In this document: positions 1 to 35,759 of the stretch, piece after piece
Layout: each line of letters opens with the position of its first letter
Position numbering within the stretch: position 1 is the stretch's first letter
NCBI GenBank assembly: GCA_003647435.1
Contig: QMMV01000001.1
Location: 1 to 35,759 of the forward strand
Length of the DNA stretch: 35,759 nt
Direction: 5' to 3'
From: Deltaproteobacteria bacterium
GTDB lineage: Bacteria > Desulfobacterota > Desulfobacteria > Desulfobacterales > C00003060
Notes under the pieces: model-generated
Databases searched by the model: none
The model's input: the letters and a program-made list of their open reading frames with translations, nothing else
What the model was told of the DNA's origin: nothing
Made by a program: the position numbers and the translations under genes

Positions 1-1
1 A

Positions 2-163
2 CAGCGCATGAAAAAACTGCGTACTTCAGTAAAAAAGCAGGACATCTACTGGTGGGTGAATTCCTTTCTTCAAGCCGCCATTGCCAAACGCCTGGATAAC
101 TTTCCGATCGTGGAAGACTACCTTGCCTCAAATCAAGCTAGAATAAAAAGCCCTATCCGATAA
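2..163 (+). CDS. 3' end of an unidentified CDS entering from the left edge (53 codons)
   Basis: Frame 2 is open from the window edge to TAA at 161-163. I recognise no motif. Confidence 0.25.
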   Translation, partial: QRMKKLRTSVKKQDIYWWVNSFLQAAIAKRLDNFPIVEDYLASNQARIKSPIR

Positions 164-578
164 GTACAGCTGGCAGCATTCAGCGAAAAAGTAAAGGTTT
201 CTTGCTACGATCAAAAGCCTGGGGGGATTTTCTATAGGTCTTTTTCGTGGAATTCTCGCAGAGCAGGTAGAAAGCTTAATCCGAAAATGGCAAAACGACC
301 CCTAACGCTCAAGGTATTGTTTCATCTTTTTCAAAAAAGCCCATCTTGGGTTAATGGTGGAGACCAGATAACCTTTCCATGTCTATCATATAGAATCAGA
401 CAAATAGCTTAATCGCTATATGGAACAATCCGCTTGTAACTGCGCCACCTACAAGGCCCCAGACAATAACCGATACCACATCCAAGTTGTAATCTCTTTT
501 GGTCATCTTCTTTTCCTTTCTTGTGCATAACAGACAGTTTATGAACGGTTCTTGTTTTCCTTTTACCTTTAGCACAAA

Positions 579-1457
579 TCATTTATTCTCCTCTTTGGCC
601 ATTATCTCCATAAGATATCGGCCATAATCGTTTTTCAACATGTCAGATGCAAGGCTTTTAAGTTCCTCACTGTTAATATAGCCAAGACGATAGGCAATTT
701 CCTCAATACATGAAATCTTGAGCCCTTGCCGCTCCTGAATGGCTTGGACGTAACTGGCTGCTTGCTGCAGGGCTTCGTGGGTTCCTGTGTCAAGCCAGGC
801 AAAGCCTCTTCCCATAAGTTCCACCCTAAGCTCCCCCCTACGAAGATACGCCAAATTAACATCTGTAATCTCAAGCTCTCCACGGTCCGAAGGCTTGAGG
901 TTTTCAGCAATGTTCACCACATCATTGTCATAGAAATAGAGACCAGGTACTGCAAACTTTGATTTGGGCTTCTTCGGCTTTTCTTCGATCCCGATCACTC
1001 TTCCGTGCTGGTCAAACTCCACCACGCCGTAGCGTTCGGGGTCTCGCACCGGGTATCCAAAAATCAGGCCGCCCTTCTTAAGTTGAACGGCCCTCTTTAA
1101 CATCTTGGGAAGCCCATGACCGTAGAATATATTGTCCCCAAGGATAAGGCAGACTGGATCGTCTTCAATGAATGATTTGCCAATGATGAAGGCTTGAGCC
1201 AATCCTTCAGGCCGTGGCTGTTCCTCATATGAAAAGGAGAGTCCCAACTGAGAGCCGTCTCCAAGGAGTTTCTTAAAGTTATGTAAATCCTCGGGCGTAG
1301 AAATGATAAGTATTTCCCGGATCCCTGCCAACATCAGCACAGCCAGCGGATAATAGACCATGGGTTTGTCATACACAGGTAAAAGCTGTTTGCTTACCAC
1401 GTAGGTGATCGGGTAAAGTCGGGTTCCTGAACCACCAGCTAATATTATTCCCTTCAC
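579..1457 (-). CDS. rfbA: glucose-1-phosphate thymidylyltransferase
   Basis: 292 aa. N-terminal [16 protein letters not shown] nucleotidyltransferase signature, and full-length resemblance to RmlA. Last gene of the rfb cluster. Confidence 0.95.
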
Positions 1458-1553
1458 CCTTTAGCTCCTTTCTATGAGGCATATATCCAATCGATAGATA
1501 GGGAAAAATGACCCACCTGCTTCCCGCACGCGAAGCGCTCCCAAAAGGCAGAA

Positions 1554-1572
1554 CCCCGCCCTGTGGGCGGGG
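1554..1572 (-). terminator. GC-rich hairpin between rfbD and rfbA (possible attenuator or terminator)
   Basis: Perfect 7-bp stem CCCCGCC/GGCGGGG with a 5-nt loop. On the minus strand it is followed by TTCTGCCTTTTGG. Confidence 0.4.
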
Positions 1573-1631
1573 AGTCTCAATTGTCGTGATTTGGGCAACA
1601 ACCCGTTGAAAGTATACGGAAAACGAACCCG

Positions 1632-2513
1632 TTAGAATGTCTCCATCGCCATGTGCAGTGCATATTTCCAGTCTGGTAAACGAATTCCAAAAGTTTCAAA
1701 AAAGCGGTCACAATTCAAAGACGAAAAGCGTGGACGCTGAGCGGGGCTTGGGAACTCGGCTGTCAGGGCGGGCTGCACATGCTGAACAACCTGCTCTTCC
1801 TGCCGAGGGTCATATTTCAAGATTTCGCGCGCCCATTCCAGCCGGCTGGTATACCCATCTCCAGCTAGATGATACATCCCACGGTACTCAGCCAACCACG
1901 GAACGACATCTTCGCCACCCATCGCCAACACCTGCGCAGTGGCCTCTGCAAGCATGCGGCACCATGTAGGATTGCTCACCTGATCAGTCACAATACGCAG
2001 CGTGGGTTGTTGGCGCGCCCATCGTAGCACTTGGGTCACGAAACTGTCCCGGCGCAGGCTATAAACCCAACTGGTGCGCAAAATCAGATAGGCCCCGCCC
2101 ACCTGATCAATTACCCGTTCCCCCGCTAGCTTGGTCTGCCCATATACGTTTAAAGGGTTAGGCATATCAGTTTCGCAGTAGGGTTCGCCCTTTTTGCCGT
2201 CAAACACATAATCGGTCGAGTAGTGAACAAAGGCAGCGCTGAGGGCCTTGGCTTCCTCAGCCATGATCCCTGGCGCATCGCCATTCACCGCCAATGCCTT
2301 ATCAGGCTCGTTTTCAGCCTGATCCACGGCAGTGTAAGCCGCGGCATTGACGATGATCTGCGGCTGCATCTGACGCATCACCTGTCGCACAGCCCCATCT
2401 TGAGTCAGGTCAATCTGTGAGAAACCCAGAGCAACCACGTCCCCCAAGGTGGCCAACGTCCGGCATAGTTCCCACCCTAATTGTCCGTTTTTACCCAACA
2501 GCAAGATCCGCAT
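1632..2513 (-). CDS. rfbD: dTDP-4-dehydrorhamnose reductase
   Basis: MRILLLGKNGQLGWEL Rossmann N-terminus, RmlD-like over its whole length. The ORF track starts at 2525, but the ATG at 2513 has a GAGAAGG-like SD just upstream. Confidence 0.9.
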   Translation of the reverse strand: MRILLLGKNGQLGWELCRTLATLGDVVALGFSQIDLTQDGAVRQVMRQMQPQIIVNAAAYTAVDQAENEPDKALAVNGDAPGIMAEEAKALSAAFVHYSTDYVFDGKKGEPYCETDMPNPLNVYGQTKLAGERVIDQVGGAYLILRTSWVYSLRRDSFVTQVLRWARQQPTLRIVTDQVSNPTWCRMLAEATAQVLAMGGEDVVPWLAEYRGMYHLAGDGYTSRLEWAREILKYDPRQEEQVVQHVQPALTAEFPSPAQRPRFSSLNCDRFFETFGIRLPDWKYALHMAMETF

Positions 2514-2553
2514 CGGCCTTCTCATGTATGATGAAAAGAAGGATCATCGCCCT

Positions 2554-3636
2554 TTATTGTGCTTCCCGGCTCGCATAGTTGATTTCCAGCCACGCCTGAT
2601 AACCGGGTTGGTTACGAATGGCAGTTACCCATTCCAGGTGATTCAGGTACCATGCCACAGTTTTCAAAAGGCCGCTCTCCAAGGATTGGCGCGGCCGCCA
2701 GCCTAATTCTCGCCGAATTTTGGTGGTATCCATTGCATAGCGCCGGTCGTGCCCCGGGCGATCTTCGACAAATCGGATCAAACTGCGGTGCGGCATGTAA
2801 GCAGAGTCGGGCAAACGCTGATCCAGAATATCACACAACATCTGCACAACGGTCAGGTTGGTCGGTTGGTTGTCGCCACCCATATTGTAAGTTTCCCCTA
2901 GCGTTCCTTGACGGAGTACCATCCAGATCGCTTCGCAGTGATCTTCAACGTATAACCAATCCCGGACTTGTCCTCCATCTCCATAAACAGGTAGCGGGCG
3001 TCCCTCCAAGGCATTCAAAATCGTCAAGGGGATCAACTTCTCAGGGAATTGATAAGGCCCATAGTTGTTTGAGCAATTCGTGATCAAATACGGTAAACCA
3101 TAGGTATGTCCGTAAGCCCGGACCAGGTGATCGCTGGCAGCTTTAGAGGCAGCGTAAGGGGAGTTGGGGGCATACGGAGTCCTTTCGGTCCAGGCTGGTT
3201 CATGGGGTTCCAATGAACCAAATACTTCATCCGTGGATACGTGATGAAATCGCACAGATGCCAAGGGTAAGGCTCTCTCAATCAGCCAGAATTGACGTAC
3301 CACTTCCAATAAGGTAAACGTACCTACCACATTGGTCTGAACGAACTGCCCTGGCCCGAGAATAGAACGGTCAACGTGCGACTCCGCTGCAAAATGCACG
3401 ACCGTATCAATCTGGTAACGGCGCAACAAATCTGCAACCAGATTTCGGTCGCAGATGTTGCCATGGATAAAAACGTGTCGCCCAGGGTCAGGTAAGTCCT
3501 TCAGATTCTCTGAACTGCCCGCATAGGTCAGAGCATCTAGATTGACGATGCGGACTTCAGGTTCGACTTTTAGCAAATAGCGGACAAAATTGGAGCCTAT
3601 AAAACCGGCCCCGCCTGTAACGAGGACATTTTGCAT
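2554..3636 (-). CDS. rfbB: dTDP-glucose 4,6-dehydratase
   Basis: 360 aa. Has VTGGAGFIGSNF and the YAASKAASDHLV (YxxxK) SDR motifs. Confidence 0.95.
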   Translation of the reverse strand: MQNVLVTGGAGFIGSNFVRYLLKVEPEVRIVNLDALTYAGSSENLKDLPDPGRHVFIHGNICDRNLVADLLRRYQIDTVVHFAAESHVDRSILGPGQFVQTNVVGTFTLLEVVRQFWLIERALPLASVRFHHVSTDEVFGSLEPHEPAWTERTPYAPNSPYAASKAASDHLVRAYGHTYGLPYLITNCSNNYGPYQFPEKLIPLTILNALEGRPLPVYGDGGQVRDWLYVEDHCEAIWMVLRQGTLGETYNMGGDNQPTNLTVVQMLCDILDQRLPDSAYMPHRSLIRFVEDRPGHDRRYAMDTTKIRRELGWRPRQSLESGLLKTVAWYLNHLEWVTAIRNQPGYQAWLEINYASREAQ

Positions 3637-3674
3637 GGCCTCCCCTTGTTCGAAGCGCTTATGTGAGGTCGTTT

Positions 3675-3885
3675 CTCAACAGGGTGTTGCCCAAACAAAA
3701 ACTCCTTTGAGCGGTCATTAAAACGTTTTTTGCCAACAAATCTTGGCGAAGCGGAAGATCAGCGACTTCAACTGTTTGAGCCTGAAGGGCGAGTTTTGAA
3801 GTCGCCTGGAGCAAGCCTTAGGTTTGTCAAAAAACGTTTTAGACCAAGCGAGAAGGGATTTGGGCAACAGCCTGTCAGGGCTTAA
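3675..3885. repeat. long nested inverted repeat filling the rfbC-rfbB intergenic region
   Basis: Three nested arm pairs. (1) TGTTGCCCAA at 3686-3695 against TTGGGCAACA at 3860-3869. (2) TAAAACGTTTTTTG at 3719-3732 against CAAAAAACGTTTTA at 3828-3841. (3) GCGACTTCAA at 3762-3771 against TTGAAGTCGC at 3796-3805. Confidence 0.7.
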
Positions 3886-3886
3886 C

Positions 3887-4438
3887 CTATTCAAATACCT
3901 CGGCTTCAGACAGGCGCTTCCCCTTAGCATCCTTGAACGACAAAATTGGGGGTTTCCCATCTACCAAGGGCCAGTCTATCCCGACTTCCGGGTCATTCCA
4001 CAGCAAAGTGCGTTCCCATTTTGGGGCATAGAAATCTGTCGTCTTATACAATGTCTCAGCCCATTCACTCAGCACGTAAAACCCATGGGCAAAGCCGGGC
4101 GGTGTCCACAATTGTGCCCTATTTTGAGCTGAGAGATAGACCCCCACCCATTTTCCGAAGGTAGGCGAACTTCGCCGCAGGTCCACAGCGACATCGTAAA
4201 CCTCGCCCACGACCACGCGTACCAACTTGCCCTGGGTATGGCGGATCTGATAATGCATGCCGCGCAGAATGCCTTGTCGGGAGCCAGAATGGTTATCCTG
4301 GACAAAAGTCGCTGAAATGCCTGCCTCGGCAAACTTTTGCGCTTGATACGATTCCGCAAAAAAGCCGCGTTCGTCTTCAAAAATATCCATTTCAATCAAA
4401 AGGACATCAGGGATTTCAGTCGGTCTAAACTTCATCAA
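3887..4438 (-). CDS. rfbC: dTDP-4-dehydrorhamnose 3,5-epimerase
   Basis: 183 aa, RmlC cupin. Contains RGMHYQ and FAHGF-type motifs. Confidence 0.93.
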   Translation of the reverse strand: MMKFRPTEIPDVLLIEMDIFEDERGFFAESYQAQKFAEAGISATFVQDNHSGSRQGILRGMHYQIRHTQGKLVRVVVGEVYDVAVDLRRSSPTFGKWVGVYLSAQNRAQLWTPPGFAHGFYVLSEWAETLYKTTDFYAPKWERTLLWNDPEVGIDWPLVDGKPPILSFKDAKGKRLSEAEVFE

Positions 4439-4594
4439 AAGTCACCGCGTCAAGACAATTGCAATACAAAAACGAAGAAGTCTCTTTCGGCGGTTAATAG
4501 AATAGGAAAGAGGTGGTTGTGTGTCAACCATAAAGCGGGCAATAGCATGTGCGGCTTCTACGCCCCACGCTCGGAGTTCCAATGAACGGTTTGG

Positions 4595-4783
4595 TCAGTC
4601 TTCTTTTACATGCTCTTCATGTAATTCCCCCTTGTGCCTGGTCCCACAGAAGGGACAGAGTATATCGATCTCTTTTTCATCTCCGATAAACTTTTCGCGC
4701 AACTTTTCCGGCCCCAAAAAACTAATATCACCACATGCACACTGGGGGCACTCGGCCTTGACCGTATATTTTTTCTTGGACAT
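4595..4783 (-). CDS. small zinc-ribbon protein (hypothetical)
   Basis: 62 aa with two Cys pairs, CPQCAC and CPFC. Confidence 0.55.
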   Translation of the reverse strand: MSKKKYTVKAECPQCACGDISFLGPEKLREKFIGDEKEIDILCPFCGTRHKGELHEEHVKED

Positions 4784-4964
4784 TTTTCTCCTCCTTAAAA
4801 AGTGATGGTTGAAAAACTGTCACGATTACTTGCGCGCTTCGCACTATGTTCCACACGCATTCTGACCTTTCGACCCAAGTGCCAAAGAAAAGCGATGTCC
4901 CTTGCCCAGTGAGCCGTTACCCTTCTCTAACCTGAGTCCAATCACTCCTGTTCCGTTATGGCCA

Positions 4965-5339
4965 CTATCCTTTCCACAACCCGTGCAGGTTGCAGTACTC
5001 CCGGGCTGTGACTTGTTCTGCATTGATATTAAAGGTCGTTTCTGGCGTATCTCCAGGCTTCAAAAACTGGAGGTAGACCTTTCCATCATCGATAACTTCG
5101 ATCCATTCAATATAGTGTTTTTCCTCCATTGGATGGGGAACGCTTCCCACCGACACTTTAACACCATCAGCCGTCTTTTCAACCACAGGTACATGCTTCT
5201 CCTTGGAGGCATCGACAGTACCTTCCACAAGAAGTTTCATCGGCTGGTTGCAGCAAACAAGCTCACCCTTGCCCTCATGAAGCACTTCAACCATGTTTCC
5301 ACAAACTTCACACTTGTAGACCTGTAGCCTCTCCGTCAT
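4965..5339 (-). CDS. dfx: desulfoferrodoxin (2Fe superoxide reductase)
   Basis: 124 aa. N-terminal desulforedoxin-like [12 protein letters not shown]...LVCC, and C-terminal SOR motifs ([24 protein letters not shown]). Confidence 0.92.
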
Positions 5340-5354
5340 CTTTGCACCTCCTTA

Positions 5355-5759
5355 TTAAGACTTTGTTCGGCATTTGGATAAAATGCATTCGACCAATTCT
5401 AAAATTTCCTCTCTGCTCGATGAGTCCTTTGAGATAAAATAATTGGCACCGTATTGCTGTGCGGCCTGTCGATATTCCGGCAAGTCATAACTCGTCAGGA
5501 TGATAATGATAACGCTGGAATCATTTGCTCTTATTTTCTCTGTTAGCTTGAGGCCGCTTTCCCCGGGTAACTTGATGTCCATAAAGATGAGGTCAGGCCG
5601 GAAGGTATTGACCTTTTGTAAGGCCTCCTTTGCATCCGCTGCCTCCTCAATCACCATCAAGGGAAATCCTGTACACAAGATCCCTTTAAAGGATTGCCGA
5701 AAAGTGGCGTTGTCCTCGACAATTAATGTCCTAACATCCTGATTCACCCTACTCCTCAT
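5355..5759 (-). CDS. single-domain response regulator (CheY-like receiver)
   Basis: 134 aa. Has LIVEDN, phospho-acceptor context LIFMDIKLPG, and LTS...K receiver motifs. Confidence 0.88.
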   Translation of the reverse strand: MRSRVNQDVRTLIVEDNATFRQSFKGILCTGFPLMVIEEAADAKEALQKVNTFRPDLIFMDIKLPGESGLKLTEKIRANDSSVIIIILTSYDLPEYRQAAQQYGANYFISKDSSSREEILELVECILSKCRTKS

Positions 5760-6090
5760 GTTTGTACGGGTATAAATGCGATGGACCTGAATCTGTCATT
5801 TTGATCCTTTACCGAAGGATATCGACATGGTAAATAGGGTATATACTGTATTTAGGATGGTATTGGACTGTATTTGTAATGACGATGAGATGAGGGTGGG
5901 CAACAGCCCGGGGAAAAGCTATCATATGTCAAGCCTCCCATGGGTTGAACTGCAAAAGCGAGCGCTAACCCCGCAGCTTGCTGCAGGGAGCTTCAATGCT
6001 TTTTGAATACGGCTTATTCGTTTGACCGTATGATGCAAAAAAAAACAGCGAATCGTCATCGCCGAAGACTACACAATACTTAGAGAAGGA

Positions 6091-6693
6091 TTGCGGGTTC
6101 TGGTATGTTCGAATCCAAACCTTGACGTTGTAGGGGAAGCAGAAGACGGCTTTGATGCCATCCGGTGCACTGAGAAACTGGCGCCTGACCTTGTCTTGAT
6201 GGACCTTTCTATGCCAAGGATGAGTGGATTGGATGCGATCACAGAGATCAAGAAGCAATGTCCGGGAACAAAGATTTTGGCCCTGACGGTTCACAACACC
6301 GAGGAATACATCCTTGCAGCCCTTGAGGCTGGCGCCGATGGATATGTCTTAAAGGATGCCAGCCATGCCGAACTCATGATGGCCATAGAAAGCGTCTTAA
6401 GCGGTAAGGCTTATCTAAGTCCTGGGGCATCAGCAAAGGTCATAGAGGGGTACCTGGAAGGAAGAAGGGCCGGGATGAAGTCCCGTTCGTCGTGGGAGAC
6501 CCTTACCCAACGGGAGCGACAGGTCCTCAAGCTCATTGCCGAGGGCTATAAGAACAAAGAGATCGCCGATTACCTTTGTATCAGTGTCAAGACTGTAGAG
6601 AAACACCGGGCCAATCTCATGAAAAAACTGGACCTTCATAATATCTCGGCCTTGACGAGCTTTGCCGCTGAAAAAGGGCTGATTGGCAAGTAG
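6091..6693 (+). CDS. NarL/FixJ (LuxR-type) response regulator, apparently 5'-disrupted
   Basis: Receiver motifs (LVLMDLSMP, ALTVH) plus a C-terminal LuxR HTH (LTQRERQVLKLIAEGYKNKEIA). The same frame stays open back to 6034 and encodes the beta-1 strand QRIVIAEDY, but has no in-frame start codon. See the A9 finding. Confidence 0.85.
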   Translation: MRVLVCSNPNLDVVGEAEDGFDAIRCTEKLAPDLVLMDLSMPRMSGLDAITEIKKQCPGTKILALTVHNTEEYILAALEAGADGYVLKDASHAELMMAIESVLSGKAYLSPGASAKVIEGYLEGRRAGMKSRSSWETLTQRERQVLKLIAEGYKNKEIADYLCISVKTVEKHRANLMKKLDLHNISALTSFAAEKGLIGK

Positions 6694-6869
6694 GCCTTAT
6701 TGTTTGTGGCCATCATCTTTTCCAGGACATCCCTGAAGATCTCTCCTATGAATCTGTATCAGTTCCTTTCTCTCACGAGTCTCACCAGCTCCTCCTCAAT
6801 GTTCATGAGGGCCTTTTGTACTCTAGACATCAATTTTGGGGTGCAAAACTTGAGGTCTCATTTTTTGGG

Positions 6870-6917
6870 ACAATTCCTATTTTTTAACACAATTCCTATT
6901 TTTTAGGACAAGTTCCT
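6870..6917 (+). promoter_or_regulatory. three direct repeats with 19-bp spacing upstream of the 7099 ORF
   Basis: ACAATTCCTATTTTTTA at 6870-6886 and 6889-6905, and a degenerate third copy ACAAGTTCCT at 6908-6917. Confidence 0.5.
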
Positions 6918-7098
6918 GCCGCTCGCTCGGTTGCCAACTCTGCCAAAGCCTTGGTTTTTGGCAAAGATTTAGGGGGATTGCATCAAGGTTTTTCCCGGAC
7001 ACAATGGGAAAACGATTCTGGCATGCCTCATGTATCTATATGTTTACGTCCGTGTTTGTTGCCCCATAAACGCTAAGCGAAAAATGGGAGGTCTTGGC

Positions 7099-7386
7099 AT
7101 GAGGAAACGCAACTGGATCCTTTTTGGAATCGCACTATTCTTGGGAATATTTATTGTGACGGTTAACGCTCAGGCCGGGAGCCCCGAGACTGAGCGGTTG
7201 CTGAAGATTCTCCAAAAACGGGGCATTATCACCCAAGCGGAGGCTATCGCCCTGCTGCAAGAGGTGGAAGCTGGTACGCCTCAGGGTTGTAGCTTTCTAC
7301 GGCGGTATCCTGGTCCTTCCTCCCGAAACGCAAAAAGGCCCATGGTACAGATCAACACACCAAGAGCTAAACTGAAAGGGACGTGA
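7099..7386 (+). CDS. signal-peptide protein, probably the truncated 5' part of an outer-membrane or porin-like gene
   Basis: MRKRNWILFGIALFLGIFIVTVNAQA signal peptide, then a helical segment LLKILQKRGIITQAEAIALLQEVE. After about codon 58 the sequence looks non-protein-like. The track start at 7030 is unlikely to be real. Confidence 0.45.
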   Translation: MRKRNWILFGIALFLGIFIVTVNAQAGSPETERLLKILQKRGIITQAEAIALLQEVEAGTPQGCSFLRRYPGPSSRNAKRPMVQINTPRAKLKGT

Positions 7387-7478
7387 TGTAGAAACTGGCT
7401 GGCGAGAGAAAGAAGGCGTGAAAGAGAAGGGAATTAATCGTAATTTCCCGAAAACAGGGGAACGGCGAGTCCTAAAAA

Positions 7479-7724
7479 TCAGAGTCGCTTTTTTGCAAAG
7501 GCTCGACCAGATGGACTCTTCAAATATGTCTCAAAGTCCAACGCCTGTTTTCGATCAGTGAAAGCAATGGCTGTTTTTATGCGCCACGGCTTGTATTTTA
7601 AAGTATGTGGAACTTGGCCGGAGTTGTGCGATTTCAGGCGTGAATCAAGGTCTTTAGTGAAACCCGTGTAATAATGTTTCGGATCAGACTCGGACTGTAA
7701 AATGTAAACATAATAAAATTTCAT
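7479..7724 (-). CDS. free-standing GIY-YIG nuclease family protein (UPF0213-like)
   Basis: 81 aa. FYYVYIL (GIY), HYYTGFT (YIG), a conserved R/H region (SRLKSHN) and E in ALDFETYLK. Confidence 0.88.
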   Translation of the reverse strand: MKFYYVYILQSESDPKHYYTGFTKDLDSRLKSHNSGQVPHTLKYKPWRIKTAIAFTDRKQALDFETYLKSPSGRAFAKKRL

Positions 7725-8001
7725 TGAGTCCTATTCTTGTAAGGCGTGCCGAGCCGTAGCTTCGAAACAGGAAAAGTATATATTTTATTTGCCCGACTTC
7801 GCCCTTCGGGCTACGTCGCGGCAGCCTTCTCTTCTCAACAAGTTTCGAAGCGAAGGCTGGTGGAGGGCTCGCCGCCTTCCGGAAATCCAGTCTCCCCAGC
7901 GCCGACACATCAAAAACCCTTTATTTACAATTCCTTGAGAGCTTCCAAGTGCCGTTCTCCGCGTCCCGCTGCGGGAAATGTTTTTCTCCACATTTTCCTT
8001 A

Positions 8002-8120
8002 AAACAGAGAATGGACCTGTCTGCGTGTAACGCACAGGCAGGCGTGGGTTCGACCTGTCCCGCCATAGTTCCGCCGCTGCAGGACGACGGCGGATTCCCG
8101 CTGCCATATCAAACGCGGTG
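8002..8120 (+). repeat. structured repeat, copy A (palindromic element + conserved tail)
   Basis: Shares AAACAGAGAATGGA-CCTGYCTG..CAGGCAGG-CGTGGGTTCGACCTGTCCCGCC and the 3' block GGATTCCC..GCCATATCAAACGCGGTG with copy B at 11117-11231. The palindrome itself is at 8016-8042. Confidence 0.85.
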
Positions 8121-8279
8121 ATATCGTAACCCGAGCATGACATATGGACGATAAAGTAGTAATTATTATAACCCTATCTTGCCTTTTCGTCAAAACATTT
8201 TGGATTTGACTTGACATATGACCGATATAGAGCTAATTTTATTACTACCATGTTGGAAATGCGTCAAATGGGTCAGCCA

Positions 8280-9086
8280 ATGAAACTGAATGAATTTCTG
8301 TCGCAGCACGCCGTGTTCACGGTGGACGAACTGGACCGCTTCCTGTCTGCCAGAGGGTCCGGCAAGCCGAACACCCGCAAGTCGCTCCTGACCTACTACC
8401 GCAAACAGGGACGGATAATACCTGTGCGTCGCGGGCTATATGCGACAGTTCCATTGGGTGGCGATCCGGCATCAAGCCCGGTTGATCCCTATCTTGTGGC
8501 GGCTAAGATGACCACGGACGCGGTTCTCGCATACCATACGGCCCTGGAATTTCACGGAAAAGCCTACTCGGTCTATACAAGGCTTTGCTACGTATCCATG
8601 AGCAAATCCCTGCCGCTTACGTTTCAGGCTCACGAATTTGTGCGTGCTCCCGTACCTCATCCCCTCAGGGCGAAGGGTAAGGAGATGTTTGGAGTCACCA
8701 GCCACAAACGGTCCGGGGTGGAGCTTAGGGTAACCAATCTTGAAAGAACCTTCGTCGACGTGCTGGACCGGCCGGACCTGACCGGAAGTTGGGAAGAAAT
8801 ATGGCGGTCCCTGGAATCGGTGGAGTTCTTCGACCTCGATCAGGTCATCGAGTACGTTCTCCTATTGGAGAATGCGACCACCGCCGGAAAGGTGGGTTTC
8901 TTTCTGGAACAGCACAAGGAAACCTTGATGGTTGAAGATGCACACTTGAATCCATTGCGAAAGATGCGCCCCCGGCAGCCTCACTATTTTATCCGCGGTA
9001 AGCGCAAGGGCTGCCAGTGGGTCAAGGACTGGAACCTGCTGATCCCGGTAGAAATCATGAACAAGTCCTGGGGAGAGGTGCTGTGA
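8280..9086 (+). CDS. abiEi: AbiEi-family antitoxin / transcriptional regulator (type IV TA)
   Basis: MKLNEFLSQHAVFTVDEL wHTH-like N-terminus, RRGLYATVP, and AYHTALEFHG C-terminal domain. Its stop overlaps the GTG of the AbiEii fragment (GTGA). Start is uncertain; the ORF is open from 8211. Confidence 0.8.
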   Translation: MKLNEFLSQHAVFTVDELDRFLSARGSGKPNTRKSLLTYYRKQGRIIPVRRGLYATVPLGGDPASSPVDPYLVAAKMTTDAVLAYHTALEFHGKAYSVYTRLCYVSMSKSLPLTFQAHEFVRAPVPHPLRAKGKEMFGVTSHKRSGVELRVTNLERTFVDVLDRPDLTGSWEEIWRSLESVEFFDLDQVIEYVLLLENATTAGKVGFFLEQHKETLMVEDAHLNPLRKMRPRQPHYFIRGKRKGCQWVKDWNLLIPVEIMNKSWGEVL

Positions 9087-9250
9087 AGTTCTCGTCGTCG
9101 GAAATAATGCCTGTAGCCGAATCCACCGGCTTCAGGGTGGAGATGGTTGAGAAGGTGCTCCACCTGCTGAATCTGCTGGATGCCCTGAACTCGCACCCAT
9201 TTCTCAAGGGGAAATGGGTCTTGAAGGGCGGCACCGCCTTAAAGTTGTAG
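9083..9250 (+). pseudogene. abiEii: AbiEii nucleotidyltransferase toxin, N-terminal 55 codons only
   Basis: VEKVLHLLNLLDALNSHPFLKGKWVLKGGTALKL ends at a stop where full-length AbiEii proteins continue for more than 200 aa. Confidence 0.7.
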
Positions 9251-9264
9251 GCATACACCGACTC

Positions 9265-9336
9265 TTAGCCCAATTCCTTTTCCAGGTACTCGGCCGTGGT
9301 CTGCTGGACAAGGGTGTGTTCGGTGTATGGCATCAT
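9265..9336 (-). pseudogene. remnant of a second hsdR (first 23 codons)
   Basis: MMPYTEHTLVQQTTAEYLEKELG resembles the canonical HsdR N-terminus. Its ATG overlaps the stop of the upstream ATPase gene (AATGATG). Confidence 0.5.
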
Positions 9337-10580
9337 TCCCCCTCCCACAATCGTGAAATGGGCACAGCGTAGAGCCTGTCGCCGAACCCCACCACCGCAT
9401 CACCGTCGTAGAGCACCACTCCTGCGGCAAATGCCTTTGCTGTTGCTGCCTGGAGCTTGCGAAGGCCCTTGAAGTCGGCGATGGTAACCGTGGAAGCGGC
9501 CTTTACTTCCACCCCGGCCACAAAGCCTTCGGATTCAAGCACCATATCCACCTCCACCTGATCCTTGTCACGAAAATGGCTGAACCAGACGACGCTTTCC
9601 TGCCAGCCGGCGTGCCGACGCAACTCCTGATAGACAAAGGTTTCAAGGATCCGCCCGAAAAGGGCGCGATCGGCCCACATGGAATCCTCATCCAACCCTA
9701 AAAGAGCGCAGGCCAGGCCGGTATCGCCCAGGTGCAGCTTGGGGGTCTTGACCAGCCTTTTCATCCGGTTGCTGTGCCACGGCGGCAATTCGTCCACCAG
9801 GAAAATCCGTGATAACAACGTGAGGTATTCGCGAATCGTCTGACGGCTGATCTGAAACGGACCCGCCAGTTCGGAAACATTTACCAGGCACGCGGACTGC
9901 CCCGCGGCCATGGCCAGCAGGCGGGGCAAGGCGTCCAGGGCGCTGATCCGGGCAAGATCCCGGATATCGCGCTGCACCAGAGTGTCGGCATAATCCCGGT
10001 ACCAGGCGCTGCGGCGGCGCGGGGTGGCGCGCACCAGCGCCGCCGGAAAACCGCCGCCGGCCACCCGCTGCGCCAGCGCTTTGCCCAAGCGCCGTCCGGT
10101 CTTGCCCGCTTTGAAGTCCGCCGCGAACAAGCGACCCAAAAAATCTGCCGCCTTTCCCTCAATCTCCGCCTGGGCCAGGGGGTGCAGCCGCAGGATCTCC
10201 ATCCGCCCGGCCAGCGAATCGGCAAGCCTCGGCACCAGCAGCACATTGGCCGATCCAGTGAGAATAAAGCTGCCGGGCTTGCGGCGGCTGTCCACTGCCG
10301 TCTTGAGCGAGGTGAACAGCTCCGGCACTCGCTGCACCTCGTCCAGCACCGCCTGCTCCGGCAGGTCGGCCACATAGCCCACCGGGTCGGCCTGGGCCGC
10401 GGCCCGCTGCACATCGTCGTCAAAGGTGAAATAGGCAAACCCCGCATCATCTCCCACCAGCCGGGCCAGCGTGGTCTTGCCGCACTGCCGTGGGCCATGG
10501 ATCAGCACCACCGGGGAATCCGTCAGGGCTTCCTCGATTCGCGGACGCAGAAAACGGGGATAGAATGCTGTTTTATCCAT
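9333..10580 (-). CDS. AAA ATPase with DUF4143-type C-terminus (COG1373-like)
   Basis: Walker A GPRQCGKTTL, Walker B VLDEVQRVPELF, and a C-terminal ETFVYQELRR region. Likely start is MDKTAFYPRF at 10580; the track start is 10598. Confidence 0.85.
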   Translation of the reverse strand: MDKTAFYPRFLRPRIEEALTDSPVVLIHGPRQCGKTTLARLVGDDAGFAYFTFDDDVQRAAAQADPVGYVADLPEQAVLDEVQRVPELFTSLKTAVDSRRKPGSFILTGSANVLLVPRLADSLAGRMEILRLHPLAQAEIEGKAADFLGRLFAADFKAGKTGRRLGKALAQRVAGGGFPAALVRATPRRRSAWYRDYADTLVQRDIRDLARISALDALPRLLAMAAGQSACLVNVSELAGPFQISRQTIREYLTLLSRIFLVDELPPWHSNRMKRLVKTPKLHLGDTGLACALLGLDEDSMWADRALFGRILETFVYQELRRHAGWQESVVWFSHFRDKDQVEVDMVLESEGFVAGVEVKAASTVTIADFKGLRKLQAATAKAFAAGVVLYDGDAVVGFGDRLYAVPISRLWEGE

Positions 10581-10604
10581 ACCGGCTATCTGTAACACAA
10601 ATAT

Positions 10605-10658
10605 CGTCCAATTGCAAGTTTATTATCGTCCAATTGTCGAAAATACAGCGTCCAATTG
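10605..10658. repeat. three CGTCCAATTG direct repeats at exactly 22-bp spacing (iteron- or operator-like)
   Basis: Copies at 10605-10614, 10627-10636 and 10649-10658, directly upstream of the ATPase start. Confidence 0.75.
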
Positions 10659-10677
10659 TCGATATCCTTGAAGATAT

Positions 10678-10899
10678 CATACCGCGATCTCTCCGTTCAT
10701 GAGGCGGGGGGGGGAGGAGGTCGCGGGCTTTGGTGAGTGAGGCATTTTGCCGCTTCAACAATTCCATCTGTTGATGCAGCAGCGACACCGTATCCTCGAA
10801 CAATCGCAGAATCTTCTGATCCGCGACCAGCAACAAACGGCTGTGGGCAAAATCGCGATTCAATCCGGGAACCGCAACATCCGTGCTGATAAAGTTCAT
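10678..10899 (-). pseudogene. C-terminal remnant of a second hsdS, frameshifted in a G9/C9 run
   Basis: Encodes ADQKILRLFEDTVSLLHQQMELLKRQNASLTKARDLLPP. Removing one C from the C9 run (plus-strand G9 at 10706-10714) gives LLPPRLMNGEIAV-stop, the typical HsdS C-terminus. Confidence 0.6.
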
Positions 10900-11116
10900 T
10901 TGCTGCAGGGCGTAGTAGAAAATTAAGAGCCTGTCCCTTTTTTACTCAAATCCTGCGACGGGCTTTTGGTTCGAAAATTCGGGTGCTTTTTCGCACCACA
11001 GGCCGTGTTTCCAAACTTGCGAAAACGGCCGGCTGGCTCAATCCATTGATATAAAAGGGATTGCCCAACCGGACGAGCTTCGGACTTCATCCTTCGATGC
11101 CAGAGGATCTTGGGGC

Positions 11117-11231
11117 AAACAGAGAATGGACCTGCCTGCGTGCGGTACGCACAGGCAGGCGTGGGTTCGACCTGTCCCGCCGAAGCCTGTCAGGGCGAAG
11201 GAGGATTCCCTCCGCCATATCAAACGCGGTG
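11117..11231 (+). repeat. structured repeat, copy B
   Basis: See copy A. The palindrome is at 11131-11159. It lies just 3' of, and antisense to, the DUF4236-TPR gene. Confidence 0.85.
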
Positions 11232-11261
11232 TTGTAATAATCCAAGTCTCCAGTTCCACGA

Positions 11262-12302
11262 CTACAACCCTAATCTAATTGCCACGTCCTCATAGTCGGG
11301 GGCCTCAGCGTAGAGTTTCTCGAGTTCGCTGCGTGACCGCCGGTGCTGGCCGAGGTCCTCATAGACCAGGGCCCGTTCATACCTGAGCGCCTTAAGAAGT
11401 TCCTCGGAACGGCCTTTCTTGCGGCGCAGAGCGGCTGTTAATGTGTCCCGGGCCGCAGTTGCCAGACCGAGGTGCCGAAGGGCTTTAGCTTTGTAAAGCA
11501 TCAAAGCTGCATGGATAGGCGTCTCGTTCTCAATGCCCTCAACCAACCGTACAACCTTCTGGCAGACCTTCTTGTCGCCCGGATGAGCGTCCAGCAACAG
11601 CTCCGCAAGAGACAACTTCACCACCACGTCGTCGGGCTCGAGCCGGCGTAGTCTTTCCAGGCAGGCAATCGCGTCCTGCCACCGCTCCAGACGCTGGTAG
11701 ACCTCCACGAGGCCCAGCAGCACGCCCCGAAGATCCGGGCCCACATGTGCGGAAACCTCGCCCGTGATAGGCAGACTCATGACAGCGGAGATGCCGTACT
11801 TGGAGAAGTAACGGCCCAGACGGTTGTGCTTCTCGGCAGCCATGGCCAGATAGTCTGCTGCTTCCGTCAGCTGTTCCTTCTTAAGTGTCAGGAAGCCGGC
11901 AAGGTAAGCGCCGTCGGCCAGGTGAGCCGCCTGTTCAAGGTGCTGAAGCGCTTTGTCCTCATTCCCCAGCACCAATTCCCGGCACCCATCCACCAGGGAC
12001 TCCTCGTCGTCCGGCGTGACGAGCCGCTTGAAGAATCCCAGGGTCAGACGGTCTTCTGCGCGGACTGAAGGGAGCGCCGGTGCGACGGAAGACATGTTTT
12101 TCCTGCCACCTGACCTCCCGCTTGGAAGGGTTGTGGTGTAAAATAGCCCCGTTCCCGGAATACCCACCGTCGCACGTTTGCCTCGGGAACCAACGGTGAA
12201 CTTCGCACCTCGTGGTCCGAACGAGAGCGATCCACCCGACTTGCTCAGATTCAGGGTTACTCCTGGTGCAATCCTAATTCTTCGCCAAAAGCGGAAGCTC
12301 AT
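11262..12302 (-). CDS. DUF4236 N-terminal domain + TPR-like repeat protein
   Basis: MSFRFWRRIRIAPGVTLNLSKSGGSLSFGPRGAKFTVGSRGKRATVGIPGTGLFYT matches the DUF4236 pattern. The C-terminal 250 aa are helical repeats with TPR-like A/L/Y spacing. Confidence 0.8.
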   Translation of the reverse strand: MSFRFWRRIRIAPGVTLNLSKSGGSLSFGPRGAKFTVGSRGKRATVGIPGTGLFYTTTLPSGRSGGRKNMSSVAPALPSVRAEDRLTLGFFKRLVTPDDEESLVDGCRELVLGNEDKALQHLEQAAHLADGAYLAGFLTLKKEQLTEAADYLAMAAEKHNRLGRYFSKYGISAVMSLPITGEVSAHVGPDLRGVLLGLVEVYQRLERWQDAIACLERLRRLEPDDVVVKLSLAELLLDAHPGDKKVCQKVVRLVEGIENETPIHAALMLYKAKALRHLGLATAARDTLTAALRRKKGRSEELLKALRYERALVYEDLGQHRRSRSELEKLYAEAPDYEDVAIRLGL

Positions 12303-12358
12303 TTGTCAGTTTCCAATGCAACAGTGTTGCCCATCGGCTCCGTCATTCAGAAAATCAA

Positions 12359-15300
12359 TCACGAATCATACGATACATCTTCAGCGTGGACGCTTGGCCG
12401 CAACAACGCAACCCGAGCAGGTTTTTTCCGCGCCTCAGAAAAATACAGAGCTTTGAACCGTTCCATCTGCTTTATTCTGTCGATCAGCATTCGCTCTTGG
12501 TCCGAGCTCGCGACATTGCGCACCAACGCCTTCGCGTCAGCTTCGGTCAACCGCAACACGAGGTAGTTTGCGATTGCCGAGAACAGCGAGACGTTGAAGT
12601 CCCTTGCTTCCTGCGAAGCGAGTACGAGCGATATGCCATATTTCCGACATTCCTTGGCCATCGTTGGAATCAGTGTGAGCTTGGCAGCTCGGTGAGCCTC
12701 GTCGAAGATAACGGCATGTGTAATGTGGTCCTGGATGCCTCGGCGGAACATGTCCTTGTAAAGCCCGTAAAAGATCAGCGAAGCAAAAGCTTTTTGCAGG
12801 TTGTCGTTCTGCGTTTTGTGAATACGGATTACCACGGGCTCGTCGCTTTCCCAGAGACTTTCCTGCGAGTCAGTGAGAGCAAAGAAGCCATAGTCGGCCA
12901 ATTCCTCCAAACGCGCTAGCAGACTCTTCAGCCCGCGGTCTGATTTCGGGGTATCCCGCAGGATTGCCACAAAGCGTCCAAACTCCGGTTCTTCCAACTC
13001 GTTCTGGTCAGCGTTCGGATCGTCCCATCCTTTCTCAACGAAGCTCTCCTTAACAGCCCTACGGATACGTTCCCCCTGAATGTCTCCGAGCTCTGGGAAA
13101 ATCGCGACGAAAATATCACGTAGGGCCCCCGCCACATCAAGGTACGCCACCTGTGAACTTCTGTCCATGACCTGCAATGGATTAAAGCCCAGTCCGCGAA
13201 AATCAATGAATCGAATCGGACCCACAAGACGTTGTAGCTCATCATCGATGTCTTGATGATATGAAAACACGATGGGCCGTATGCCGGCGTCAAGCATCTG
13301 TGTGCACAAGTTCAACAGGCAAGTGGTCTTGCCCATTCCGGGTAGTCCTGCGATCAGAAGGTGTGGGTTCCCCTTTACCGTTAGCGGCCAGTCCACTTTC
13401 CCGCCTGTTAGCAGATCCGTTCCTAAGCGAATGCGAGGTTCGATGGCACCTTCAGTGCCTTTGCTGGAAGGCACAGGCTCCTGATGAGTCCCGCCGCTTG
13501 GAACGCTCGGTTGTGCTTCTATAAAGTCGGGAACGCTGGGTGCCTCTGGGGCCTTGGCCTCTTCCGGCGCGGATGGAGCAACCGATGGTCGCGTCTGAAC
13601 AAGGTTGTCTCGGGTGACTGAGTCGCGACGGAATTCCGAATCGGGCAGAAGCGCTGGACCAAACAGGAATATCCGTGTATCCCATTCTGCAGGAGATATC
13701 TCCAATGGATGAGCGCCCATATACTCAGGGCAAAACACCCATCCACGGTCACTTCGTGGTATTCCTGCGAAGGCACACGTCCCGCCCTTTTCGACCATGC
13801 GGTCAATCTCGGAAGAAATTTCCTTATACCGTTCAGGTGGCAAGTAATGCCGATGTGCTTTGTCGGCGTAAAATCGGAGTACACGGGCGAGTTTGGCCCG
13901 CCGGATTGCCCTGAACGGTGAACATACGTCTTCGTGGGAATACCAGTTTCCCCAACGTTCGCGAAGGGATTCGATTTGCTGGCGAATACCCTCGAGTACT
14001 TCCGGGCCTCGAGCGGCGCGCAGGTGTCGACGATACTTCACTTCCACGAATCGGAACACAAGCCCTTTACGCGACACCGCGGTCACATAGATCAGATCCG
14101 GCCGCGCCCCTTTGGCCTCATTGTCGCTATCGTCTGCCGAAACTGGCGGAAGCAGATCCCGGACATCGTCAACAGGAATAAAGAAGCCTTCGTCGAGGGA
14201 CAACCAGCAATCGGCACTGCGGCGAGCGTGGCGGCAATTCGCATGCGAGAGCGCTAGCGCAATGAGCTCGGAAGTCGGCGCTTTATGGCCCGTGAGACGT
14301 ATAGCCAAACGACCGCTGAGTGCCTTGAGATGTTCCATGAGAAACTCAGCATTGCGGCGACTGTGGCTAAGTGCCATCTGATCGAGTGCGCCGTCCAAAA
14401 GGTTTCTAACCTCTTCAAGATTGCTGGTTGATGTAATCAACTGAAGGCAACCCAGGTCTTCGCGTTCGGGCACGCAGTCAATTACGTAAGCATCGTATAT
14501 CTCTTTATTGTCACGAGGCGAATCGAAATACTCGATGCCTGCGTTGCGATCCAATGTAATGACCCAGTCGCACAGCCGGTGAAGTTCACGAAGGCTCTGC
14601 GCTTTGTCAGGCGGAATATCCGTCCGTAGGACGGGCACCTCACTCACCGTGCCGATGCTTCGGGCAACACAACGTTGCACGACGTGCTGTAGGCGTAGGA
14701 GGCGCTCCGTGTGTGTTCGGTCTGAAGGGTGTTTTTCACCATCCGTGGAGTTCAGGAGTATGCTGCGCCATCTTGGAGACGGGGCACTGGAGTACTTGCG
14801 TTCGAAGAACGATAACAGCCCGAAGGCATAGTACGGTCTAGGCTTTGAGCTGTCCGCATTCGGTTCTCCTACGACACGCGACTCAAACGTATCGAATGCC
14901 ACAGCAAGATGGGCGGCCGTATTTGGGTTCTGCTTGTTTTTGCGTGCCCAGCGAAGCCGTGGGAGATTTACTCCGCTTGGCAGGCTTAGGGACTCCAGCA
15001 TCCAGTGATCCTCAGGAGCCAATGCTCCCGCACCGCTACGTCGCTTCTCACGCACTTCTCCGATGAAGCGTCCGGCCACACCCCGCTGCTGTTCAGATGG
15101 ATACAGCCCCAGCACGAAGGCTGGCGACTGCTCCTGCGTTGTGTCTTCAAGGTCATCCTCTTCCCCCCTTCGATGATAGTGCTCATAAACACATCCGAGA
15201 GAGCGCGCCACCGTGAGTCCATCACCGGGTCTCAGGGCGTGTATGTGCAGTAACCGGGATGTATTATGGCATTCGATGTACTTGACAATCTCGTTGCCAA

Positions 15301-17431
15301 GAACCTGCGCGCTCTGTCTTCCCACCGTGGGAACCGTTTCGGCCGCCTGGCTGTCCCCCAAAGCCCTGGCCAGGATCGCCACGGCAGCCTTTGGTTCTTT
15401 ATCGGTGTCCGGGAGCATACCCACAGCATGGAAGCCCAATGTATCCGCAAAGACAAAGCAACTACCATCCTCTAAGCCAGGCAGAAACGCTGGGAACATC
15501 GCCCCATCCAAAGCTGACAGCTCCTCGCGCACATCCTTGGGGGGCATGTCCTGTTCAAAAGCGGCATAAAGCGCTAAATTGTCATATGCCACGTGCCATG
15601 CTACTCGAACCGGATGGCTTGGAAGCACAATCAGGCCAATTGTGCGGCCAGAAAGGGACTGCACTTCAACCGTATTAGCCAAAGCGAGTGACGGGTCACC
15701 TTTCTCCAACACGGCGGCCCAGGCAAGCAAATACTCTTTCACGACGGGATCAAATACCTTGGCATTCTGGTCATATATCTGGCCGACGCCACCGCCGCAG
15801 ACCGCAAACCGCTCAGCCATTCGACGACTTGCGTTTACCGTTCGTTCCCAGAGCGGTGTCCAGGATGTTCCTGACGAGGATTCGGCGGGAACTAGAGGAA
15901 TGAATTCCGCTGCTCCTGCTCGCGAGCCAGAGGCACGCACTTTGACCCGCCAACGCCCGATTTCACCGCGGTGGTGAGTCCATTGTCCCTCCACCTCAGC
16001 AATCAGAGGCGGTCGATACACGCGGAAGCTCTTACCCCGCTGGGGGGTGCGCATCAATACGAATCCCTTAGAATCGACGGGTAGGCTGGCCGTGGTTGAA
16101 GCAAGAGTTGAGCCCATTTCTCGGTCGTCCAGTTCGATCAGCCCTTCGCTAAACGTGCGCACTTTCTTGCCAACGCCCCCTCGTTCCCGTTCAGGTGGTT
16201 GACCGAAGCGAATCAGAAACTCCTCAGACTCCTGAGCCTCGACTGCATCGTTGCCAATCACTGAAACAACCACTTTAGCCGAAATGAGCGCGTCCTCGCT
16301 GAGCTCAGAAAAATCGTCATTGGTAAAGCGACACTTCTCTTCCTTCTTGGCCGAATGGGACACCTCCCGGAAGGCCAATTCCTCTTCCATATCCGTTACG
16401 ATCGCGACACGATATTGAACGGCGTCTTTCTCTAAGTTGTCCGGCCGTGCTTTCCACCGAACTTCAAGCTTCGAATAATGCCCGGTCTGTTCCGCGTCGG
16501 GCTCCAGGACCAGCACGGGCGGTGCGTCGGCGTCACCTTCTTCAATTAGCCCGGACCATTTTGCGACCTTCCCTGTCCTCGTTCTCCACGAAGACAGTTC
16601 GATGGCCTGAATCTCTTGAACGGCACCTTCGATTCGCAAGGCGTTCACCCACAAATGCCTCTTGTCTGCCAGTTCAGTCAAAGCCGGTACAAGCGGCTTG
16701 GTGGCGGCCGATCGCAGAAAACGCTCCAGATTCCTGATCTGCTCTTCGGAGGGGTTCAAGAGCTTCAAGGTTTCAATTCTCTGCGCGGGAGACCCCCCGG
16801 AGGCCGCCGTTCCCAAAAGATGGTCGATGAACATCCTCGATAGATTCAAATCGTCTTCAGTGTGTGAATCCTCGGTCCACTGGACCGGCCAAAGACCGAG
16901 CAAATACAGGTATTCCCCCGGCTGTCTCGCGTCAGCGGCCACGCGAATCAGGAAATCGAACTCAGTCCAAGACGAAACACTAAAGCGACGACCGTATCCA
17001 CGTGCTTTCTTGATTGCCTGCTCGGCATACAGTCGCGTCTCACGAGACAGACGACGCGTTACCTCCCTTCGTGCCAAACGCAATGCTTCCCGAAACAGAG
17101 TCGACTCGTCTACCTCGCGTGCCGCACTATAAATACCGTCCATGCCCGCGCCAGCCAAAGAGGTGTCAACAAGCAAAAGTACTGCCTCTTGCTTGGCCTC
17201 ACGGATTTCGACGGCCTGGTCGGCTGTAATGGTTCGCGCTGTGGAGTCGGCGGCATCGGCCACGCGCCAAACCTGCCAGCCTGAAGGGGCAAAGCCGGCA
17301 TCTGCCGCAAGAGCCTCTACGGCATCGGGTGTCAAGCAACGCACAAACGCCATCGTCCCAGGTTCGGCCTCGCCAAGCACTGTTTCGAAAGCCTGTTTAA
17401 GGATCGTCGCATGTAGTTCAGACCACTGCAT
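12359..17431 (-). CDS. 1690-aa giant protein: large uncharacterised N-region, PD-(D/E)xK-like motif, C-terminal HerA/FtsK-type P-loop ATPase (DptH-like by architecture)
   Basis: One uninterrupted ORF. RPDLIYV..x16..FVEVKYR at about nt 14035-14102; Walker A LIAGLPGMGKTT at about 13324-13360; Walker B AVIFDEAHR at about 12693-12720. Its start overlaps the stop of the upstream gene by 14 nt. Confidence 0.85.
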   Translation of the reverse strand: MQWSELHATILKQAFETVLGEAEPGTMAFVRCLTPDAVEALAADAGFAPSGWQVWRVADAADSTARTITADQAVEIREAKQEAVLLLVDTSLAGAGMDGIYSAAREVDESTLFREALRLARREVTRRLSRETRLYAEQAIKKARGYGRRFSVSSWTEFDFLIRVAADARQPGEYLYLLGLWPVQWTEDSHTEDDLNLSRMFIDHLLGTAASGGSPAQRIETLKLLNPSEEQIRNLERFLRSAATKPLVPALTELADKRHLWVNALRIEGAVQEIQAIELSSWRTRTGKVAKWSGLIEEGDADAPPVLVLEPDAEQTGHYSKLEVRWKARPDNLEKDAVQYRVAIVTDMEEELAFREVSHSAKKEEKCRFTNDDFSELSEDALISAKVVVSVIGNDAVEAQESEEFLIRFGQPPERERGGVGKKVRTFSEGLIELDDREMGSTLASTTASLPVDSKGFVLMRTPQRGKSFRVYRPPLIAEVEGQWTHHRGEIGRWRVKVRASGSRAGAAEFIPLVPAESSSGTSWTPLWERTVNASRRMAERFAVCGGGVGQIYDQNAKVFDPVVKEYLLAWAAVLEKGDPSLALANTVEVQSLSGRTIGLIVLPSHPVRVAWHVAYDNLALYAAFEQDMPPKDVREELSALDGAMFPAFLPGLEDGSCFVFADTLGFHAVGMLPDTDKEPKAAVAILARALGDSQAAETVPTVGRQSAQVLGNEIVKYIECHNTSRLLHIHALRPGDGLTVARSLGCVYEHYHRRGEEDDLEDTTQEQSPAFVLGLYPSEQQRGVAGRFIGEVREKRRSGAGALAPEDHWMLESLSLPSGVNLPRLRWARKNKQNPNTAAHLAVAFDTFESRVVGEPNADSSKPRPYYAFGLLSFFERKYSSAPSPRWRSILLNSTDGEKHPSDRTHTERLLRLQHVVQRCVARSIGTVSEVPVLRTDIPPDKAQSLRELHRLCDWVITLDRNAGIEYFDSPRDNKEIYDAYVIDCVPEREDLGCLQLITSTSNLEEVRNLLDGALDQMALSHSRRNAEFLMEHLKALSGRLAIRLTGHKAPTSELIALALSHANCRHARRSADCWLSLDEGFFIPVDDVRDLLPPVSADDSDNEAKGARPDLIYVTAVSRKGLVFRFVEVKYRRHLRAARGPEVLEGIRQQIESLRERWGNWYSHEDVCSPFRAIRRAKLARVLRFYADKAHRHYLPPERYKEISSEIDRMVEKGGTCAFAGIPRSDRGWVFCPEYMGAHPLEISPAEWDTRIFLFGPALLPDSEFRRDSVTRDNLVQTRPSVAPSAPEEAKAPEAPSVPDFIEAQPSVPSGGTHQEPVPSSKGTEGAIEPRIRLGTDLLTGGKVDWPLTVKGNPHLLIAGLPGMGKTTCLLNLCTQMLDAGIRPIVFSYHQDIDDELQRLVGPIRFIDFRGLGFNPLQVMDRSSQVAYLDVAGALRDIFVAIFPELGDIQGERIRRAVKESFVEKGWDDPNADQNELEEPEFGRFVAILRDTPKSDRGLKSLLARLEELADYGFFALTDSQESLWESDEPVVIRIHKTQNDNLQKAFASLIFYGLYKDMFRRGIQDHITHAVIFDEAHRAAKLTLIPTMAKECRKYGISLVLASQEARDFNVSLFSAIANYLVLRLTEADAKALVRNVASSDQERMLIDRIKQMERFKALYFSEARKKPARVALLRPSVHAEDVSYDS

Positions 17432-19250
17432 TGTCGTCCTCCGTCGCCGGTTCGAAACGAGGGCGCAAGCACTTCATGGCCTCTGCGTCGTTAACGCCAA
17501 CAAGCAGCCCAAGGTCTCGCAAGCGCCGTTCAAGAACAGCTCGGTTCAATCGCAGCAGTTCGTTTGAAATCGCCATTCCCACCGGAGCCGTATCGACACA
17601 GAAACCATAGCGATCATGGAGTATCTCCAAAAAACTTTTGAGTGCCAGCGGCCGAGATCTAAGCCTTTTGCCTTTTTGCAGCACGTGTCGGTGAACCAAA
17701 TAGTCTAAAACCGAATCCGTAAAAACAAGTGAACGGATTTCGCGCGTCCTTCTCGTTCCGGCGCTCACGACTGCCCGTGTGACGCGTCTCTTGACGGCCA
17801 GTCCATTCGGACGTCCAATCAGTAATGCCGAGTCGATCATTGTGATCAGTCTCGATTGCGTATTCTTGCGTCCCTGTAGTGCCGTCAAAGCCTCTGCAAG
17901 ACGCCAGACCGGATTCGGCTGAACGTTTTCATCTCGCAGTAGTTGTGCGTGCTCGGGGTAATCCTCTTCCAATCTTTCGGCCAGTTCAGCGGCTTTACGA
18001 TCCAAATCATAGAGAATCGGTTCGGCTTCCTCGCGACGTTTGTGGAGCAAATCACCCAGCAGGTTCAACCACTCGGTCGCATACGGCCGGGTCTGAACAG
18101 GGAGTTTTTTGACCTTGGGGTCGTAGTGTGCCCAGCGATCGAGCAGGCGAAGGGCCATCAGGACAACCGGGAAGCGTTCGATACGACGCATGAAATCATC
18201 CATCGACTGCTCGGCAAGCTTTCTGAGGTCCCGATCCACACCATTGGAACAATCCACGAAGAGGGAGGCTTGGCTCTGGTTGCGTCTGTTTCGTATCTCG
18301 CCAGTATCTGCCCATTCGAATAGAAGTTCGATCACGCTAGTCAGAATCGTCGTCAACCCGACCGCCATGCACGATTCCAATAGTTCCACGAAACTGTGGC
18401 GGGGAATTAGTGTTGAGTAGGCGCGGACGAAATTCCGGATATCCTCGGAGAAATACCTGGCCGCTCGCTCGGCAATCGGCCGTTGATTCGAAATCTTGTC
18501 CCCCTCTTTGCCCCGCAATTTGTCCGGAGCCGCCCCCAGCTGTTGCGCCAGGCGAATCATGAGCAACTGGTCCAGGCCGACGGGCGTCTTTTCGGCAAAG
18601 TGATCGGACGTACGGCTACTTATCTCGCCCCGTCGCGTGATACCCTGATGGAAGGCACGCAGAAGAACATTTGCTTCGAAATCCCGGCCGACTGCGAACC
18701 ACGTGCGATCCCCTTCGCGATTTTGCTGTACGTACTCGCCATTCTGGTTGGCTAACATTGCGACGATCATTTCTGGTACATAGCGCAGGTTTGTGACGGC
18801 GTCGGGAAGATCTACCCAACTGGCCATATAATGGGCCGGGGCGACGCGCTGGACTTGCTCCGTTCTGCCAAGGGAGCGTTTGGCATTTTCGAGGCAGAAG
18901 CAGAGCAAGAGGTCACCGAGAATGGCTCGTTCGGTTTCACCGTCAAAGCCCTCGAACGCCTCCGCTTCGGCCAGTTTACCTGCTACACGTTCGATCGTTG
19001 CCGCCCGCCGGCGTTCTCGGGGCGTTCCTGCGGTTCCGCCAAATACATCCAGGAACCGCCCTTTGCCCCGCCGTTGGGCGAAACGAAACATGTAGAATAC
19101 AGCCGGCAACACAGCGGAGAGGTCAAAATCCTGGACCGACACAGGTAATGCCCTTTCGTAATTGCCTGTCCATATTTCACGCGTCATGCCACGCCCAAAC
19201 ACATCATCGACGATAGCGCGGGCGGTGGTGGCTCTCTGGGCGGGCTTCAT
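17418..19250 (-). CDS. 610-aa protein with no motif I recognise (occupies the DptG position)
   Basis: Long ORF with an ATGA start/stop overlap with the upstream gene and a 14-nt overlap with the downstream gene. A GGAGG SD lies inside the end of the upstream gene. Confidence 0.8.
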   Translation of the reverse strand: MKPAQRATTARAIVDDVFGRGMTREIWTGNYERALPVSVQDFDLSAVLPAVFYMFRFAQRRGKGRFLDVFGGTAGTPRERRRAATIERVAGKLAEAEAFEGFDGETERAILGDLLLCFCLENAKRSLGRTEQVQRVAPAHYMASWVDLPDAVTNLRYVPEMIVAMLANQNGEYVQQNREGDRTWFAVGRDFEANVLLRAFHQGITRRGEISSRTSDHFAEKTPVGLDQLLMIRLAQQLGAAPDKLRGKEGDKISNQRPIAERAARYFSEDIRNFVRAYSTLIPRHSFVELLESCMAVGLTTILTSVIELLFEWADTGEIRNRRNQSQASLFVDCSNGVDRDLRKLAEQSMDDFMRRIERFPVVLMALRLLDRWAHYDPKVKKLPVQTRPYATEWLNLLGDLLHKRREEAEPILYDLDRKAAELAERLEEDYPEHAQLLRDENVQPNPVWRLAEALTALQGRKNTQSRLITMIDSALLIGRPNGLAVKRRVTRAVVSAGTRRTREIRSLVFTDSVLDYLVHRHVLQKGKRLRSRPLALKSFLEILHDRYGFCVDTAPVGMAISNELLRLNRAVLERRLRDLGLLVGVNDAEAMKCLRPRFEPATEDDNAVV

Positions 19251-22200
19251 GGCTGACCTCCTAATGGAAGCGGCTTGAGGACAATCTGCTGCCGAGGACC
19301 TTCGGACCGCTCATCGATTTCGGCAAAGACCCTATAAATAGTCTCGTCTTGCATGGGATTCCATACGAGCAATTCGCGCTCGTCCTCACGAACAAGCCGC
19401 TGGACGAAAATCGAAAGGTTGGCGAACGTATCATCTGTCGATACGTCTCCTAACTGGTATCCGTCACTTAGCTCCAGAAGGAGGTGGAACAACTCAGCTC
19501 CCAATCGCAGGCGTTCTTCTCTACCGTCACGATAGCGATAGATCAGAAATGCGTGTCGGTGTAGTCGATCAATACCCTCCACTGCGGGTGGCAGGTCGGG
19601 TTCGATCCGAAAGGCGTCGAGCGGTTTTTCAACCCAGAATGCTGTCTCAGTGGGTGTTCGAGGCGTGATACGCAAAGGAACGACCCCTTCCCGATCCAGT
19701 GCCTGTGGGGGAAGGTCTTCAAGGCGCGAGATACCGGCGCAGAGACGATCACGCAAAGTCCGCAATTCGTCGGCCTCCTGTACAAGGGCCAGATTGCGGA
19801 AAAGCTGAAGATCCCTCCCGCGGGCAAGATCTAGCACACGAGGGTCGCCGACAATCTGTTCAATGTGCTCCTTGGTCCATTCAAAGTAGGCTCGGCGGCG
19901 CGCTGATTCCAGCGAAAGTCGCTCGTATCGCGGCGCTGTCTTCGTACTCTCTGCAAATGGTCTGCTTAATAGATAGCGGTCGATTTGCGGATGGGCCTCA
20001 AGAGCAGGATCGAATCGTGCCAGCTCTCGGAGGGCTTCTCCTTGGCGTCCAGGGGAGTATGACACAAACGCCCGATCCCAATATGGCAGCGGGGTAACAT
20101 CAGAGCCATCATGGTAATCATCGCAGAAATGGACACCGAATAGAATATAGACCAACGCAGCCCGCAGTTCGCGAATCGTAATGTGCGTTTCCCCACGCAA
20201 GTGCACAGCCTGCAACGCTTCGAATAACCGACGACGGGCACGCTGACGGGTACTCGGATCAACGGGCTCCGGCACGCCCTCCGGCCCGAAAACACGGGTA
20301 GCCCGAAATACTTCACATCGCTCCTTCGCGGAACATGACTGACATGGCCTCCAAATCGCCGACGTTTTGTCACCTCCATAGAGTTGATCCAGCAGCCGCT
20401 CGAGGAAGTCAGTCTGGATGACTTTCCGGTCAGACGTAACACCTCCTACCAGCGATCTTCCGTTGAGATCAATGAACCGGATGTGAGATTCCCGCTTGGT
20501 CTCTTCGGCTTGAAGAAGCTCATATAGTTCTTCAGTGAGTGCAGTTGTATTCCCGCCATTGTGCAGCTCTATTCCTTCGATCCATTCCAGCAGCCGGCCG
20601 TCATTGATGGCCAACAGATGCACGATGTCCTCGGTGGGAAGACCTTCCTGGAAGGGGGCGAGGAATTTGTCGAGGATCTCGTCAGCCGAACGTCCACGCC
20701 AGGCCGCTGAGCCATCCAGATTCATGCGGACAATCAAGCCGTCATCCATCCTGCCCTCGAGAAGGCGCTCCGACGACGGGTGCTCGCCAAACCCGAGTCG
20801 TGTTGCGAGGTGTTGAAGCAGTGCTGTCTTGCCATCACCAGCGTTCCCGCACAGGATCACCAACCGAACGCGCCGTTCTCGAATGTCATGTTCCAATGTC
20901 TCTTCAAGCCGGGTCTCAACATAAGTCTGCGCAGCAAACGGCGTGTCTAAACCTCGCGTCTCGCGGTTACCCCACCGGGAACCTGGGTAGGATTGAAGCA
21001 GTGAGCGCAGCCATTCTATCTTGTGCTCTCGCAGATCCTGTAATCTGGAAGGTTCCGTTTCCGTTGGTTTCTGCGGCAATTCCTCTTCCGGCTGCTCCTC
21101 CGCTGGCTGCGGCGTCGTTAGAGCGGCCAATGCTTCGGTTGCAGAAGAAAAACGCTGACTCGGTTCTGGGTAGGTTGCCTTGTCTATAAAAGCAGCAAGG
21201 ATCGGATATTCATTACGATTGATGCCTTCCCAGTTTACACCTCTTTCTTTGGCCAGCTCTCCGCCGTACCGGAAGGGCTCTCTGTCGAAGACGACGTGGA
21301 AGAAACTAGCTGCCAAAGCATAAATGTCATCCGAAGCGGAAGCTAGTCGACCCTCACCATAGGAAGGTGAGCAATATAGAACCGTGCCTGGGCCACGGAT
21401 GGGCTCGCCAATCTTGTTAACGAAATCATAATCGGTCAGGACAAGGTCGCTTCCGGAAACGATCATATTGCGCGGGCTGACGTCCCCATGTACGAGGCCA
21501 TTGCGATGAAGCACGTCCAGCGCTTCACACATGAGGTGCAACCACCGAGCGGCCAAGCCTTCACTCGACGTTTCCTGTTGGTCTTCGGCTAACAATGGAA
21601 ACACGCCGCTGAATTCACCCAGTGGGGTGCCATCGAGCCATGTCATGAGGGCGACAAACTCATTTACTCGCCATTCTCGCGCTACCTCGTAGATTGCCGA
21701 AAGGCCTGCGTGGCGACCAAGATGGGAGCGAGCCAAGCCATACGACTTCAGTACACGCTGGCCTACCTCCGCTTCGTGCGCTACTTTGGCAACGTACGTT
21801 CCAAGATCCTCCTTTGTCGATGACTCAATCTCAACAACCTTGAACGCTGTCCCCACGCCTCCCGAACCAAGACGTGAGACAATGCGGTAATCACGACCGT
21901 GGAAGCGTACCAGTTGGTCTTCCGTCCAAAACCTTGCCGGCGGTGCCGCAGGCGGCGGTACGGATTCGCCGAGGAGCTGGGAGAAAGACACCTCCAGATC
22001 CTTCAGCGTACAGCGCTCTTGTGGTTCCTCTGCAAGGCCCTTCGCGAGCGCTTCCAATGCGGCCACACTATCTTCATCGTGACGTTCCTGAAACAAAACG
22101 TTCAAAGAAGCGCACAGCGAATACACATCCGACCGTTGGTCGGCAGCGCCTAAGCCCTGTGTTCGAACCTCAGGAGCTATCGTCAATTTTTGTTCAAGCG

Positions 22201-23272
22201 GAATCTGCTTAGAAGCGACCGTCACCTGCGAAGGAATCTTCATGCGGTCAAAGCCGGTGAGGATCGGTGAGTTGTCGTGTTTCACGAGGACCGTGTGCGG
22301 AGTAAGATTGCGGTGGACGAACGGTTGATCCTCCGTCCCTTCGCCATGAAGTTCAGATATAGTACGAATAACGTTCCGCGCGAACGCCAATCGGCTCATC
22401 GTATCCCATGTATCATCTAACACACGTTCTGCGATACATGGTGCGGCAGGGTCGACCACGGTGAAAAAGAACATCTCGCCCGCGTATCCCGGGGCGCTCT
22501 GGTACGAATCAAGAATACGCGGTGCCCACGTATGCAGTTGAAGACGCTGTAGCGCCTCAAACTCACGTCTGGCTTTGGTCTCGGCATTCTTGTCATCGCT
22601 TGTAGACAGGTCGTAGAGGTGCAGAATCACGCGGTCCTGTCTGGCAGAGTGAACCCCTTTGTATATCCGGTGGAACCGTTCTTCCCTCGGCGTTTGCAGC
22701 TCCAGGTTGACGTAGCCTCCAAACCGCCTGAGAGACCCATCTATGGCCACTTTGCTCTTTGGAGCCAACAGCCGGCTTAATGAGTCTATTTGTAAAGCAG
22801 ATAATATCGTAGGTTTCTCAAGTCCGACTGCCTTCTTCCATCCATTCAACGTATGGAAGGAAACACCTCGTACAACTGTTTCAGCGAGTCGCTGGGCCTT
22901 GGATGACTCACGAGTCAGCAAGATCACGCCATCCACATACGGAAGCACCGGAACCTTTCTACGAAGCGTTGTTCCGAGCTTACGCGCCTTATTCGTGATT
23001 TTGTCGACCTCTTGCTCCACTTCGTCCCTGTGTTTGTCCACCCATTGCGAATCCCAGTGCTTGACCTCTATAACGCGTATTCCAGATGGGCTAATCGCAA
23101 CAATGTCAATCTCGTCGGACTGTAGCTGATGGTTTACAGAGAAGGCCAGATTCGTTAAAAGAATCCATTTCCCATCGCCGGGCGTAGATTGCAGACGGTT
23201 CTTTAAGAATTCAAACGCCTTTAGCTCGCTCTCGTTTGCTGCGGGGCCGCAGGGAATGATGGTTACTTGCAT
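19247..23272 (-). CDS. 1341-aa fusion: NERD nuclease-like domain + degenerate kinase + intact Ser/Thr-type kinase + P-loop NTPase/Cys-cluster module
   Basis: NERD: DEIDIVAISPSGIRVIEVKHW. Pseudokinase: HRNLTPHT, GFD, and no Gly-loop or Lys. Kinase: LGSGGVGTAF, YVAKV, HGDVSPRN, DYD. Walker A: ILCGNAGDGKTALL. Also LLAINDG and CQSCSAKERC. AAGGAG SD 8 nt upstream of the ATG. Confidence 0.88.
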   Translation of the reverse strand: MQVTIIPCGPAANESELKAFEFLKNRLQSTPGDGKWILLTNLAFSVNHQLQSDEIDIVAISPSGIRVIEVKHWDSQWVDKHRDEVEQEVDKITNKARKLGTTLRRKVPVLPYVDGVILLTRESSKAQRLAETVVRGVSFHTLNGWKKAVGLEKPTILSALQIDSLSRLLAPKSKVAIDGSLRRFGGYVNLELQTPREERFHRIYKGVHSARQDRVILHLYDLSTSDDKNAETKARREFEALQRLQLHTWAPRILDSYQSAPGYAGEMFFFTVVDPAAPCIAERVLDDTWDTMSRLAFARNVIRTISELHGEGTEDQPFVHRNLTPHTVLVKHDNSPILTGFDRMKIPSQVTVASKQIPLEQKLTIAPEVRTQGLGAADQRSDVYSLCASLNVLFQERHDEDSVAALEALAKGLAEEPQERCTLKDLEVSFSQLLGESVPPPAAPPARFWTEDQLVRFHGRDYRIVSRLGSGGVGTAFKVVEIESSTKEDLGTYVAKVAHEAEVGQRVLKSYGLARSHLGRHAGLSAIYEVAREWRVNEFVALMTWLDGTPLGEFSGVFPLLAEDQQETSSEGLAARWLHLMCEALDVLHRNGLVHGDVSPRNMIVSGSDLVLTDYDFVNKIGEPIRGPGTVLYCSPSYGEGRLASASDDIYALAASFFHVVFDREPFRYGGELAKERGVNWEGINRNEYPILAAFIDKATYPEPSQRFSSATEALAALTTPQPAEEQPEEELPQKPTETEPSRLQDLREHKIEWLRSLLQSYPGSRWGNRETRGLDTPFAAQTYVETRLEETLEHDIRERRVRLVILCGNAGDGKTALLQHLATRLGFGEHPSSERLLEGRMDDGLIVRMNLDGSAAWRGRSADEILDKFLAPFQEGLPTEDIVHLLAINDGRLLEWIEGIELHNGGNTTALTEELYELLQAEETKRESHIRFIDLNGRSLVGGVTSDRKVIQTDFLERLLDQLYGGDKTSAIWRPCQSCSAKERCEVFRATRVFGPEGVPEPVDPSTRQRARRRLFEALQAVHLRGETHITIRELRAALVYILFGVHFCDDYHDGSDVTPLPYWDRAFVSYSPGRQGEALRELARFDPALEAHPQIDRYLLSRPFAESTKTAPRYERLSLESARRRAYFEWTKEHIEQIVGDPRVLDLARGRDLQLFRNLALVQEADELRTLRDRLCAGISRLEDLPPQALDREGVVPLRITPRTPTETAFWVEKPLDAFRIEPDLPPAVEGIDRLHRHAFLIYRYRDGREERLRLGAELFHLLLELSDGYQLGDVSTDDTFANLSIFVQRLVREDERELLVWNPMQDETIYRVFAEIDERSEGPRQQIVLKPLPLGGQP

Positions 23273-23284
23273 CTCGCTATCTCC

Positions 23285-23755
23285 TTAAGGTTTCGCAGGT
23301 TCTTCCTGCGATTCGCCTGCTTGCTGCAACACGTGGATGGCGGTATCACGCATGTCCATTTTCACCATCCTACCACGTGGCCTTTCTTTAGAAGATAAAC
23401 CCATACGCAAGCGGCTTTCCCTGGCGTAAGCCGGATGTTTCTCATAAACGGTTTTGAGCAAGGTGTTGTGGTCGAGGACCGCGGCGACGTCGAACGCGGT
23501 GGAGATGCCCCGGCGAATTTCGAGGTTCGGCGCGATCACCAGAACACGGCCTTGGGCAATCTCGAAGGGCAGCAGCGCCATGAGGCCCGTCTTGCCGCAG
23601 CCCACCGGAATTTGAAGGATGGCGTGCTCGGAACTGTTCCGGAAATGCTGGCGCGTGCGGAACCATCCCTCCACCTGGGGATCGCGCAAGTCCGGGTTGC
23701 CCTGGATGAAAGCCCGGGTGTCGTTGAAGAACCTTGCTATTTCCTCATTTGTCAT
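23285..23755 (-). pseudogene. N-terminal stub of an SF2 (DEAD/DEAH or Res-type) helicase
   Basis: Motif I QIPVGCGKTG and Ia VLVIAPNLEIRRGI are present. There is no motif II or later, and the tail looks non-homologous. Its ATG overlaps the hsdR stop (ATGA). Confidence 0.6.
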
Positions 23756-26700
23756 ACCTTTTCTGCCCAATCTCGGCAAACGACTTCCGCCTGTTCCAGA
23801 ACAAGCTCCGTAGCGCGGGCCTGCTTATCAGGTGGATAGCCATACCGGCGAAGAATGCGTTTGACCATCACACGCATCTGTGCACGGACGTTCTCCCTGA
23901 CGGTCCAGTCGATGGTGACGTTATTCCGCACCGCACGAAGGAGTTCTTGTGCGATGATTCGAAGGGTTTCGTCCCCAAGAACCTTCACAGCGCTGTCGTT
24001 GACCTCCAGAGCATCGTAGAAGGCAATTTCATCTTCTGTAAGGCCAAGTTCTTCTCCGCGGGCGTCGGCCTCCCGTAGGTCTTTAGCGAGCGCGATCAAC
24101 TCTTCGATCACCTGAGCGGTTTCTATGGCCCGGTTCTGGTATCGCCGAATCGAGTTCTCGAGCATCTCGGAGAACGATCTCGCTTGAACGATATTCTTTC
24201 TTCCACGCGTCTTGATTTCGCCTTCCAGCAGCTTACGAAGCATCTCAACGGCTAGGTTCCGCTGTGGCAAACCTCGGATTTCTGCCAGGAACTCATCCGA
24301 CAGGATGGAGATATCCGGCCTCTTGAGTCCAGCCGCAGCGAAGATGTCGATGACTTCATCCGATGCCACTGCTTTCGATACGATCTGACGGATGGCGTGA
24401 TCGATTTCTTCCGGGCTACGCCGATCCACCCCGGCACTCTTGGTCAACACTGACTTCACGGCTTGGAAAAAGGCCACGTCGTCGCGAATTTCCAGGGCTT
24501 TCTCATGCGGTACAGCCAAAGCGAAAGCCTTAGAAAGCTCCGACACCGCCCTGGCCAGCCGATTCTTGCCGTCTTCCTGTTTAAGAACATGCTCCTGAGC
24601 TGCTGGTAGAATCACCAGGCGTTCTTGGGGGTCTCCATCAATCCAGGCAGACCATTCGAAACCGTGGAAGATGCCGCAGCAGACCTCGTATTTCTCCAGC
24701 ATCACGGCCACAGCTTCTTCCTGATCAACAGCGGTTCTGCCCTTGCCCCCACTCTCGGTGTAGGTCGCGAGCGCGGATTTCAACTCGTGAGCAAGGCCCA
24801 GATAGTCGACGACCAGACCGCCCGGTTTATCTTTGAAGACCCGGTTCACCCGGGCGATGGCCTGCATCAGGCCATGACCGCGCATGGGCTTGTCCATATA
24901 CATCGTATGCAGGCAGGGAACATCGAAACCGGTCAACCACATGTCCCTGACGATGACCATCTTGAACGGGTCCTCAGCGACCTTGAATCGCTTGGCAAGT
25001 TCTTCTCGTCTGGCCTTGTTGCGGATGTGCTGTTGCCACTCCACAGGGTCTGAAGCAGACCCCGTCATCACTACTTTCAGGCTTCCTTTGTCGTCGTCGC
25101 TATGGTGCCAGTCCGGCCGGAGCCGGGCGATGGCCTCGTAGAGCTCAACACAGATTCGGCGGCTCATGCAGACCACCATGGCCTTACCGTCCATCGCTTC
25201 AAGCCGGCGCTCAAAGTGATCGACTATGTCCTGGGCGATCAGCCGGATACGCTTCTCTGCACCGACGAGGGCCTCAAGTTGCGCCCACTTGGTTTTGAGC
25301 TTTTCTTTGTGCTCAACCTCTTCGCCTTCGGTGGCTTCTTCGAACTCCTCGTCGAGCTTTGGCCGTTCGGCCTCATCGAGTTCCAGCTTGGCGAGGCGAC
25401 TTTCATAATAGATCGGGACCGTGGCTCCATCCTTCACTGCCCGCTCGATGTCGTAGACGCTGACGTAATCTCCAAAAACGGCGCGGGTGTTCTTGTCCGT
25501 CAGCTCGATGGGCGTGCCGGTAAAACCAATGAAGGATGCGTTGGGCAGCGCCTCGCGCATGTGCCGCGCGAAGCCGTCGATAAAGTCGTATTGGCTGCGG
25601 TGGGCTTCGTCGGCGATCACCACGATATTGCGCCGATCCGACAAAAGGGGATGCTGGTCTTCTCCCTCGGTGGGAAAAAACTTGTGGACCGTCGTGAATA
25701 CCACGCCCCCTGATCCCGTGTGCAACAATTCCCGCAGATGCGCCCGGCTTTGTGCCTGCTCGGGTTGTTGCCGGAGAAGTTCATGGCAGCGCGCGAACGT
25801 CCCGAATAACTGGTCGTCCAGGTCGTTGCGGTCAGTGATGATAACCAGCGTCGGGTTCTCCATCGCCGGGTGGAGCACGACACGTCCGGCATAGAACGCC
25901 ATGGTCAGGCTTTTCCCTGATCCCTGAGTGTGCCACACCACACCAACTCGCTTGTCCCCGCCGGCTCCAGCCGCCCGAACGGTCGAATCCAGCGCCAGGT
26001 TCACCGCGTGGTACTGGTGATACCCGGCCATCTTCTTGACCAGCACACCGCCGCCTGTGTCCTCGAACACGATGAAATGCCGGACCAAGTCCAGGAATCG
26101 CCGTTTCTCGAACACACCCTCCAGTACTACCTGGAGCTGCGGCAGTTTGTCGTCCGCCAGTTCCTCACCCTCGATTGTCCGCCAGGGCATGAACCATTCC
26201 CGGTCGGACGTCAGCGTCCCGATCCGGGCCTGTACGCCGTCGGATATCACCAGCGCTTCGTTAAACGCGAAGAGCCGTGGTATCTGCTCTTTGTAGGTCT
26301 GAAACTGGTTGAACGCCGACCAGATGGTCGCGCTCTCGGTGGCCGCATTTTTCAGCTCGATCACCGCCAACGGAAGGCCGTTGACGAACAGCACTACGTC
26401 AGGACGACGCTCATGCCGATCCTCGACAACGGTGAACTGATTGACCGCCAGAAACTCGTTGTTCTCCGGCATGTCGTAGTCCAGCACGCGAACGAGGTCG
26501 CCGCCGATGGAGCCGCCTGCCTGCCGCGCCCGTCCAGCAGCGATCTCACGTTTCAGCCATGTTCGACCATATCCGGTCTTGAGCCATTTCTCGCGTTCCA
26601 CCGCCTTCTCGCGCGATTCGTGCTCTTCGTAGTATTCTATACAGACAGGTCTGTGTTTCCGAGTGTGTTCCGCAGCCGTCCCCGCTAAATGTTCACGCCA

Positions 26701-27114
26701 ACGCCGCTCCAGATATTCTGTTTGTCCTATGTAGATGCTGTCATCATCACACCGTATCGCATAAACGAAAAAACAGCCGGGACGCGGCGCAGGCAGGTCA
26801 GCCCGCTGGTACTCGACGGGAACGCCATCGACCAGGTACTTGTGTATGAGGTGGTTATTCGCCACGAGCGTTGGCATGTCCGGTCGAGTCAGCTTGCGGA
26901 ACGCCTCTTCCAGGGCGTCGGCCGGCACCTGGGGATTGAGCCGCTGGAGCGCCTGACGCAAGCGCGATTCCAGAATCACTTGTTCATAATCTTCACGCTC
27001 AGCCGCCGGTTCTCCCGGGGCGATCTCCGGCCCGGACAGGATGGTGTAATCTAGCGCCTCCAGCCAGGCGAGGGCGGCTTGTTCAACCGTGGTTTCGGCG
27101 AACGATCCACTCAT
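23752..27114 (-). CDS. hsdR: Type I restriction enzyme R subunit, carrying an in-frame GIY-YIG insertion
   Basis: HsdR N-terminus. Nuclease motif [19 protein letters not shown]. Helicase motifs [19 protein letters not shown] and FTGTP. Conserved C-terminal domain. Confidence 0.95.
26516..26797 (-). mobile_element. 282-bp palindrome-bounded GIY-YIG cassette inserted in frame in hsdR
   Basis: Bounded by CCTGCCTG (26516-26523) and CAGGCAGG (26790-26797), with further imperfect inverted repeat inside those ends. Encodes 94 codons including FFVYAI..IYIGQT..RRWREH..EREKWLK. Confidence 0.8.
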
Positions 27115-28106
27115 GCTTTTGCCCCGTATTTATCCACGTTTAATTGGCAATGCTTGCGTACTTCTTCGACCCAGCGTTCATACCAATGCCAATGCTTCCC
27201 AGCAACCTTAGTTCCGTAACCTTTCCCTGGTTTTTTTGCATCAAGTTGTTTCCATAATTGAGTGTGGTAGTGCATCGAGAACTTAGGAAAGCCTTCCTTA
27301 CGCATCAGTTCGACAATTTGGCCAGGTAAATACTTTGGTTTTTCCGTTTCTTTGATTACTGTGTATTCAGCATTTATTGTTTCTGCGAGTGAGGAATCGC
27401 TTTTTACAAATTCAATGACTTGGTCTGCTTGTCCTTTTCGGTTAGCCGTTTTGGCTACGAACAACACTCGATAGGCGAACCGGGGACTATTGAATTCCTC
27501 ATCCGTCAACTTGCCCTCAAAGCCATCGATGAATGCCTTGATGTGCGAAGGCATTTTGCTGGGCGACGGCAACGCCGCAACCTGCTCGCGCGAGATAGAT
27601 GAAAACTGAAGGCTGAATGCCAGATGCTTGTCGATGCCAAACTTTTCGCCAAACAGCTTCTTCACGTACTCGTTGTAGTTCAGGCAGCACGCCTGAAACT
27701 TCGCGCTGAGAGAAGAGTCAAGCCGAGACGTCATCTGATGCTCTATTTCATGGCGGATACCGATCAGAAAGCGCAGGTTGTTGGCGGTGTCTTTGTCGAT
27801 CGGGGACTGCTGATCGTTCAGACAACGTTCCAACTCCCAGTGCTTGTGCGCTCCAGACTTTGTCTTGTCGAAAATGCGCCTCTTCGCCCGTTGCTGGTAG
27901 TATCGGTACTCAATGTGGTGCTTTCGATAGTACGCATGGAGAAGGTACGTCCACGCAATGTTCATCAATACAATGAAGATCTCCGACTTGAACGTGATCA
28001 ACGGGTTGTTGAAAATCTGGACCGCAGCTAGAGCCGCCTCACGGGATTTCGTGAGCAGTTCACCTGAAACAGAGTAGATCCGTCTGACTCGTGGGGATTT
28101 AGCCAT
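27111..28106 (-). CDS. DUF3644-like protein embedded in the Type I R-M operon
   Basis: 331 aa. [37 protein letters not shown] resembles the DUF3644 N-terminus (from memory). Stop/start overlaps with both hsdS and hsdR. Markedly lower GC than its neighbours. Confidence 0.65.
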
Positions 28107-29446
28107 CAGATACACCTCCCGACGATCCGCTCCGCATCCAGCAAACGCAACTCGCCGGAAATGAGCCTGGGAAGAAGAGTGTCGCGGATAGCTGCGAGGG
28201 TACGGGATTGTTCCATCGCAACTCTGATCCGGTGAAAAATGGGCGCCACAATCTTGCTGAACTCATGAAACAACAAAGAGTCGATGTCGGGCGTTGGGAG
28301 AGTATATTTGCCAAGGCTGTCTGCTGGTACGCGTTGCCGCCCGCTCGTACCAGTCATTTGTTGGATGGCGAAAGTCCGGAATCTTTCCGTCCGGGCTAGC
28401 AGGTACGCGAAGACCGGAGGGATCGCCCCGGTTGGCCTAAGCACGATATACTCCGTTGACCCCCAGCCAACTTCCCCTTCTCCAAGGAAGTCGACGAATG
28501 CCGTTTTGCCATTTTCGAGACAGGGGGTGATCCGGGCAACCAACGTATCGCCGTTGATGAACTTCATTCCTGATCCCACCTCCCGCAATACCCATGATTC
28601 GGGAGCTGGCCCCTTCGTCGGCATATCAGCCATGCTGAGGTACGGTGCTAGTGAGCCTTTCGACAATGACCGAGGAGGGTTGATCTGAAAGACTTCGGGT
28701 AACGAACGTACCTCCCACCCCTTCGGAATCTCCCCCAGCTCCGAGTCCACGAAGGCATCGGGGAACAGGTCGGCGATGTGGGGTGCGAGGCCGCCTGCCT
28801 GTGCCGTGCCCGGCACGGCAGACAGGGGGGGCTGTTGGCCTTCTGCCTTGGCGCGGACGGGGTCGAAGTCGACGAACCAGCTCTTGAAGATCGCCCGGGC
28901 CATCGCCTCCAGCGTCTCGTTCATCCGCCGGTTCAACTCGATCTTGTCATCCAGCGCTCCCAGGATGCAAGCAATGGCGCGTTGCTCGGGAAGTGGCGGA
29001 AGATCAACTTCGAGGTGAGTCAAAGCGTTCGTTGGAACACGTTGACGACCGGAGCTTCCGGTCATCTGTGAGATGGCATACTGCCGCACTCCATCCCATC
29101 GCGTGAGATAGTAAGCAAAGTTGTTGTCCGTCACGTCGGGCTTGCCGCGAATGACGATGAACTCCGTCGATCCATGGCCCATTGGCTGGTTGTCGGGTGC
29201 GGCAAAGCGAGCGATCTTGCCGTTTTCCAAGCACGGCGTGATTCGCGCCATTAACGTGTCACCGTTCATGAAGCGTGAGCCGCCGCCCTTGAACTCTCGC
29301 ATCTCGCTGGGTCCAACGCTCCGAGATGCCGGGTCCACTGCCTTCATATCGACGAAAGGATAGACCTCGCCGCGTTCAAGCAGAACGCGTGGGTTGATCT
29401 GGACTGCTTCGTCAAGCGGCATGGTTGTCCACTCGTCATTCGCCAT
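28106..29446 (-). CDS. hsdS: Type I restriction specificity subunit (two TRDs)
   Basis: Duplicated TRD architecture, with [11 protein letters not shown] and [13 protein letters not shown] each present twice. Central and C-terminal conserved helices, ending [12 protein letters not shown]. Confidence 0.93.
28794..28826 (-). repeat. 33-bp palindromic element, in frame in the hsdS central conserved region
   Basis: CCTGCCTGTGCCGTGCCCGGCACGGCAGACAGG. Encodes [11 protein letters not shown]. Identical to the copy at 31658-31690. Confidence 0.9.
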
Positions 29447-31061
29447 AGCCGATGTCCTCCAGATTGGCCCAGATGATCTGGTCGAGCTTGGCTGACTGCT
29501 CCGTCTGCTCGCGCAGGGCGACGGTCAGGCGGGCCATCTTCTCTTCGAACGGCTCGCCGTCATCTTCCACCTCGGCCGCGCCGACATAGCGGCCGGGGGT
29601 AAGGATGTGGTGGTGTTTACGGATGTCCTCGATAGTCGCGGCCTTACAAAAGCCTGGAATGTCTTCGTACTGCTTGTCACAATCCTTGTCGCCACGCCAG
29701 GCGTGGTAGGTGTCGGCGACCCGGCGGATGTCGTCTTCGGTGAGTTCGCGATGAACCCGGTCGATCATGGTGCCGAGCTTCCGCGCGTCGATGAACAGCG
29801 TCTCGCCGCGCCGGTCGCGGAAACGCCTGCCTGCCGCGCCAGCGGCGCAGGCAGGGCCGTTCTTCTTGTCCCTGGCAATGAACCAGAGGCAGACGGGAAT
29901 CTGCGTCGAATAGAAGAGCTGGCCGGGAAGCGCCACCATGCAGTCCACCAGGTCGGCCTCGATGATGTTCTTGCGGATTTCTCCCTCGCCGGACTGGTTG
30001 GAGGACATCGAGCCGTTGGCCAGAACGAAGCCGGCCAGACCGGTCGGGGCCAGATGGTGGATGAAGTGCTGTACCCAGGCGAAGTTGGCGTTGGATGTTG
30101 GCGGTGTCCCGTACTTCCAGCGCTTATCGTCCTTGAGCAGGTCGCCGCGCCAATCGCTGTCGTTGAAGGGCGGATTGGCGAGGACATAATCGGCTTTGAG
30201 GTCGGGATGCAGGTCGTGATGGAAGCTGTCGGCGTGTTCCTTCCCGAGGTTGTTCTCTATCTGCCGGATGGCGAGGTTCATCTTCGCCAGCCGCCAGGTG
30301 GTATGGTTGGACTCCTGGCCAAAGATGCTGACGTGGGCCTTTGCTTTGCCCCCGTTGCCTGTCTGCGTGCCACGCACAGGCAGGCCGTTGCCTGTCGCAT
30401 GCGCCCTGACGAACTCAACCGATTGGACGAACATGCCGCCGGAACCGCAGCACGGATCGTACACCCGGCCCTTGTAGGGCGCGAGCATTTCAACCAGCAG
30501 GCGGACGACGCAACGAGGCGTGTAGAACTGGCCGCCTTTCTTGCCCTCGGCGCTGGCGAACTGCGACAGGAAGTATTCATACACCCGGCCGAGGATGTCC
30601 TTGGTGCGGTTTTCCTTGTCGCCCAGTCCGATGTTGCCGACAAGGTCGATGAGCTGGCCGAGACGCTGCTTGTCGAGGCGCGGGTGCGCGTAGTCCTTGG
30701 GCAGTACACCCTTGAGCGAAGGGTTGTCGCGCTCGATGGCCAGCATGGCGTCGTCGACGACCTTGCCGATGGTGGGTTGCTTCGCGTTGGCCTTGAGGTG
30801 CGACCAGCGGGCTTGCTTGGGCACCCAGAAGATATTGACGGCCCGGTACTCGTCGGGGTCCTCCGGATCTGCTCCCTGGGCCTGCTCGGCTACGAGCTTG
30901 GCGTGCTGCTCCTCGAAGGCGTCGGAGATGTATTTGAGGAAAATCAGACCGAGTACGACGTGCTTGTACTCGGCGGCGTCCATGTTGGAGCGGAGCGCGT
31001 CGGCGGCCTGCCACAATTCCCGTTCGAAACCGAGGTTGGCTCCGTTGTTGTTCTTGGCCAT
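29436..31061 (-). CDS. hsdM: Type I N6-adenine DNA methyltransferase subunit
   Basis: HsdM N-terminal domain ([32 protein letters not shown]), SAM motif DPCCGSGGM, and catalytic NPPF. The start MAKNNNG at 31061 has a GGAGAGGAG SD; the track start at 31115 overlaps the HTH gene. Confidence 0.95.
29826..29855 (+). repeat. 30-bp palindromic element, in frame in hsdM
   Basis: CCTGCCTGCCGCGCCAGCGGCGCAGGCAGG. Read on the minus strand it encodes [10 protein letters not shown]. Confidence 0.85.
30358..30384 (+). repeat. 27-bp palindromic element, in frame in hsdM
   Basis: CCTGTCTGCGTGCCACGCACAGGCAGG. It differs from the 8016-8042 copy only in two loop bases. Read on the minus strand it encodes LPVRGTQT. 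Confidence 0.9.
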
Positions 31062-31062
31062 G

Positions 31063-31305
31063 TCAGATCTCCTCTCCGCCAAAGTATTCCTGTAGAAGGT
31101 CGTTGCCTCGTTCACCCAGGTCCCGGAGCAAGTCCTCGATCTGCTTCAGCGCCAATGGCGACGGCTTGGCGCGGCCGTTCTCCCACCGGTTGATGGTTGG
31201 GTAGGTCACACCGAGCTTGGCCGCGAATTTTTCCTGGGTGAGCCCCGTTCGTTCGCGAAGCTCACGGACTAATCGGGATATGTCAGGCTGGGCATTCAAG
31301 GTCAT
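31063..31305 (-). CDS. XRE-family HTH protein, controller (C-protein)-like, first gene of the R-M operon
   Basis: 80 aa. [29 protein letters not shown] is a classic Cro/C1 HTH. Its stop is 1 nt from the hsdM ATG. Confidence 0.9.
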
Positions 31306-31366
31306 TCTCCTTTCAGATCCGACAGGGACCTGATCGAAACAAAGTTCATATCACGCGCCCCAACAG

Positions 31367-31401
31367 ATGATATATCATACAATAAAGGGGAGAAATGTCA
31401 A
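31367..31401 (-). promoter_or_regulatory. sigma70-type promoter with overlapping palindromic operator
   Basis: Minus strand reads TTGACA (31401-31396), 16 nt, TATGAT (31379-31374). A perfect 12-bp palindrome ATGATATATCAT (31367-31378) overlaps the -10. An AAGGAGA SD precedes the HTH ATG. Confidence 0.7.
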
Positions 31402-31449
31402 GCGGGATTTCTGTCCGGAAATTCTCTGGGCTGGAAATGACTTATGATT

Positions 31450-31947
31450 TCAGCGCCAGGTCCCGCCGAAAAGCTCCCTGAAACTCCTTATGGAGCGATC
31501 CCCGACCACATAGAGCCAGGCTGGAAGAACGGCTCCACCGGCCCATACCGGGACCAGGACACGGCGGTAAAGGTAGAAACCGCCCGGGTGGAAGCCCTCG
31601 AGGCGGTCGATGGCGGGAAGGCGGGACTCGGGGTCGCCGAAGGTGAGAAGCTCCCCGCCTGCCTGTGCCGTGCCCGGCACGGCAGACAGGTACACAGGGC
31701 CACAGTCGCCCGCTGTGGCGCTTTCCGGGGCTGGCTCGAGGATGGATGCCAGGTCCTCGGCAAAGCGCGCCTGTGCCTGCCTGTGCGTGTCCGCACGCAG
31801 ACAGGTGGCCACGTCGGCGAGCGGGTCGGCGGTGCCGTGGGCCAGGATGTCCGTCTCGGGCACCTCCAGGACGGGGATGCCGGATGGCCGCCCTATCCGT
31901 CGCTTGCGGAGGCATTGCGAGTTCGCCGGTTCTGGCGACACCCACAA
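31450..31947 (-). CDS. gamma-glutamylcyclotransferase (AIG2/GGCT)-like protein with two in-frame palindrome insertions; start uncertain
   Basis: The C-terminal half, ELLTFGDPESRLPAIDRLEGF..YRRVLVPV..PAWLYVV, fits the GGCT family pattern. The N-terminus is atypical. An overlapping plus-strand ORF was judged spurious. Confidence 0.55.
   Translation of the reverse strand: MWVSPEPANSQCLRKRRIGRPSGIPVLEVPETDILAHGTADPLADVATCLRADTHRQAQARFAEDLASILEPAPESATAGDCGPVYLSAVPGTAQAGGELLTFGDPESRLPAIDRLEGFHPGGFYLYRRVLVPVWAGGAVLPAWLYVVGDRSIRSFRELFGGTWR
31658..31690 (-). repeat. 33-bp palindromic element, in frame in the GGCT-like ORF
   Basis: Identical to the 28794-28826 copy. Encodes [11 protein letters not shown] in the same element frame. 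Confidence 0.9.
31776..31805 (-). repeat. 30-bp palindromic element, in frame in the GGCT-like ORF
   Basis: CCTGCCTGTGCGTGTCCGCACGCAGACAGG. Encodes CLRADTHRQ in a different element frame from the 33-bp copies. Confidence 0.85.
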
Positions 31948-32003
31948 CGACCTCCACTCTGCGGCCAGTCTGTTGTCTGGTGACTGACGTTCAGGCCCGG
32001 GCC

Positions 32004-32336
32004 CTATGCCCGGACCGCCTCTTCCACGCTCATGCGGAACGGGAGCCCGTGCTTGATCTCGAGGATCTCCACCGTTTCGTCGCCGAGGCGGCTGAGGTGT
32101 GCGAAGAACTCCACCGCCTGGGCCTTCAGGGCGAAGTCGTCCGACCCGAGCTCACGTCTCGGGCCGTTTTCTCCGCCGAACTTGATCTCGCGCACCACGC
32201 GCGGGGGCGGGTCGAGCACCGGCTCGCCGCCGCGCACGGCCAGCCCCTCGATCCGCCCGAAGTTGATCTCCTACATCAGCTCCAGCAGGCGTCTCCGCGC
32301 AGGAGTGAGGGACGCCTTGGTCGTCACTTCGCTCAT
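32004..32336 (-). pseudogene. small conserved-looking ORF interrupted by an in-frame TAG
   Basis: AAAGGAGG SD, then ATG at 32336 and MSEVTTKASLTPARRRLLELM, then TAG (32273-32271), then EINFGRIEGLAVRGGEPVLDPPPRVVREIKFGGENGPRREL... in the same frame down to 32004. Confidence 0.6.
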
Positions 32337-32369
32337 TCCGGACCTCCTTTCCGCGCCGCACGGCGCGAA

Positions 32370-33424
32370 CTAAAAAGCCCCCCTGGGAGGGAGGTCCGGC
32401 GGGGATTCCTCCCAGGGGGGCAACCACCTGGTCTCCCTTTTCGCTGGCAGGGTGCGGCCCCTGGCTTCGAATGCAGCGAAGACGTCCGAAGCCTTGCGGA
32501 TCTCGATTTCGTTCTCCGATCCGCCCCAGAAGAAATGGATCTCCTTCAGCTTGATCCATTCCATTCCGTCCACGTCCGTGCAGACCAAGGCGGCCGGCCC
32601 ATCGGTCCTCAGCGGCTCGAGCGTGTATTCCCCCGTGCCGGAGAAGAAGTCCTCGCCGCCGAAAAGATGCAGGCCGAATTTCCTGCGGTAAAGGTCCTTC
32701 TCCCACTTCGATGCCGCGTTGATCCGCAGCTCACCAATGGAGGGTTCGTAGACCAGGACGTCGTGTTTCTCCGGCCGGTAGAACACGTTCGTCGACTGGC
32801 CGGCCTCGAGGCTGCCTTCCCGCTTGTAAGGCTCCCCGTGCCGGACAAGAAACCAGATGGCATCTTTCTTCGGGTAGACGAAAACGCGGGAGCCGCGACC
32901 GCGCTTCTTCTTCTCGAACAGATCGTTCAGGTCGTCTTGCAGGGCGACCAGTGTCTTTGCGGTGGGATTCTTGAATGCAGGGACAGGCGAAGTCTCGGTC
33001 TGGAAGTATTCGAAAGAGCGGGGACGGGTCAGGTATTGCTCGGCGTGCTTACGCTCGAGAAGGTCCCTGTCATGGAGCCAGACCTGGACGGCGACATCGG
33101 CGGGCGTAGGGTCGGGGTTGCCGTCCAGGTGATGCCGTTCCGTTCCGCCTCGTGCAGCAGTTCATCCATGCCCTCAGGAGTCGCCATTTCGTGGATGAAG
33201 TACAACGCATCCGCCAATTCCTTGGGCGTGTCGCTGTCCGGAGTCATGAAGACCTGGACGATCCCTTCGTAGTCGAGCCCGTCCGCTTGGCCTGGTGGTG
33301 GCAACGATACGCCTCGGCCGTTGAAGAAGGCTGCGTGAGGTTGCAGGAGAGCGATCAAGTGCTCCTCCGCGATAGCCTTCAAACCATCAGGATGGGAAAA
33401 CCGCCGAAGGTTGTACGTCGCCAT
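32370..33424 (-). pseudogene. hypothetical protein of about 350 aa, split by one frameshift near 33105-33125
   Basis: The N-terminal 100 codons run from 33424. My hand translation shows a second frame open from about 33110 to 32370 (LDGNPDPTPADVAVQVW...FYRPEKHDVLVYEP...). No family recognised. Confidence 0.6.
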
Positions 33425-33478
33425 TTGTCATCCTCCTGAAGTTACCTGCGTTGCATCGCGAAGCAGCATAAGTTAATC

Positions 33479-33769
33479 CTAAGTTATGTCTTCAACACGC
33501 CAGCAGAATGCCTTTACACCCTCCTTGCCCGCGGTTTTACGCAATTGCCTTATTTCCTCCATCAAGAGCCTTGCTTCATCATTTCCAGCGACAACGGCAA
33601 GAGCTGAGTTTTTCGCGGGCCAAACGTGCGTGTTGAGATGGGGACCACTTTGTTGCCCTACACCCGTCACCTCTTCCCAGCGCGTGTAACTTTTCAGGTC
33701 AAGCTTGTCCAGAATCTCCATGATCTCTTCATGGATTGCAATGTTGTGTGCAATGAAAACAAACGTCAT
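33479..33769 (-). CDS. small PII-like, transporter-associated protein (PG0541-like; tentative)
   Basis: 96 aa from MTFVFIAHNIAIHEEIMEILDKL...GPHLNTHVWPAKNSAL...KAFCWRVEDI. Lies immediately downstream of the RND permease. The track start at 33898 overlaps the RND gene and is unlikely. Confidence 0.5.
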   Translation of the reverse strand: MTFVFIAHNIAIHEEIMEILDKLDLKSYTRWEEVTGVGQQSGPHLNTHVWPAKNSALAVVAGNDEARLLMEEIRQLRKTAGKEGVKAFCWRVEDIT

Positions 33770-33792
33770 CGTACTGGCCCTCCCTTGTTGCG

Positions 33793-35759
33793 CTACGTCC
33801 GCCCCTCGAAGAGCGAGTATATTATCGGCACAAGGACAAGTGTAACGAGTGTCGAAAGTGAGAGTCCTCCTATTGCGGTTATACCAAAGGGCTGCCACAT
33901 TTCAGCCCCTTCTCCGCGAGAGATCGCCAGCGGGAGCATGCCGAACAGTGTTGTGAAGGTTGTCATCAATACAGGTCGAAGGCGGTGGCGTCCCGCCTGC
34001 TTGATGGCTTCGTGGAGGGTCAGGCCACGCGCCCGCAATATGTTCGTATAATCGACCAACACGATGGCATTATTGACCACCACTCCGATCAGCATGATGG
34101 TGGCCATGAACGACATGATGCTCAACGTTACGCCGCTGAGGTAGAAGGCCCATATCACTCCAGTGAACGCAAAAGGAATGGAAAACGCTATGATGAATGG
34201 AGTCTTTAGGGACTCAAACTGTGATACCATCACCATGTAGACGAGGATCAGCCCGACAACCAGCAGCAACGCCAAGTCATGGAAAGACTTGCGCTGTTCT
34301 TCCACTTCCCCGCCGAAGTCAATCGTCACTCCTGGTGGGACTTCGAGTTTTCGGAGTTCGCGCTCCACGTCCGTCTTTACTTCCCCGAGCGAACGTTTGT
34401 AAACATCCGCTCCAACCGTGACGATCCGTTCGCGGTTCTTCCGCTCGATTTCGACGGGGCCGGTAGAATGCACAATCCGGGCGATGTTCCTGAGCTTCAC
34501 AGACCCGACGTCCGGGTCCATTGACGGGATATCAACTTCCCCGATGTCGTCAAGCGACCGACGGTTCAATTCATCCAGGCGCACGAAAACGTCGAAATCG
34601 TCACCGGCATCGCGGTATTTCGTCGCTTCGAATCCGTAGTAGTTGCTTCGAAGCACCTGCGCGACCGTGGCGATGTTGACGCCCAAGCTGGAGGCCTTCT
34701 GCCTATCCACGACAACGTGGATTTCCTGGCGGGGCTTCTTACGGCTGACCGTGATGTCCACGGCGCCTGGAGTGCGCTCAAATATCTTGCGTACCTGTTC
34801 CGCCAGTCGGTTCGTTACATCCATGTCATGACCGATGATCTCGACCTCTATCTGTTTGCCGGCTCCCATTAATACCTGCTTGATCGGGGTTGTGACCGCG
34901 ATCTTGATGTCCTCGATTCCTGGTATTTTTTGGGCCTCATTACGCAACACTGCCGCGATATCCTTTGCCGATCGCGTTCGGTAGCGTTTCTTGACAAGCT
35001 TCGCGCCTGCCTCGCCACGATTCGGTCCCTCACCGAATCCCAACGCCACTCCAATGCCCTTCTTCGTCTCGCCACACCAAATGAACCGATCCCGCGTTTC
35101 CGGTACAAGACGCGAAAACAAACCGGAGATTCGCTTTGCCACCTGAACGGTCTCTTCCAACCTGGTGCTTTCATCCAGGCTGAACCGTATGCTGATATCG
35201 CCTGAGTCTATGTCCGGAAACAGGTCCGAGCCCATAAACCTCAAAAGACCCAAGCTCGCCACGAAGATCACTATGAGGGAAGCGAGAATCTTCTTCCTGT
35301 GACGCAATGAAGTGGACAGGATACGTTCGTAAACGGCTTCAATGCCCTGAAAAAGACGTTCGCCTAACCGGAACAGAGGGCCCCTCTTTGTGACCTCGAC
35401 AGGCTTGATCCATCTCGAAGCCAACATTGGAGTCAGCGTCAACGCGGTGAAAAGCGAGCCGCCCAACGTGATCGCTACGATGAATGCCAACTGGTCGAAT
35501 ACGATACCGCTGAGGCCCGAGACGAAGATAAGCGGGGCAAACACCGCCACGGTCGTCAGGGTTGACGCGGTGATGGCGGTACCTACTTCGGAAGCACCGA
35601 AAACGGCCGCCTCTTTCGGCCTCTCTCCTCCCTCCTCGACATGCCGGGTGATGTTTTCCAGGACTACGATGGCGTTGTCCACCACCATGCCGATTGCAAT
35701 GGACAGACTCATCAGGGAGATGACATTTATCGTGTAACCTTTCAGGAACAGAAAAATGA
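33793..35759 (-). CDS. RND efflux transporter permease (AcrB/CzcA family), 5' end outside the window
   Basis: SLSIAIGMVVDNAIVVLENI, a large periplasmic loop, and a second TM bundle (IGVVVNNAIVLVDY, RLRPVLMTTFTTLFGMLPLA). The frame stays open to the window edge. Confidence 0.92.
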   Translation of the reverse strand, partial: IFLFLKGYTINVISLMSLSIAIGMVVDNAIVVLENITRHVEEGGERPKEAAVFGASEVGTAITASTLTTVAVFAPLIFVSGLSGIVFDQLAFIVAITLGGSLFTALTLTPMLASRWIKPVEVTKRGPLFRLGERLFQGIEAVYERILSTSLRHRKKILASLIVIFVASLGLLRFMGSDLFPDIDSGDISIRFSLDESTRLEETVQVAKRISGLFSRLVPETRDRFIWCGETKKGIGVALGFGEGPNRGEAGAKLVKKRYRTRSAKDIAAVLRNEAQKIPGIEDIKIAVTTPIKQVLMGAGKQIEVEIIGHDMDVTNRLAEQVRKIFERTPGAVDITVSRKKPRQEIHVVVDRQKASSLGVNIATVAQVLRSNYYGFEATKYRDAGDDFDVFVRLDELNRRSLDDIGEVDIPSMDPDVGSVKLRNIARIVHSTGPVEIERKNRERIVTVGADVYKRSLGEVKTDVERELRKLEVPPGVTIDFGGEVEEQRKSFHDLALLLVVGLILVYMVMVSQFESLKTPFIIAFSIPFAFTGVIWAFYLSGVTLSIMSFMATIMLIGVVVNNAIVLVDYTNILRARGLTLHEAIKQAGRHRLRPVLMTTFTTLFGMLPLAISRGEGAEMWQPFGITAIGGLSLSTLVTLVLVPIIYSLFEGRT

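Follow-up and report, generated by a model that had tools for sequence, protein, structure and literature searches.

The 35,759-nt stretch of DNA from a Deltaproteobacteria bacterium analyzed here (GCA_003647435.1, QMMV01000001.1:1-35759; referred to as the window) carries a run of very large genes directly behind a Type I restriction-modification (R-M) operon. This raises the question of whether these genes form a defence system in their own right, and which of them belong to it. An earlier note on this DNA had proposed a system of four coupled genes without a named counterpart. We consider it likely that window positions 12359-23272 hold a self-contained three-gene anti-invader module, which falls into the class of DndFGH/SspFGH and of the core of the methylation-associated defence system (MADS), an experimentally validated system (Maestri et al. 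2024). The defence role of the trio is suggested by its genomic context and by homology at 22-27% identity.

Gene arrangement and conservation of the trio

The four open reading frames (ORFs) described in the earlier note were all recovered with their overlaps and domains, and lie on the minus strand, as do all features given below. P1 (19247-23272; 1341 aa) is a MAD6-like protein or kinase-fused DndF-like subunit, P2 (17418-19250; 610 aa) is a MAD7-family protein (PF26611), P3 (12359-17431; 1690 aa) is a MAD8-like or DndH-like giant, and P4 (11262-12302; 346 aa) combines DUF4236 with TPR repeats. P1 and P2 share a 4-nt ATGA overlap, P2 and P3 overlap by 14 nt, and a gap of 56 nt separates P3 from P4. 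Since the 4-nt and 14-nt overlaps recur in the homologous loci L002, L004, and L056, they represent a conserved feature and no accident, and the three giants can be regarded as a coupled module, as had been proposed. The trio is also part of a longer string of nine co-directional ORFs that runs from hsdM to P4 with gaps of -11, -10, -4, -4, 12, -4, -14, and 56 nt. Palindromic hairpins were found at both ends of this string, and in the window the trio probably shares a transcript with the Type I R-M operon and P4.

All 53 other loci that were long enough to contain the trio showed P1, P2, and P3 in this order, across many phyla and at 40-90% identity. In the protein database, the trio clade falls into over 1,500 clusters at 90% identity, or approximately 400 at 50%. 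DNA homology with the nearest relatives (L056 and L057) covers P1 to P3 only, and among the 117 nearest ORFs of 46 trio loci each Pfam family was present in three loci at most. The window, L053, L056, and L057 show a defence-island setting, while many trio loci lie among housekeeping genes and not in obvious defence islands. The unit that is conserved comprises three of the four genes. P1-P2-P3 behave as a single, translationally coupled cassette in both inheritance and horizontal transfer, which is accompanied by neither a conserved fourth gene nor a conserved modification enzyme.

Domain architecture of P1, P2, and P3

P1 begins with a NERD nuclease domain of the PD-(D/E)xK type (aa 1-130; 22883-23272), for which the Pfam NERD match (E 7.5e-11) spans aa 13-109. 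Within 34 sequences, D53 is kept in 94%, and E69 and K71 are kept in 100%. The following region (aa 200-450; 21923-22675) is a second, weaker Pkinase stretch that is matched by the PglW and Stk2 models. Here, HRN replaces HRD, and because the catalytic Asp is missing, we infer an inactive pseudokinase. The adjoining Ser/Thr kinase (aa 455-745; 21038-21910) matches Pfam Pkinase (E 1.6e-18, aa 462-672) as well as PknB structures (E 2e-8). Its motifs GSGGVG, VAK, HGDxxPRN, and DYD are conserved in homologues, and by these motifs the kinase is predicted to be catalytically intact and active. Behind the kinase lies a DndF/SspF-type, P-loop nucleotide-kinase-like core with a lid (aa 770-1140; 19853-20965), the P-loop being located near aa 785-830. 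This core was matched by the PADLOC SspF model (E 6.6e-15), and hhalign aligned P1 aa 761-1136 with DptF 10-316 at 92.7% probability, including the motifs LCGxxGDGK[ST], hLD, IN(D/I)G, and FDPAL.

For P2, the precomputed Pfam family is PF26611 ('MAD7'), while a search against a local Pfam copy gave no match. The C-terminal 350 aa are the part in common with MAD7 (hhalign 98.7%; family hmmsearch E 6e-19). The last approximately 95 aa weakly match PADLOC SspG (E 5e-6), and similarity to DptG was detectable with neither hmmsearch nor hhalign profiles. A Foldseek search with the low-confidence AlphaFold2 (AF2) model of P2 (pLDDT 58) returned nothing below E 1.2.

The first 640 aa of P3 (15512-17431) were modelled by AF2 with a pLDDT of approximately 80 as an alpha/beta lobe, a helical bundle, and beta-sandwich domains. 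The Foldseek matches of this part were weak, namely the SF2 helicase Brr2 (E 3e-5) and GH2 or Ig-like beta-sandwiches (E 1e-3 to 2e-2). The most conserved block of P3 covers aa 951-1050. It is followed by a candidate PD-(D/E)xK nuclease motif (aa 1112-1132; 14036-14098) consisting of PD1112 and E1130-V-K1132, within which AF2 placed a beta-hairpin at aa 1113-1129. The PD-ExK residues are invariant or near-invariant among homologues, which is consistent with a catalytic function predicted from the sequence. At the C-terminus, a HerA/FtsK-type ATPase (aa 1340-1680; 12392-13414) contains the Walker A motif GLPGMGKT at 1362, the Walker B motif IFDEAH, and an SQE sensor, all of which are conserved in homologues. 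The best PDB match of P3 was the C-terminal domain of DptH (7ES4, E 7.7e-6). The motif [DNS]PP[YFW] does not occur in P3, as would be expected if a methyltransferase domain were inactive or missing. Overall, the catalytic motifs of the trio proteins are conserved across 33-48 homologues.

Relationship to MADS

The absence of a named system with this composition, as claimed in the earlier note, did not hold, as MAD6, MAD7, and MAD8 of MADS are the closest relatives of the trio and the family name that Pfam gives to P2 is itself taken from this system. MAD6-8 form the mandatory core of MADS, and in P. aeruginosa the defence against phage depends on each of them (preprint 10.1101/2023.03.30.534895). 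P1-P2-P3 and MAD6-MAD7-MAD8 agree in gene order, in size classes, and in the order of their domains. The similarity extends over positions 4-1303 for P1 and MAD6 (family HMM E 4e-93; hhalign probability 100%), over the C-terminal 350 aa for P2 and MAD7, and over positions 3-1230 plus the ATPase for P3 and MAD8 (family HMM E 1.6e-51; hhalign of the N-terminal 1230 aa 99.9%).

However, the trio is only 22-27% identical to MAD6, MAD7, and MAD8, and all three proteins remain under the curated NCBIfam MADS cut-offs. P1 scored 175.6 bits against a MADS6 cut-off of 460, and P2 scored 160.5 bits (E 8e-47) against 410 for MADS7. No match of P3 to NF047742 (MADS8) was obtained, even at E up to 1 on the first 300 aa. 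As a positive control, the canonical MADS operon L054, with whose MAD6, MAD7, and MAD8 the proteins of the window align collinearly, passed all eight NCBIfam antiphage_MADS1-8 cut-offs. The clade further differs from MADS in lacking MAD1 (HTH), MAD3 (AAA ATPase), MAD4 (DUF4276), and MAD5. In 966 kb of trio loci, homologues of MAD1, MAD4, MAD5, DndB-E, and Dcm were not found, and the sole match for MAD3 was a P-loop stretch of 58 aa. An N6-adenine methyltransferase (MAD2-like) adjoins the trio in 5 of 54 loci, the window included, and approximately 90% of the trio loci contain no methyltransferase within 10 kb. As most loci are without a methyltransferase and the other MAD genes are absent, the methylation association that gave MADS its name is not a property of this clade.

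The adjacent Type I R-M operon

The module sits directly behind a genuine Type I R-M operon, as noted earlier; HsdM, HsdS, DUF3644, and HsdR were all identified (23752-31115). It represents an adjacent system and not a conserved partner, as an R-M gene like those of the window is rare next to the trio. The 479-nt 'gap' between hsdR and P1 is filled by a junction ORF (23285-23755; 156 aa) that the earlier note had missed. The ORF overlaps the hsdR stop by ATGA, ends 12 nt upstream of the P1 start, and contains motif I of SF2 helicases (Pfam ResIII, E 2.5e-7). Its aa 71-151 match the region 5' of P1 in L056, and the DNA homology to L056 begins at window position 23477, inside the ORF. Judged from these matches, the junction ORF is a truncated, N-terminal SF2-helicase fragment fused to the conserved 5' leader of the trio, and it lies outside the conserved module.

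The R-M operon possibly cooperates with the trio. The strongest rival to a self-contained module is a composite, MADS-like system in which the trio reads the m6A set by HsdM/HsdS, HsdR and the trio share one protecting mark, and the R-M genes replace MAD2 and MAD5. In canonical MADS, MAD6-8 likewise stand together with a methyltransferase resembling HsdM and a subunit resembling HsdS, and in the window the tight nine-ORF string with hairpins on either side would fit such a unit. Type I-like M or M+S genes also stand by the trio in varied arrangements in the window, L002, L011, L012, and L057, and remnants of the R-M family of the window persist beside it in L006 and L007. In addition, related F-G-H-like trios that neighbour either dndBCDE (L059) or Dcm, the latter with or without Vsr (L061, L062), suggest that modification partners are interchangeable.

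However, in L006 and L007 the Type I R-M genes have decayed while the trio is intact, and the methyltransferase-free majority of trio loci equally speaks against a shared mark. The HsdM and HsdS of the window are ordinary Type I subunits rather than MAD2 and MAD5: HsdM reached 52 bits with the MADS2 model at a cut-off of 720, and HsdS did not match the MADS5 (MAD5) model. The truncated helicase ORF indicates that hsdR and P1 were brought together by recombination, and since defence islands often contain Type I R-M systems, the adjacency may be incidental. We rate such a composite system as rather improbable. It is likely that the trio works without a linked methyltransferase across the clade. 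A point against the self-contained module is the sparing of self DNA, which such a trio would have to achieve with no linked modification enzyme.

Comparison with DndFGH, PglW, and Dcm-flanked trios

The resemblance to DptFGH/DndFGH pointed out earlier was confirmed, as the PADLOC models SspF, SspG, and DndH match P1, P2, and P3 collinearly. Like DndFGH/SspFGH, the trio is a tripartite, overlapping F-G-H operon. According to the published description, the DndF core is a P-loop kinase of derived type, in which Walker A is canonical, Walker B contains an Asn, strand 2 is followed by an acidic residue, and the helical lid is large. The P-loop core of P1 shares the Walker A, the Asn-containing Walker B, and the lid, together with hLD and FDPAL. 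P3 ends with the PD-ExK motif and then the HerA/FtsK ATPase with its Gln sensor, and this ATPase region aligns with DptH at 98.1% (hhalign). The published DndH N-terminus consists of an inactive SWI2/SNF2 lobe, an HTH, two beta-sandwiches, a TRD, and an inactive DAM with a nested TRD. The fold classes suggested for the P3 N-terminus by the weak Foldseek matches (SF2-like lobe, beta-sandwiches) may correspond to the lobe and the sandwiches of DndH.

Published DndG is a triple winged-helix protein, and no similarity of P2 to DptG was detectable. In hhalign, the N-terminal 1250 aa of P3 gave 0.1% against the N-terminus of DptH and 87% with pooled profiles, which is only suggestive, and the PADLOC DndH match (E 3e-21) is confined to the C-terminal region. 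With the curated DptF/G/H models (TIGR03236-03238), no DptG or DptH match was obtained in the trio, and P1 scored 15.2 bits with the DptF model TIGR03238, under its cut-off of 50. Moreover, no dnd/ssp genes accompany the trio. As reported before, dnd, ssp, pglX, and pglZ were absent from the annotated ORFs of the window, and tblastn with DndB-E gave nothing there either. This absence is expected rather than anomalous, since the decoupling (autonomy) of DndFGH from dndABCDE was described in 2024 by Rakesh, Aravind and Krishnan (PMC10853773). The same work described the fusion of NERD, inactive kinase, active kinase, and DndF core, and both points were restated in 2026 (PMC12839542). With regards to novelty, the composition as such was thus already published, whereas the observation that the clade passes no curated MADS or Dpt threshold stands.

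Could the trio nevertheless be a classical, phosphorothioate-dependent DndFGH/DptFGH module, with dndABCDE/sspABCD elsewhere in an incomplete genome? The genome is a MAG, of which 35.8 kb are visible, JGI/IMG labels many P3 homologues 'DptH', and the PADLOC matches would agree with this assignment. However, MAD6-8 resemble the trio much more closely than DptFGH do, the Dpt model searches described above went against such an assignment, and dnd genes were found within 10 kb in none of the 54 loci. All eight dnd genes are reported to occur together in just 7% of taxa (PMC10853773). We regard this explanation as very unlikely.

The N-terminal triad of NERD, pseudokinase, and kinase in P1 parallels PglW of type 2 BREX, a likeness seen in the earlier note and also remarked in PMC12839542. 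PglW models match about aa 16-336 of P1, and NCBIfam BREX_PglW reached E 1.3e-14 and 53 bits at a cut-off of 990. However, P1 continues with a DndF-type P-loop core in its C-terminal half, unlike the published C-terminal region of PglW, and the window contains no gene for PglX, PglZ, BrxC, or BrxL.

On plasmids of Pseudoalteromonas and Rhizobium, Dcm(+Vsr)-flanked, F-G-H-like trios were observed (L061, L062). Their genes encode approximately 700, 500, and 1600-1800 aa, the last with a HerA/DUF87 C-terminus, and the N-terminal region of P3 aligned collinearly with their H proteins (hhalign 71%). They differ from the window trio in the flanking C5-cytosine methyltransferase and in a first gene without the kinase/NERD extension.

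The DUF4236-TPR gene

P4 is a neighbour, probably co-transcribed, that lies outside the conserved module. The DNA homology to L056 and L057 (83-86% nucleotide identity) stops at window position ~12400, approximately 40 nt before the P3 stop, and the P4 family, with 1649 matches at 75-90% identity across phyla, also stands behind unrelated systems, namely SIR2-HerA plus AAA_15, a CBASS-like operon, and a toxin-antitoxin pair with Pyr_excise. A four-gene system with P4 as an integral component is hardly credible: P4 follows P3 in the same direction and no hairpin or terminator-like site separates the two, but the survey for conserved four-gene synteny returned three genes throughout, with P4 absent from all 53 other trio loci, close relatives included. 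This absence, together with the end of homology before the P3 stop, refuted P4 as a conserved component.

Proposed mechanism and significance

For the self-contained three-gene module, a mechanism can be proposed by analogy with DndFGH, for which nickase and translocase activities have been stated (PMC11662687). P1, P2, and P3 would assemble into one complex, in which P2, with an assumed DNA-binding role, and the N-terminal half of P3 would contact DNA. The HerA/FtsK motor of P3 would translocate the DNA, and its nuclease would nick or cut that of the invader. The P-loop domain of P1 may act as a nucleotide-binding sensor or licensing switch, and its kinase and NERD domains as signalling or back-up effectors. 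In the window, the cassette has inserted immediately after a complete Type I R-M operon.

More tentatively, MAD6-8-like trios in general might be immune machines that act autonomously, without any epigenetic mark. In them, a nuclease driven by HerA/FtsK would be licensed by a kinase and a nucleotide-sensing P-loop. Methyltransferase, phosphorothioate, or Dcm modules would be optional, lineage-specific add-ons, and the window would capture a docking onto a Type I R-M system, with HsdR and the trio perhaps sharing one mark. We put this forward as a speculative generalization, which is less probable than the three-gene reading itself.

The trio is not a new kind of system; both its architecture and its nearest relatives have been published. 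New here is an unnamed clade related to the MADS/DndFGH core that lies under all curated MADS/Dpt thresholds. Since it passes none of them, censuses relying on the NCBIfam MADS/Dpt models would not name it. The role of DndFGH without phosphorothioate is debated. The trio clade amounts to a naturally minimal form of MADS and of DndFGH, with three genes that are strongly conserved in many phyla, and together with the adjacent hsdMS of the window it bears on whether an effector of the MAD6-8/DndFGH type depends on an epigenetic mark.

Organization and Conservation of the Cassette

The genes P1 (MAD6-like; 19247–23272, 1341 aa), P2 (MAD7 family; 17418–19250, 610 aa) and P3 (MAD8/DndH-like; 12359–17431, 1690 aa) lie on the minus strand and are followed on the same strand by P4 (11262–12302, 346 aa), which combines DUF4236 with TPR repeats. 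P1 and P2 share an ATGA overlap of 4 nt, P2 and P3 overlap by 14 nt, and P4 follows P3 after a gap of 56 nt. These ORFs and spacings are exactly those described in the earlier note from the sequence alone, and its domain calls for P1, P3, P4 and the upstream Type I restriction-modification (R-M) operon were borne out as well. The co-directional string from hsdM to P4 comprises nine ORFs, separated by −11, −10, −4, −4, 12, −4, −14 and 56 nt, in a window that spans a complete 35,759-bp contig of a Deltaproteobacteria MAG, where P3 is named 'ATP-binding protein' by NCBI. Neither tRNA genes nor Rfam families were found in the window, and promoter and terminator consensus scans of it returned site counts below, or not above, those of shuffled sequence.

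With P2 as the marker, 48 genomic loci were collected from the GTDB species set, and more were added from metagenomes and plasmids. The window proteins were split by domain for tblastn (P1 NERD, kinases and P-loop core; P2; P3 N-terminal half, central part and HerA), and in every locus of sufficient length all P1-P2-P3 segments were recovered in the same order, at 40–79% identity apart from the closer relatives L056 and L057. Homologous loci show the same overlaps of 4 and 14 nt, so the coupling of the three genes is a conserved trait; P1-P2-P3 is a conserved, translationally coupled three-gene cassette. Its carriers include Chloroflexota, Planctomycetota, Thermodesulfobacteriota, Latescibacterota, Acidobacteriota, Bacteroidota, Saccharibacteria and several proteobacterial classes. 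A cultured example is the Rhizobium phaseoli plasmid pRphaR630c, annotated by PGAP as 'NERD domain-containing protein kinase family protein / hypothetical protein / ATP-binding protein', and many P3 homologues carry the IMG label 'DptH'. One relative at 77% identity sits within a prophage-like element; searches of phage genomes and of IMG/VR viral contigs turned up no copies.

The borders of the unit can be read from the closer relatives L056 and L057, two loci with 83–86% nucleotide identity to the window. DNA homology begins just upstream of P1, at 23477 (L056) and 23287 (L057), and breaks off at about 12400, some 40 nt short of the P3 stop codon. The flanks beyond vary: a Pfam census of the 117 nearest ORFs in 46 loci yielded 142 different families, each in at most three loci, with N6_Mtase in three. 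Among 54 trio-bearing sequences (966 kb), tblastn detected MAD2-like N6-adenine methyltransferases in five and a single MAD3 match confined to a 58-aa P-loop stretch, while DndB/C/D/E, MAD1, MAD4, MAD5 and Dcm gave no match.

The earlier note had counted P4 as a fourth component, which did not hold up: tblastn found no P4 homologue in any of the other trio loci, and the P4 family trails unrelated defence operons. This family comprises 1649 matches of about 346 aa with 75–90% identity across distant phyla, and in all three genomes inspected (L063, L064 and L065) the homologue is the last same-strand gene behind a different defence system, namely HsdM-HsdS-SIR2-HerA-AAA_15 in Thiohalobacter, a patatin/CD-NTase (CBASS-like) operon in a Rifleibacteriota MAG, and a toxin-antitoxin pair with an HsdR fragment and Pyr_excise in Thermodesulforhabdus. 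Judged by its relatives, P4 is a promiscuous defence-island gene and no component of the trio system; it could act as a regulator or belong to the backbone of a mobile defence island. The absence of P4 elsewhere, the varied flanks and the partner searches together lead to the conclusion that the module consists of three genes with no obligatory partner.

Protein Architecture

P1 opens with a NERD domain, in which D53 is kept in 94% of the sequences and E69 and K71 in 100%, followed by a pseudokinase whose HRD motif reads HRN and by a kinase whose GSGGVG, VAK, HGDxxPRN and DYD motifs are all conserved. A poorly conserved linker leads to a DndF-type P-loop domain (Walker A GNAGDGKT at 809) and a conserved C-terminal domain. 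For P2, the AlphaFold2 model reached an overall pLDDT of only 58 and was confident solely at aa 290–585; a Foldseek search of this poor model against the PDB gave a best E of 1.2 and thus no structural neighbour.

The AlphaFold2 model of P3 aa 1–1200 was usable for aa 1–640 only. This part (pLDDT about 80) is predicted to contain an alpha/beta lobe, a helical bundle and beta-sandwiches, and weak Foldseek scores link it to the SF2 helicase Brr2 and to sandwiches of the GH2 or Ig-like type; in so far as these can be trusted, the modelled fold classes would be the same as those reported for DndH domains i–iii. The central region beyond it, in which a TRD, an inactive methyltransferase and the nuclease would be expected, takes in aa 640–1250 with the most conserved block (951–1050) and a conserved PD1112...E1130-x-K1132 motif, and the methyltransferase motif [DNS]PP[YFW] is absent from P3. 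The C-terminal HerA/FtsK ATPase (aa 1340–1680) has an intact Walker A, Walker B and SQE sensor. The catalytic motifs of two predicted nucleases, one predicted kinase and two predicted P-loop NTPases are conserved in the trio.

Relation to MADS, DndFGH and PglW

The closest named relative is the core of the methylation-associated defence system (MADS). The PADLOC models mad6, mad7 and mad8 match P1, P2 and P3, and NCBIfam MADS6 and MADS7 hit P1 (E 1.6e-51) and P2 (E 8e-47) with scores that fall far short of the curated cut-offs, the NCBIfam MAD6 and MAD8 models spanning only N-terminal parts of those proteins. The local Pfam copy found no domain in P2, and its precomputed Pfam family is PF26611, named 'MAD7'. 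As a reference we used L054, a Piscinibacter plasmid operon with eight of eight proteins above the NCBIfam MAD1–MAD8 cut-offs, whose MAD6 (1391 aa), MAD7 (557 aa) and MAD8 (1858 aa) are collinear with P1, P2 and P3 at 22–27% identity. Our family profiles matched MAD6 with an E of 4e-93 (positions 4–1303), MAD7 with 6e-19 and MAD8 with 1.6e-51, and hhalign assigned the three pairs probabilities of 100%, 98.7% and 99.9%, respectively. According to the MADS preprint (10.1101/2023.03.30.534895), each of mad2-4 and mad6-8 is needed for defence, and the detection model treats MAD6-8 as mandatory and MAD1, MAD2 and MAD5 as R-M-like accessories. How MADS brings about restriction is still given as unknown in PMC12904381.

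The PADLOC models SspF, SspG and DndH also match P1, P2 and P3. Compared with genuine DptF/G/H from Massilia and Aliivibrio plasmids, the window trio was matched much less than by MAD6-8. The P1 core aligned with DptF at 92.7% hhalign probability, with LCGxxGDGK[ST], hLD, an Asn-containing Walker B and FDPAL in register, and the P3 ATPase aligned with DptH at 98.1%. For the N-terminal 1250 aa of P3, the hhalign probability was 0.1% with DptH as the sole target, 71% with Dcm-linked H proteins and 87% once both sides were pooled, and no similarity between P2 and DptG was detected by hmmsearch or hhalign, pooled profiles included. The trio shares homology with the MADS core as well as with DndF and DndH. 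Its clade scores below every curated MADS and Dpt threshold. Taken together, the MAD6-8 and DptFGH comparisons place the trio as a distant sister clade of the MADS core within a wider F-G-H superfamily including DndFGH/SspFGH.

The likeness to DndFGH and the PglW-like extension on P1 proposed in the earlier note are confirmed, the former by the SspF, SspG and DndH models and the latter by the similarity of the P1 N-terminus to that of the type 2 BREX protein PglW, a parallel also drawn in PMC12839542. Its further statement that no named system has such a composition is incorrect, given the kinship to the MADS core and the work of Rakesh, Aravind and Krishnan (NAR 2024, PMC10853773), who described DndF variants whose P-loop core is preceded by fused wHTH and NERD domains and by S/T/Y kinase domains in tandem, inactive and active, as well as stand-alone DndFGH, the full set of eight dnd genes being present in no more than 7% of taxa. 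The 13 kb of supplement text from that paper contain neither the Rhizobium accessions nor the term 'NERD'.

More distant F-G-H-like trios adjoin dndBCDE in L059 and Dcm, with or without Vsr, in L061 and L062. The latter two (L061 62–10470, L062 1–9575) stem from Pseudoalteromonas and Rhizobium leguminosarum plasmids and encode proteins of about 700, 500 and 1620–1830 aa with DUF87/HerA at the end; a DNA cytosine methyltransferase flanks both, and Vsr is also found in L062. They may represent a 5mC-associated counterpart of DndFGH and MADS. Another trio (1352, 531 and 1728 aa; kinase-DndF-like, MAD7-like and MAD8-like) was observed on the Bacillus thuringiensis plasmid pKK1 (L055, 6316–21069), with profile E-values against the window family of 8e-93, 3e-18 and 2.5e-36 and a 1308-aa hypothetical protein directly upstream.

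Proposed Mechanism

DndFGH has been described as a nickase and translocase (PMC11662687). From DndFGH and published models, we infer that P1, P2 and P3 would assemble into one complex, in which P2 and the N-terminal half of P3 would engage DNA, the HerA/FtsK ATPase of P3 would translocate it, and the PD-ExK domain of P3 would nick or cut the invader DNA. The P-loop of P1 could serve as a nucleotide-binding sensor or switch, and its kinase and NERD domains as signalling or back-up effectors.

Genomic Context and Possible Link to DNA Modification

The block upstream of the trio is a genuine Type I R-M operon, hsdM-hsdS-DUF3644-hsdR. Its hsdR (23752–27114) encodes a GIY-YIG nuclease domain at aa 115–183 (Pfam E 1.9e-16), before the C-terminal part of HSDR_N, and such a domain is unusual in a Type I restriction subunit. 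Between hsdR and P1, a minus-strand ORF of 156 aa (23285–23755) forms an ATGA overlap with the hsdR stop. Its first 70–95 aa or so are a truncated N-terminal fragment of an SF2 helicase with motif I PVGCGKTG, and its second half matches the conserved leader upstream of P1 in L056. The union of both in one ORF points to a recombination joint between hsdR and P1, and the ORF is probably such a joint or a pseudogene. A conserved small ORF upstream of P1 was considered as well and rejected, the similarity being confined to the nearest relatives.

The window also contains seven copies of a GC-rich palindromic hairpin family, CCTGYCTG-N(11-17)-CAGRCAGG, against 0.01 expected by chance (8016–8042, 11131–11159, 28794–28826, 29826–29855, 30358–30384, 31658–31690 and 31776–31805). 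Three lie within the hsdS and hsdM frames, and their lengths of 33, 30 and 27 nt are each divisible by three, which suggests in-frame REP/RPE-like insertions; other copies bracket the hsdM-to-P4 string. A direct repeat of approximately 135 nt (up to about 245 nt with gaps; core identity 80–100%) occurs at 8002–8135 and 11117–11246, the second copy ending 16 nt from the P4 stop codon, and encloses an AbiEi_4-like gene, PDC-S01 (AAA_14+DUF4143) and a 108-aa ORF. This repeat may be the scar of an insertion or duplication. A high-GC stretch of about 2.3 kb (31116–33478, GC 0.62–0.64) separates hsdM from a P-II-like ORF adjoining acrB; both of its strands carry overlapping ORFs, among them one of 535 aa on the plus strand, and Pfam and PADLOC gave no domain matches on either strand at 31.1–33.4 kb.

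In other loci the neighbours of the trio differ. L057 (87% identity) has Mrr-HsdS-HsdM directly upstream, its HsdM being only 25% identical to that of the window, and in that position L056 (88% identity) instead carries a BrxD-like ATPase together with a DEAD/Lhr helicase. In L002, hsdM-PRiA4-hsdS lies downstream of the trio. In L007, an HsdM remnant (5539–5949; aa 10–146, 61% identical to the window's) abuts the P1 start, and in L006 a frameshifted HsdR C-terminus (8798–10527, 50–73% identity) directly follows the trio; both trios are intact, and the fragments beside them are what decay has left of the window's Type I R-M family. We read the association of the trio with DNA-modification modules as recurrent but facultative; it may reflect functional coupling or co-location in defence islands. 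Within this clade, the modification genes can degenerate and leave an intact trio behind.

Follow-up and report, generated by a model that had tools for sequence, protein, structure and literature searches.

The 35,759 nucleotides analysed here (the window), from contig QMMV01000001.1 of a deltaproteobacterium, carry a trio of genes that overlap end to start:

12359..17431, minus strand: H, 1690 aa, MAD8/DndH-like giant subunit, third and last gene of the trio
17418..19250, minus strand: G, 610 aa, MAD7/SspG-like subunit
19247..23272, minus strand: F, 1341 aa, with NERD, pseudokinase, Ser/Thr kinase and DndF-type P-loop core

A preliminary description had depicted H as an open reading frame of 1690 codons joining a PD..(D/E)xK-like motif, a Pro/Ser/Ala linker and a C-terminal P-loop ATPase, and each of these features is confirmed; the frame opens with ATG and has zero internal stops. 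That description took H alone and overlooked the fixed three-gene cassette. The start of G lies in the end of F (4 nt of overlap) and that of H in the end of G (14 nt); H is translationally coupled to the MAD7-like G, and G to F. A promoter and terminator scan of positions 11000-24500 returned no more signals than shuffled sequences, so that the operon boundaries rest on the gene overlaps only.

Subunits F and G

The first gene codes for a composite protein, in which the following parts are recognized, followed by a C-terminal domain:

22946..23236, minus strand: F aa 13-109, NERD domain (Pfam NERD 7.5e-11)
21953..22705, minus strand: F aa ~190-440, pseudokinase with HRN (motif conservation)
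21038..21895, minus strand: F aa ~460-745, active-looking Ser/Thr kinase (Pfam Pkinase 1.6e-18, motifs)
19958..20968, minus strand: F aa 769-1105, DndF/SspF-type P-loop kinase core with a Cys-rich insert (hhalign)

The NERD domain has an intact D…EVK of its own. Judged from its sequence, the core is that of the DndF P-loop kinases (Walker A, ND strand, enlarged lid): it aligns with residues 26-311 of DptF (hhalign prob 94.6, E 7e-8), and its conserved features are CGNAGDGKT, LLAINDGRLLEW and the Cys-rich insert. G is recognized by the NCBIfam MAD7 model (8.1e-47) and, weakly, by the PADLOC models mad7 (2.5e-11) and SspG (5.2e-6), and PF26611 (MAD7) is found on its homologues. It has no significant similarity to DptG, either in BLASTP or in hhalign (E 0.34).

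The giant subunit H

Eight regions succeed one another along H, here listed from its N-terminus:

16997..17431, minus strand: aa 1-145, α/β RecA-like domain (AlphaFold2 secondary structure, pLDDT 80-90; Foldseek)
16652..16984, minus strand: aa ~150-260, helical (HTH-like) domain (AlphaFold2 helices 154-256)
15872..16624, minus strand: aa ~270-520, β-sandwich (Ig-like) domain or domains (all-β at 273-409 in AlphaFold2; Foldseek)
14432..15862, minus strand: aa ~524-1000, α/β middle region common to MAD8 (BLASTP, family HMM)
14282..14581, minus strand: aa 951-1050, best conserved segment of H (identity 0.90-0.95 across 120 homologues)
13637..14284, minus strand: aa ~1050-1265, PD-(D/E)xK restriction-endonuclease-like domain (conservation, AlphaFold2, motif alignments)
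13427..13636, minus strand: aa ~1266-1335, variable disordered Pro/Ser/Ala linker (conservation, pLDDT)
12392..13426, minus strand: aa ~1336-1680, HerA/FtsK ATPase of the DptH kind (sequence matches, conserved motifs)

The first 1100 residues or so had been set aside as carrying no motif, which holds only in part: the region comprises RecA-like, helical, β-sandwich and α/β regions, including the best conserved segment. The RecA-like domain harbours an invariant segment (LLLVD…AGAGMDGIYSA) and its model matches the SF2 helicase cassette of Brr2 (Foldseek E 4.7e-5, prob 0.98); its profile, searched against PDB sequences, gave no significant or meaningful match. It is probably an inactive DNA-binding domain of the SF2-helicase type. 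The helical domain that follows may be HTH-like, as its position is that of the HTH bundle of DndH (PMC10853773), and the β-sandwich finds Ig-like β-sandwiches at a Foldseek probability of 1.0 (GbpA, PapD/FimC, domains of β-glucuronidase and β-galactosidase, CARDB). This succession, as seen by AlphaFold2 and Foldseek, fits that of DndH, the N-terminus of which was described as an inactive SWI2/SNF2 C-domain, an HTH and two β-sandwiches, the whole protein being dissected into DNA-binding and sensor domains, a restriction endonuclease (REase) domain and then the HerA/FtsK module (PMC10853773). Having such domains first agrees with the earlier suggestion that the large N-terminal region is a sensor or a scaffold.

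At the place held in H by residues ~524-1000, DndH has an inactive Dam-type methylase together with target-recognition domains. Foldseek recovered neither of them in the middle region of H and listed no methylase match, and the translation shows no methylase motif of the form [DNS]PP[YFW]; several stretches between about residues 690 and 900 are modelled with a pLDDT below 50. The best conserved segment has the pattern DWVITLDRNxGxEYFDSP…YVIDxVPER…LKxLSGRLAIRLTG; it is also present in MAD8, recognizable in the DptH of Escherichia coli, and weakly matched by SspH (PADLOC 0.0044, H aa 943-1079). The AlphaFold2 model of residues 940-1290 split positions 951-1000 from their domain, with low confidence in that stretch.

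The nuclease-like motif RPD…EVK, RPDLIYVTAVSRKGLVFRFVEVKYR, spans residues 1110-1134, that is, nt 14030-14104, practically where it had first been located (nt about 14035-14102). Of shuffled versions of H, 47% contain the bare pattern PD.{10,30}[DE].K one or more times, and it is because of its conservation that we take the motif as real. Residues E1055, D1112, E1130, K1132 and Q1152 are identical in 120 of 120 homologues (67-89% identity) and are retained in 52-55 of 59 members of a more distant set, which reaches down to about 31% identity; 4-7 of these 59 lack D, E or K, yet keep every ATPase residue. In the AlphaFold2 model E1055 sits in helix α1, D1112 at the start of strand β2, E1130-x-K1132 on β3, the following strand of a predicted β-hairpin, and Q1152 in the next helix. 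The strands (aa 1082-1086, 1113-1119, 1123-1133, 1229-1233 and 1253-1257) come in the order helix, β1, β2 with D, β3 with ExK, helices, β4 and β5, a predicted α-β-β-β-α-β topology as expected for PD-(D/E)xK enzymes. The structural check of the proposed nuclease has two faces: the predicted topology fits the fold, but there is no significant fold or profile match. Foldseek searches with the model had best E-values of 0.98 in PDB and 0.13 in BFVD, and the profile of the region found nothing among PDB sequences. The lists of weak Foldseek matches are rich in PD-(D/E)xK folds (EcoO109I, McrC, CinB, VRR-NUC, Cas4, UL24).

Dcm-linked DndH variants match the PADLOC DndH model at 3e-71 from the REase domain onward; the nuclease motifs and strands of H align with theirs (hhalign restricted to the REase, E 2e-4 to 7.5e-4, prob 25-46). 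The motifs were lined up by eye with those of E. coli DptH. When hhalign was confined to single regions, none reached significance against enterobacterial DptH: E was 0.17 for the REase, 0.015 for aa 900-1075 and 0.1 for the N-terminus.

The linker, with a Pro/Ser/Ala stretch proper at residues 1281-1328 (nt 13448-13591), is the least conserved part of H (mean identity 0.34-0.38). Its modelled portion ends at residue 1290, and the last 24 residues of the model (aa 1267-1290) have a pLDDT below 50. DptH has a variable linker at the same place.

Beyond it, the C-terminus of H is by sequence a HerA/FtsK-type ATPase with all catalytic residues intact, and translocation is predicted. The Walker A motif LIAGLPGMGKTT covers residues 1359-1370 (nt 13322-13357; K1368, T1369), the Walker B motif AVIFDEAHR residues 1573-1581 (nt 12689-12715; D1577, E1578), and LVLASQEARDF, which contains the sensor-1 glutamine Q1607, residues 1602-1612 (nt 12596-12628), the arginine finger being R1596. 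K1368, D1577, R1596 and Q1607 are kept in 59 of the 59 diverged members, and GLPGMGKT, VIFDEAH, ECRKYG and LASQE are invariant. The assignment to the HerA/FtsK type made at the outset is upheld by matches to the C-terminus of PADLOC DndH (3.3e-21), to the C-terminal domain of DptH in the PDB (7es4, 7.7e-6) and to HerA models (down to 1.2e-12).

Kinship with known defence systems

The trio resembles two experimentally studied machines at once. The first is MADS, the methylation-associated defence system of Pseudomonas aeruginosa SMC4386 (bioRxiv 10.1101/2023.03.30.534895 / Cell Host Microbe 2024), the MAD6-7-8 core of which has the same order: a kinase-bearing giant, a MAD7 of ~550 residues and a giant ATP-binding protein of ~1650-1860 residues. 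F aligns with the MAD6 of Piscinibacter over nearly its full length (BLASTP 4e-37 and 1e-15), G with its MAD7 (1e-11), and residues 596-1221 of H with its MAD8 (1e-30), a protein that passes the NCBIfam cut-off. The alignment takes in PxHP…WHVA, DWVxTxDRNxGIExFD, LSGRLA and RxDL…VEVK; the MAD8-homologous part of H extends over residues ~440-1220, nuclease motif included, and the H family HMM scores MAD8 at 217 bits. The trio nevertheless remains outside the models of MAD6, MAD7 and MAD8, the mandatory signature proteins of MADS: F reaches 175.6 bits with NCBIfam MAD6 (1.6e-51) against a cut-off of 460, G 160.5 bits with MAD7 against 410, and H has no MAD8-model match at E < 0.01, whereas the MADS loci of Bacteroides and Piscinibacter, used as controls, pass all three equivalog cut-offs. 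It also lacks the MAD2 methylase, MAD3/4 and the MAD5 S subunit, no methylase recurs near it in 80 loci, and the ATPase of H is of the DptH type, not that of MAD8.

The second machine is DndFGH (E. coli B7A, Salmonella Cerro 87). DndH/DptH is of similar size (~1700 aa), is coded by a third gene the start of which overlaps G, has a D…EVK…Q nuclease motif ~200 residues before the ATPase with a variable linker in between, and ends in a HerA/FtsK ATPase that matches that of H, with the same arginine finger and sensor glutamine; a DndF-type P-loop core is present in the first gene. Full-length DptF, DptG and DptH, taken from records of plasmids and of E. coli, served for the comparison, which also shows differences. 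The first ~1280 residues of H are unmatched by any DndH HMM or BLASTP search, the PADLOC DndH models match residues 1324-1668 only, there is no TIGRFAM DptH match, and the full-length hhalign with DptH (prob 99.2) owes its score to the ATPase. DndG is a triple winged-helix protein; the sequence of G does not resemble that of DptG, and no dndBCDE genes are near the trio, although decoupling of dndFGH from dndABCDE is common in genomes (PMC10853773). DndF variants fused to kinase or NERD domains were already described (PMC10853773, PMC12839542).

Further afield, SspFGH of Vibrio anguillarum FF-93 (PMC8092258) is likewise an F-G-H module, its F having a Walker A motif and its H an FtsK-like C-terminus, but the matches are weak and partial (the best is PADLOC SspF with F, 6.6e-15), and SspFGH pairs with SspBCD phosphorothioation, absent near the trio. 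PglW of type 2 BREX/Pgl begins, like F, with NERD, pseudokinase and kinase (PMC12839542), and F matches it in PADLOC (1.7e-18) and NCBIfam (1.3e-14); in its C-terminal half F has a DndF-type P-loop core instead of the PglW sensor half, and no PglX or PglZ gene accompanies the trio.

By its sequence affinities H is a chimera, with a MAD8-type body, a disordered linker and a DptH-type HerA/FtsK ATPase: the ATPase of the family HMM scores 74-98 bits against DptH and only 8-10 bits against the MAD8 ATPase. The architecture of DndH and the kinase-fused DndF are already published (NAR 2024). The novelty lies in a widespread, little-studied F-G-H clade that comes without a modification module and scores under the cut-offs of the MADS and Dnd models.

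Distribution and neighbourhood

Exact 8-mers from the best conserved segment retrieve H in at least 189 of 185,579 species genomes, a lower bound inherent in an exact-pattern search. Among GTDB species genomes of more than 12 phyla, the order and spacing of F, G and H are kept in 71 of 75 informative loci. They are the same in the metagenome contigs L001, L003, L007 and L094-L096; L004-L006 and L097 retain the order, but with F truncated or F and G split. The same trio is carried by a plasmid of the cultured Rhizobium phaseoli R630, and sister trios with a short F, devoid of NERD and kinase, also stand alone. No fourth gene recurs, no neighbour family being present in more than 6 of 56 loci.

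The trio has defence genes for company in the window: a type I restriction-modification (R-M) system, PDC-S19, PDC-S01 and AbiEi; no Dnd gene and no tRNA gene that would mark an island border were found there. Two neighbours were considered as members of the system and discarded: a 164-aa open reading frame upstream of F, coding for a helicase fragment, has no counterpart in any other locus, and the DUF4236-TPR gene downstream of H has no matches in 80 loci.

A restriction machine without a mark?

Taken together, H is likely to be the large nuclease and DNA-motor effector subunit of a self-contained F-G-H defence cassette, within the superfamily of DndFGH, SspFGH and the MADS core (MAD6-7-8). 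The proposal that a nuclease followed by a translocase-type ATPase makes a restriction-like effector is supported by the MAD8-homologous body and the DptH/DndH-type ATPase of H, DndH and MAD8 both belonging to validated defence systems of the restriction type (PMC10470545; bioRxiv 10.1101/2023.03.30.534895). The DndFGH of E. coli and Salmonella is a 2:2:1 complex that binds, translocates and nicks DNA (PMC10470545), and SspFGH damages DNA (PMC8092258). By analogy with DndFGH, F, G and H would form one complex, with DNA engaged by G and the N-terminal domains of H and pumped by the ATP-driven HerA/FtsK module, while the nuclease domain would nick or cut the passing DNA, damaging that of the invading phage or plasmid. 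The P-loop core of F, with the kinase and NERD where present, may be a sensor, a regulator or a back-up effector.

Such a machine has to spare its host. When phosphorothioation is missing, DndFGH and SspFGH are unrestrained and damage host DNA (PMC8092258), and a trio to which no modification genes are linked must therefore be kept in check by some mechanism. Since the cassette moves without modification genes, we favour a trio that itself recognizes its target, or has its own means of activation, over a dedicated DNA mark, this being the least supported step of the scheme.

A mark of some kind (phosphorothioate, methyl or other) might still be laid down by unlinked genes elsewhere in the genome, a possibility that we regard as unlikely. 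It draws on the toxicity of canonical DndFGH and SspFGH deprived of their phosphorothioation partner (PMC8092258), on the frequent separation of dndFGH from dndABCDE (PMC10853773) and on the presence of MAD2 and MAD5 in the true MADS relatives, the view of each locus being limited to about 10 kb around the trio. Against it, tblastn (E 1e-5) found DndB-E and Dcm in none of 80 loci and an HsdM-like gene near just 4, L007 is alone among the Pfam-annotated metagenome contexts in having a methyltransferase, and a bare trio moving between phyla would need to find its modification partner anew in each host.

The converse proposal is a modification-independent restriction machine, in which a MAD8-type sensor-nuclease body captured a DptH-type pump and the host is protected without any DNA mark; stated in this full form it is speculative and we hold it for rather improbable. 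Only an infection would release the machine, which its own regulatory parts would otherwise keep inactive. Candidates for this regulation are the nucleotide-binding core of F and, in those trios that have it, the Ser/Thr kinase of F, which would act on the complex. There are precedents: nicking by DndFGH is switched off through phosphorylation by the phage kinase JSS1_004 (PMC12345140), and in a true MADS locus a PP2C phosphatase directly follows MAD8. Short-F trios without NERD and kinase exist alone, and hence the kinase cannot be a universal safety catch.

It is improbable that the trio of the window and the adjacent R-M make up a MADS-like composite, with HsdM/HsdS marking self and F-G-H as an extra restriction arm. 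R-M and trio are on the same strand, hsdR ending 480 bp upstream of F, MADS has an N6-methylase and an S subunit upstream of MAD6-7-8 (bioRxiv 10.1101/2023.03.30.534895), and HsdM/S also adjoins the trio of L007. The methylase, though, is an HsdM of the usual type I kind (PADLOC MTase_I 2e-220) that scores 51.9 bits with MAD2 against a cut-off of 720, and HsdS has no MAD5 match, so that this R-M was rejected as a MADS modification module. It also possesses a complete HsdR of its own, a truncated helicase remnant stands between it and the trio, and the trio has varied neighbours in 71 loci. The adjacent R-M is an ordinary neighbour.

We similarly see little chance that the RPD…EVK of H is no catalyst but a relic with a structural or DNA-binding role, H being only motor and scaffold and cutting being left to the NERD domain of F, or to none. 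The lack of a significant fold match, the chance frequency of the bare motif, the diverged members that lost D, E or K with their ATPase residues all kept, and the intact D…EVK of the F NERD domain would suit such a view. It accords poorly with motif residues that are invariant in all 120 homologues, over more than 12 phyla, with a predicted topology that is right for the fold, with the intact motif of trios whose F has neither NERD nor kinase, and with the description of the homologous DndH segment as having all residues needed for endonuclease activity (PMC10853773).

Finally, that H be a housekeeping or mobile-element DNA pump (FtsK/TraD/VirB4-like) with no defence role is extremely improbable: its weak matches to Pfam TrwB_AAD_bind and FtsK_SpoIIIE and NCBIfam CedB and VirB4 involve the P-loop only, at or below curated cut-offs, and the gene, which has no phage matches and is always with F and G, never with conjugation genes, was retrieved from at least 189 of 185,579 species genomes. 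A housekeeping family, named early as what would undo the defence reading, is not what was found: the H gene is sporadic and horizontally spread.

Significance

The architecture, kinase-fused F included, was already catalogued, and the trio opens no new category; rather, it sharpens known questions. How MADS restricts DNA figures among the unknowns listed in PMC12904381, and the action of DndFGH-type machines separated from phosphorothioation is an open question (PMC10853773). The trio is a minimal three-gene version of MADS and DndFGH, devoid of a modification module and present in more than a dozen phyla, with one cultured carrier, on the plasmid of R. phaseoli R630. In joining a MAD8-type body to an ATPase of the DptH type, it cleanly illustrates the proposed 'HerA/FtsK capture'. 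Last, the MAD8-type giants share with DndH the invariant D…EVK…Q nuclease motif, which becomes a candidate catalytic site for restriction of the MADS type.

Body and ATPase of H have different relatives

The 1690-residue protein H had been read in the preliminary description, from its sequence, as a restriction-like effector in which a PD-(D/E)xK nuclease is followed by a HerA/FtsK-type (translocase-type) ATPase. This reading is supported by a MAD8-type body and a DptH-type ATPase, and every sequence string quoted there is found in the translation of H. H belongs to a fixed gene trio which, in the order F-G-H, comprises:

19247-23272, minus strand: F, 1341 aa, its end overlapped by G over 4 nt
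17418-19250, minus strand: G, 610 aa, its end overlapped by the start of H over 14 nt
12359-17431, minus strand: H, ATG start, 1690 residues
14282-14581, minus strand: best-conserved segment of H, aa 951-1050, DWVITLDRNxGxEYFDSP…YVIDxVPER…LKxLSGRLAIRLTG
14030-14104, minus strand: nuclease-type motif of H, aa 1110-1134, RPDLIYVTAVSRKGLVFRFVEVKYR
H aa 1281-1328, minus strand: Pro/Ser/Ala-rich stretch
H aa 1359-1370, minus strand: LIAGLPGMGKTT
H aa 1573-1581, minus strand: AVIFDEAHR
H aa 1602-1612, minus strand: LVLASQEARDF

With an HMM of the H family, MAD8 of the methylation-associated defence system (MADS) is matched by the body at 217 bits and by the ATPase at 8-10 bits, whereas DptH is matched by the ATPase at 74-98 bits and by the body not at all. 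H thus combines a MAD8-type body with a DptH-type HerA/FtsK module, a chimera that exemplifies the 'HerA/FtsK capture' put forward for proteins like DndH (PMC10853773). The NCBIfam equivalog cut-offs (MAD2, MAD4, MAD5, MAD6, MAD7, MAD8) mark loci in Bacteroides finegoldii and Piscinibacter gummiphilus as genuine MADS systems, and the MAD8 proteins encoded there have about 1850 aa. The Piscinibacter MAD8 aligned with H aa 596-1221 (E 1e-30), across PxHP…WHVA, DWVITLDRNxGIEYFD, LSGRLA and RxDL…VEVK.

The canonical DptH proteins of E. coli, Massilia and Aliivibrio share with H only the ATPase by BLASTP (23% identity, E 2e-10), and the PADLOC DndH models touched only the ATPase of H family members. 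Full-length hhalign of DptH with H does reach a probability of 99.2 (aa 910-1675 against 911-1675), and the EVK motifs and the D residues of the two proteins coincide. Region-limited alignments show that the ATPase is the source of this score: the restriction-endonuclease region (REase) alone gives E 0.17. By contrast, the REase of Dcm-linked DndH variants from Rhizobium leguminosarum and Pseudoalteromonas aligns with H by itself (E 2e-4 to 7.5e-4), with β1, RPD and EVK all in register, and the Rhizobium variant is matched by PADLOC DndH from the REase onward (3e-71). The link of H to MAD8 is the stronger one. The Dcm-linked variants belong to DndFGH-like trios on plasmids (L010 in R. leguminosarum, 2208-13075; L013 in Pseudoalteromonas, 562-10970) that lie beside a DNA cytosine methyltransferase, flanked also by Vsr in L010. 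In both loci dndBCDE is replaced, and both are F-G-H modules paired with 5mC methylation.

Conserved residues and predicted folds of H

A bare PD…(D/E)xK pattern is weak evidence, since it turns up in 47% of shuffles of H. It is conservation that makes the nuclease motif real: E1055, D1112, E1130, K1132 and Q1152 are identical in 120 of the 120 homologues listed (67-89% identity) and retained in 52-55 of 59 sequences in a set reaching down to about 31% identity. None of these 59 sequences lacks any of K1368, D1577, R1596 and Q1607 of the ATPase. In a few diverged relatives E1130 is replaced by T or S, K1132 by R or Q and D1112 by N or I, with the ATPase residues all intact; these are possible nuclease-dead versions. 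Conservation of aa 951-1050 tops that of both the nuclease and the ATPase motifs (90-95% identity, exact 8-mers across phyla); MAD8 shares this segment, and it can also be recognised in DptH and SspH.

An AlphaFold2 model of aa 940-1290, a boundary that cuts through this conserved segment, had a mean pLDDT of 71.6, exceeding 80 across most of aa 1000-1265. It predicts helices, β1 (aa 1082-1086), β2 (aa 1113-1119, just preceded by D1112), β3 (aa 1123-1133, bearing E1130 and K1132), a three-helix insert and two further strands, which is, as modelled, the PD-(D/E)xK order. The topology agrees with the nuclease proposed for the PD…EVK segment, but Foldseek returned no significant match in PDB or BFVD. 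Its sub-significant lists are full of PD-(D/E)xK proteins (EcoO109I, McrC, CinB, BsmI, VRR-NUC, Cas4, UL24, cap-snatching endonucleases), and the PD-(D/E)xK fold is taken as consistent but unproven.

The ATPase is also matched by anti-phage HerA models, and its motif ECRKYG…LASQE provides the clade-defining Arg finger and sensor-1 Gln of HerA/FtsK ATPases (PMC10853773). The N-terminal 940 residues, modelled with a mean pLDDT of 72.2, are predicted to form an α/β part (aa 1-145), a helical part (about 150-260), an all-β part (about 270-410) and a less confident α/β region. Foldseek related this model to a Brr2 SF2-helicase cassette (E 4.7e-5, probability 0.98) and to many Ig-like β-sandwiches (probability 1.0). 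The predicted order fits the one published for the N-terminus of DndH, in which an inactive SWI2/SNF2 C-domain is followed by an HTH and β-sandwiches (PMC10853773, PMC12839542). Neither the inactive methylase of DndH nor its target-recognition domains were recovered in this model by Foldseek.

A fixed trio with an accessory kinase module

The P-loop core of F aligned with DptF (hhalign probability 94.6, E 7e-8) and SspF (6.6e-15). F also carries a NERD domain, which has a separate D…EVK, a first kinase-like domain where HRN replaces HRD, and a second kinase domain whose G-loop, Lys, HGD…N and DYD are all intact. G is matched by MAD7 (8.1e-47) and SspG (5.2e-6), and gave no match with DptG. In two or three loci the same H, with an intact motif and 65-71% identity over the segment that was matched, accompanies a short F of 606-629 aa, reduced to the DndF core:

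L042, 3579-5399: short-F trio, F lacking NERD and kinases
L093, 3453-5342: the same
L015, 250-2016: probably the same

Because these trios keep the same H with its motif and have housekeeping genes upstream, the NERD-kinase module of F is separable and accessory, which fits the published co-effector view of such fusions.

When one genome of each GTDB species was scanned for sequence patterns, relatives turned up in at least 189 genomes, all those listed being metagenome-assembled, from Planctomycetota, Latescibacterota, Acidobacteriota, Gamma- and Alphaproteobacteria, Binatia, Chloroflexota, Spirochaetia, Thermodesulfobacteriota, Bacteroidota, Omnitrophota, Verrucomicrobiota and Gemmatimonadota. 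The same trio is carried by a cultured organism, Rhizobium phaseoli R630, on plasmid pRphaR630c (NZ_CP013540.1, 21217-31933; 40-42% identity); no phage record with the trio was found. Order and spacing were unchanged in 71 of the 80 loci fetched (five others were cut by contig ends and four visibly degraded). No flanking ORF family recurred in more than six of 56 loci, and tblastn on the 80 loci detected neither DndB-E nor Dcm; just four loci had an HsdM-like gene nearby. Pfam neighbours on metagenome contigs were housekeeping genes, toxin-antitoxin pairs and other defence genes, with a methylase in a single locus (L007).

Proposed mechanism and self-protection

Domain inventory, invariant catalytic-type residues and a fixed three-gene unit are established for the trio. 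In DndFGH, the three proteins assemble 2:2:1 (DndF, DndG, DndH), and the complex binds, translocates and nicks phosphorothioate-free DNA (PMC10470545). SspFGH causes damage to unmodified DNA and keeps phages from replicating (PMC8092258). In MADS, which restricts unmethylated DNA, mad6, mad7 and mad8 are all needed (bioRxiv 10.1101/2023.03.30.534895). By analogy, F-G-H would assemble on DNA, the HerA/FtsK module of H would pump it, and the nuclease domain would nick or cut what is pumped.

The FGH modules of Dnd and Ssp are toxic when nothing restrains them, yet the present trio spreads without DNA-marking genes. Self-protection may come from recognition and activation that are intrinsic to the trio; protection by an unlinked modification system seems rather unlikely. 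The phage kinase JSS1_004 turns DndFGH nicking off by phosphorylation (PMC12345140). On a B. finegoldii plasmid (L099, NZ_OY725936.1), where MAD2, MAD5, MAD6, MAD7 and MAD8 pass the NCBIfam cut-offs, a PP2C-type Ser/Thr phosphatase gene (11634-12299) directly follows the MADS genes, itself followed by Fic and RhuM, a kinase-phosphatase pair that hints at reversible phospho-control in MADS. Because JSS1_004 switches nicking off and a PP2C follows MAD8 at one MADS locus, phospho-control of the trio is plausible, if speculative, where the F kinase is present.

Genomic neighbourhood

A complete type I restriction-modification (R-M) operon lies upstream of the trio on the same strand, and other defence-type genes lie downstream of H:

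23752-31115, minus strand: type I R-M operon
29436-31115, minus strand: hsdM
28106-29446, minus strand: hsdS
27111-28115, minus strand: DUF3644 / PADLOC PDC-S19 gene (2.6e-167), between hsdS and hsdR
23752-27114, minus strand: hsdR, with a GIY-YIG nuclease domain (aa 115-183) before the usual HSDR_N
23285-23779, minus strand: 164-aa ORF between hsdR and F, overlapping the hsdR end; N-terminal Walker A part only of a ResIII/SF2 helicase (Pfam 2.5e-7)
11262-12302: DUF4236+TPR protein, downstream of H
9333-10598: AAA_14/DUF4143 ATPase, PADLOC PDC-S01 (3.7e-166), downstream of H
8211-9086: AbiEi-like regulator, downstream of H

The helicase fragment has no counterpart beside the trio in any other locus and is probably a gene remnant at the junction of two inserted units. 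G+C rises from about 0.44-0.54 over 1-8000, the part with rmlABCD and the response regulator, to 0.54-0.63 between 9000 and about 33000. This points to an acquired island, at whose edge no tRNA gene lies. That R-M operon and trio make one functional unit in this genome is improbable: hsdM, hsdS, DUF3644/PDC-S19 and hsdR do stand upstream in a MADS-like layout, but its methylase is of the ordinary HsdM kind (PADLOC MTase_I 2e-220) and reaches 51.9 bits with MAD2, for which the cut-off is 720; HsdS gave no MAD5 match, the operon has a complete HsdR of its own, and a truncated helicase ORF intervenes. In view of how the trio travels, its position beside the operon is read here as clustering within a defence island.

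A clade between MADS and Dnd

F-G-H modules with a nuclease-HerA/FtsK giant in third position, fusions of F with NERD and tandem kinases, and F-G-H decoupled from modification genes have all been published (PMC10853773, PMC12839542), and several H homologues are already labelled 'DptH' by JGI. In the literature searched, there is no description of the large distinct H clade lying between MADS and Dnd (890 representatives after clustering at 50% identity, of which 303 reach E ≤ 1e-30), of its lack of the MADS methylation module or of its clean body/ATPase chimerism. The clade falls below the curated models of both MADS and Dnd. NCBIfam NF047742 (MAD8) spans the first 200 of about 1850 aa and NF047741 (MAD6) the first 612 of about 1390 aa; PADLOC mad8 is a 314-aa ATPase profile. 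Because the curated MADS models cover small parts of the proteins, annotation pipelines will miss diverged relatives such as the H clade and understate protein sizes.

Follow-up and report, generated by a model that had tools for sequence, protein, structure and literature searches.

The gene at the centre of this analysis, here called F, very probably encodes subunit F of a DndFGH-type anti-invader system that consists of three genes, stands alone and has no phosphorothioation genes linked to it. Judged from its sequence, F belongs to a published subclade in which a DndF core is preceded by a PglW-type cassette composed of a NERD domain, a pseudokinase and an active kinase. This identity, combined with the working model of the cassette presented at the end, is our best explanation overall, and as a whole we hold it with somewhat better than even confidence.

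The first-pass annotation of the window (the whole stretch of 35,759 nucleotides that was analysed) knew of no description of such a fusion for Dnd-type systems. The exact architecture is, however, in the literature: the DndF section of Rakesh, Aravind and Krishnan (NAR 2024, PMC10853773) reports a NERD domain and an inactive/active S/T/Y kinase tandem fused to a DndF core, and the PglW section of a BREX survey (NAR 2026, PMC12839542) repeats the kinase-fused DndF architecture and gives PglW the same grammar. F has the NERD REase, inactive kinase, active kinase and DndF core of this class, and it matches the published description of the core as a P-loop kinase with an Asn Walker B, an augmented lid, an optional Zn-chelating insert and an alpha+beta domain. 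The F-G-H operon is the same, likewise without dndABCDE linkage. Nothing substantive separates F from the class, of which it is an instance; the optional N-terminal wHTH of the class was not identified in F. The published account of kinase-fused DndF is purely computational.

An intact fusion gene

The F ORF is one unbroken frame of 1341 codons, preceded by an AAGGAG ribosome-binding site, and its product is an exact match to GenBank RLC12988.1, labelled 'hypothetical protein'. The F stop and G start share four nucleotides (ATGA), which points to translational coupling. Each motif first quoted for F was found once, a few nucleotides or less from the position originally given (Table 1), and the proposed order of NERD, pseudokinase, active kinase, linker and P-loop/Cys module holds by Pfam, PADLOC, residue conservation, AlphaFold and hhalign.

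A frameshift or assembly error that joined a MAD6/PglW-like NERD-kinase gene to a dptF-like gene could be imagined, given that the source contig is metagenome-assembled and that separate MAD6-type NERD-kinase genes exist. But the same ~1340-aa protein recurs in more than 120 independent clusters of full-length homologues; most full-length matches in the 50%-identity library measure 1270–1450 aa, with the core at about 750–1340; and the ORF is uninterrupted at 80 genome loci, among them many complete chromosome-level assemblies and RefSeq plasmids. Rather than splitting into separate genes, the ORF stays intact throughout these clusters and loci, and an artefactual fusion is effectively refuted. 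Relatives are encoded in at least 204 species genomes.

Table 1. Features of the F, G and H genes, with positions in the window; (-) marks the reverse strand.
Feature	Residues	Nucleotides	Description or basis
F gene	1–1341	19247..23272 (-)	1341 aa; NERD / pseudokinase / kinase / DndF-core fusion; ORF and translation
NERD PD-(D/E)xK nuclease domain	1–122	22907..23272 (-)	predicted catalytic residues D56, E69, K71
Pseudokinase domain	~185–440	21953..22720 (-)	weak Pkinase match, AlphaFold kinase fold, residue loss
Predicted active Hanks-type Ser/Thr kinase, non-RD	~455–720	21113..21910 (-)	Pfam, PDB, Foldseek, conservation
Pro/Glu-rich disordered linker	721–750	21023..21112 (-)	low pLDDT, low conservation
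DndF core, first part	751–1110	19943..21022 (-)	P-loop nucleotide-kinase-like NTPase with large helical lid
Probable Zn-binding insert in lid	C977-x2-C980-x5-C986 and C1050 (with H1024/H1030)	20123..20344 (-)	conservation
DndF core, second part	1111–1341	19250..19942 (-)	C-terminal alpha+beta domain
F motif DEIDIVAISPSGIRVIEVKHW	53–73	23054–23116	
F motif VILHLY	215–220		
F motif HRNLTPHT	320–327	22292–22315	
F motif GFD	340–342		
F motif LGSGGVGTAF	468–477		
F motif YVAKV	493–497		
F motif HGDVSPRN	595–602		
F motif DYD	614–616	21425–21433	
F motif, quoted Pro/Glu linker stretch	721–741		
F motif ILCGNAGDGKTALL	806–819	20816–20857	
F motif LLAINDG	886–892		
F motif CQSCSAKERC	977–986		
G gene	1–610	17418..19250 (-)	610 aa; DndG/SspG/MAD7-like subunit; 4-nt overlap with F stop
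H gene	1–1690	12359..17431 (-)	1690 aa; DndH-like subunit; overlaps G by 14 nt
PD-(D/E)xK restriction-endonuclease motif of H	D1112 ... E1130-V-K1132	14036..14098 (-)	
HerA/FtsK-type ATPase domain of H	~1330–1690	12362..13444 (-)	

The C-terminal DndF-like core

By sequence comparison, the C-terminal ~590 aa of F are a remote yet genuine DndF/DptF/SspF core. PADLOC SspF models match the C-terminus with E-values of 7e-16, 1e-13 and 3e-12 and DndF models with 1e-7 to 6e-6, all colinear, and the PADLOC matches of the last 582 aa are to SspF/DndF models only. The reference DptF for a direct comparison was the annotated protein from the dndBCD-dptFGH plasmid locus of Priestia megaterium pBMG4 (L086). 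hhalign of a 24-core profile against this protein gave a probability of 92% and an E-value of 6.6e-7 over 451 columns, running from the P-loop through the lid into the C-terminal domain; Walker A, AIN and the N-D motif are in register, and the C-terminal domain is colinear with the canonical DptF C-terminus, with LFHLLLELSDGYQLGD opposite LYQLLMKVQEGYCPNR. The curated DptF equivalog TIGR03238 has a cutoff of 50 bits, which canonical DptF exceeds and F, at 15.2 bits, does not reach; the F core is therefore a remote DptF relative. These matches support the earlier proposal that F supplies, in its C-terminal half, the DptF-like first component of a Dnd-type restriction complex; both a P-loop fold and DptF/SspF similarity were found, the two properties on which that proposal had been made to depend.

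The core carries a Walker A motif GNAGDGKT (809–816), an N851-x-D853 motif ending strand 2 and an Asn-type Walker B (AIN890). Residue conservation was scored over 52 diverse full-length relatives (counts are per 53 sequences), and Walker A (GNxGDGKT), N890, D853, C977, C980, C986, C1050 and H1030 are invariant (53/53). Zn binding by the four-Cys insert is probable from this pattern, and some DndF lids are described as carrying a 'Zn-chelating insert' (PMC10853773); in the hhalign comparison, canonical Priestia DptF has no such insert. AlphaFold modelled the DndF core with a pLDDT of 66 overall, below 50 in the lid and 70–91 in the P-loop part, and the C-terminal domain (pLDDT 66–91) as a beta-rich fold. 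PDB matches of the core model are weak, with P-loop NTPases at the top, the best being TsaE/YdiB at an E-value of 0.012.

Canonical DptF/DndF (Salmonella Cerro 87, PMC2978375; Priestia megaterium pBMG4) has a homologous P-loop/lid/alpha+beta core, followed by G and H, but it has neither the NERD-pseudokinase-kinase cassette nor the CxxC...C cluster of F. Canonical dptFGH also adjoins dnd modification genes, dndBCD in the Priestia plasmid locus. Through its homology to DptFGH/SspFGH, the F-G-H module could thus be read as the restriction half of a phosphorothioate-dependent system, with the dndABCDE (or sspABCD) genes at another site of the genome, beyond the 35.8-kb window. This reading is improbable: no dnd or ssp modification gene was found in the window or within 10 kb at the related loci inspected, and DndFGH is commonly decoupled from DndABCDE (PMC10853773).

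The N-terminal NERD-pseudokinase-kinase cassette

NERD domain: Pfam NERD matches F residues 13–109 (E 7.5e-11), and the domain aligns with the NERD region of both the MAD6 and the PglW profile. The PD-(D/E)xK residues are kept in nearly all sequences (D56 in 51/53, E/D69 in 51/53, K71 in 49/53).

Pseudokinase and kinase: The first kinase-like lobe by itself gives a weak Pkinase match (E 1.4e-4), under the gathering score. In this lobe H218 replaces the beta-3 Lys, HRN322 the HRD, T327 the Asn and G340-F-D the DFG, with APE still present. The missing catalytic residues are common to the 52 relatives: at the position that matches the catalytic Asp, N predominates, followed by R, G or K, and the tally lists no D. 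The second kinase domain matches Pfam Pkinase at residues 462–672 (E 1.6e-18) and PknB in the PDB (E 2e-8), with Foldseek matches to PknB/PknG at TM up to 0.75. As read from its residues (GSGGVG, K496, the non-RD H-G-D597, N602 and D614-Y-D), this domain is catalytically complete, in keeping with the first-pass annotation; K496, D597, N602 and D614 are near-invariant among the relatives. Loss in the first kinase and retention in the second, in Walker A and in the cysteines recur across the relatives, and the pattern is therefore selected and not due to chance. The linker behind the kinase has an AlphaFold pLDDT below 50 over residues 722–744 and is the least conserved segment of F, with a mean identity of 0.20.

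Structural analogy to JAK: AlphaFold modelled residues 1–744 (mean pLDDT 80.4) with two kinase folds, for which the best PDB matches were JAK pseudokinase-kinase tandems (8ewy, 7t6f; E about 1e-16) and EGFR-KDD, with PknB/PknG ranking next. In the JAK tandems, as in F, a dead kinase fold lies directly N-terminal to a live one. The likeness is an analogy only: two-domain superposition gave an rmsd of about 20 Å, the relative orientation of the domains is not JAK-like, and nothing indicates common descent of the tandem. Allosteric sensing by the F pseudokinase, with phosphorylation tied to DNA attack, is plausible.

Comparison with PglW: The N-terminal half of PglW, from the type 2 BREX/Pgl system of Streptomyces coelicolor, is colinear with F, with a NERD domain, a first kinase-like domain without an ATP site and an active Hanks kinase; on the PglW profile, F places NERD at 14–137, the pseudokinase up to about 351 and the active kinase at 512–644. 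The C-terminal half of PglW, unlike that of F, is not a DndF core; it holds an RNAP alpha-CTD-like domain, a triple wHTH and an inactive STAND (PMC12839542). None of the PglW partners PglX/Y/Z is present beside F.

G, H and the genomic neighbourhood

The F-G-H order is kept in 65 of 67 informative loci, defined as those with at least 7 kb of downstream sequence, and the identities of F, G and H co-vary between loci (70/71/72% in one, 39/42/41% in another). The same arrangement occurs on plasmids of Rhizobium and B. thuringiensis. The conserved partners of F are G and H alone, so the module has three genes; the four implied by the earlier mention of 'the other three proteins' need correcting.

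H: PADLOC matches H to DndH (E 3.3e-21) and, at its C-terminal ATPase, to mad8 (3e-18), the DptH C-terminal domain in the PDB (7es4) matches at E 7.7e-6, and BLASTP against Priestia DptH gives 1e-8. The restriction-endonuclease motif is conserved among homologues (D 27/28, E 28/28, K 27/28). The ATPase domain matches FtsK/TrwB in Pfam and HerA in both PADLOC and NCBIfam, and its Walker A GLPGMGKT (1362–1369) and Walker B DE (1577–1578) are both invariant.

G: NCBIfam MAD7 matches G at E 8.1e-47, under its cutoff, and PADLOC gives mad7 (2.5e-11) and SspG (5e-6). G had no match to Priestia DptG, being too diverged to align with it directly, and none in the PDB. Its assignment as DndG is based on the SspG/MAD7 HMM matches, gene position and a published HHpred link.

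MADS and the adjacent R-M operon: Immediately upstream of F, on the same strand, is a type I R-M operon, and the best curated matches of the N-half of F (MAD6, E 1.6e-51) and of G (MAD7) come from the methylation-associated MADS, which itself holds a type I-like methylase and specificity subunit. The 12.4–31.1 kb interval could on these grounds be a single composite system, in which N6-adenine methylation by the adjacent HsdM/HsdS supplies the self mark. We consider this very improbable. Of 85 related loci, only 4 have type I R-M-like matches in the vicinity of F-G-H, and L002, L003, L004 and L005 have none; the window's R-M operon owns an HsdR and is complete alone; and between hsdR and F lies a 480-nt gap with a truncated helicase remnant. 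All the MADS models score far short of their equivalog cutoffs (175 vs 460; 160 vs 410). The Mad6-Mad7-Mad8 genes of Pseudomonas aeruginosa SMC4386 (preprint 10.1101/2023.03.30.534895; Cell Host Microbe 2024) do follow the order of F-G-H (kinase, DndG-like, HerA-like), but MAD6 has a NERD and a single kinase domain without a DndF core, Mad8 corresponds to the HerA-like end of H only, and MADS includes five more genes (regulator, methylase, OLD-like ATPase, DUF4276 and specificity subunit), none of them in the conserved F-G-H. Neither the R-M system nor the DUF4236-TPR gene of the window is a conserved partner; the latter never co-occurs with F-G-H in related loci.

Working model of the cassette

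Two roles can be considered for the cassette. In the published one, put forward for exactly this architecture (PMC10853773, PMC12839542), it is a backup abortive-infection co-effector: the core, G and H would restrict first, and the NERD and kinase would fire only if a phage inhibitor blocks restriction, killing or arresting the cell through cutting of self DNA and phosphorylation of host proteins. HEPN or GNAT toxic domains occupy the same N-terminal slot in other DndF clades (PMC10853773), which fits an interchangeable effector slot; PglW is toxic in E. coli (PMC4365076); and the F kinase domain has further PADLOC matches to Stk2/PD-T4-6-type proteins, which are stand-alone defence kinases. 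Against this, primary defence depends on the kinase protein in both relatives of the cassette that have been studied by experiment. The second kinase of PglW autophosphorylates, and K677A abolishes both autophosphorylation and phage resistance (PMC4365076); deletion of mad6 (the NERD-kinase gene), mad7 or mad8 abolishes anti-phage defence by MADS (preprint 10.1101/2023.03.30.534895). In addition, the cassette is found in essentially all full-length members of the DndF clade of F, with invariant catalytic residues. A backup role is possible, if rather unlikely. Because of the K677A and mad6/7/8 phenotypes and the near-universal cassette, we give an even chance, by analogy, to a kinase that is integral to F and required for defence; the present data fit either this licensing role or suicidal backup and cannot distinguish them.

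In the model with an integral kinase, F, G and H would assemble into one complex, in which DNA may be read by G together with the first two-thirds of H, while H would use its HerA/FtsK motor and REase to translocate foreign DNA and cut it. The DndF core would be the sensor hub, binding nucleotide or an invader cue, and the cassette an integral output arm. Its pseudokinase might restrain the non-RD kinase as in JAK-type tandems, an autoinhibitory step that is drawn from analogy and is tentative at best. After sensing, the kinase would autophosphorylate and phosphorylate partner or cellular proteins, and the NERD domain would contribute a second nuclease activity.

Domain organization and conservation of F

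Gene F is a single uninterrupted reading frame, preceded by the ribosome-binding site AAGGAG and ending in an ATGA overlap with the start of G. Its product (GenBank RLC12988.1, from a Deltaproteobacteria MAG) is labelled 'hypothetical protein', and near-identical proteins carry either the same name or 'NERD domain-containing protein kinase family protein'. Every motif quoted for F in the first-pass annotation occurs once in the protein, within a few nucleotides of where it had been placed, and the careful description given there was essentially correct, the domain set being confirmed by HMMs and a structural model. Pfam locates a NERD domain at residues 13–109 (E 7.5e-11) and a Pkinase domain of the non-RD type (HGD) at residues 462–672 (E 1.6e-18). 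The first kinase-like lobe alone matches Pkinase at E 1.4e-4, under the gathering score, as expected of a degenerate kinase.

Features of F and of the genes around it
Feature	Position	Strand	Remark
F	19247-23272	(-)	1341 codons
NERD core	F aa 53-73	(-)	translation
VILHLY	F aa 215-220		first kinase-like lobe
HRNLTPHT	F aa 320-327		first kinase-like lobe
GFD	F aa 340-342		first kinase-like lobe
LGSGGVGTAF	F aa 468-477		second kinase domain
YVAKV	F aa 493-497		second kinase domain
HGDVSPRN	F aa 595-602		second kinase domain
DYD	F aa 614-616		second kinase domain
Pro/Glu linker	F aa 721-741
Walker A ILCGNAGDGKTALL	F aa 806-819
LLAINDG	F aa 886-892
CQSCSAKERC	F aa 977-986
G	17418-19250	(-)	DndG/SspG/MAD7-like
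H	12359-17431	(-)	DndH-like
AbiEi-like antitoxin/regulator	8211-9086	(+)	downstream of H
AAA_14/DUF4143 ATPase	9333-10598	(-)	PADLOC candidate PDC-S01, E 3.7e-166
DUF4236 + TPR protein	11262-12302	(-)	follows H in window

The AlphaFold2 model of residues 1–744 (mean pLDDT 80.4, with the linker below 50) has a NERD α/β fold and, after it, a pair of bilobal kinase folds. Its top PDB matches are the pseudokinase-kinase tandems of JAK (8ewy and 7t6f; E ~1e-16 over ~600 aligned columns), together with an EGFR kinase-domain duplication; the single-domain kinases PknB, PknA and PknG come next, with TM scores up to 0.75.

A search with the C-terminal core (residues 751–1341) against 1.84 billion cluster representatives returned 681 matches at E<=1e-3. 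Most full-length matches are 1270–1450 residues long and carry the core at ~750–1340, so the same fusion is kept down to ~32% identity. The breadth of these intact homologues excludes the possibility that F was fused by an assembly artefact, and bears out the earlier reading of F as one unsplit gene.

In an alignment of F with 52 full-length relatives, the NERD residues D56, E/D69 and K71 are retained in 49–51 of the 53 sequences. Among the 52 relatives, the pseudokinase has chiefly Asn at the catalytic-Asp position, then Arg, Gly and Lys, with no Asp among the residues tallied; the β3-Lys position is mostly His, and the DFG-Asp position mostly Gly. The second kinase keeps K496 (48 Lys and 4 Arg), D597 (51), N602 (52) and D614 (50). 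This residue pattern identifies the predicted dead/live kinase pair as an old feature that has been maintained. The Walker A motif, D853, N890, C977, C980, C986, H1030 and C1050 are invariant, and conservation is lowest in the linker.

The C-terminal half is a remote DndF

The first-pass annotation had proposed an NTPase fold with DptF similarity at the C-terminus of F, and both were found. In PADLOC, the C-terminal 582 residues match solely SspF (E 7e-16, 1e-13 and 3e-12) and DndF (1e-7 to 6e-6) models, all colinear and starting from the profile N-termini. As a canonical reference we used the annotated dndBCD-dptFGH locus of Priestia megaterium plasmid pBMG4. A profile of 24 diverse cores aligns with the DptF of this locus in hhalign at 92% probability (E 6.6e-7, 451 columns), in a colinear alignment that covers the P-loop, the lid and the C-terminal domain; the Cys cluster of the F core is absent from Priestia DptF. 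The DndF core has been defined by a canonical Walker A, an Asn at Walker B, an N-D pair ending strand 2, a large helical lid and a C-terminal α+β domain (PMC10853773). F presents GNAGDGKT, N851-x-D853 and AIN890, all invariant, and the secondary structure of its model agrees with this definition, at low confidence in the lid.

For the core, AlphaFold gives a model of moderate quality overall (mean pLDDT 66), with values of 70–91 in the P-loop, partly below 50 in the lid, and 66–91 in the C-terminal domain. Foldseek against the PDB retrieved no DndF, DptF or SspF structure, only weak, generic P-loop matches (TsaE/YdiB at E 0.012; LRRK2 Roc at the P-loop), and a profile HMM search of PDB sequences found no DndF-like entry. 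The DptF equivalog model TIGR03238 scores 15.2 bits (cutoff 50) and aligns with the Walker A region alone. Since this score is under the cutoff but the SspF and DndF models match, profile comparison identifies the F core as a remote member of the DndF family and not as an equivalog.

F, G and H form a three-gene unit

The stop and start codons of F/G and G/H overlap in the window. When each species was represented by a single genome, relatives were found to be encoded in at least 204 genomes from many phyla, among them Binatia, Caldilineaceae, Planctomycetota, Acidobacteriota, Latescibacterota, Spirochaetia, Gammaproteobacteria and Thermodesulfobacteriota. G and H directly follow F on the same strand in 65 of the 67 loci whose downstream sequence extends for 7 kb or more, and the identities of the three proteins co-vary across related loci. 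The same triplet resides on Rhizobium and Bacillus thuringiensis RefSeq plasmids under generic names. F, G and H are colinear and inherited together as an obligate three-gene unit.

G matches the NCBIfam MAD7 model (E 8e-47), and PADLOC mad7 (2.5e-11) and SspG (E 5e-6). DndG is a triple-wHTH protein akin to SspB and SspG (PMC10853773), and the MADS authors reported a 99.5% HHpred match between MAD7 and DndG (PDB 7EXX). G itself has no match in the PDB by phmmer or profile search, and its profile gave no hhalign alignment with Priestia DptG; the assignment of G as a DndG is thus indirect. In related loci L081 (14071-21800), L084 (14146-19871), L015 (14038-17744) and L030 (13951-17614), F and H are separated by tandem copies of the G-like gene: two Caldilineaceae genomes have two, a gammaproteobacterial MAG has three and Thioalkalivibrio sp. 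HK1 has four. All of these copies are full-length genes with 45–69% identity to G of the window, which suggests diversification of a presumed DNA-recognition subunit.

DndH is described as a protein of ~1700 residues, with inactive SWI2/SNF2, TRD and inactive DAM regions at the N-terminus, then a REase and a C-terminal HerA/FtsK ATPase (PMC10853773). H has a comparable size (1690 residues) and matches PADLOC DndH (E 3e-21), the solved C-terminal domain of DptH, 7es4 (E 7.7e-6), and Priestia DptH (1e-8), in a comparison that covers the REase and ATPase part. It conserves a PD-(D/E)xK motif (D1112...E1130-V-K1132) and the HerA/FtsK Walker A/B motifs.

The first-pass annotation had counted three further proteins in the module; G and H alone are conserved. 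The DUF4236-TPR gene stands beside F-G-H in 0 of 85 related loci, and a four-gene module was rejected. A complete type I R-M system adjoins F-G-H in the window, with R-M-like matches beside it in only 4 of the 85 loci, and a composite system was likewise rejected. Because this neighbourhood is not conserved, it is also unlikely that F-G-H depends on the adjacent type I methylase in the manner of MADS. Neither the window nor the related loci inspected contain a modification gene of the dndABCDE or sspABCD sets. Reliance on PT genes located beyond the 35.8-kb window is likewise considered unlikely. F-G-H is a three-gene, putatively modification-independent module inside a defence island.

Relationship to known defence systems

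The first-pass annotation presented the fusion as undescribed for Dnd-type systems, which is mistaken. The architecture is in print (PMC10853773), and a 2026 BREX survey repeats the kinase-fused DndF architecture and states that PglW obeys the same 'grammar' (PMC12839542). Besides the architecture, the dead/live tandem, the Zn insert and the PglW parallel have likewise been published; F is one example of this published class, in a family of defence systems that was already known, and does not represent a new system type.

F shares with PglW an N-terminal NERD, a pseudokinase and an active kinase. The NERD of F corresponds to positions 14–137 and the active kinase to positions 512–644 of the NCBIfam PglW profile; residues 16–335 align with positions 17–351 of the PADLOC profile (E 1.7e-18), the pseudokinase up to ~351. 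Judged by these coordinates, the two cassettes are colinear. With the NCBIfam PglW model, F scores 53 (cutoff 990). Unlike F, PglW has a C-terminal triple wHTH and an inactive STAND, and is in an operon with PglX, PglY/BrxC and PglZ. No PglX, PglY or PglZ lies within the window, and the C-terminal half of F matches SspF/DndF models only.

Among curated models, the N-terminal half of F best matches the MADS component MAD6 (E 1.6e-51). Neither F (MAD6 score 175.6, cutoff 460) nor G (MAD7 score 160.5, cutoff 410) is an equivalog, and mad8 matches H in the C-terminal ATPase only. Both kinase lobes of F align to one kinase region of the 612-position MAD6 profile, so MAD6 appears to be a NERD with a single kinase; this architecture is read from profile coordinates because a MAD6/MAD7 sequence search on plasmids returned just Rhizobium relatives and generic kinases. 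The MADS operon adds a methylase, a specificity subunit, an OLD-like ATPase and DUF4276, which the F-G-H module lacks; neither an OLD nor a DUF4276 gene was found. Among named proteins, the closest relatives of the cassette, G and the ATPase end of H are Mad6, Mad7 and Mad8, respectively, a relationship that is not explicit in PMC10853773 or PMC12839542; the similarities to DndG and HerA/DptH had been remarked by the MADS authors. Menshen (NsnABC) was rejected as the known system: its domains are unrelated (ParB/DUF262, inactive PIN), and it has no kinase.

The top PADLOC match of F residues 5–619 (window 21416-23260) is 'MkoA' PDLC03921, a profile of 1607 positions matched over positions 3–637 (E 6.6e-33). 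This match suggests that the cassette also heads some Mokosh-type helicase proteins; it may be a mobile module common to at least four defence families.

A possible role for the cassette

G and H would recognise, translocate and cut DNA, as the literature on DndFGH reports (PMC10853773). The DndF core would sense a nucleotide or an invader cue, and the cassette would supply phosphorylation and a second nuclease. In the published view, the N-terminal domains of DndF are backup, suicidal co-effectors (PMC10853773). Against it, the cassette is essentially universal in the clade, with conserved catalytic residues; the PglW K677A substitution abolishes autophosphorylation together with phage resistance (PMC4365076), and deletion of mad6 abolishes MADS defence (10.1101/2023.03.30.534895). 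On these grounds, we lean slightly towards an integral role.

Given the fold matches of the N-terminal model, restraint of the kinase by the pseudokinase, as in JAK, can be offered only as an analogy. More speculatively, and improbably in our estimate, the tandem could be a JAK-like switch that converts sensing by the DndF P-loop and lid into phosphorylation of G and/or H, licensing the HerA/FtsK-REase motor; MADS Mad6-8 and PglW would then descend from this same cassette in reduced or re-wired form. If so, a Ser/Thr phospho-signal would gate the restriction complex, not a DNA modification mark.

At stake is how stand-alone DndFGH systems without a modification partner discriminate self from non-self and are switched on. 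The kinase-fused subclade carries a presumed enzymatic reporter (autophosphorylation and phospho-targets) that could make activation visible experimentally, and is a moderately interesting starting point for experiments on this question. The NERD-pseudokinase-kinase arrangement recurs in PglW, its NERD-kinase part recurs in Mad6, and the kinase or gene is genetically required in both; one characterised member might therefore explain several defence systems. The practical value lies in improved annotation and in a compact, well-conserved three-gene candidate for wet-lab work.

The surrounding defence island

The island also contains AbiEi, the AAA_14/DUF4143 ATPase and the type I R-M system. 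A promoter and terminator scan of 11.0–24.2 kb returned sites no more numerous than in shuffled controls, and was uninformative on operon limits. The flanking housekeeping genes (window 579-5339), rmlA/D/B/C-like dTDP-rhamnose genes and desulfoferrodoxin, are consistent with an anaerobic deltaproteobacterial MAG (GenBank RLC12977.1/RLC12988.1).

In HsdR (1120 residues; window 23752-27114, minus strand), the N-terminal HSDR_N nuclease domain is divided in two by a nested GIY-YIG nuclease domain at residues 115–183 (Pfam E 1.9e-16). Alignments with the nearest HsdR homologues on plasmids break into two pieces that cover only ~666 nt, so these homologues are without the ~100-residue insert; the presence of a second, inserted nuclease domain seems unusual for an HsdR. 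A DUF3644 gene (window 27111-28115, minus strand; E 3.5e-60) lies between hsdR and hsdS within the R-M operon, with overlapping gene ends. The 480-nt gap that separates hsdR from F holds a 164-residue ORF (window 23285-23779, minus strand) with the helicase motif I PVGCGKTG and a ResIII match over residues 30–97 (E 2.5e-7), followed by an unrelated tail. This ORF, conserved solely in the 96%-identical relative L001, is probably what is left of a helicase gene after truncation.

Follow-up and report, generated by a model that had tools for sequence, protein, structure and literature searches.

The hsdR gene at positions 23752..27114 (minus strand) raises the question of how a second nuclease domain came to lie inside a type I restriction subunit. 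Within the 35,759-nt stretch of DNA that was analysed, hereafter the window, hsdM and hsdS adjoin this gene, a full-length ORF of 1120 aa. Its product scores 616 bits against the NCBIfam hsdR model and, with Pfam, shows the HSDR_N nuclease domain, SF2 motor and C-terminal domain of a type I HsdR. The HSDR_N profile is interrupted and matches in two stretches, the second covering profile positions 95-198 (Pfam); the interruption is an in-frame GIY-YIG element of 282 bp (26516..26797, minus strand), a member of a family with shared ends. In the closest empty allele, L001 from an Acetothermia MAG, HsdR is 93% identical and the insert is cleanly absent. The empty junction reads ...GCTGAC|GGCTCC... 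and the filled junction in the window reads ...GCTGA[CCTGCCTGCGCC...CGGCAGGCAGG]CGGCTCC..., giving an in-frame insertion of exactly 282 bp (94 codons), as an earlier note made from the sequence had claimed. Against L001, a single C leaves the boundary ambiguous, and a longer target duplication is absent. The insert starts at about aa 107 and ends at aa 200 of HsdR; the host sequence resumes with GSIGGDL, not with SIGGDL as first read, one of the two Gly residues belonging to HsdR. HsdR's own PD...(E)xK nuclease motif (RRPDVV ... IELK, 26350..26409, minus strand; D239 and E253-K255) is intact and lies ~38 residues downstream of the insert end, close to the ~40 first estimated. The VEYQRAD| junction may correspond to a beta-hairpin turn, a reading made from the sequence because an AlphaFold2 model of the HsdR N-terminal 383 aa (11-sequence alignment), meant to show whether the insert occupies a surface loop, had a mean pLDDT of 39 and was unusable.

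One answer is that the restriction enzyme recruited a second nuclease for the benefit of the host, with vertical inheritance thereafter. The insert is indeed intact, in frame and near HsdR's own nuclease motif, and restriction-modification proteins dominate the hosts of the family. However, PF01541 is present in just 4 of the 120 best HsdR N-terminal homologues; the other 116, including the closest ones and the 93%-identical protein, lack it, and the pattern of an ancient fusion carried by all orthologues is not seen. The same cassette also sits in MsrB, TrmD, trigger factor, QueC, ArgRS and SET proteins, its inverted repeats are under selection at the nucleotide level, and identical elements occur between diverged flanks. 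Recruitment by the host is already largely refuted, and we regard it as very improbable.

The nuclease domain itself is under selection. Its catalytic core spans HsdR aa 115-183 (26566..26772, minus strand; PF01541, E 1.9e-16, above the cut-off), and the FFVYAI, IYIGQT, RRWREH and EREKWLK motifs that had suggested an intact UPF0213-type GIY-YIG domain are all present. Element residues Y12, Y22, R32, H36 and E69 are intact in the window copy and, among 82 distinct copies, are retained in 82, 80, 80, 81 and 82, respectively. A stop codon is absent from 81 of these 82 copies, and interior synonymous sites are scrambled among them; in an attempt at synonymous dating, four-fold degenerate sites were saturated between distant copies in both element and flanks. 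The AlphaFold2 model of the element (pLDDT 90.3) has the beta-beta-alpha-alpha-beta-alpha GIY-YIG fold, which, with the GIY and YIG motifs, the Arg, His and Glu residues and a domain size of ~90 aa, places it in the GIY-YIG superfamily. The best Foldseek matches were UPF0213 proteins followed by Slx1-Slx4 (Slx1 at ranks 3-6), with the UvrC N-terminal domain also matched. Sequence matches to UPF0213 structures reached E 1.3e-8 for 1YWL and 1.5e-5 for 1ZG2, and the NCBIfam group I intron endonuclease model gave 22 bits against a cut-off of 56. The element is nearer to the UPF0213/Slx1 branch than to I-TevI-type homing enzymes. Slx1 and the bacterial UPF0213 proteins EF2693 (1YWL) and BH0048 (1ZG2) are its closest relatives in sequence and structure but, unlike the element, occur as cellular proteins in their own right, and Slx1 depends on Slx4.

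The ends of the element are terminal inverted repeats of the type that bounds transposons and MITEs. The arms, CCTGCCTGCCGCGC and GCGGCGCAGGCAGG, are 14 nt long and 86% complementary, with the outer 8 nt perfect; the inner part, already noticed as imperfect, contains a 2x2 mismatch and a 2-nt bulge. Folded as single-strand DNA, the arms pair in both the minimum-free-energy and the centroid structure. The window contains 13 occurrences of the repeat CCTGCCTG where 1.26 are expected, and 0 of 100 shuffles reach this count. The repeats do double duty, pairing as DNA while encoding linkers: the 5′ arm, CCTGCCTGCGCCGCGTCCCG (26778..26797, minus strand), encodes the Pro-rich LPAPRP, and the 3′ arm, CTGGACGGGCGCGGCAGGCAGG (26516..26537, minus strand), the Gly/Ala-rich GRARQAG. 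Synonymous sites in both arms are frozen, with third positions 94–100% fixed at codons 1-4 and 89-93 across the 82 distinct copies, compared with 28–70% at the remaining codons, two Trp codons excepted. The third bases of Arg-5 and Gly-88 form Watson-Crick pairs in 62 of 78 copies (A-T 21, G-C 19, C-G 13, T-A 9) against ~27% expected, and all four pair types are seen inside the clade of hsdM-site elements alone. The covariation score of the arms, 0.122 against 0.053 +/- 0.009 after shuffling (0 of 500 shuffles reach 0.122), rests mainly on this single pair, the remainder of the stem being invariant. The 5′ arm varies by C-to-T changes, which on the sense strand still leave G-U pairs. The repeat nucleotides are under selection as nucleic acid.

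The element lacks its own promoter as well as start and stop codons. Its length is 1 + 3n + 2 nt and it splits a host codon, usually GA|C (Asp), after the second base, so that translation by the host ribosome runs on through it without interruption. The view that it is translated with the host protein, with no intron or intein, stands up on each count. The frame is continuous through the copies and no Rfam ribozyme match points to a group I or group II intron; across the whole window Rfam gave nothing at the gathering threshold, and around the insert only a noise match at E<=1. The first residue of the insert is Leu and its last residues are ...RQAG, the +1 residue varies (E, G, Y, D, K and others), and GIY-YIG is the sole Pfam match within it, with no Hint or splicing domain found. 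Given these junctions and the missing Hint domain, the insert should not undergo protein splicing and should be retained in the product. From sequence, then, the nuclease is predicted to be made as an internal domain of its host protein. A terminal stem in the mRNA could instead direct excision or ribosomal bypass of the 282 nt, with part of the host protein made insert-free; the ends do pair, and the G-U pairs kept by the 5′-arm variants would suit an RNA stem. Under such a scheme, however, the strict frame and the near-absence of stops (81/82 copies free of them) would be unnecessary, Rfam shows no match, and matched take-off and landing codons are not seen in the junction sequences. The asymmetry of the short palindromes described below is oriented 29 against 28 with respect to the sense strand, and for lack of such a bias an RNA-level reading of the hairpin asymmetry was rejected. 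Removal at the RNA level seems to us a far-fetched prospect.

A search for other GIY-YIG units bounded by the same ends recovered >100 full-length copies from many bacterial phyla, as well as empty and filled alleles; the terminal 8-mers, on whose sharing the earlier note had made its reading depend, are common to these copies. There are 22 DNA-level copies in genomes or MAGs from >10 phyla, 76 further copies from metagenomes, and 292 protein cluster representatives at E<=1e-10. In nearly all of the top 150 representatives the whole 94 aa lies inside a larger protein. Among 105 representatives the hosts are HsdS (66), HsdR (3) and HsdM (2), the rest including MsrB, trigger factor, TatD, QueC, TrmD, ArgRS, MGMT and SET proteins. 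All complete copies are in frame, and on either side of each the host sequence can be recognised; degenerate copies are also present, L026 with a frameshifted interior and L009 with a damaged junction. Free-standing relatives are ~100-aa ORFs with 32–43% identity and without CCTGCCTG repeats, the exceptions being L030 and L036, in each of which a 20-nt CCTGCCTG hairpin lies next to the free-standing GIY-YIG gene. Elements form clades by insertion site, and the same sites recur across diverged HsdR, HsdM and HsdS families.

The element moves as a discrete unit, as seen from its exact boundaries, the selection on nuclease and repeats, the covarying arms and identical copies with diverged flanks. 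The elements of L103 and L109 are identical at 282/282 positions, whereas their flanks are 64–77% identical over 400 nt, with the first differences at -9 and +4 from the repeat ends. Identical elements sit in hsdM alleles that are only ~85% identical directly beside them, divergence starting 4–9 nt outside the repeats, and the same pattern is seen for L108/L120, L122/L127, L006/L109 and L086/L087. As for homing genes, sites are polymorphic for presence and absence and the element is younger than its flanks, and the proposal of homing-type mobility is supported at the population level. No near-identical pair of elements at two different sites was found in the sample which, with the clades by site, fits site-specific homing better than free transposition. 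At the four junctions with known empty sites the ambiguity is at most 1 nt (C), which differs from a target-site duplication of fixed length, and GIY-YIG rather than a DDE transposase is the only encoded domain. Neither the element nor the scanned ORFs of the window yielded RAYT, IS200, DDE or Y1/HUH transposase candidates.

We favour the reading, at a probability of roughly 0.55, that the insert is mobile selfish DNA with a bare Slx1/UPF0213-type GIY-YIG nuclease domain as its sole cargo, and we infer a mechanism in which this nuclease would drive the spread of the element. Slx1 is reported to be a structure-specific nuclease that cuts branched DNA near the branch point (PMC6902002). By analogy with Slx1, the nearest relative of the element to have been characterised, the domain would be a putative structure-specific endonuclease that most likely acts on the hairpin or cruciform formed by the element ends. 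Host repair or ligation might then complete insertion, the target being the weakly specific G-A|C-G-R. Since GIY-YIG enzymes act on DNA by hydrolysis and have no ligation activity, the insertion pathway needs further host functions. Selection would subsequently retain only in-frame insertions in tolerant loops and linkers, where the cost to the host is presumably low because the host protein is intact around the extra domain. A DNA target need not underlie the Asp/Gly bias at the junctions, which could come from selection in favour of protein turns.

The same data can be read as a classical homing endonuclease gene that lacks an intron or intein: the embedded GIY-YIG domain would make a sequence-directed break in empty alleles at or near the site, recombinational repair would copy the element in, the DNA-binding host protein might provide targeting, and the repeats would be incidental, either relics of a palindrome that served as the first target or kept for linker coding. 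Clades that follow insertion site, recurrence of sites in diverged HsdR, HsdM and HsdS families, identical elements within diverged alleles of one gene, degenerate copies (L026 and L009) as a homing cycle predicts, and hosts that are mostly DNA-binding restriction-modification subunits all agree with it. The cassette, however, has no DNA-binding domain of its own, and hosts such as MsrB, trigger factor, QueC and TrmD give no DNA targeting. Co-conversion of flanks extends over at most 3–8 nt, unusually short for repair-templated homing, and homing requires neither frozen synonymous repeat sites nor covarying arms. Short palindromes, moreover, have spread with the same junction and without the nuclease. 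Classical homing is in our judgement an unlikely account, though one to be taken seriously.

The 8-mers at the element ends also bound seven short palindromes in the window, in agreement with the earlier report of 27-33-bp palindromes elsewhere in the island. Palindromes of 27 bp (8016..8042) and 29 bp (11131..11159) lie within two copies of the same ~130-nt repeat unit; their T-arm-like flanks were considered as tRNA, and ARAGORN found nothing with the palindromes in or out. In hsdS, a 33-bp palindrome (28794..28826, minus strand) adds exactly 11 codons compared with the hsdS of L001, and the protein sequence on both sides is identical. In hsdM, palindromes of 30 bp (29826..29855, minus strand) and 27 bp (30358..30384, minus strand; encoding LPVRGTQTG) are exact insertions relative to L006 hsdM, and the former consists of 14 nt of the element 5′ end, a T, and 15 nt of the element 3′ end. 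A 179-aa ORF holds a 33-bp palindrome (31658..31690) identical in sequence to the hsdS copy and another of 30 bp (31776..31805). Short palindromes with element ends are 20–45 bp long, and 72 of the 84 within long ORFs are multiples of 3. Their junctions are C-ambiguous like those of the element at three sites with a known empty allele, and in P0213 an internally deleted copy lies beside a full one. Short palindromes number 13 in 7 of 24 loci with a near-full-length match (L003-L026) and 34 in 22 of 76 element-carrying metagenome loci, but only 2 in 56 loci that hold just distant free-standing relatives. They are also present in 29 stretches of IMG/VR viral contigs, and no GIY-YIG element lies inside the fetched stretches, nor did a protein search find one on viral contigs; the link between palindrome and nuclease is therefore co-occurrence, not demonstrated dependence.

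These palindromes allow the roles to be reversed, with the palindrome as the mobile unit, moved by an unrelated enzyme or host process, and the GIY-YIG ORF as a passive passenger that at some time entered the loop of a single palindrome. Short palindromes greatly outnumber GIY-YIG copies, some lie on viral contigs where a GIY-YIG element is not seen nearby, and two genes of the window share identical 33-mers. Passive cargo should decay, yet the catalytic residues are kept in 80–82 of 82 copies across unrelated hosts with synonymous sites saturated; the scanned ORFs of the window, in addition, include no RAYT, IS200 or DDE candidate, and short palindromes show strong enrichment at loci that carry the element. 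A passive nuclease accordingly appears improbable. If the nuclease instead drives its own element, as we prefer, the 20–45-bp palindromes would be non-autonomous derivatives moved in trans. The shared ends, the co-occurrence, the common junctions and the deleted copy in P0213 support, short of proof, the suggestion that the element is the cargo-carrying, possibly autonomous form of the palindrome family. A broader and more tentative proposal, to which we give somewhat less than even odds, is a new class of prokaryotic mobile DNA with hairpin ends, whose 'transposase' would be an Slx1-like structure-specific GIY-YIG nuclease that has no gene of its own and is made as a domain of the invaded protein, and whose non-autonomous derivatives would be the in-frame CCTGCCTG...CAGGCAGG palindromes of many phyla and viral contigs. 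Were this true, insertions of domains and linkers into bacterial proteins, as well as rearrangements of restriction-modification loci, would have in the element a general source that is hidden from view.

Several known systems share parts of this arrangement. GIY-YIG homing endonucleases such as I-TevI, the Seg proteins and I-BmoI have their own ORF and translation signals and a separate DNA-binding domain, and are tolerated through introns or intergenic placement. Like these free-standing or intron-encoded enzymes, the element places a GIY-YIG core in selfish DNA that recurs at conserved positions of conserved genes; unlike them, it has the catalytic core only, is bounded by inverted repeats and is translated within the host protein. 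Inteins with homing endonuclease domains are likewise in-frame selfish inserts translated with the host at conserved sites, but the element has no Hint or splicing domain. REP/RAYT and IS200/IS605 systems resemble the family in their hairpin repeats, little or no target duplication, a coding partner with short non-coding derivatives, and imperfect hairpins that mark the strand. Their HUH/Y1 transposase has its own gene and cuts and rejoins DNA through a covalent intermediate, whereas the only enzyme of the element is a predicted hydrolytic GIY-YIG domain without its own gene. The best analogue of the short palindromes, by description, is the Rickettsia palindromic elements, in frame and translated in their hosts; these, reportedly described by Ogata et al. 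in 2000, are said to be selfish palindromic DNA in protein genes, to encode no enzyme and to be confined to Rickettsia. The present family differs in having a nuclease-bearing form and in spanning many phyla.

Selfish nuclease genes survive within host genes by means of introns, inteins or forced ribosomal bypass. The element represents a fourth lifestyle, that of a tolerated extra in-frame protein domain, with DNA recognition ends that double as peptide linkers, and many odd 'GIY-YIG fusion' architectures in databases would be explained as parasitism rather than function. For the widespread in-frame palindromes it also provides a candidate nuclease, and at 282 bp it is a very small system for studying how a hydrolytic nuclease could drive precise insertion; the 94-aa domain with its hairpin substrate could serve as a compact structure-directed nuclease.

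A single HsdR insertion has been known since 2006. In Methylococcus capsulatus MCA0838, a GIY-YIG domain inserted at ~aa 800 of HsdR was presented as the only case of its kind (Dunin-Horkawicz et al. 2006, PMC1564403); the insert, missing from a homologue with 80% identity, was judged 'very recently inserted', and the authors raised the question of whether domains of this sort are molecular parasites. Terminal repeats, a family, other hosts, short palindromes and evidence of movement, as found for the window element, are not part of that account. Open-access papers and bioRxiv yielded no description of the family beyond this case, and an earlier one elsewhere is possible; the selfish family is widespread and apparently undescribed. 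The MCA0838 insert at ~aa 800 differs in position from the window insert at aa 107. A second, C-terminal target site in the window hsdR (GIFH|GFEW, 24652..24675, minus strand) is empty, and is filled in L146, L155 and L158 at FH|GF(D/N)(W/Y). Selfish DNA of this kind reshapes type I restriction-modification genes, as where one HsdM-HsdS fusion spans two element sites. In the window, hsdM retains an empty target site (VEDD|GEPF, 29547..29570, minus strand) that is the most frequently filled site among the recovered DNA-level copies.

The GIY-YIG element occupies 26516-26797 (-), within the 1120-aa ORF of hsdR (23752..27114, -), in an hsdM-hsdS-DUF3644-hsdR operon. The operon belongs to a defence island, and the contig is metagenomic (ENA ERZ27227320 k141_525248). 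Pfam finds HSDR_N in two stretches with GIY-YIG between them (aa 115-183, E 1.9e-16). When orthologues were aligned to fix the boundaries, the nearest HsdR relatives, 93% identical, read VEYQRAD|GSIGGDL without the insert. At the DNA level, the empty allele of an Acetothermia MAG (L001) reads ...GCTGAC|GGCTCC..., and the filled allele of the window ...GCTGA[CCTGCCTG...CAGGCAGG]CGGCTCC.... This alignment confirms the exact 282-bp (94-codon) in-frame insertion described in the earlier note; the boundary is ambiguous by one C, and there is no target duplication beyond that C at the window/L001 junction. The boundaries proposed there stand, with the host restart corrected: one of the two Gly residues after the insert is HsdR's own (GSIGGDL). 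Of the 120 best HsdR homologues, no more than 4 have GIY-YIG; an adaptive domain fusion, in which it would serve its host protein, we regard as very improbable. Downstream of hsdR, 12359-23779 (-) holds a series of large defence-type genes, encoding a 156-164-aa ResIII-like ORF, a 1341-aa NERD plus protein-kinase protein, a 610-aa MAD7-family protein and a 1690-aa protein with no Pfam match on record.

The element is younger than its flanks. Between two hsdM loci, L103 and L109, the elements are identical at 282/282 positions and the flanks only 64-77% identical over 400 nt (~85% in the nearest 90 nt), the first difference falling at -9 on one side and +4 on the other, counted from the ends of the repeats. 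Other pairs of loci gave element identities of 99.6% (L108/L120; left and right flanks 87% and 73%), 97.9% (L122/L127; 86% and 81%), 95% (L006/L109; 80% and 67%) and 93% (L086/L087; 70% and 76%, with a mismatch already at the +1 base). Because flanks diverge within a few nucleotides of the repeat ends, the mobile unit, as judged from these alignments, is the 282 bp up to and including the repeats, which takes along no more than a few flanking nucleotides. The pairs show that this unit moves between diverged alleles.

The ends of the element are inverted repeats, perfect over the outer 8 nt and matched at 12/14 positions overall, whose arms pair in the predicted single-strand fold. The window contains 13 occurrences of CCTGCCTG, where 1.26 would be expected. 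Every copy found has the same ends, so that the terminal 8-mers are indeed shared with other copies: all begin with (C)CTGCCTGCGCCGCG, translated as LPAPRP, and finish with CGCGGCAGGCAGG, translated as (R)ARQAG. Selection is shown to act on the ends as nucleic acid, separately from the protein. In the set of 82 distinct 282-nt copies, codons 1-4 and 89-93 have their third positions 94-100% fixed, compared with 28-70% elsewhere, two Trp codons excepted. Just inside the invariant part of the repeats, the third bases of Arg-5 (CGN) and Gly-88 (GGN) covary: 78 distinct end pairs comprise A-T 21, G-C 19, C-G 13, T-A 9, G-T 5 and 11 mismatches, or 79% Watson-Crick pairs versus ~27% expected from base frequencies, and the hsdM-site clade by itself contains all four pair types. 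In the first 22 copies the covariation score was 0.122, compared with 0.053 +/- 0.009 in shuffles (0/500 as high), and slid controls scored much lower. Since the protein places no constraint on either third base, at some stage the two arms must either pair or be homogenised with one another.

The search for other repeat-bounded GIY-YIG units in relatives, proposed in the earlier note, yielded many, and empty sites as well. A scan of one genome per species recovered 22 near-full-length DNA copies, from Acidobacteriota, Nitrospira, Planctomycetota, Chloroflexota, Verrucomicrobia, Desulfobacterota, Gammaproteobacteria, Saccharibacteria and other Patescibacteria, and 76 more came from a metagenome scan. 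When 1.84 billion cluster representatives were searched exhaustively without a profile, 292 proteins matched at E<=1e-10; almost all of the best 150 are proteins of 100-1100 aa with the whole 94 aa internal. No free-standing close relative was found among matches to the 94-aa insert, the close matches all lying inside other proteins. Pfam analysis of 105 representatives identified 66 HsdS, 3 HsdR and 2 HsdM hosts, others being MsrB, trigger factor, a DUF1156 methylase, TatD, QueC, TrmD, ArgRS, MGMT, SET and NOV_C. The copies show a read-through architecture in frame with the host: recognisable host sequence in the same frame flanks every copy on both sides, and 81 of the 82 distinct copies have no stop codon. 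Removal at the RNA level, by which the insert would be lost from the message, seems highly unlikely. The nuclease residues are shown to be under selection, with Y12 and E69 conserved in 82/82 copies, H36 in 81/82 and Y22 and R32 each in 80/82, and with four-fold degenerate sites saturated between distant copies.

Short palindromes of 20-45 bp carry the same ends, and CCTGCCTG delimits seven of them (27-33 bp) in the window. Compared with orthologues, the 27-bp and 30-bp palindromes of the window hsdM and the 33-bp palindrome of hsdS are exact in-frame insertions with the same one-C junction ambiguity as the GIY-YIG element. The hsdM 30-mer consists of the 14-nt 5′ end of the element, a T and the 15-nt 3′ end, and identical 33-mers occur in two different window genes. 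Palindromes are nested within GIY-YIG elements at L015 and in host proteins P0124 and P0125, and in P0213, a 675-aa HsdS, a 23-aa internally deleted element (LPAPQPGKWLEGEIKAGRTRQAG) is directly followed by a full copy. Of the 24 loci with a near-full-length element match (L003-L026), 7 contained palindromes, 13 in all; of the 76 element-carrying metagenome loci, 22 did, with 34 in all; the 56 loci with distant free-standing relatives only had just 2. On the basis of these shared junctions and ends, nested and deleted copies and co-occurrence, it is well supported by association that the GIY-YIG element is the autonomous form and the short palindromes non-autonomous; the idea that it is the cargo-carrying form of the palindrome family thus held for ends, junction and co-occurrence, with autonomy by association only. 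Lengths are multiples of three in 72 of 84 palindromes in long ORFs. Their T-G/C-A asymmetry is unbiased with respect to the sense strand (29 against 28), which favours a role of the palindromes in DNA over one in mRNA. Palindromes (CCTGYCTG...CAGRCAGG, mostly 27 or 30 nt, often several per contig) were also present on 29 IMG/VR viral contig stretches (L164-L192), and no LPAPRP-type GIY-YIG element was found in the fetched stretches of these loci. Set beside the conservation of the catalytic residues, the possibility that the element is a passive passenger in a palindrome mobilised by another agent appears improbable.

Among solved structures, the closest in sequence are those of the UPF0213 proteins EF2693 and BH0048; the predicted model, a confident one (pLDDT 90), matched UPF0213 first, then Slx1-Slx4 and then the UvrC N-terminal domain. 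Slx1 is described as cleaving branched DNA close to the branch point (PMC6902002). The cassette has no DNA-binding domain. An intein was ruled out because neither junction has a nucleophile and there is no Hint domain, and an intron because Rfam gave no match and the ORF runs on uninterrupted.

The target consensus over eleven independent sites is weak: G (11/11) A (9/11) | C (9/11) G R C. Of 77 proteins, 46 have Asp and 8 have Gly as the residue preceding the insert. Two sites filled in other loci are empty in the window, VEDD|GEPF in hsdM of the same operon (GACGAC|GGCGAACC) and a second hsdR site, GIFH|GFEW, filled in other HsdRs. Elements cluster by insertion site, not host taxon, and no near-identical pair at two different sites was seen among the recovered copies. 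We consider classical sequence-directed homing, with the repeats incidental, a less probable second reading. Somewhat better than even odds (roughly 55%) go to spread driven by the nuclease, which would act on the hairpin or cruciform into which the ends fold, both those of the element itself and those of the short palindromes, with insertion completed by host repair; a weak G-A|C-G-R target preference, combined with selection for in-frame insertions in tolerant linkers, would then explain why the same few sites recur.

In a 2006 paper (PMC1564403), a single HsdR, MCA0838, was noted to contain at ~aa 800 a GIY-YIG domain that a close homologue lacks; the repeats, family, host range, short palindromes and evidence of movement described here are not in that paper. 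Full-text searches of open-access papers and bioRxiv found no other account of the family and no described counterpart of its architecture. We conservatively file it as a selfish GIY-YIG nuclease element, with the architecture of a repeat-bounded, domain-only cassette that is expressed solely via the host reading frame and has short derivatives.

Several loci show multiple, decayed or rearranged copies. P0128, a 655-aa HsdS, contains two different GIY-YIG elements, and P0151 has copies at both conserved HsdS regions. In L026 (3001-3282) the interior is frameshifted with repeats intact, and in L009 (3001-3279) a small deletion at the 3′ junction puts hsdM out of frame, as expected of a selfish element after fixation. 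A single ORF in L104 (3-1277) runs from the HsdM C-terminus (GRYASAEAQEDD) through the element into the HsdS central region (GLPKPLADLFP...), joined at the exact position of the 33-bp palindrome in the window hsdS; the arrangement resembles the outcome of recombination between two element sites, as a deletion or fusion. Another in-frame insert family, ...PSPSGRG(V/G)GGEG..., occurs in L009 hsdM and in the HsdR P0024, and different kinds of translated repeats seem to accumulate in these restriction-modification genes.

Distant relatives (32-43% identity) are plain ~100-aa ORFs of UPF0213 type and lack the element ends, except that in L030 and L036 a 20-nt CCTGCCTG hairpin lies next to the gene. 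Here free-standing UPF0213 GIY-YIG genes lie by tRNA-like sequence (L030 2830-3300, Flavobacterium cheonanense; L036 2900-3330, Patescibacteria), and the hairpin, CCTGCCTGCCGGCAGGCAGG, is inserted in the tRNA-like fragment adjoining the gene. A tRNA-Leu precedes the gene in L030, and ARAGORN calls a tRNA-Ser several hundred nucleotides downstream of 2900-3330 in L036. The hairpins in these fragments suggest an older tie of this nuclease branch to CCTGCCTG hairpins, along with a tRNA-associated lifestyle.

All palindrome ends are tandem tetranucleotides, (CCTG)2 and (CAGG)2 (e.g. window 30358-30384), so that stems can slip by 4 nt; the shifted register is used in several predicted folds. Many have a fixed T-G/C-A mismatch at position 5, which marks one strand. 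Window 8001-8135 and 11116-11246 are copies of a ~130-nt direct repeat flanking AbiEi-like and AAA/DUF4143 genes. In each, one palindrome (27 or 29 nt) precedes a T-arm-like CGTGGGTTCGACC and a stretch common to both copies, ...GGATTCCC..GCCATATCAAACGCGGTG; ARAGORN detected no tRNA in the repeat with palindromes kept or removed. Palindromes at 31658 and 31776 fall in a 179-aa ORF (31444-31983, +) with no Pfam match, whose strand is uncertain because ORFs overlap on both strands.

Follow-up and report, generated by a model that had tools for sequence, protein, structure and literature searches.

In-frame palindromes and an embedded GIY-YIG nuclease sequence in a restriction-modification locus: putative short and long forms of one mobile-element family

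Rickettsia palindromic elements (RPEs) measure approximately 105-146 bp and were recorded only in Rickettsia (Ogata et al. 2000, as listed in PMC3184786). REPs are described as extragenic, their partner being a free-standing Y1/HUH transposase that is usually single-copy and vertically inherited (PMC3116915, PMC3733652), and a conserved GTAG or CGTC tetranucleotide, the REP head, occupies one of their ends (PMC3733652). A further precedent is Methylococcus capsulatus MCA0838, an HsdR with an Slx1-like GIY-YIG domain around position 800 (Dunin-Horkawicz et al. 2006, PMC1564403). A homologue with 80% identity is devoid of this domain, and the authors, who considered the case unique, suggested that the domain was inserted recently and may be parasitic (PMC1564403). 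Beyond this single HsdR case of 2006, no description of the element presented below was found in the literature.

The window analysed here is a stretch of 35,759 nucleotides from a deltaproteobacterium. It displayed seven matches to CCTGYCTG-N-CAGRCAGG, as compared with 0.00 expected from 100 dinucleotide-preserving shuffles. These are the seven copies listed in a preliminary description of this DNA, and none of the contrary findings anticipated there, such as a motif frequency explained by base composition, turned up. Five copies are intragenic, with lengths of 33, 30, 27, 33 and 30 bp, all multiples of three as previously claimed. The hsdS gene (28106-29446, minus strand, 446 aa) hosts in its central conserved region a 33-bp copy of the TG-bulge type (28794-28826, plus strand), which adds 11 residues. 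In hsdM (29436-31064, minus strand, 541 aa in the public-record call) are found a 30-bp copy of the CG-bulge type (29826-29855, minus strand), adding 10 residues, and a 27-bp copy (30358-30384, minus strand), adding (G)LPVRGTQT(G). Finally, a GGACT/AIG2-like ORF (31450-31947, minus strand) carries a 33-bp copy (31658-31690, plus strand) adding the same 11 residues as the one in hsdS, and a 30-bp copy (31776-31805, plus strand) adding CLRADTHRQA. Translation returned the added peptides reported earlier, LPVRGTQT among them. This last host had been presented as a GGCT-like gene; two copies do lie inside it, but it is a remnant truncated at its 5' end, the YGTLKRG N-terminus being absent.

The two 33-bp copies, said to be identical in unrelated genes, indeed match over 36 nt. 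No stop codon occurred in any of the six frames of the five in-gene copies, an openness that had been claimed for the 33-bp copy, and the use of both orientations (judged by the side of the 2-nt bulge) and of different frames was likewise recovered, all three frames being represented. The two other copies are intergenic and belong to a repeat of about 125 nt. The first (27 bp, 8016-8042, minus strand) forms the tip of a longer hairpin in this repeat (8002-8121) and contains one TAA in its six-frame translation, while the second (29 bp, 11131-11159, minus strand) lies in the second repeat copy (11117-11233) and has a length that is not divisible by three.

Four of the five in-gene inserts were missing from orthologues of 58-94% identity (nucleotide or protein level). 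The hsdM insert at 29826-29855 corresponds to an empty site AAGAACGGC^CGTTTC in L322 and was missing in 116 of 120 close orthologues, and the one at 30358-30384 to GGCAACGG^CAATGGG in L322 and L323, its presence being confined to the window among 120 orthologues; neither site displayed a target-site duplication. In the GGACT-like ORF, the 31658-31690 insert was missing in L271 (GPVY^GELLTF) and in 63 of 65 homologues, and the 31776-31805 insert was carried by 10 of 65 homologues, with DVAT^QARF as consensus. The expectation of insert-free orthologues was therefore borne out for four copies but not for the hsdS copy (28794-28826), for which no empty site was found in the one orthologue compared (L322); this hsdS carries a different 36-bp short form (hereafter mini) a few codons from the insertion point of the window. 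Among HsdM orthologues (n = 120, 81-94% identity), minis had inserted independently at least 12 times, at no fewer than eight sites. At the level of sequence comparison, the palindromes of the window are confirmed as real and precise insertions, each insert being exactly the palindrome (four with empty sites).

The hairpins are stable (DNA folding energies of -6.7 to -13.6 kcal/mol, z-scores down to -3.7), and two copies cap a longer, structured repeat in intergenic DNA, as might be expected of functional hairpins selected by the host for mRNA stability, attenuation, recombination or protein loops. Yet their presence varies among near-identical orthologues, at many sites and in many frames, and genes and phyla without any relationship have the same sequences in common. 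Chance or assembly artefacts, for their part, conflict with an expectation of zero copies and with the presence of elements in the output of different assemblers, including complete long-read MAG chromosomes. Host function and artefact alike are already largely refuted, and we consider them hardly credible.

A 'cargo form' in hsdR had been mentioned in passing in the preliminary description, its product not being named. This form is real. It consists of a full-length element of 282 bp (26516-26797, minus strand) that splits HSDR_N within hsdR (23752-27114, minus strand, 1120 aa), is read in frame and encodes a GIY-YIG domain. Its 14-nt arms recur in the 30-bp hsdM copy, which is composed of the left 14 nt of the element, TG and the right 14 nt, and the element is the key to the palindrome family. 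Its terminal inverted repeats are imperfect, reading CCTGCCTG-CG-CCGCG... on the left and ...CGCGG-CAGGCAGG on the right, and its product of about 94 aa is organized as LPAPRPG-[UPF0213-type GIY-YIG domain]-AGRARQA(G). GIY-YIG was the only domain detected (Pfam PF01541, E 1.9e-16); the nearest solved structures were the UPF0213 proteins 1YWL (E 3.7e-14) and 1ZG2 (E 1.2e-13), and the NCBIfam group I intron endonuclease model scored 22 bits versus a cut-off of 56. The corresponding empty site was found in L323 (EYQRKD^GSIGG, AAG GA^C GGT), again with no target-site duplication. The long form displays imperfect inverted ends of about 20 bp and has no start codon, stop codon or promoter of its own. 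As judged from this organization, its expression relies on host read-through translation only, which yields a domain lying inside the host protein.

Long forms were encountered in at least 15 phyla, nearly always within a long ORF (80 genome loci, selected only for carrying the nuclease and all belonging to MAGs). Their lengths were multiples of three in 60 of 61 elements; 44 measured exactly 282 bp, and 285 bp was sometimes observed. In a profile search of protein clusters built at 50% identity, the number of matching representatives was 153 at E<=1e-30 and rose to 3301 at E<=1e-10; among the matches listed, the nuclease domain was nearly always internal to a larger protein. The GIY, YIG, Arg, His and Glu positions were nearly invariant among 115 representatives, and the embedded nuclease is probably active. 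HsdS accounted for 60 of the 115 host clusters of the nuclease-bearing form, so that the concentration in a defence island noted earlier is strong for this form but only mild for the short ones. No family member was found in plasmid and phage collections.

Synonymous sites within the ends of the long form are frozen: information at third codon positions amounted to 1.5-1.7 bits there versus 0.42 bits in the interior. The ends also stay complementary through compensatory change. In the covariation analysis 93% of the cells were paired, double-sided changes numbered 31 versus 8.9 +/- 3.3 in shuffles (none of 500 shuffles was as high), and one pair occurred as GC (17), AU (8), CG (5) and UA (3). 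The target is GA^YGR, the insertion point lying between purine and pyrimidine and usually between Asp and Gly or Asp and Glu, with G at -2 (89%), A at -1 (82%), G at +2 (69%) and G or A at +3 (85%). The same conserved Type I R-M sites were used repeatedly in unrelated phyla. The hsdM gene of the window contains an empty target (GAT GA^C GGC, EVEDD^GEPFEEKM; 29556-29564, minus strand) at a site where a full-length GIY-YIG element is present in six other genomes and in P0271. At the shared hsdM site, elements were 64% identical, and their hosts 79% identical upstream and 48% downstream. Loci L057 and L058 of one MAG displayed 94.7% identity for the element versus 65% and 56% for the flanks; L060 (Planctomycetota) and L064 (Nitrospira) displayed 89% versus 70% and 47.5%. 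At an hsdM hot spot, P0184 carried a DUF559-nuclease insert with Gly/Pro-rich flanking peptides of its own, which hints that in-frame nuclease insertion may be a more general strategy.

Short and long forms share an 8-bp outer stem, a 2-nt bulge and an inner stem, and in both the insert extends precisely from CCTG... to ...CAGG. Among the 80 nuclease-selected loci, 20 contained a total of 38 minis; minis were also met nested within long forms or adjoining them. Minis ranged from 21 to 42 bp, and the pattern search outside the window recovered a strong multiple-of-three bias in metagenomes (113 of 133) and in a second, independent sample (41 of 45); a generic hairpin control showed none (53/47/32 across length classes modulo 3). 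Outside long open frames, 50 of 60 minis still had such lengths. All six combinations of frame and orientation were used by minis versus a single one by long forms. Empty orthologue sites, length bias and these six classes support the earlier view of in-frame, protein-tolerated selfish repeats, and both forms persist in variable protein stretches because the reading frame is kept. The variable inner hairpin of the preliminary description does fit the palindromic architecture but is not freely variable, since it comes in a small number of types, which reappear unchanged in unrelated metagenomes. Many unrelated contigs and genes had 27- and 30-mers in common that were identical down to the loop; the 30-mer of 31776-31805 alone occurred identically in seven metagenome contigs and one viral contig. 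Hosts of minis also include FtsZ, Ddl, Nuo/Mrp, gas-vesicle, capsid and other genes.

A possible explanation is that minis are not independently mobile and arise as by-products of long forms, through internal deletion, abortive copying between complementary ends, or as scars. The exact composition of the hsdM mini points in this direction, as do the overlap of mini hot spots with long-form sites or regions (such as HsdS central conserved, hsdM C-terminal) and the combination of conserved stems with varying loop sequences. Against it stand the six frame and orientation classes versus one, which in-situ decay of tolerated long forms cannot explain, and the identical loop-inclusive 27- and 30-mers in unrelated genes, as expected if the mini itself is copied. 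We regard this origin as quite improbable.

Instead, we favour as reasonably probable that the 27-33-bp palindromes belong, as miniature and non-coding forms, to a GIY-YIG mobile-element family whose spread would be driven by the nuclease of its long form. When paired, the ends would give a DNA stem with a bulge (hairpin or cruciform) that acts as the cis site, and the embedded nuclease, kin to structure-specific Slx1-type enzymes, would nick or cleave either this stem or unoccupied GA^YGR targets. The element could then be copied in by host repair or replication, which for the long form would amount to homing, and stem-only short forms may be propagated in trans by the nuclease. Multiples of three would dominate as only frame-preserving lineages survive in gene-dense genomes, and lineage selection might also account for the bias outside long open frames. 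GIY-YIG enzymes hydrolyse DNA, but to our knowledge they do not catalyse strand transfer, so that the spread of minis to non-homologous sites would need a further joining step. Points that sit less easily with the favoured reading are the flank mismatch between minis and long forms, the second-subfamily match described below, the frame bias outside ORFs, the provenance of all 80 genome loci from MAGs and the lack of family members in the plasmid and phage collections.

As to the flanks, TG-bulge minis preferred G^C/T, CG-bulge minis displayed little preference, and the GA preference of the long form was missing in minis. This difference would suit a scenario in which mobility resides primarily in the hairpin itself and depends on an unlinked enzyme (for example, a host or IS200/RAYT-like single-strand transposase), GIY-YIG being a passenger that settled in the hairpin loop at some time and does not drive movement. 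Minis far outnumber long forms and mostly lie on contigs without one; the long form was present on 1 of 120 mini-bearing metagenome contigs, a figure of little weight either way as these contigs are short. Hairpin ends, a short motif and the lack of target-site duplication also resemble IS200/IS605-type single-strand transposition, and the gap in strand transfer would be filled. However, a mere passenger fits poorly with strong purifying selection on the nuclease, whose catalytic positions are nearly invariant across at least 15 phyla, or with the fixed 282-bp architecture. Long forms at the same conserved sites, with element identity exceeding that of the flanks, display a homing-like pattern typical of an active endonuclease, and no transposase adjoined the elements in the window. 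We therefore hold transport by an unlinked enzyme to be unlikely. As for the commonest minis (TG bulge, CAGACAGG end), they match a second nuclease subfamily with a degenerate left end.

More tentatively, and with doubts outweighing confidence, the family may represent a new class of prokaryotic mobile element: a start-less, promoter-less, in-frame unit of 282 bp in which a bare GIY-YIG domain and bulged hairpin ends would serve to home and transpose, spawning coding hairpins of 21-42 bp across phyla. If true, no GIY-YIG-driven DNA element with MITE-like derivatives would have been known before it, and RPE-like in-frame palindromes would gain their first autonomous partner.

Several known systems share part of these features. 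IS200/IS605 elements also combine absence of target-site duplication, structured ends, a short motif and short non-autonomous derivatives. Yet their transposase is of the Y1/HUH type and has expression signals of its own, and their two ends do not mirror each other as inverted repeats; we know of none that is translated in frame with host genes. No Y1/HUH TnpA domain was found in the element or in neighbouring genes of the window. MITEs likewise have terminal inverted repeats in common with a larger protein-coding relative, but here empty and filled sites revealed no target-site duplication, and the parent codes only for a GIY-YIG hydrolytic nuclease domain instead of a transposase.

GIY-YIG homing endonucleases (I-TevI, Seg) resemble the long form by their conserved catalytic motifs and selfish spread into conserved gene sites, as well as by recurrent use of one site across homologous genes, the elements being more similar than their flanks. 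I-TevI and Seg proteins possess a C-terminal DNA-binding domain and have their own ORF or reside in introns, whereas the catalytic domain of about 80 aa stands alone here, without start or stop codon. Like inteins, the long form lies in frame at conserved sites, brings an endonuclease through the host ORF and invades in a homing-like manner. An intein was considered and rejected, as there is no Hint or splicing domain and no splice-junction residues (the junctions read D|LPAPRP and RQAG|G). In contrast to inteins, the insert is presumably kept in the protein, and the family displays inverted-repeat ends and miniature derivatives.

REP/REPIN-RAYT systems also associate short GC-rich hairpins with a protein gene between inverted copies, the hairpin being the presumed cis site. 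The present repeats differ by being mostly intragenic, with CCTG...CAGG ends and no GTAG/CGTC head, and by flanking a GIY-YIG domain that lies inside host proteins and spreads horizontally. The published description of MCA0838 does not cover inverted ends, frame rule, target, minis or phylogenetic spread (PMC1564403). Finally, the parallel with RPEs drawn in the preliminary description holds at the functional level only, with no relation in sequence, size or taxon. Both are palindromic repeats in frame within protein-coding genes, translated, tolerated and regarded as selfish; but no autonomous partner is known for RPEs, whose sequences are unrelated, whereas the repeats described here measure 21-42 bp, occur in many phyla and possess a nuclease-encoding relative.

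The pattern CCTGYCTG-N(8-24)-CAGRCAGG matched the window seven times, exactly at the palindromes listed in the preliminary description (starting at 8016, 11131, 28794, 29826, 30358, 31658 and 31776), against 0 matches in 100 dinucleotide-preserving shuffles. The half-motif alone was about ten-fold in excess (22 matches for 2.2 expected). As described, five of these short forms, or minis, lay inside minus-strand ORFs: one in hsdS (28106-29446), two in hsdM (29436-31064) and two in a GGACT/AIG2-like ORF (31450-31947). Their lengths were all multiples of 3 (33, 30, 27, 33 and 30 bp), all six frames were free of stop codons in each, and the two 33-mers were identical over 36 nt. As for the two intergenic copies, one contained TAA and the other was 29 bp long. 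Folded as single-stranded DNA, the copies adopted the announced 8-bp outer stem, 2-nt bulge and inner stem-loop (-6.7 to -13.6 kcal/mol). The initial observation was thus confirmed, and its interpretation as in-frame, protein-tolerated palindromic insertions is supported.

Both intergenic copies belong to a repeat of about 125 nt (8002-8121 and 11117-11233, 80% identical), where the palindrome sits at the end of a longer hairpin, as its tip (ACAG...GGACC / GGGTTC...CTGT) and is followed by two more hairpins, with compensatory differences between copies, and then by a conserved tail (CCATATCAAACGCGGTG). An AbiEi-like gene is located downstream of one copy and the other adjoins a DUF4236-TPR gene. 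This repeat had no Rfam match at E-value thresholds and its motifs were absent from every fetched locus; Rfam at gathering thresholds and a tRNA scan returned nothing relevant over the whole window. A perfect 14-nt inverted repeat (GCCCCCCTGGGAGG / CCTCCCAGGGGGGC, 17-nt spacer) was also recorded at 32338-32421, overlapped by a second, imperfect one, in a GC-rich stretch (32000-33400) devoid of Pfam-recognisable genes.

Insertion was best documented for hsdM. Locus L322, with 91% nucleotide identity to the window hsdM, was empty at both mini sites, i.e. GGCAACGG^CAATGGG, where the window carries the 27-bp palindrome, and AAGAACGGC^CGTTTC, where it carries the 30-bp one (^ indicates the insertion point). 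Each insert corresponded exactly to the palindrome, and the target site was not duplicated. The 30358 copy is surrounded by a 12-nt direct repeat that resembled a target-site duplication, a reading rejected on the basis of the empty site in L322 and in L323, another close orthologue; the repeat is made of native GGC-AAC-GGC-AAY codons plus the palindrome end. Among 120 HsdM orthologues (81-94% identity, modal length 522 aa), at least 12 independent short inserts were found at at least eight sites (e.g. LPASGLRQAG, LPAPRLRQAG, SALPAATHR, PACAGQGAAGR, LPAPRTLRQAG, LSACNAQAG, LPAPELRRAG, LSAYDAQAG and ACLCVSARRQ), and one of the 120 carried the nuclease-encoding long form (see below). These inserts cluster where other indels also vary. 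The AlphaFold2 model built from the 120 orthologues was not usable (mean pLDDT 38.9, too shallow an alignment), so that the sole evidence for loop positions is this coincidence with indel-variable stretches.

Other in-frame insert families were observed at hsdM hot spots (core positions 393-395 and 438-444) in protein P0184 and other HsdM orthologues. P0184 displayed a DUF559 (Vsr-like endonuclease) domain between ...PLPGGEG... and ...PSPTGRGAGGEG..., and short peptides (SPLTGEGKGG, SPRPRAGDGQ and HASPL(HASPL)) occurred at the same hot spots, which suggests a second, analogous nuclease-plus-short-repeat system.

The consensus of 65 GGACT-like homologues contained neither window insert. The peptide CLRA[D/E/V]THRQA was present in 10 of them, the 11-residue peptide of the 33-bp copy in 2, and other minis were found at three further sites. 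One GGACT-like protein, P0279, is encoded on a JGI contig. The window ORF is devoid of the conserved N-terminal segment of about 55 residues (LRLFVYGTLKRG...) that 64 homologues share; no upstream frame encodes it, and the ORF is therefore the remnant of a gene truncated at its 5' end. On a matching 40,376-bp ENA metagenome contig, the gene called in the public record at the place of 31450-31947 lies on the opposite strand. With regard to hsdS, an empty-site orthologue of the window copy was not found, and L322 displayed a different 36-bp mini a few codons away. The hsdS of L322 (4562-5878, next to the hsdM encoding P0160) carries two short inserts in its central conserved region (LPVRAKQRARTQTG at FVDF^DPVRAKA, and LPAASRVAAQAG), which is a multiple-hit hot spot.

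The cargo form previously noticed in hsdR (23752-27114, 1120 aa) proved to be an insertion of 282 bp (26516-26797), the long form of the family. It encodes a UPF0213-type GIY-YIG nuclease domain (residues 115-183; PF01541, E 1.9e-16) that interrupts the HSDR_N domain. Its ends (CCTGCCTGCGCCGC... and ...GCGCGGCAGGCAGG) are both 14-nt arms of the 30-bp hsdM palindrome, which is composed of L14 + TG + R14; the corresponding end sequences of the family are CCTGCCTG...CAGGCAGG. The window element has neither start nor stop codon and, in the reading frame of hsdR, gives D-[LPAPRPG ... AGRARQAG]-G. An intein was ruled out, as neither a Hint domain nor junction residues were present in the long form. 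Size was strongly conserved: among 61 elements with recognisable ends, 44 were exactly 282 bp long and 12 were 285 bp, and the only one that was not a multiple of 3 (281 bp) carried a stop codon. The canonical GIY, YIG, Arg, His and Glu positions were nearly invariant among long-form nucleases, and the nearest solved structures were stand-alone UPF0213 proteins (1YWL and 1ZG2, E about 1e-14).

Long forms were broadly distributed. The homologues first retrieved with the 97-aa segment were all bracketed by DLPAPRP and ARQAG, within fragments of unrelated proteins (HsdM C-terminus, MsrB, EcoEI_R_C, HsdR and DUF899). A genome scan (one genome per species) yielded 126 relatives, and the best 80 of these 126 loci were all from metagenome-assembled genomes (MAGs) spread over at least 15 phyla. 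They included Acidobacteriota, many CPR/Patescibacteria lineages, Planctomycetota, Desulfobacterota, Nitrospirota, Verrucomicrobiota, Bacteroidota, Gamma- and Zetaproteobacteria, Leptospiraceae, Bipolaricaulota, Omnitrophota and Nitrospinota. Complete genomes with the long form include OY771548.1, OZ238266.1, OZ000552.1 and CAXXCO010000002.1. In almost all 80 loci, the frame of the module was open on both sides, over stretches ranging from tens of codons to about a thousand. Searched with a profile, 1.84 billion cluster representatives yielded 3301 proteins at E<=1e-10, of which 153 reached E<=1e-30; in the best 150 of the 3301, matches were nearly all internal, in hosts of 100-1100 aa. HsdS was the host in 60 of 115 representatives, the others comprising HsdM, HsdR, Type III and Eco57I methylases, DUF1156, MsrB, pseudouridine synthase, trigger factor, TatD, QueC, TrmD, ArgRS and Ogt. 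In plasmid and phage collections, stand-alone UPF0213 proteins only were found, without the LPAPRP and RQAG ends. One Zetaproteobacteria MAG (L043, 10001-10666, protein P0012) displayed two modules about 30 residues apart in the central conserved region of a single HsdS, 61% and 55% identical to that of the window. In four Bacteroidota MAGs (L065, L068, L079 and L081), a third nuclease subfamily showed a complete mini about 40 nt upstream of the GIY-YIG match (e.g. CCTGTCTGCGTGCGGACACGCACAGGCAG, 29/30 identical to the reverse complement of window 31776-31805); its matching right end was not recognisable.

Empty sites and flanks revealed a target preference of the long form. The orthologous hsdR of L323 displayed an empty site (...EYQRKD^, AAG GA^C GGT) where the window reads GA[CCTG...282 bp...CAGG]C GGC, again with no target-site duplication. 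Among the 61 elements, position -2 was G in 89% and -1 was A in 82%, +1 was C or T, +2 was G in 69% and +3 was G or A in 85%, which defines GA^YGR as the target. Homologous sites were repeatedly occupied: HsdS LVPQDPND^EPASVLLE in nine loci, HsdM in six and HsdR VEYxRx^GSIxG in three. The window's own hsdM is empty at such a site (EVEDD^GEPFEEKM, GATGA^CGGCGAG), which is filled by the long form in six other genomes and in P0271. Identity also differed between elements and flanks. In two paralogous hosts of one MAG, the element was 94.7% identical and the flanks 65% and 56%; between a Planctomycetota and a Nitrospira locus, the values were 89% versus 70% and 47.5%. In hsdM genes 79% identical upstream and 48% downstream of the site, elements at the same site were only 64% identical. 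Taken together, target preference, recurrent sites and these identity contrasts are the signature of repeated, homing-like invasion of homologous sites.

Nucleotide-level constraint on the long-form ends was observed in 42 distinct 282-bp elements (GC 38% to 61%). Third codon positions carried 1.51 bits of information in the first five codons, 1.72 in the last five and 0.42 in the interior, where four-fold sites of invariant residues were at about 0 bits. The two ends co-varied. In a structure of 18 pairs (an 8-bp stem, a 5' CG bulge, a 5-bp stem, a 4-nt 3' bulge and a further 5-bp stem), 93.1% of cells were paired, and pairing fell to 28-50% when the 3' partners were shifted by 1-3 columns. 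Both-sided changes amounted to 31 cells versus 8.9 +/- 3.3 in shuffles, 0 of 500 reaching the observed value. One pair joins the third position of an Arg codon ('PRP') to that of a Gly codon ('AGR') some 250 nt apart, with states GC 17, AU 8, CG 5, UA 3, GU 3 and other 6. Such pairing, both-sided changes and long-distance covariation indicate that the two ends were selected to pair.

The window and the 80 loci, for which presence of the nuclease was the sole selection criterion, contained 45 palindromes. Of these, 41 were multiples of 3, the exceptions being intergenic or composite, and 38 fell in 20 of the 80 loci. The densest co-occurrence seen, L259 (metagenome contig Ga0190315_1001658, 8,845 bp), grouped six minis and one full-length GIY-YIG module. 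The generic CCTGYCTG-N-CAGRCAGG was too loose for database scans. Metagenomes were searched with the family-specific CCTGCCTGYGC-N-GCAGRCAGG, which matched at least 120 contigs and at least 133 copies. Among the copies listed, 113 of 133 (85%) were multiples of 3, with 27, 30 and 33 bp dominating; lengths modulo 3 were 53/47/32 for generic matches in viral contigs, mostly unrelated hairpins that served as control. Identical sequences recurred across samples (CCTGCCTGTGCGTTGCACGCAGACAGG 12 times, the window's 31776 30-mer 7 times and CCTGCCTGCGCCGAGGCTTCGGCAGGCAGG 6 times among the matches listed). In long ORFs, minis filled all six frame and orientation classes with 6 to 20 copies each, in line with the variety initially reported. 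Two main types emerged: the CG-bulge type matches the main long-form ends, and the TG-bulge type, ending CAGACAGG, matches a second nuclease subfamily with ...ARTQTG ends.

The multiples-of-3 rule would best be explained by selection on lineages. From the geometry of a hairpin, one would expect lengths to step by 1 or 2 nt rather than 3, and intergenic copies of 29 and 20 bp show that other lengths can exist. Removal at the RNA level, or ribosomal bypass, is disfavoured by the frame kept on both sides and the multiple-of-3 bias, which argue that the inserts are probably translated.

The concentration in a defence island, suggested from the window, held for the long form, which is strongly enriched in Type I R-M genes, and only mildly for minis, which were found in a variety of hosts (FtsZ, Ddl, Nuo/Mrp, GvpL/F, a capsid protein, two-component proteins, methylases, ResIII and HsdR). 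The island itself (12359-31305, minus strand) comprises HTH, Type I M, S, DUF3644, R, NERD + protein kinase, mad7/SspG-like and DndH/mad8-like genes. It couples a Type I R-M system (MTase_I, Specificity_I, the PADLOC candidate PDC-S19/DUF3644 and REase_I) to a DndFGH/SspFGH/MADS-like module that comes next and is made of a 1341-aa NERD + protein kinase (MkoA/mad6/SspF-like), a 610-aa mad7/SspG-like protein and a 1690-aa DndH/mad8-like NTPase. A small minus-strand ORF overlapping the 3' end of hsdR (23285-23779; 156-aa product with a ResIII hit in the public record) may be a fragment of a different helicase or R subunit.

Long and short forms thus compose one family of precise, frame-preserving insertions sharing their end architecture, the former encoding a nuclease and the latter reduced to the hairpin. 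For their mobility, we propose that the paired long-form ends would form a DNA hairpin or cruciform acting as a cis site, that the embedded nuclease may act on the end stem or on empty sites, that host repair would then copy the element into the site, and that short forms could spread in trans. A DNA-level structure seems more likely than one in mRNA, since minis occur in both orientations relative to transcription and since the conserved T.G / C.A asymmetry of TG-bulge minis puts the wobble on the strand equivalent to the antisense strand of the long form. GIY-YIG enzymes are hydrolases, and the joining step is therefore missing from this scheme. Other weak points are that the GA preference of the long form is not shared by minis, that only one of the 120 short mini-bearing contigs listed carried a long form, and that all genome examples are MAGs.

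This model would tie a class of in-frame palindromic repeats, which have lacked an explanation for their mobility ever since Rickettsia palindromic elements (RPEs) were described, to an identifiable nuclease as candidate engine, making the mechanism testable with one protein of about 94 aa and two oligonucleotides. It would also illustrate a different mode of persistence for a selfish element, which is kept in the reading frame and in the protein with no splicing, unlike inteins and introns. The long form favours conserved positions in Type I restriction-modification genes, which are themselves transferred between phyla, and inserts supply presence/absence markers for horizontal transfer of defence systems. 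They further mark natural insertion-tolerant protein sites, and they inflate and fragment metagenomic protein families (e.g. 'GIY-YIG nuclease family protein' as the label of HsdS, HsdM or MsrB fragments).

A cross-phylum in-frame GIY-YIG element with hairpin derivatives is apparently undescribed. Searches of the full-text literature, covering few subscription journals, found no account of its ends, frame rule, miniature forms or distribution, and a prior description is possible. The only precedent found is one Methylococcus capsulatus HsdR with an inserted Slx1-like GIY-YIG domain, called unique and a recent insertion (PMC1564403). The parallel drawn at the outset with RPEs stands at the functional level; yet the present short forms are much shorter, have no sequence relationship to RPEs and span a broad taxonomic range. 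Their hairpins and the flanked-protein arrangement recall REP/REPIN-RAYT systems, from which the family differs by the absence of an extragenic location, of GTAG/CGTC heads and of an HUH transposase. The long form resembles intein-borne homing endonucleases, but without any splicing domain. By its structured ends and lack of target-site duplication, it also resembles the IS200/IS605 elements, although, unlike these, it has no TnpA.
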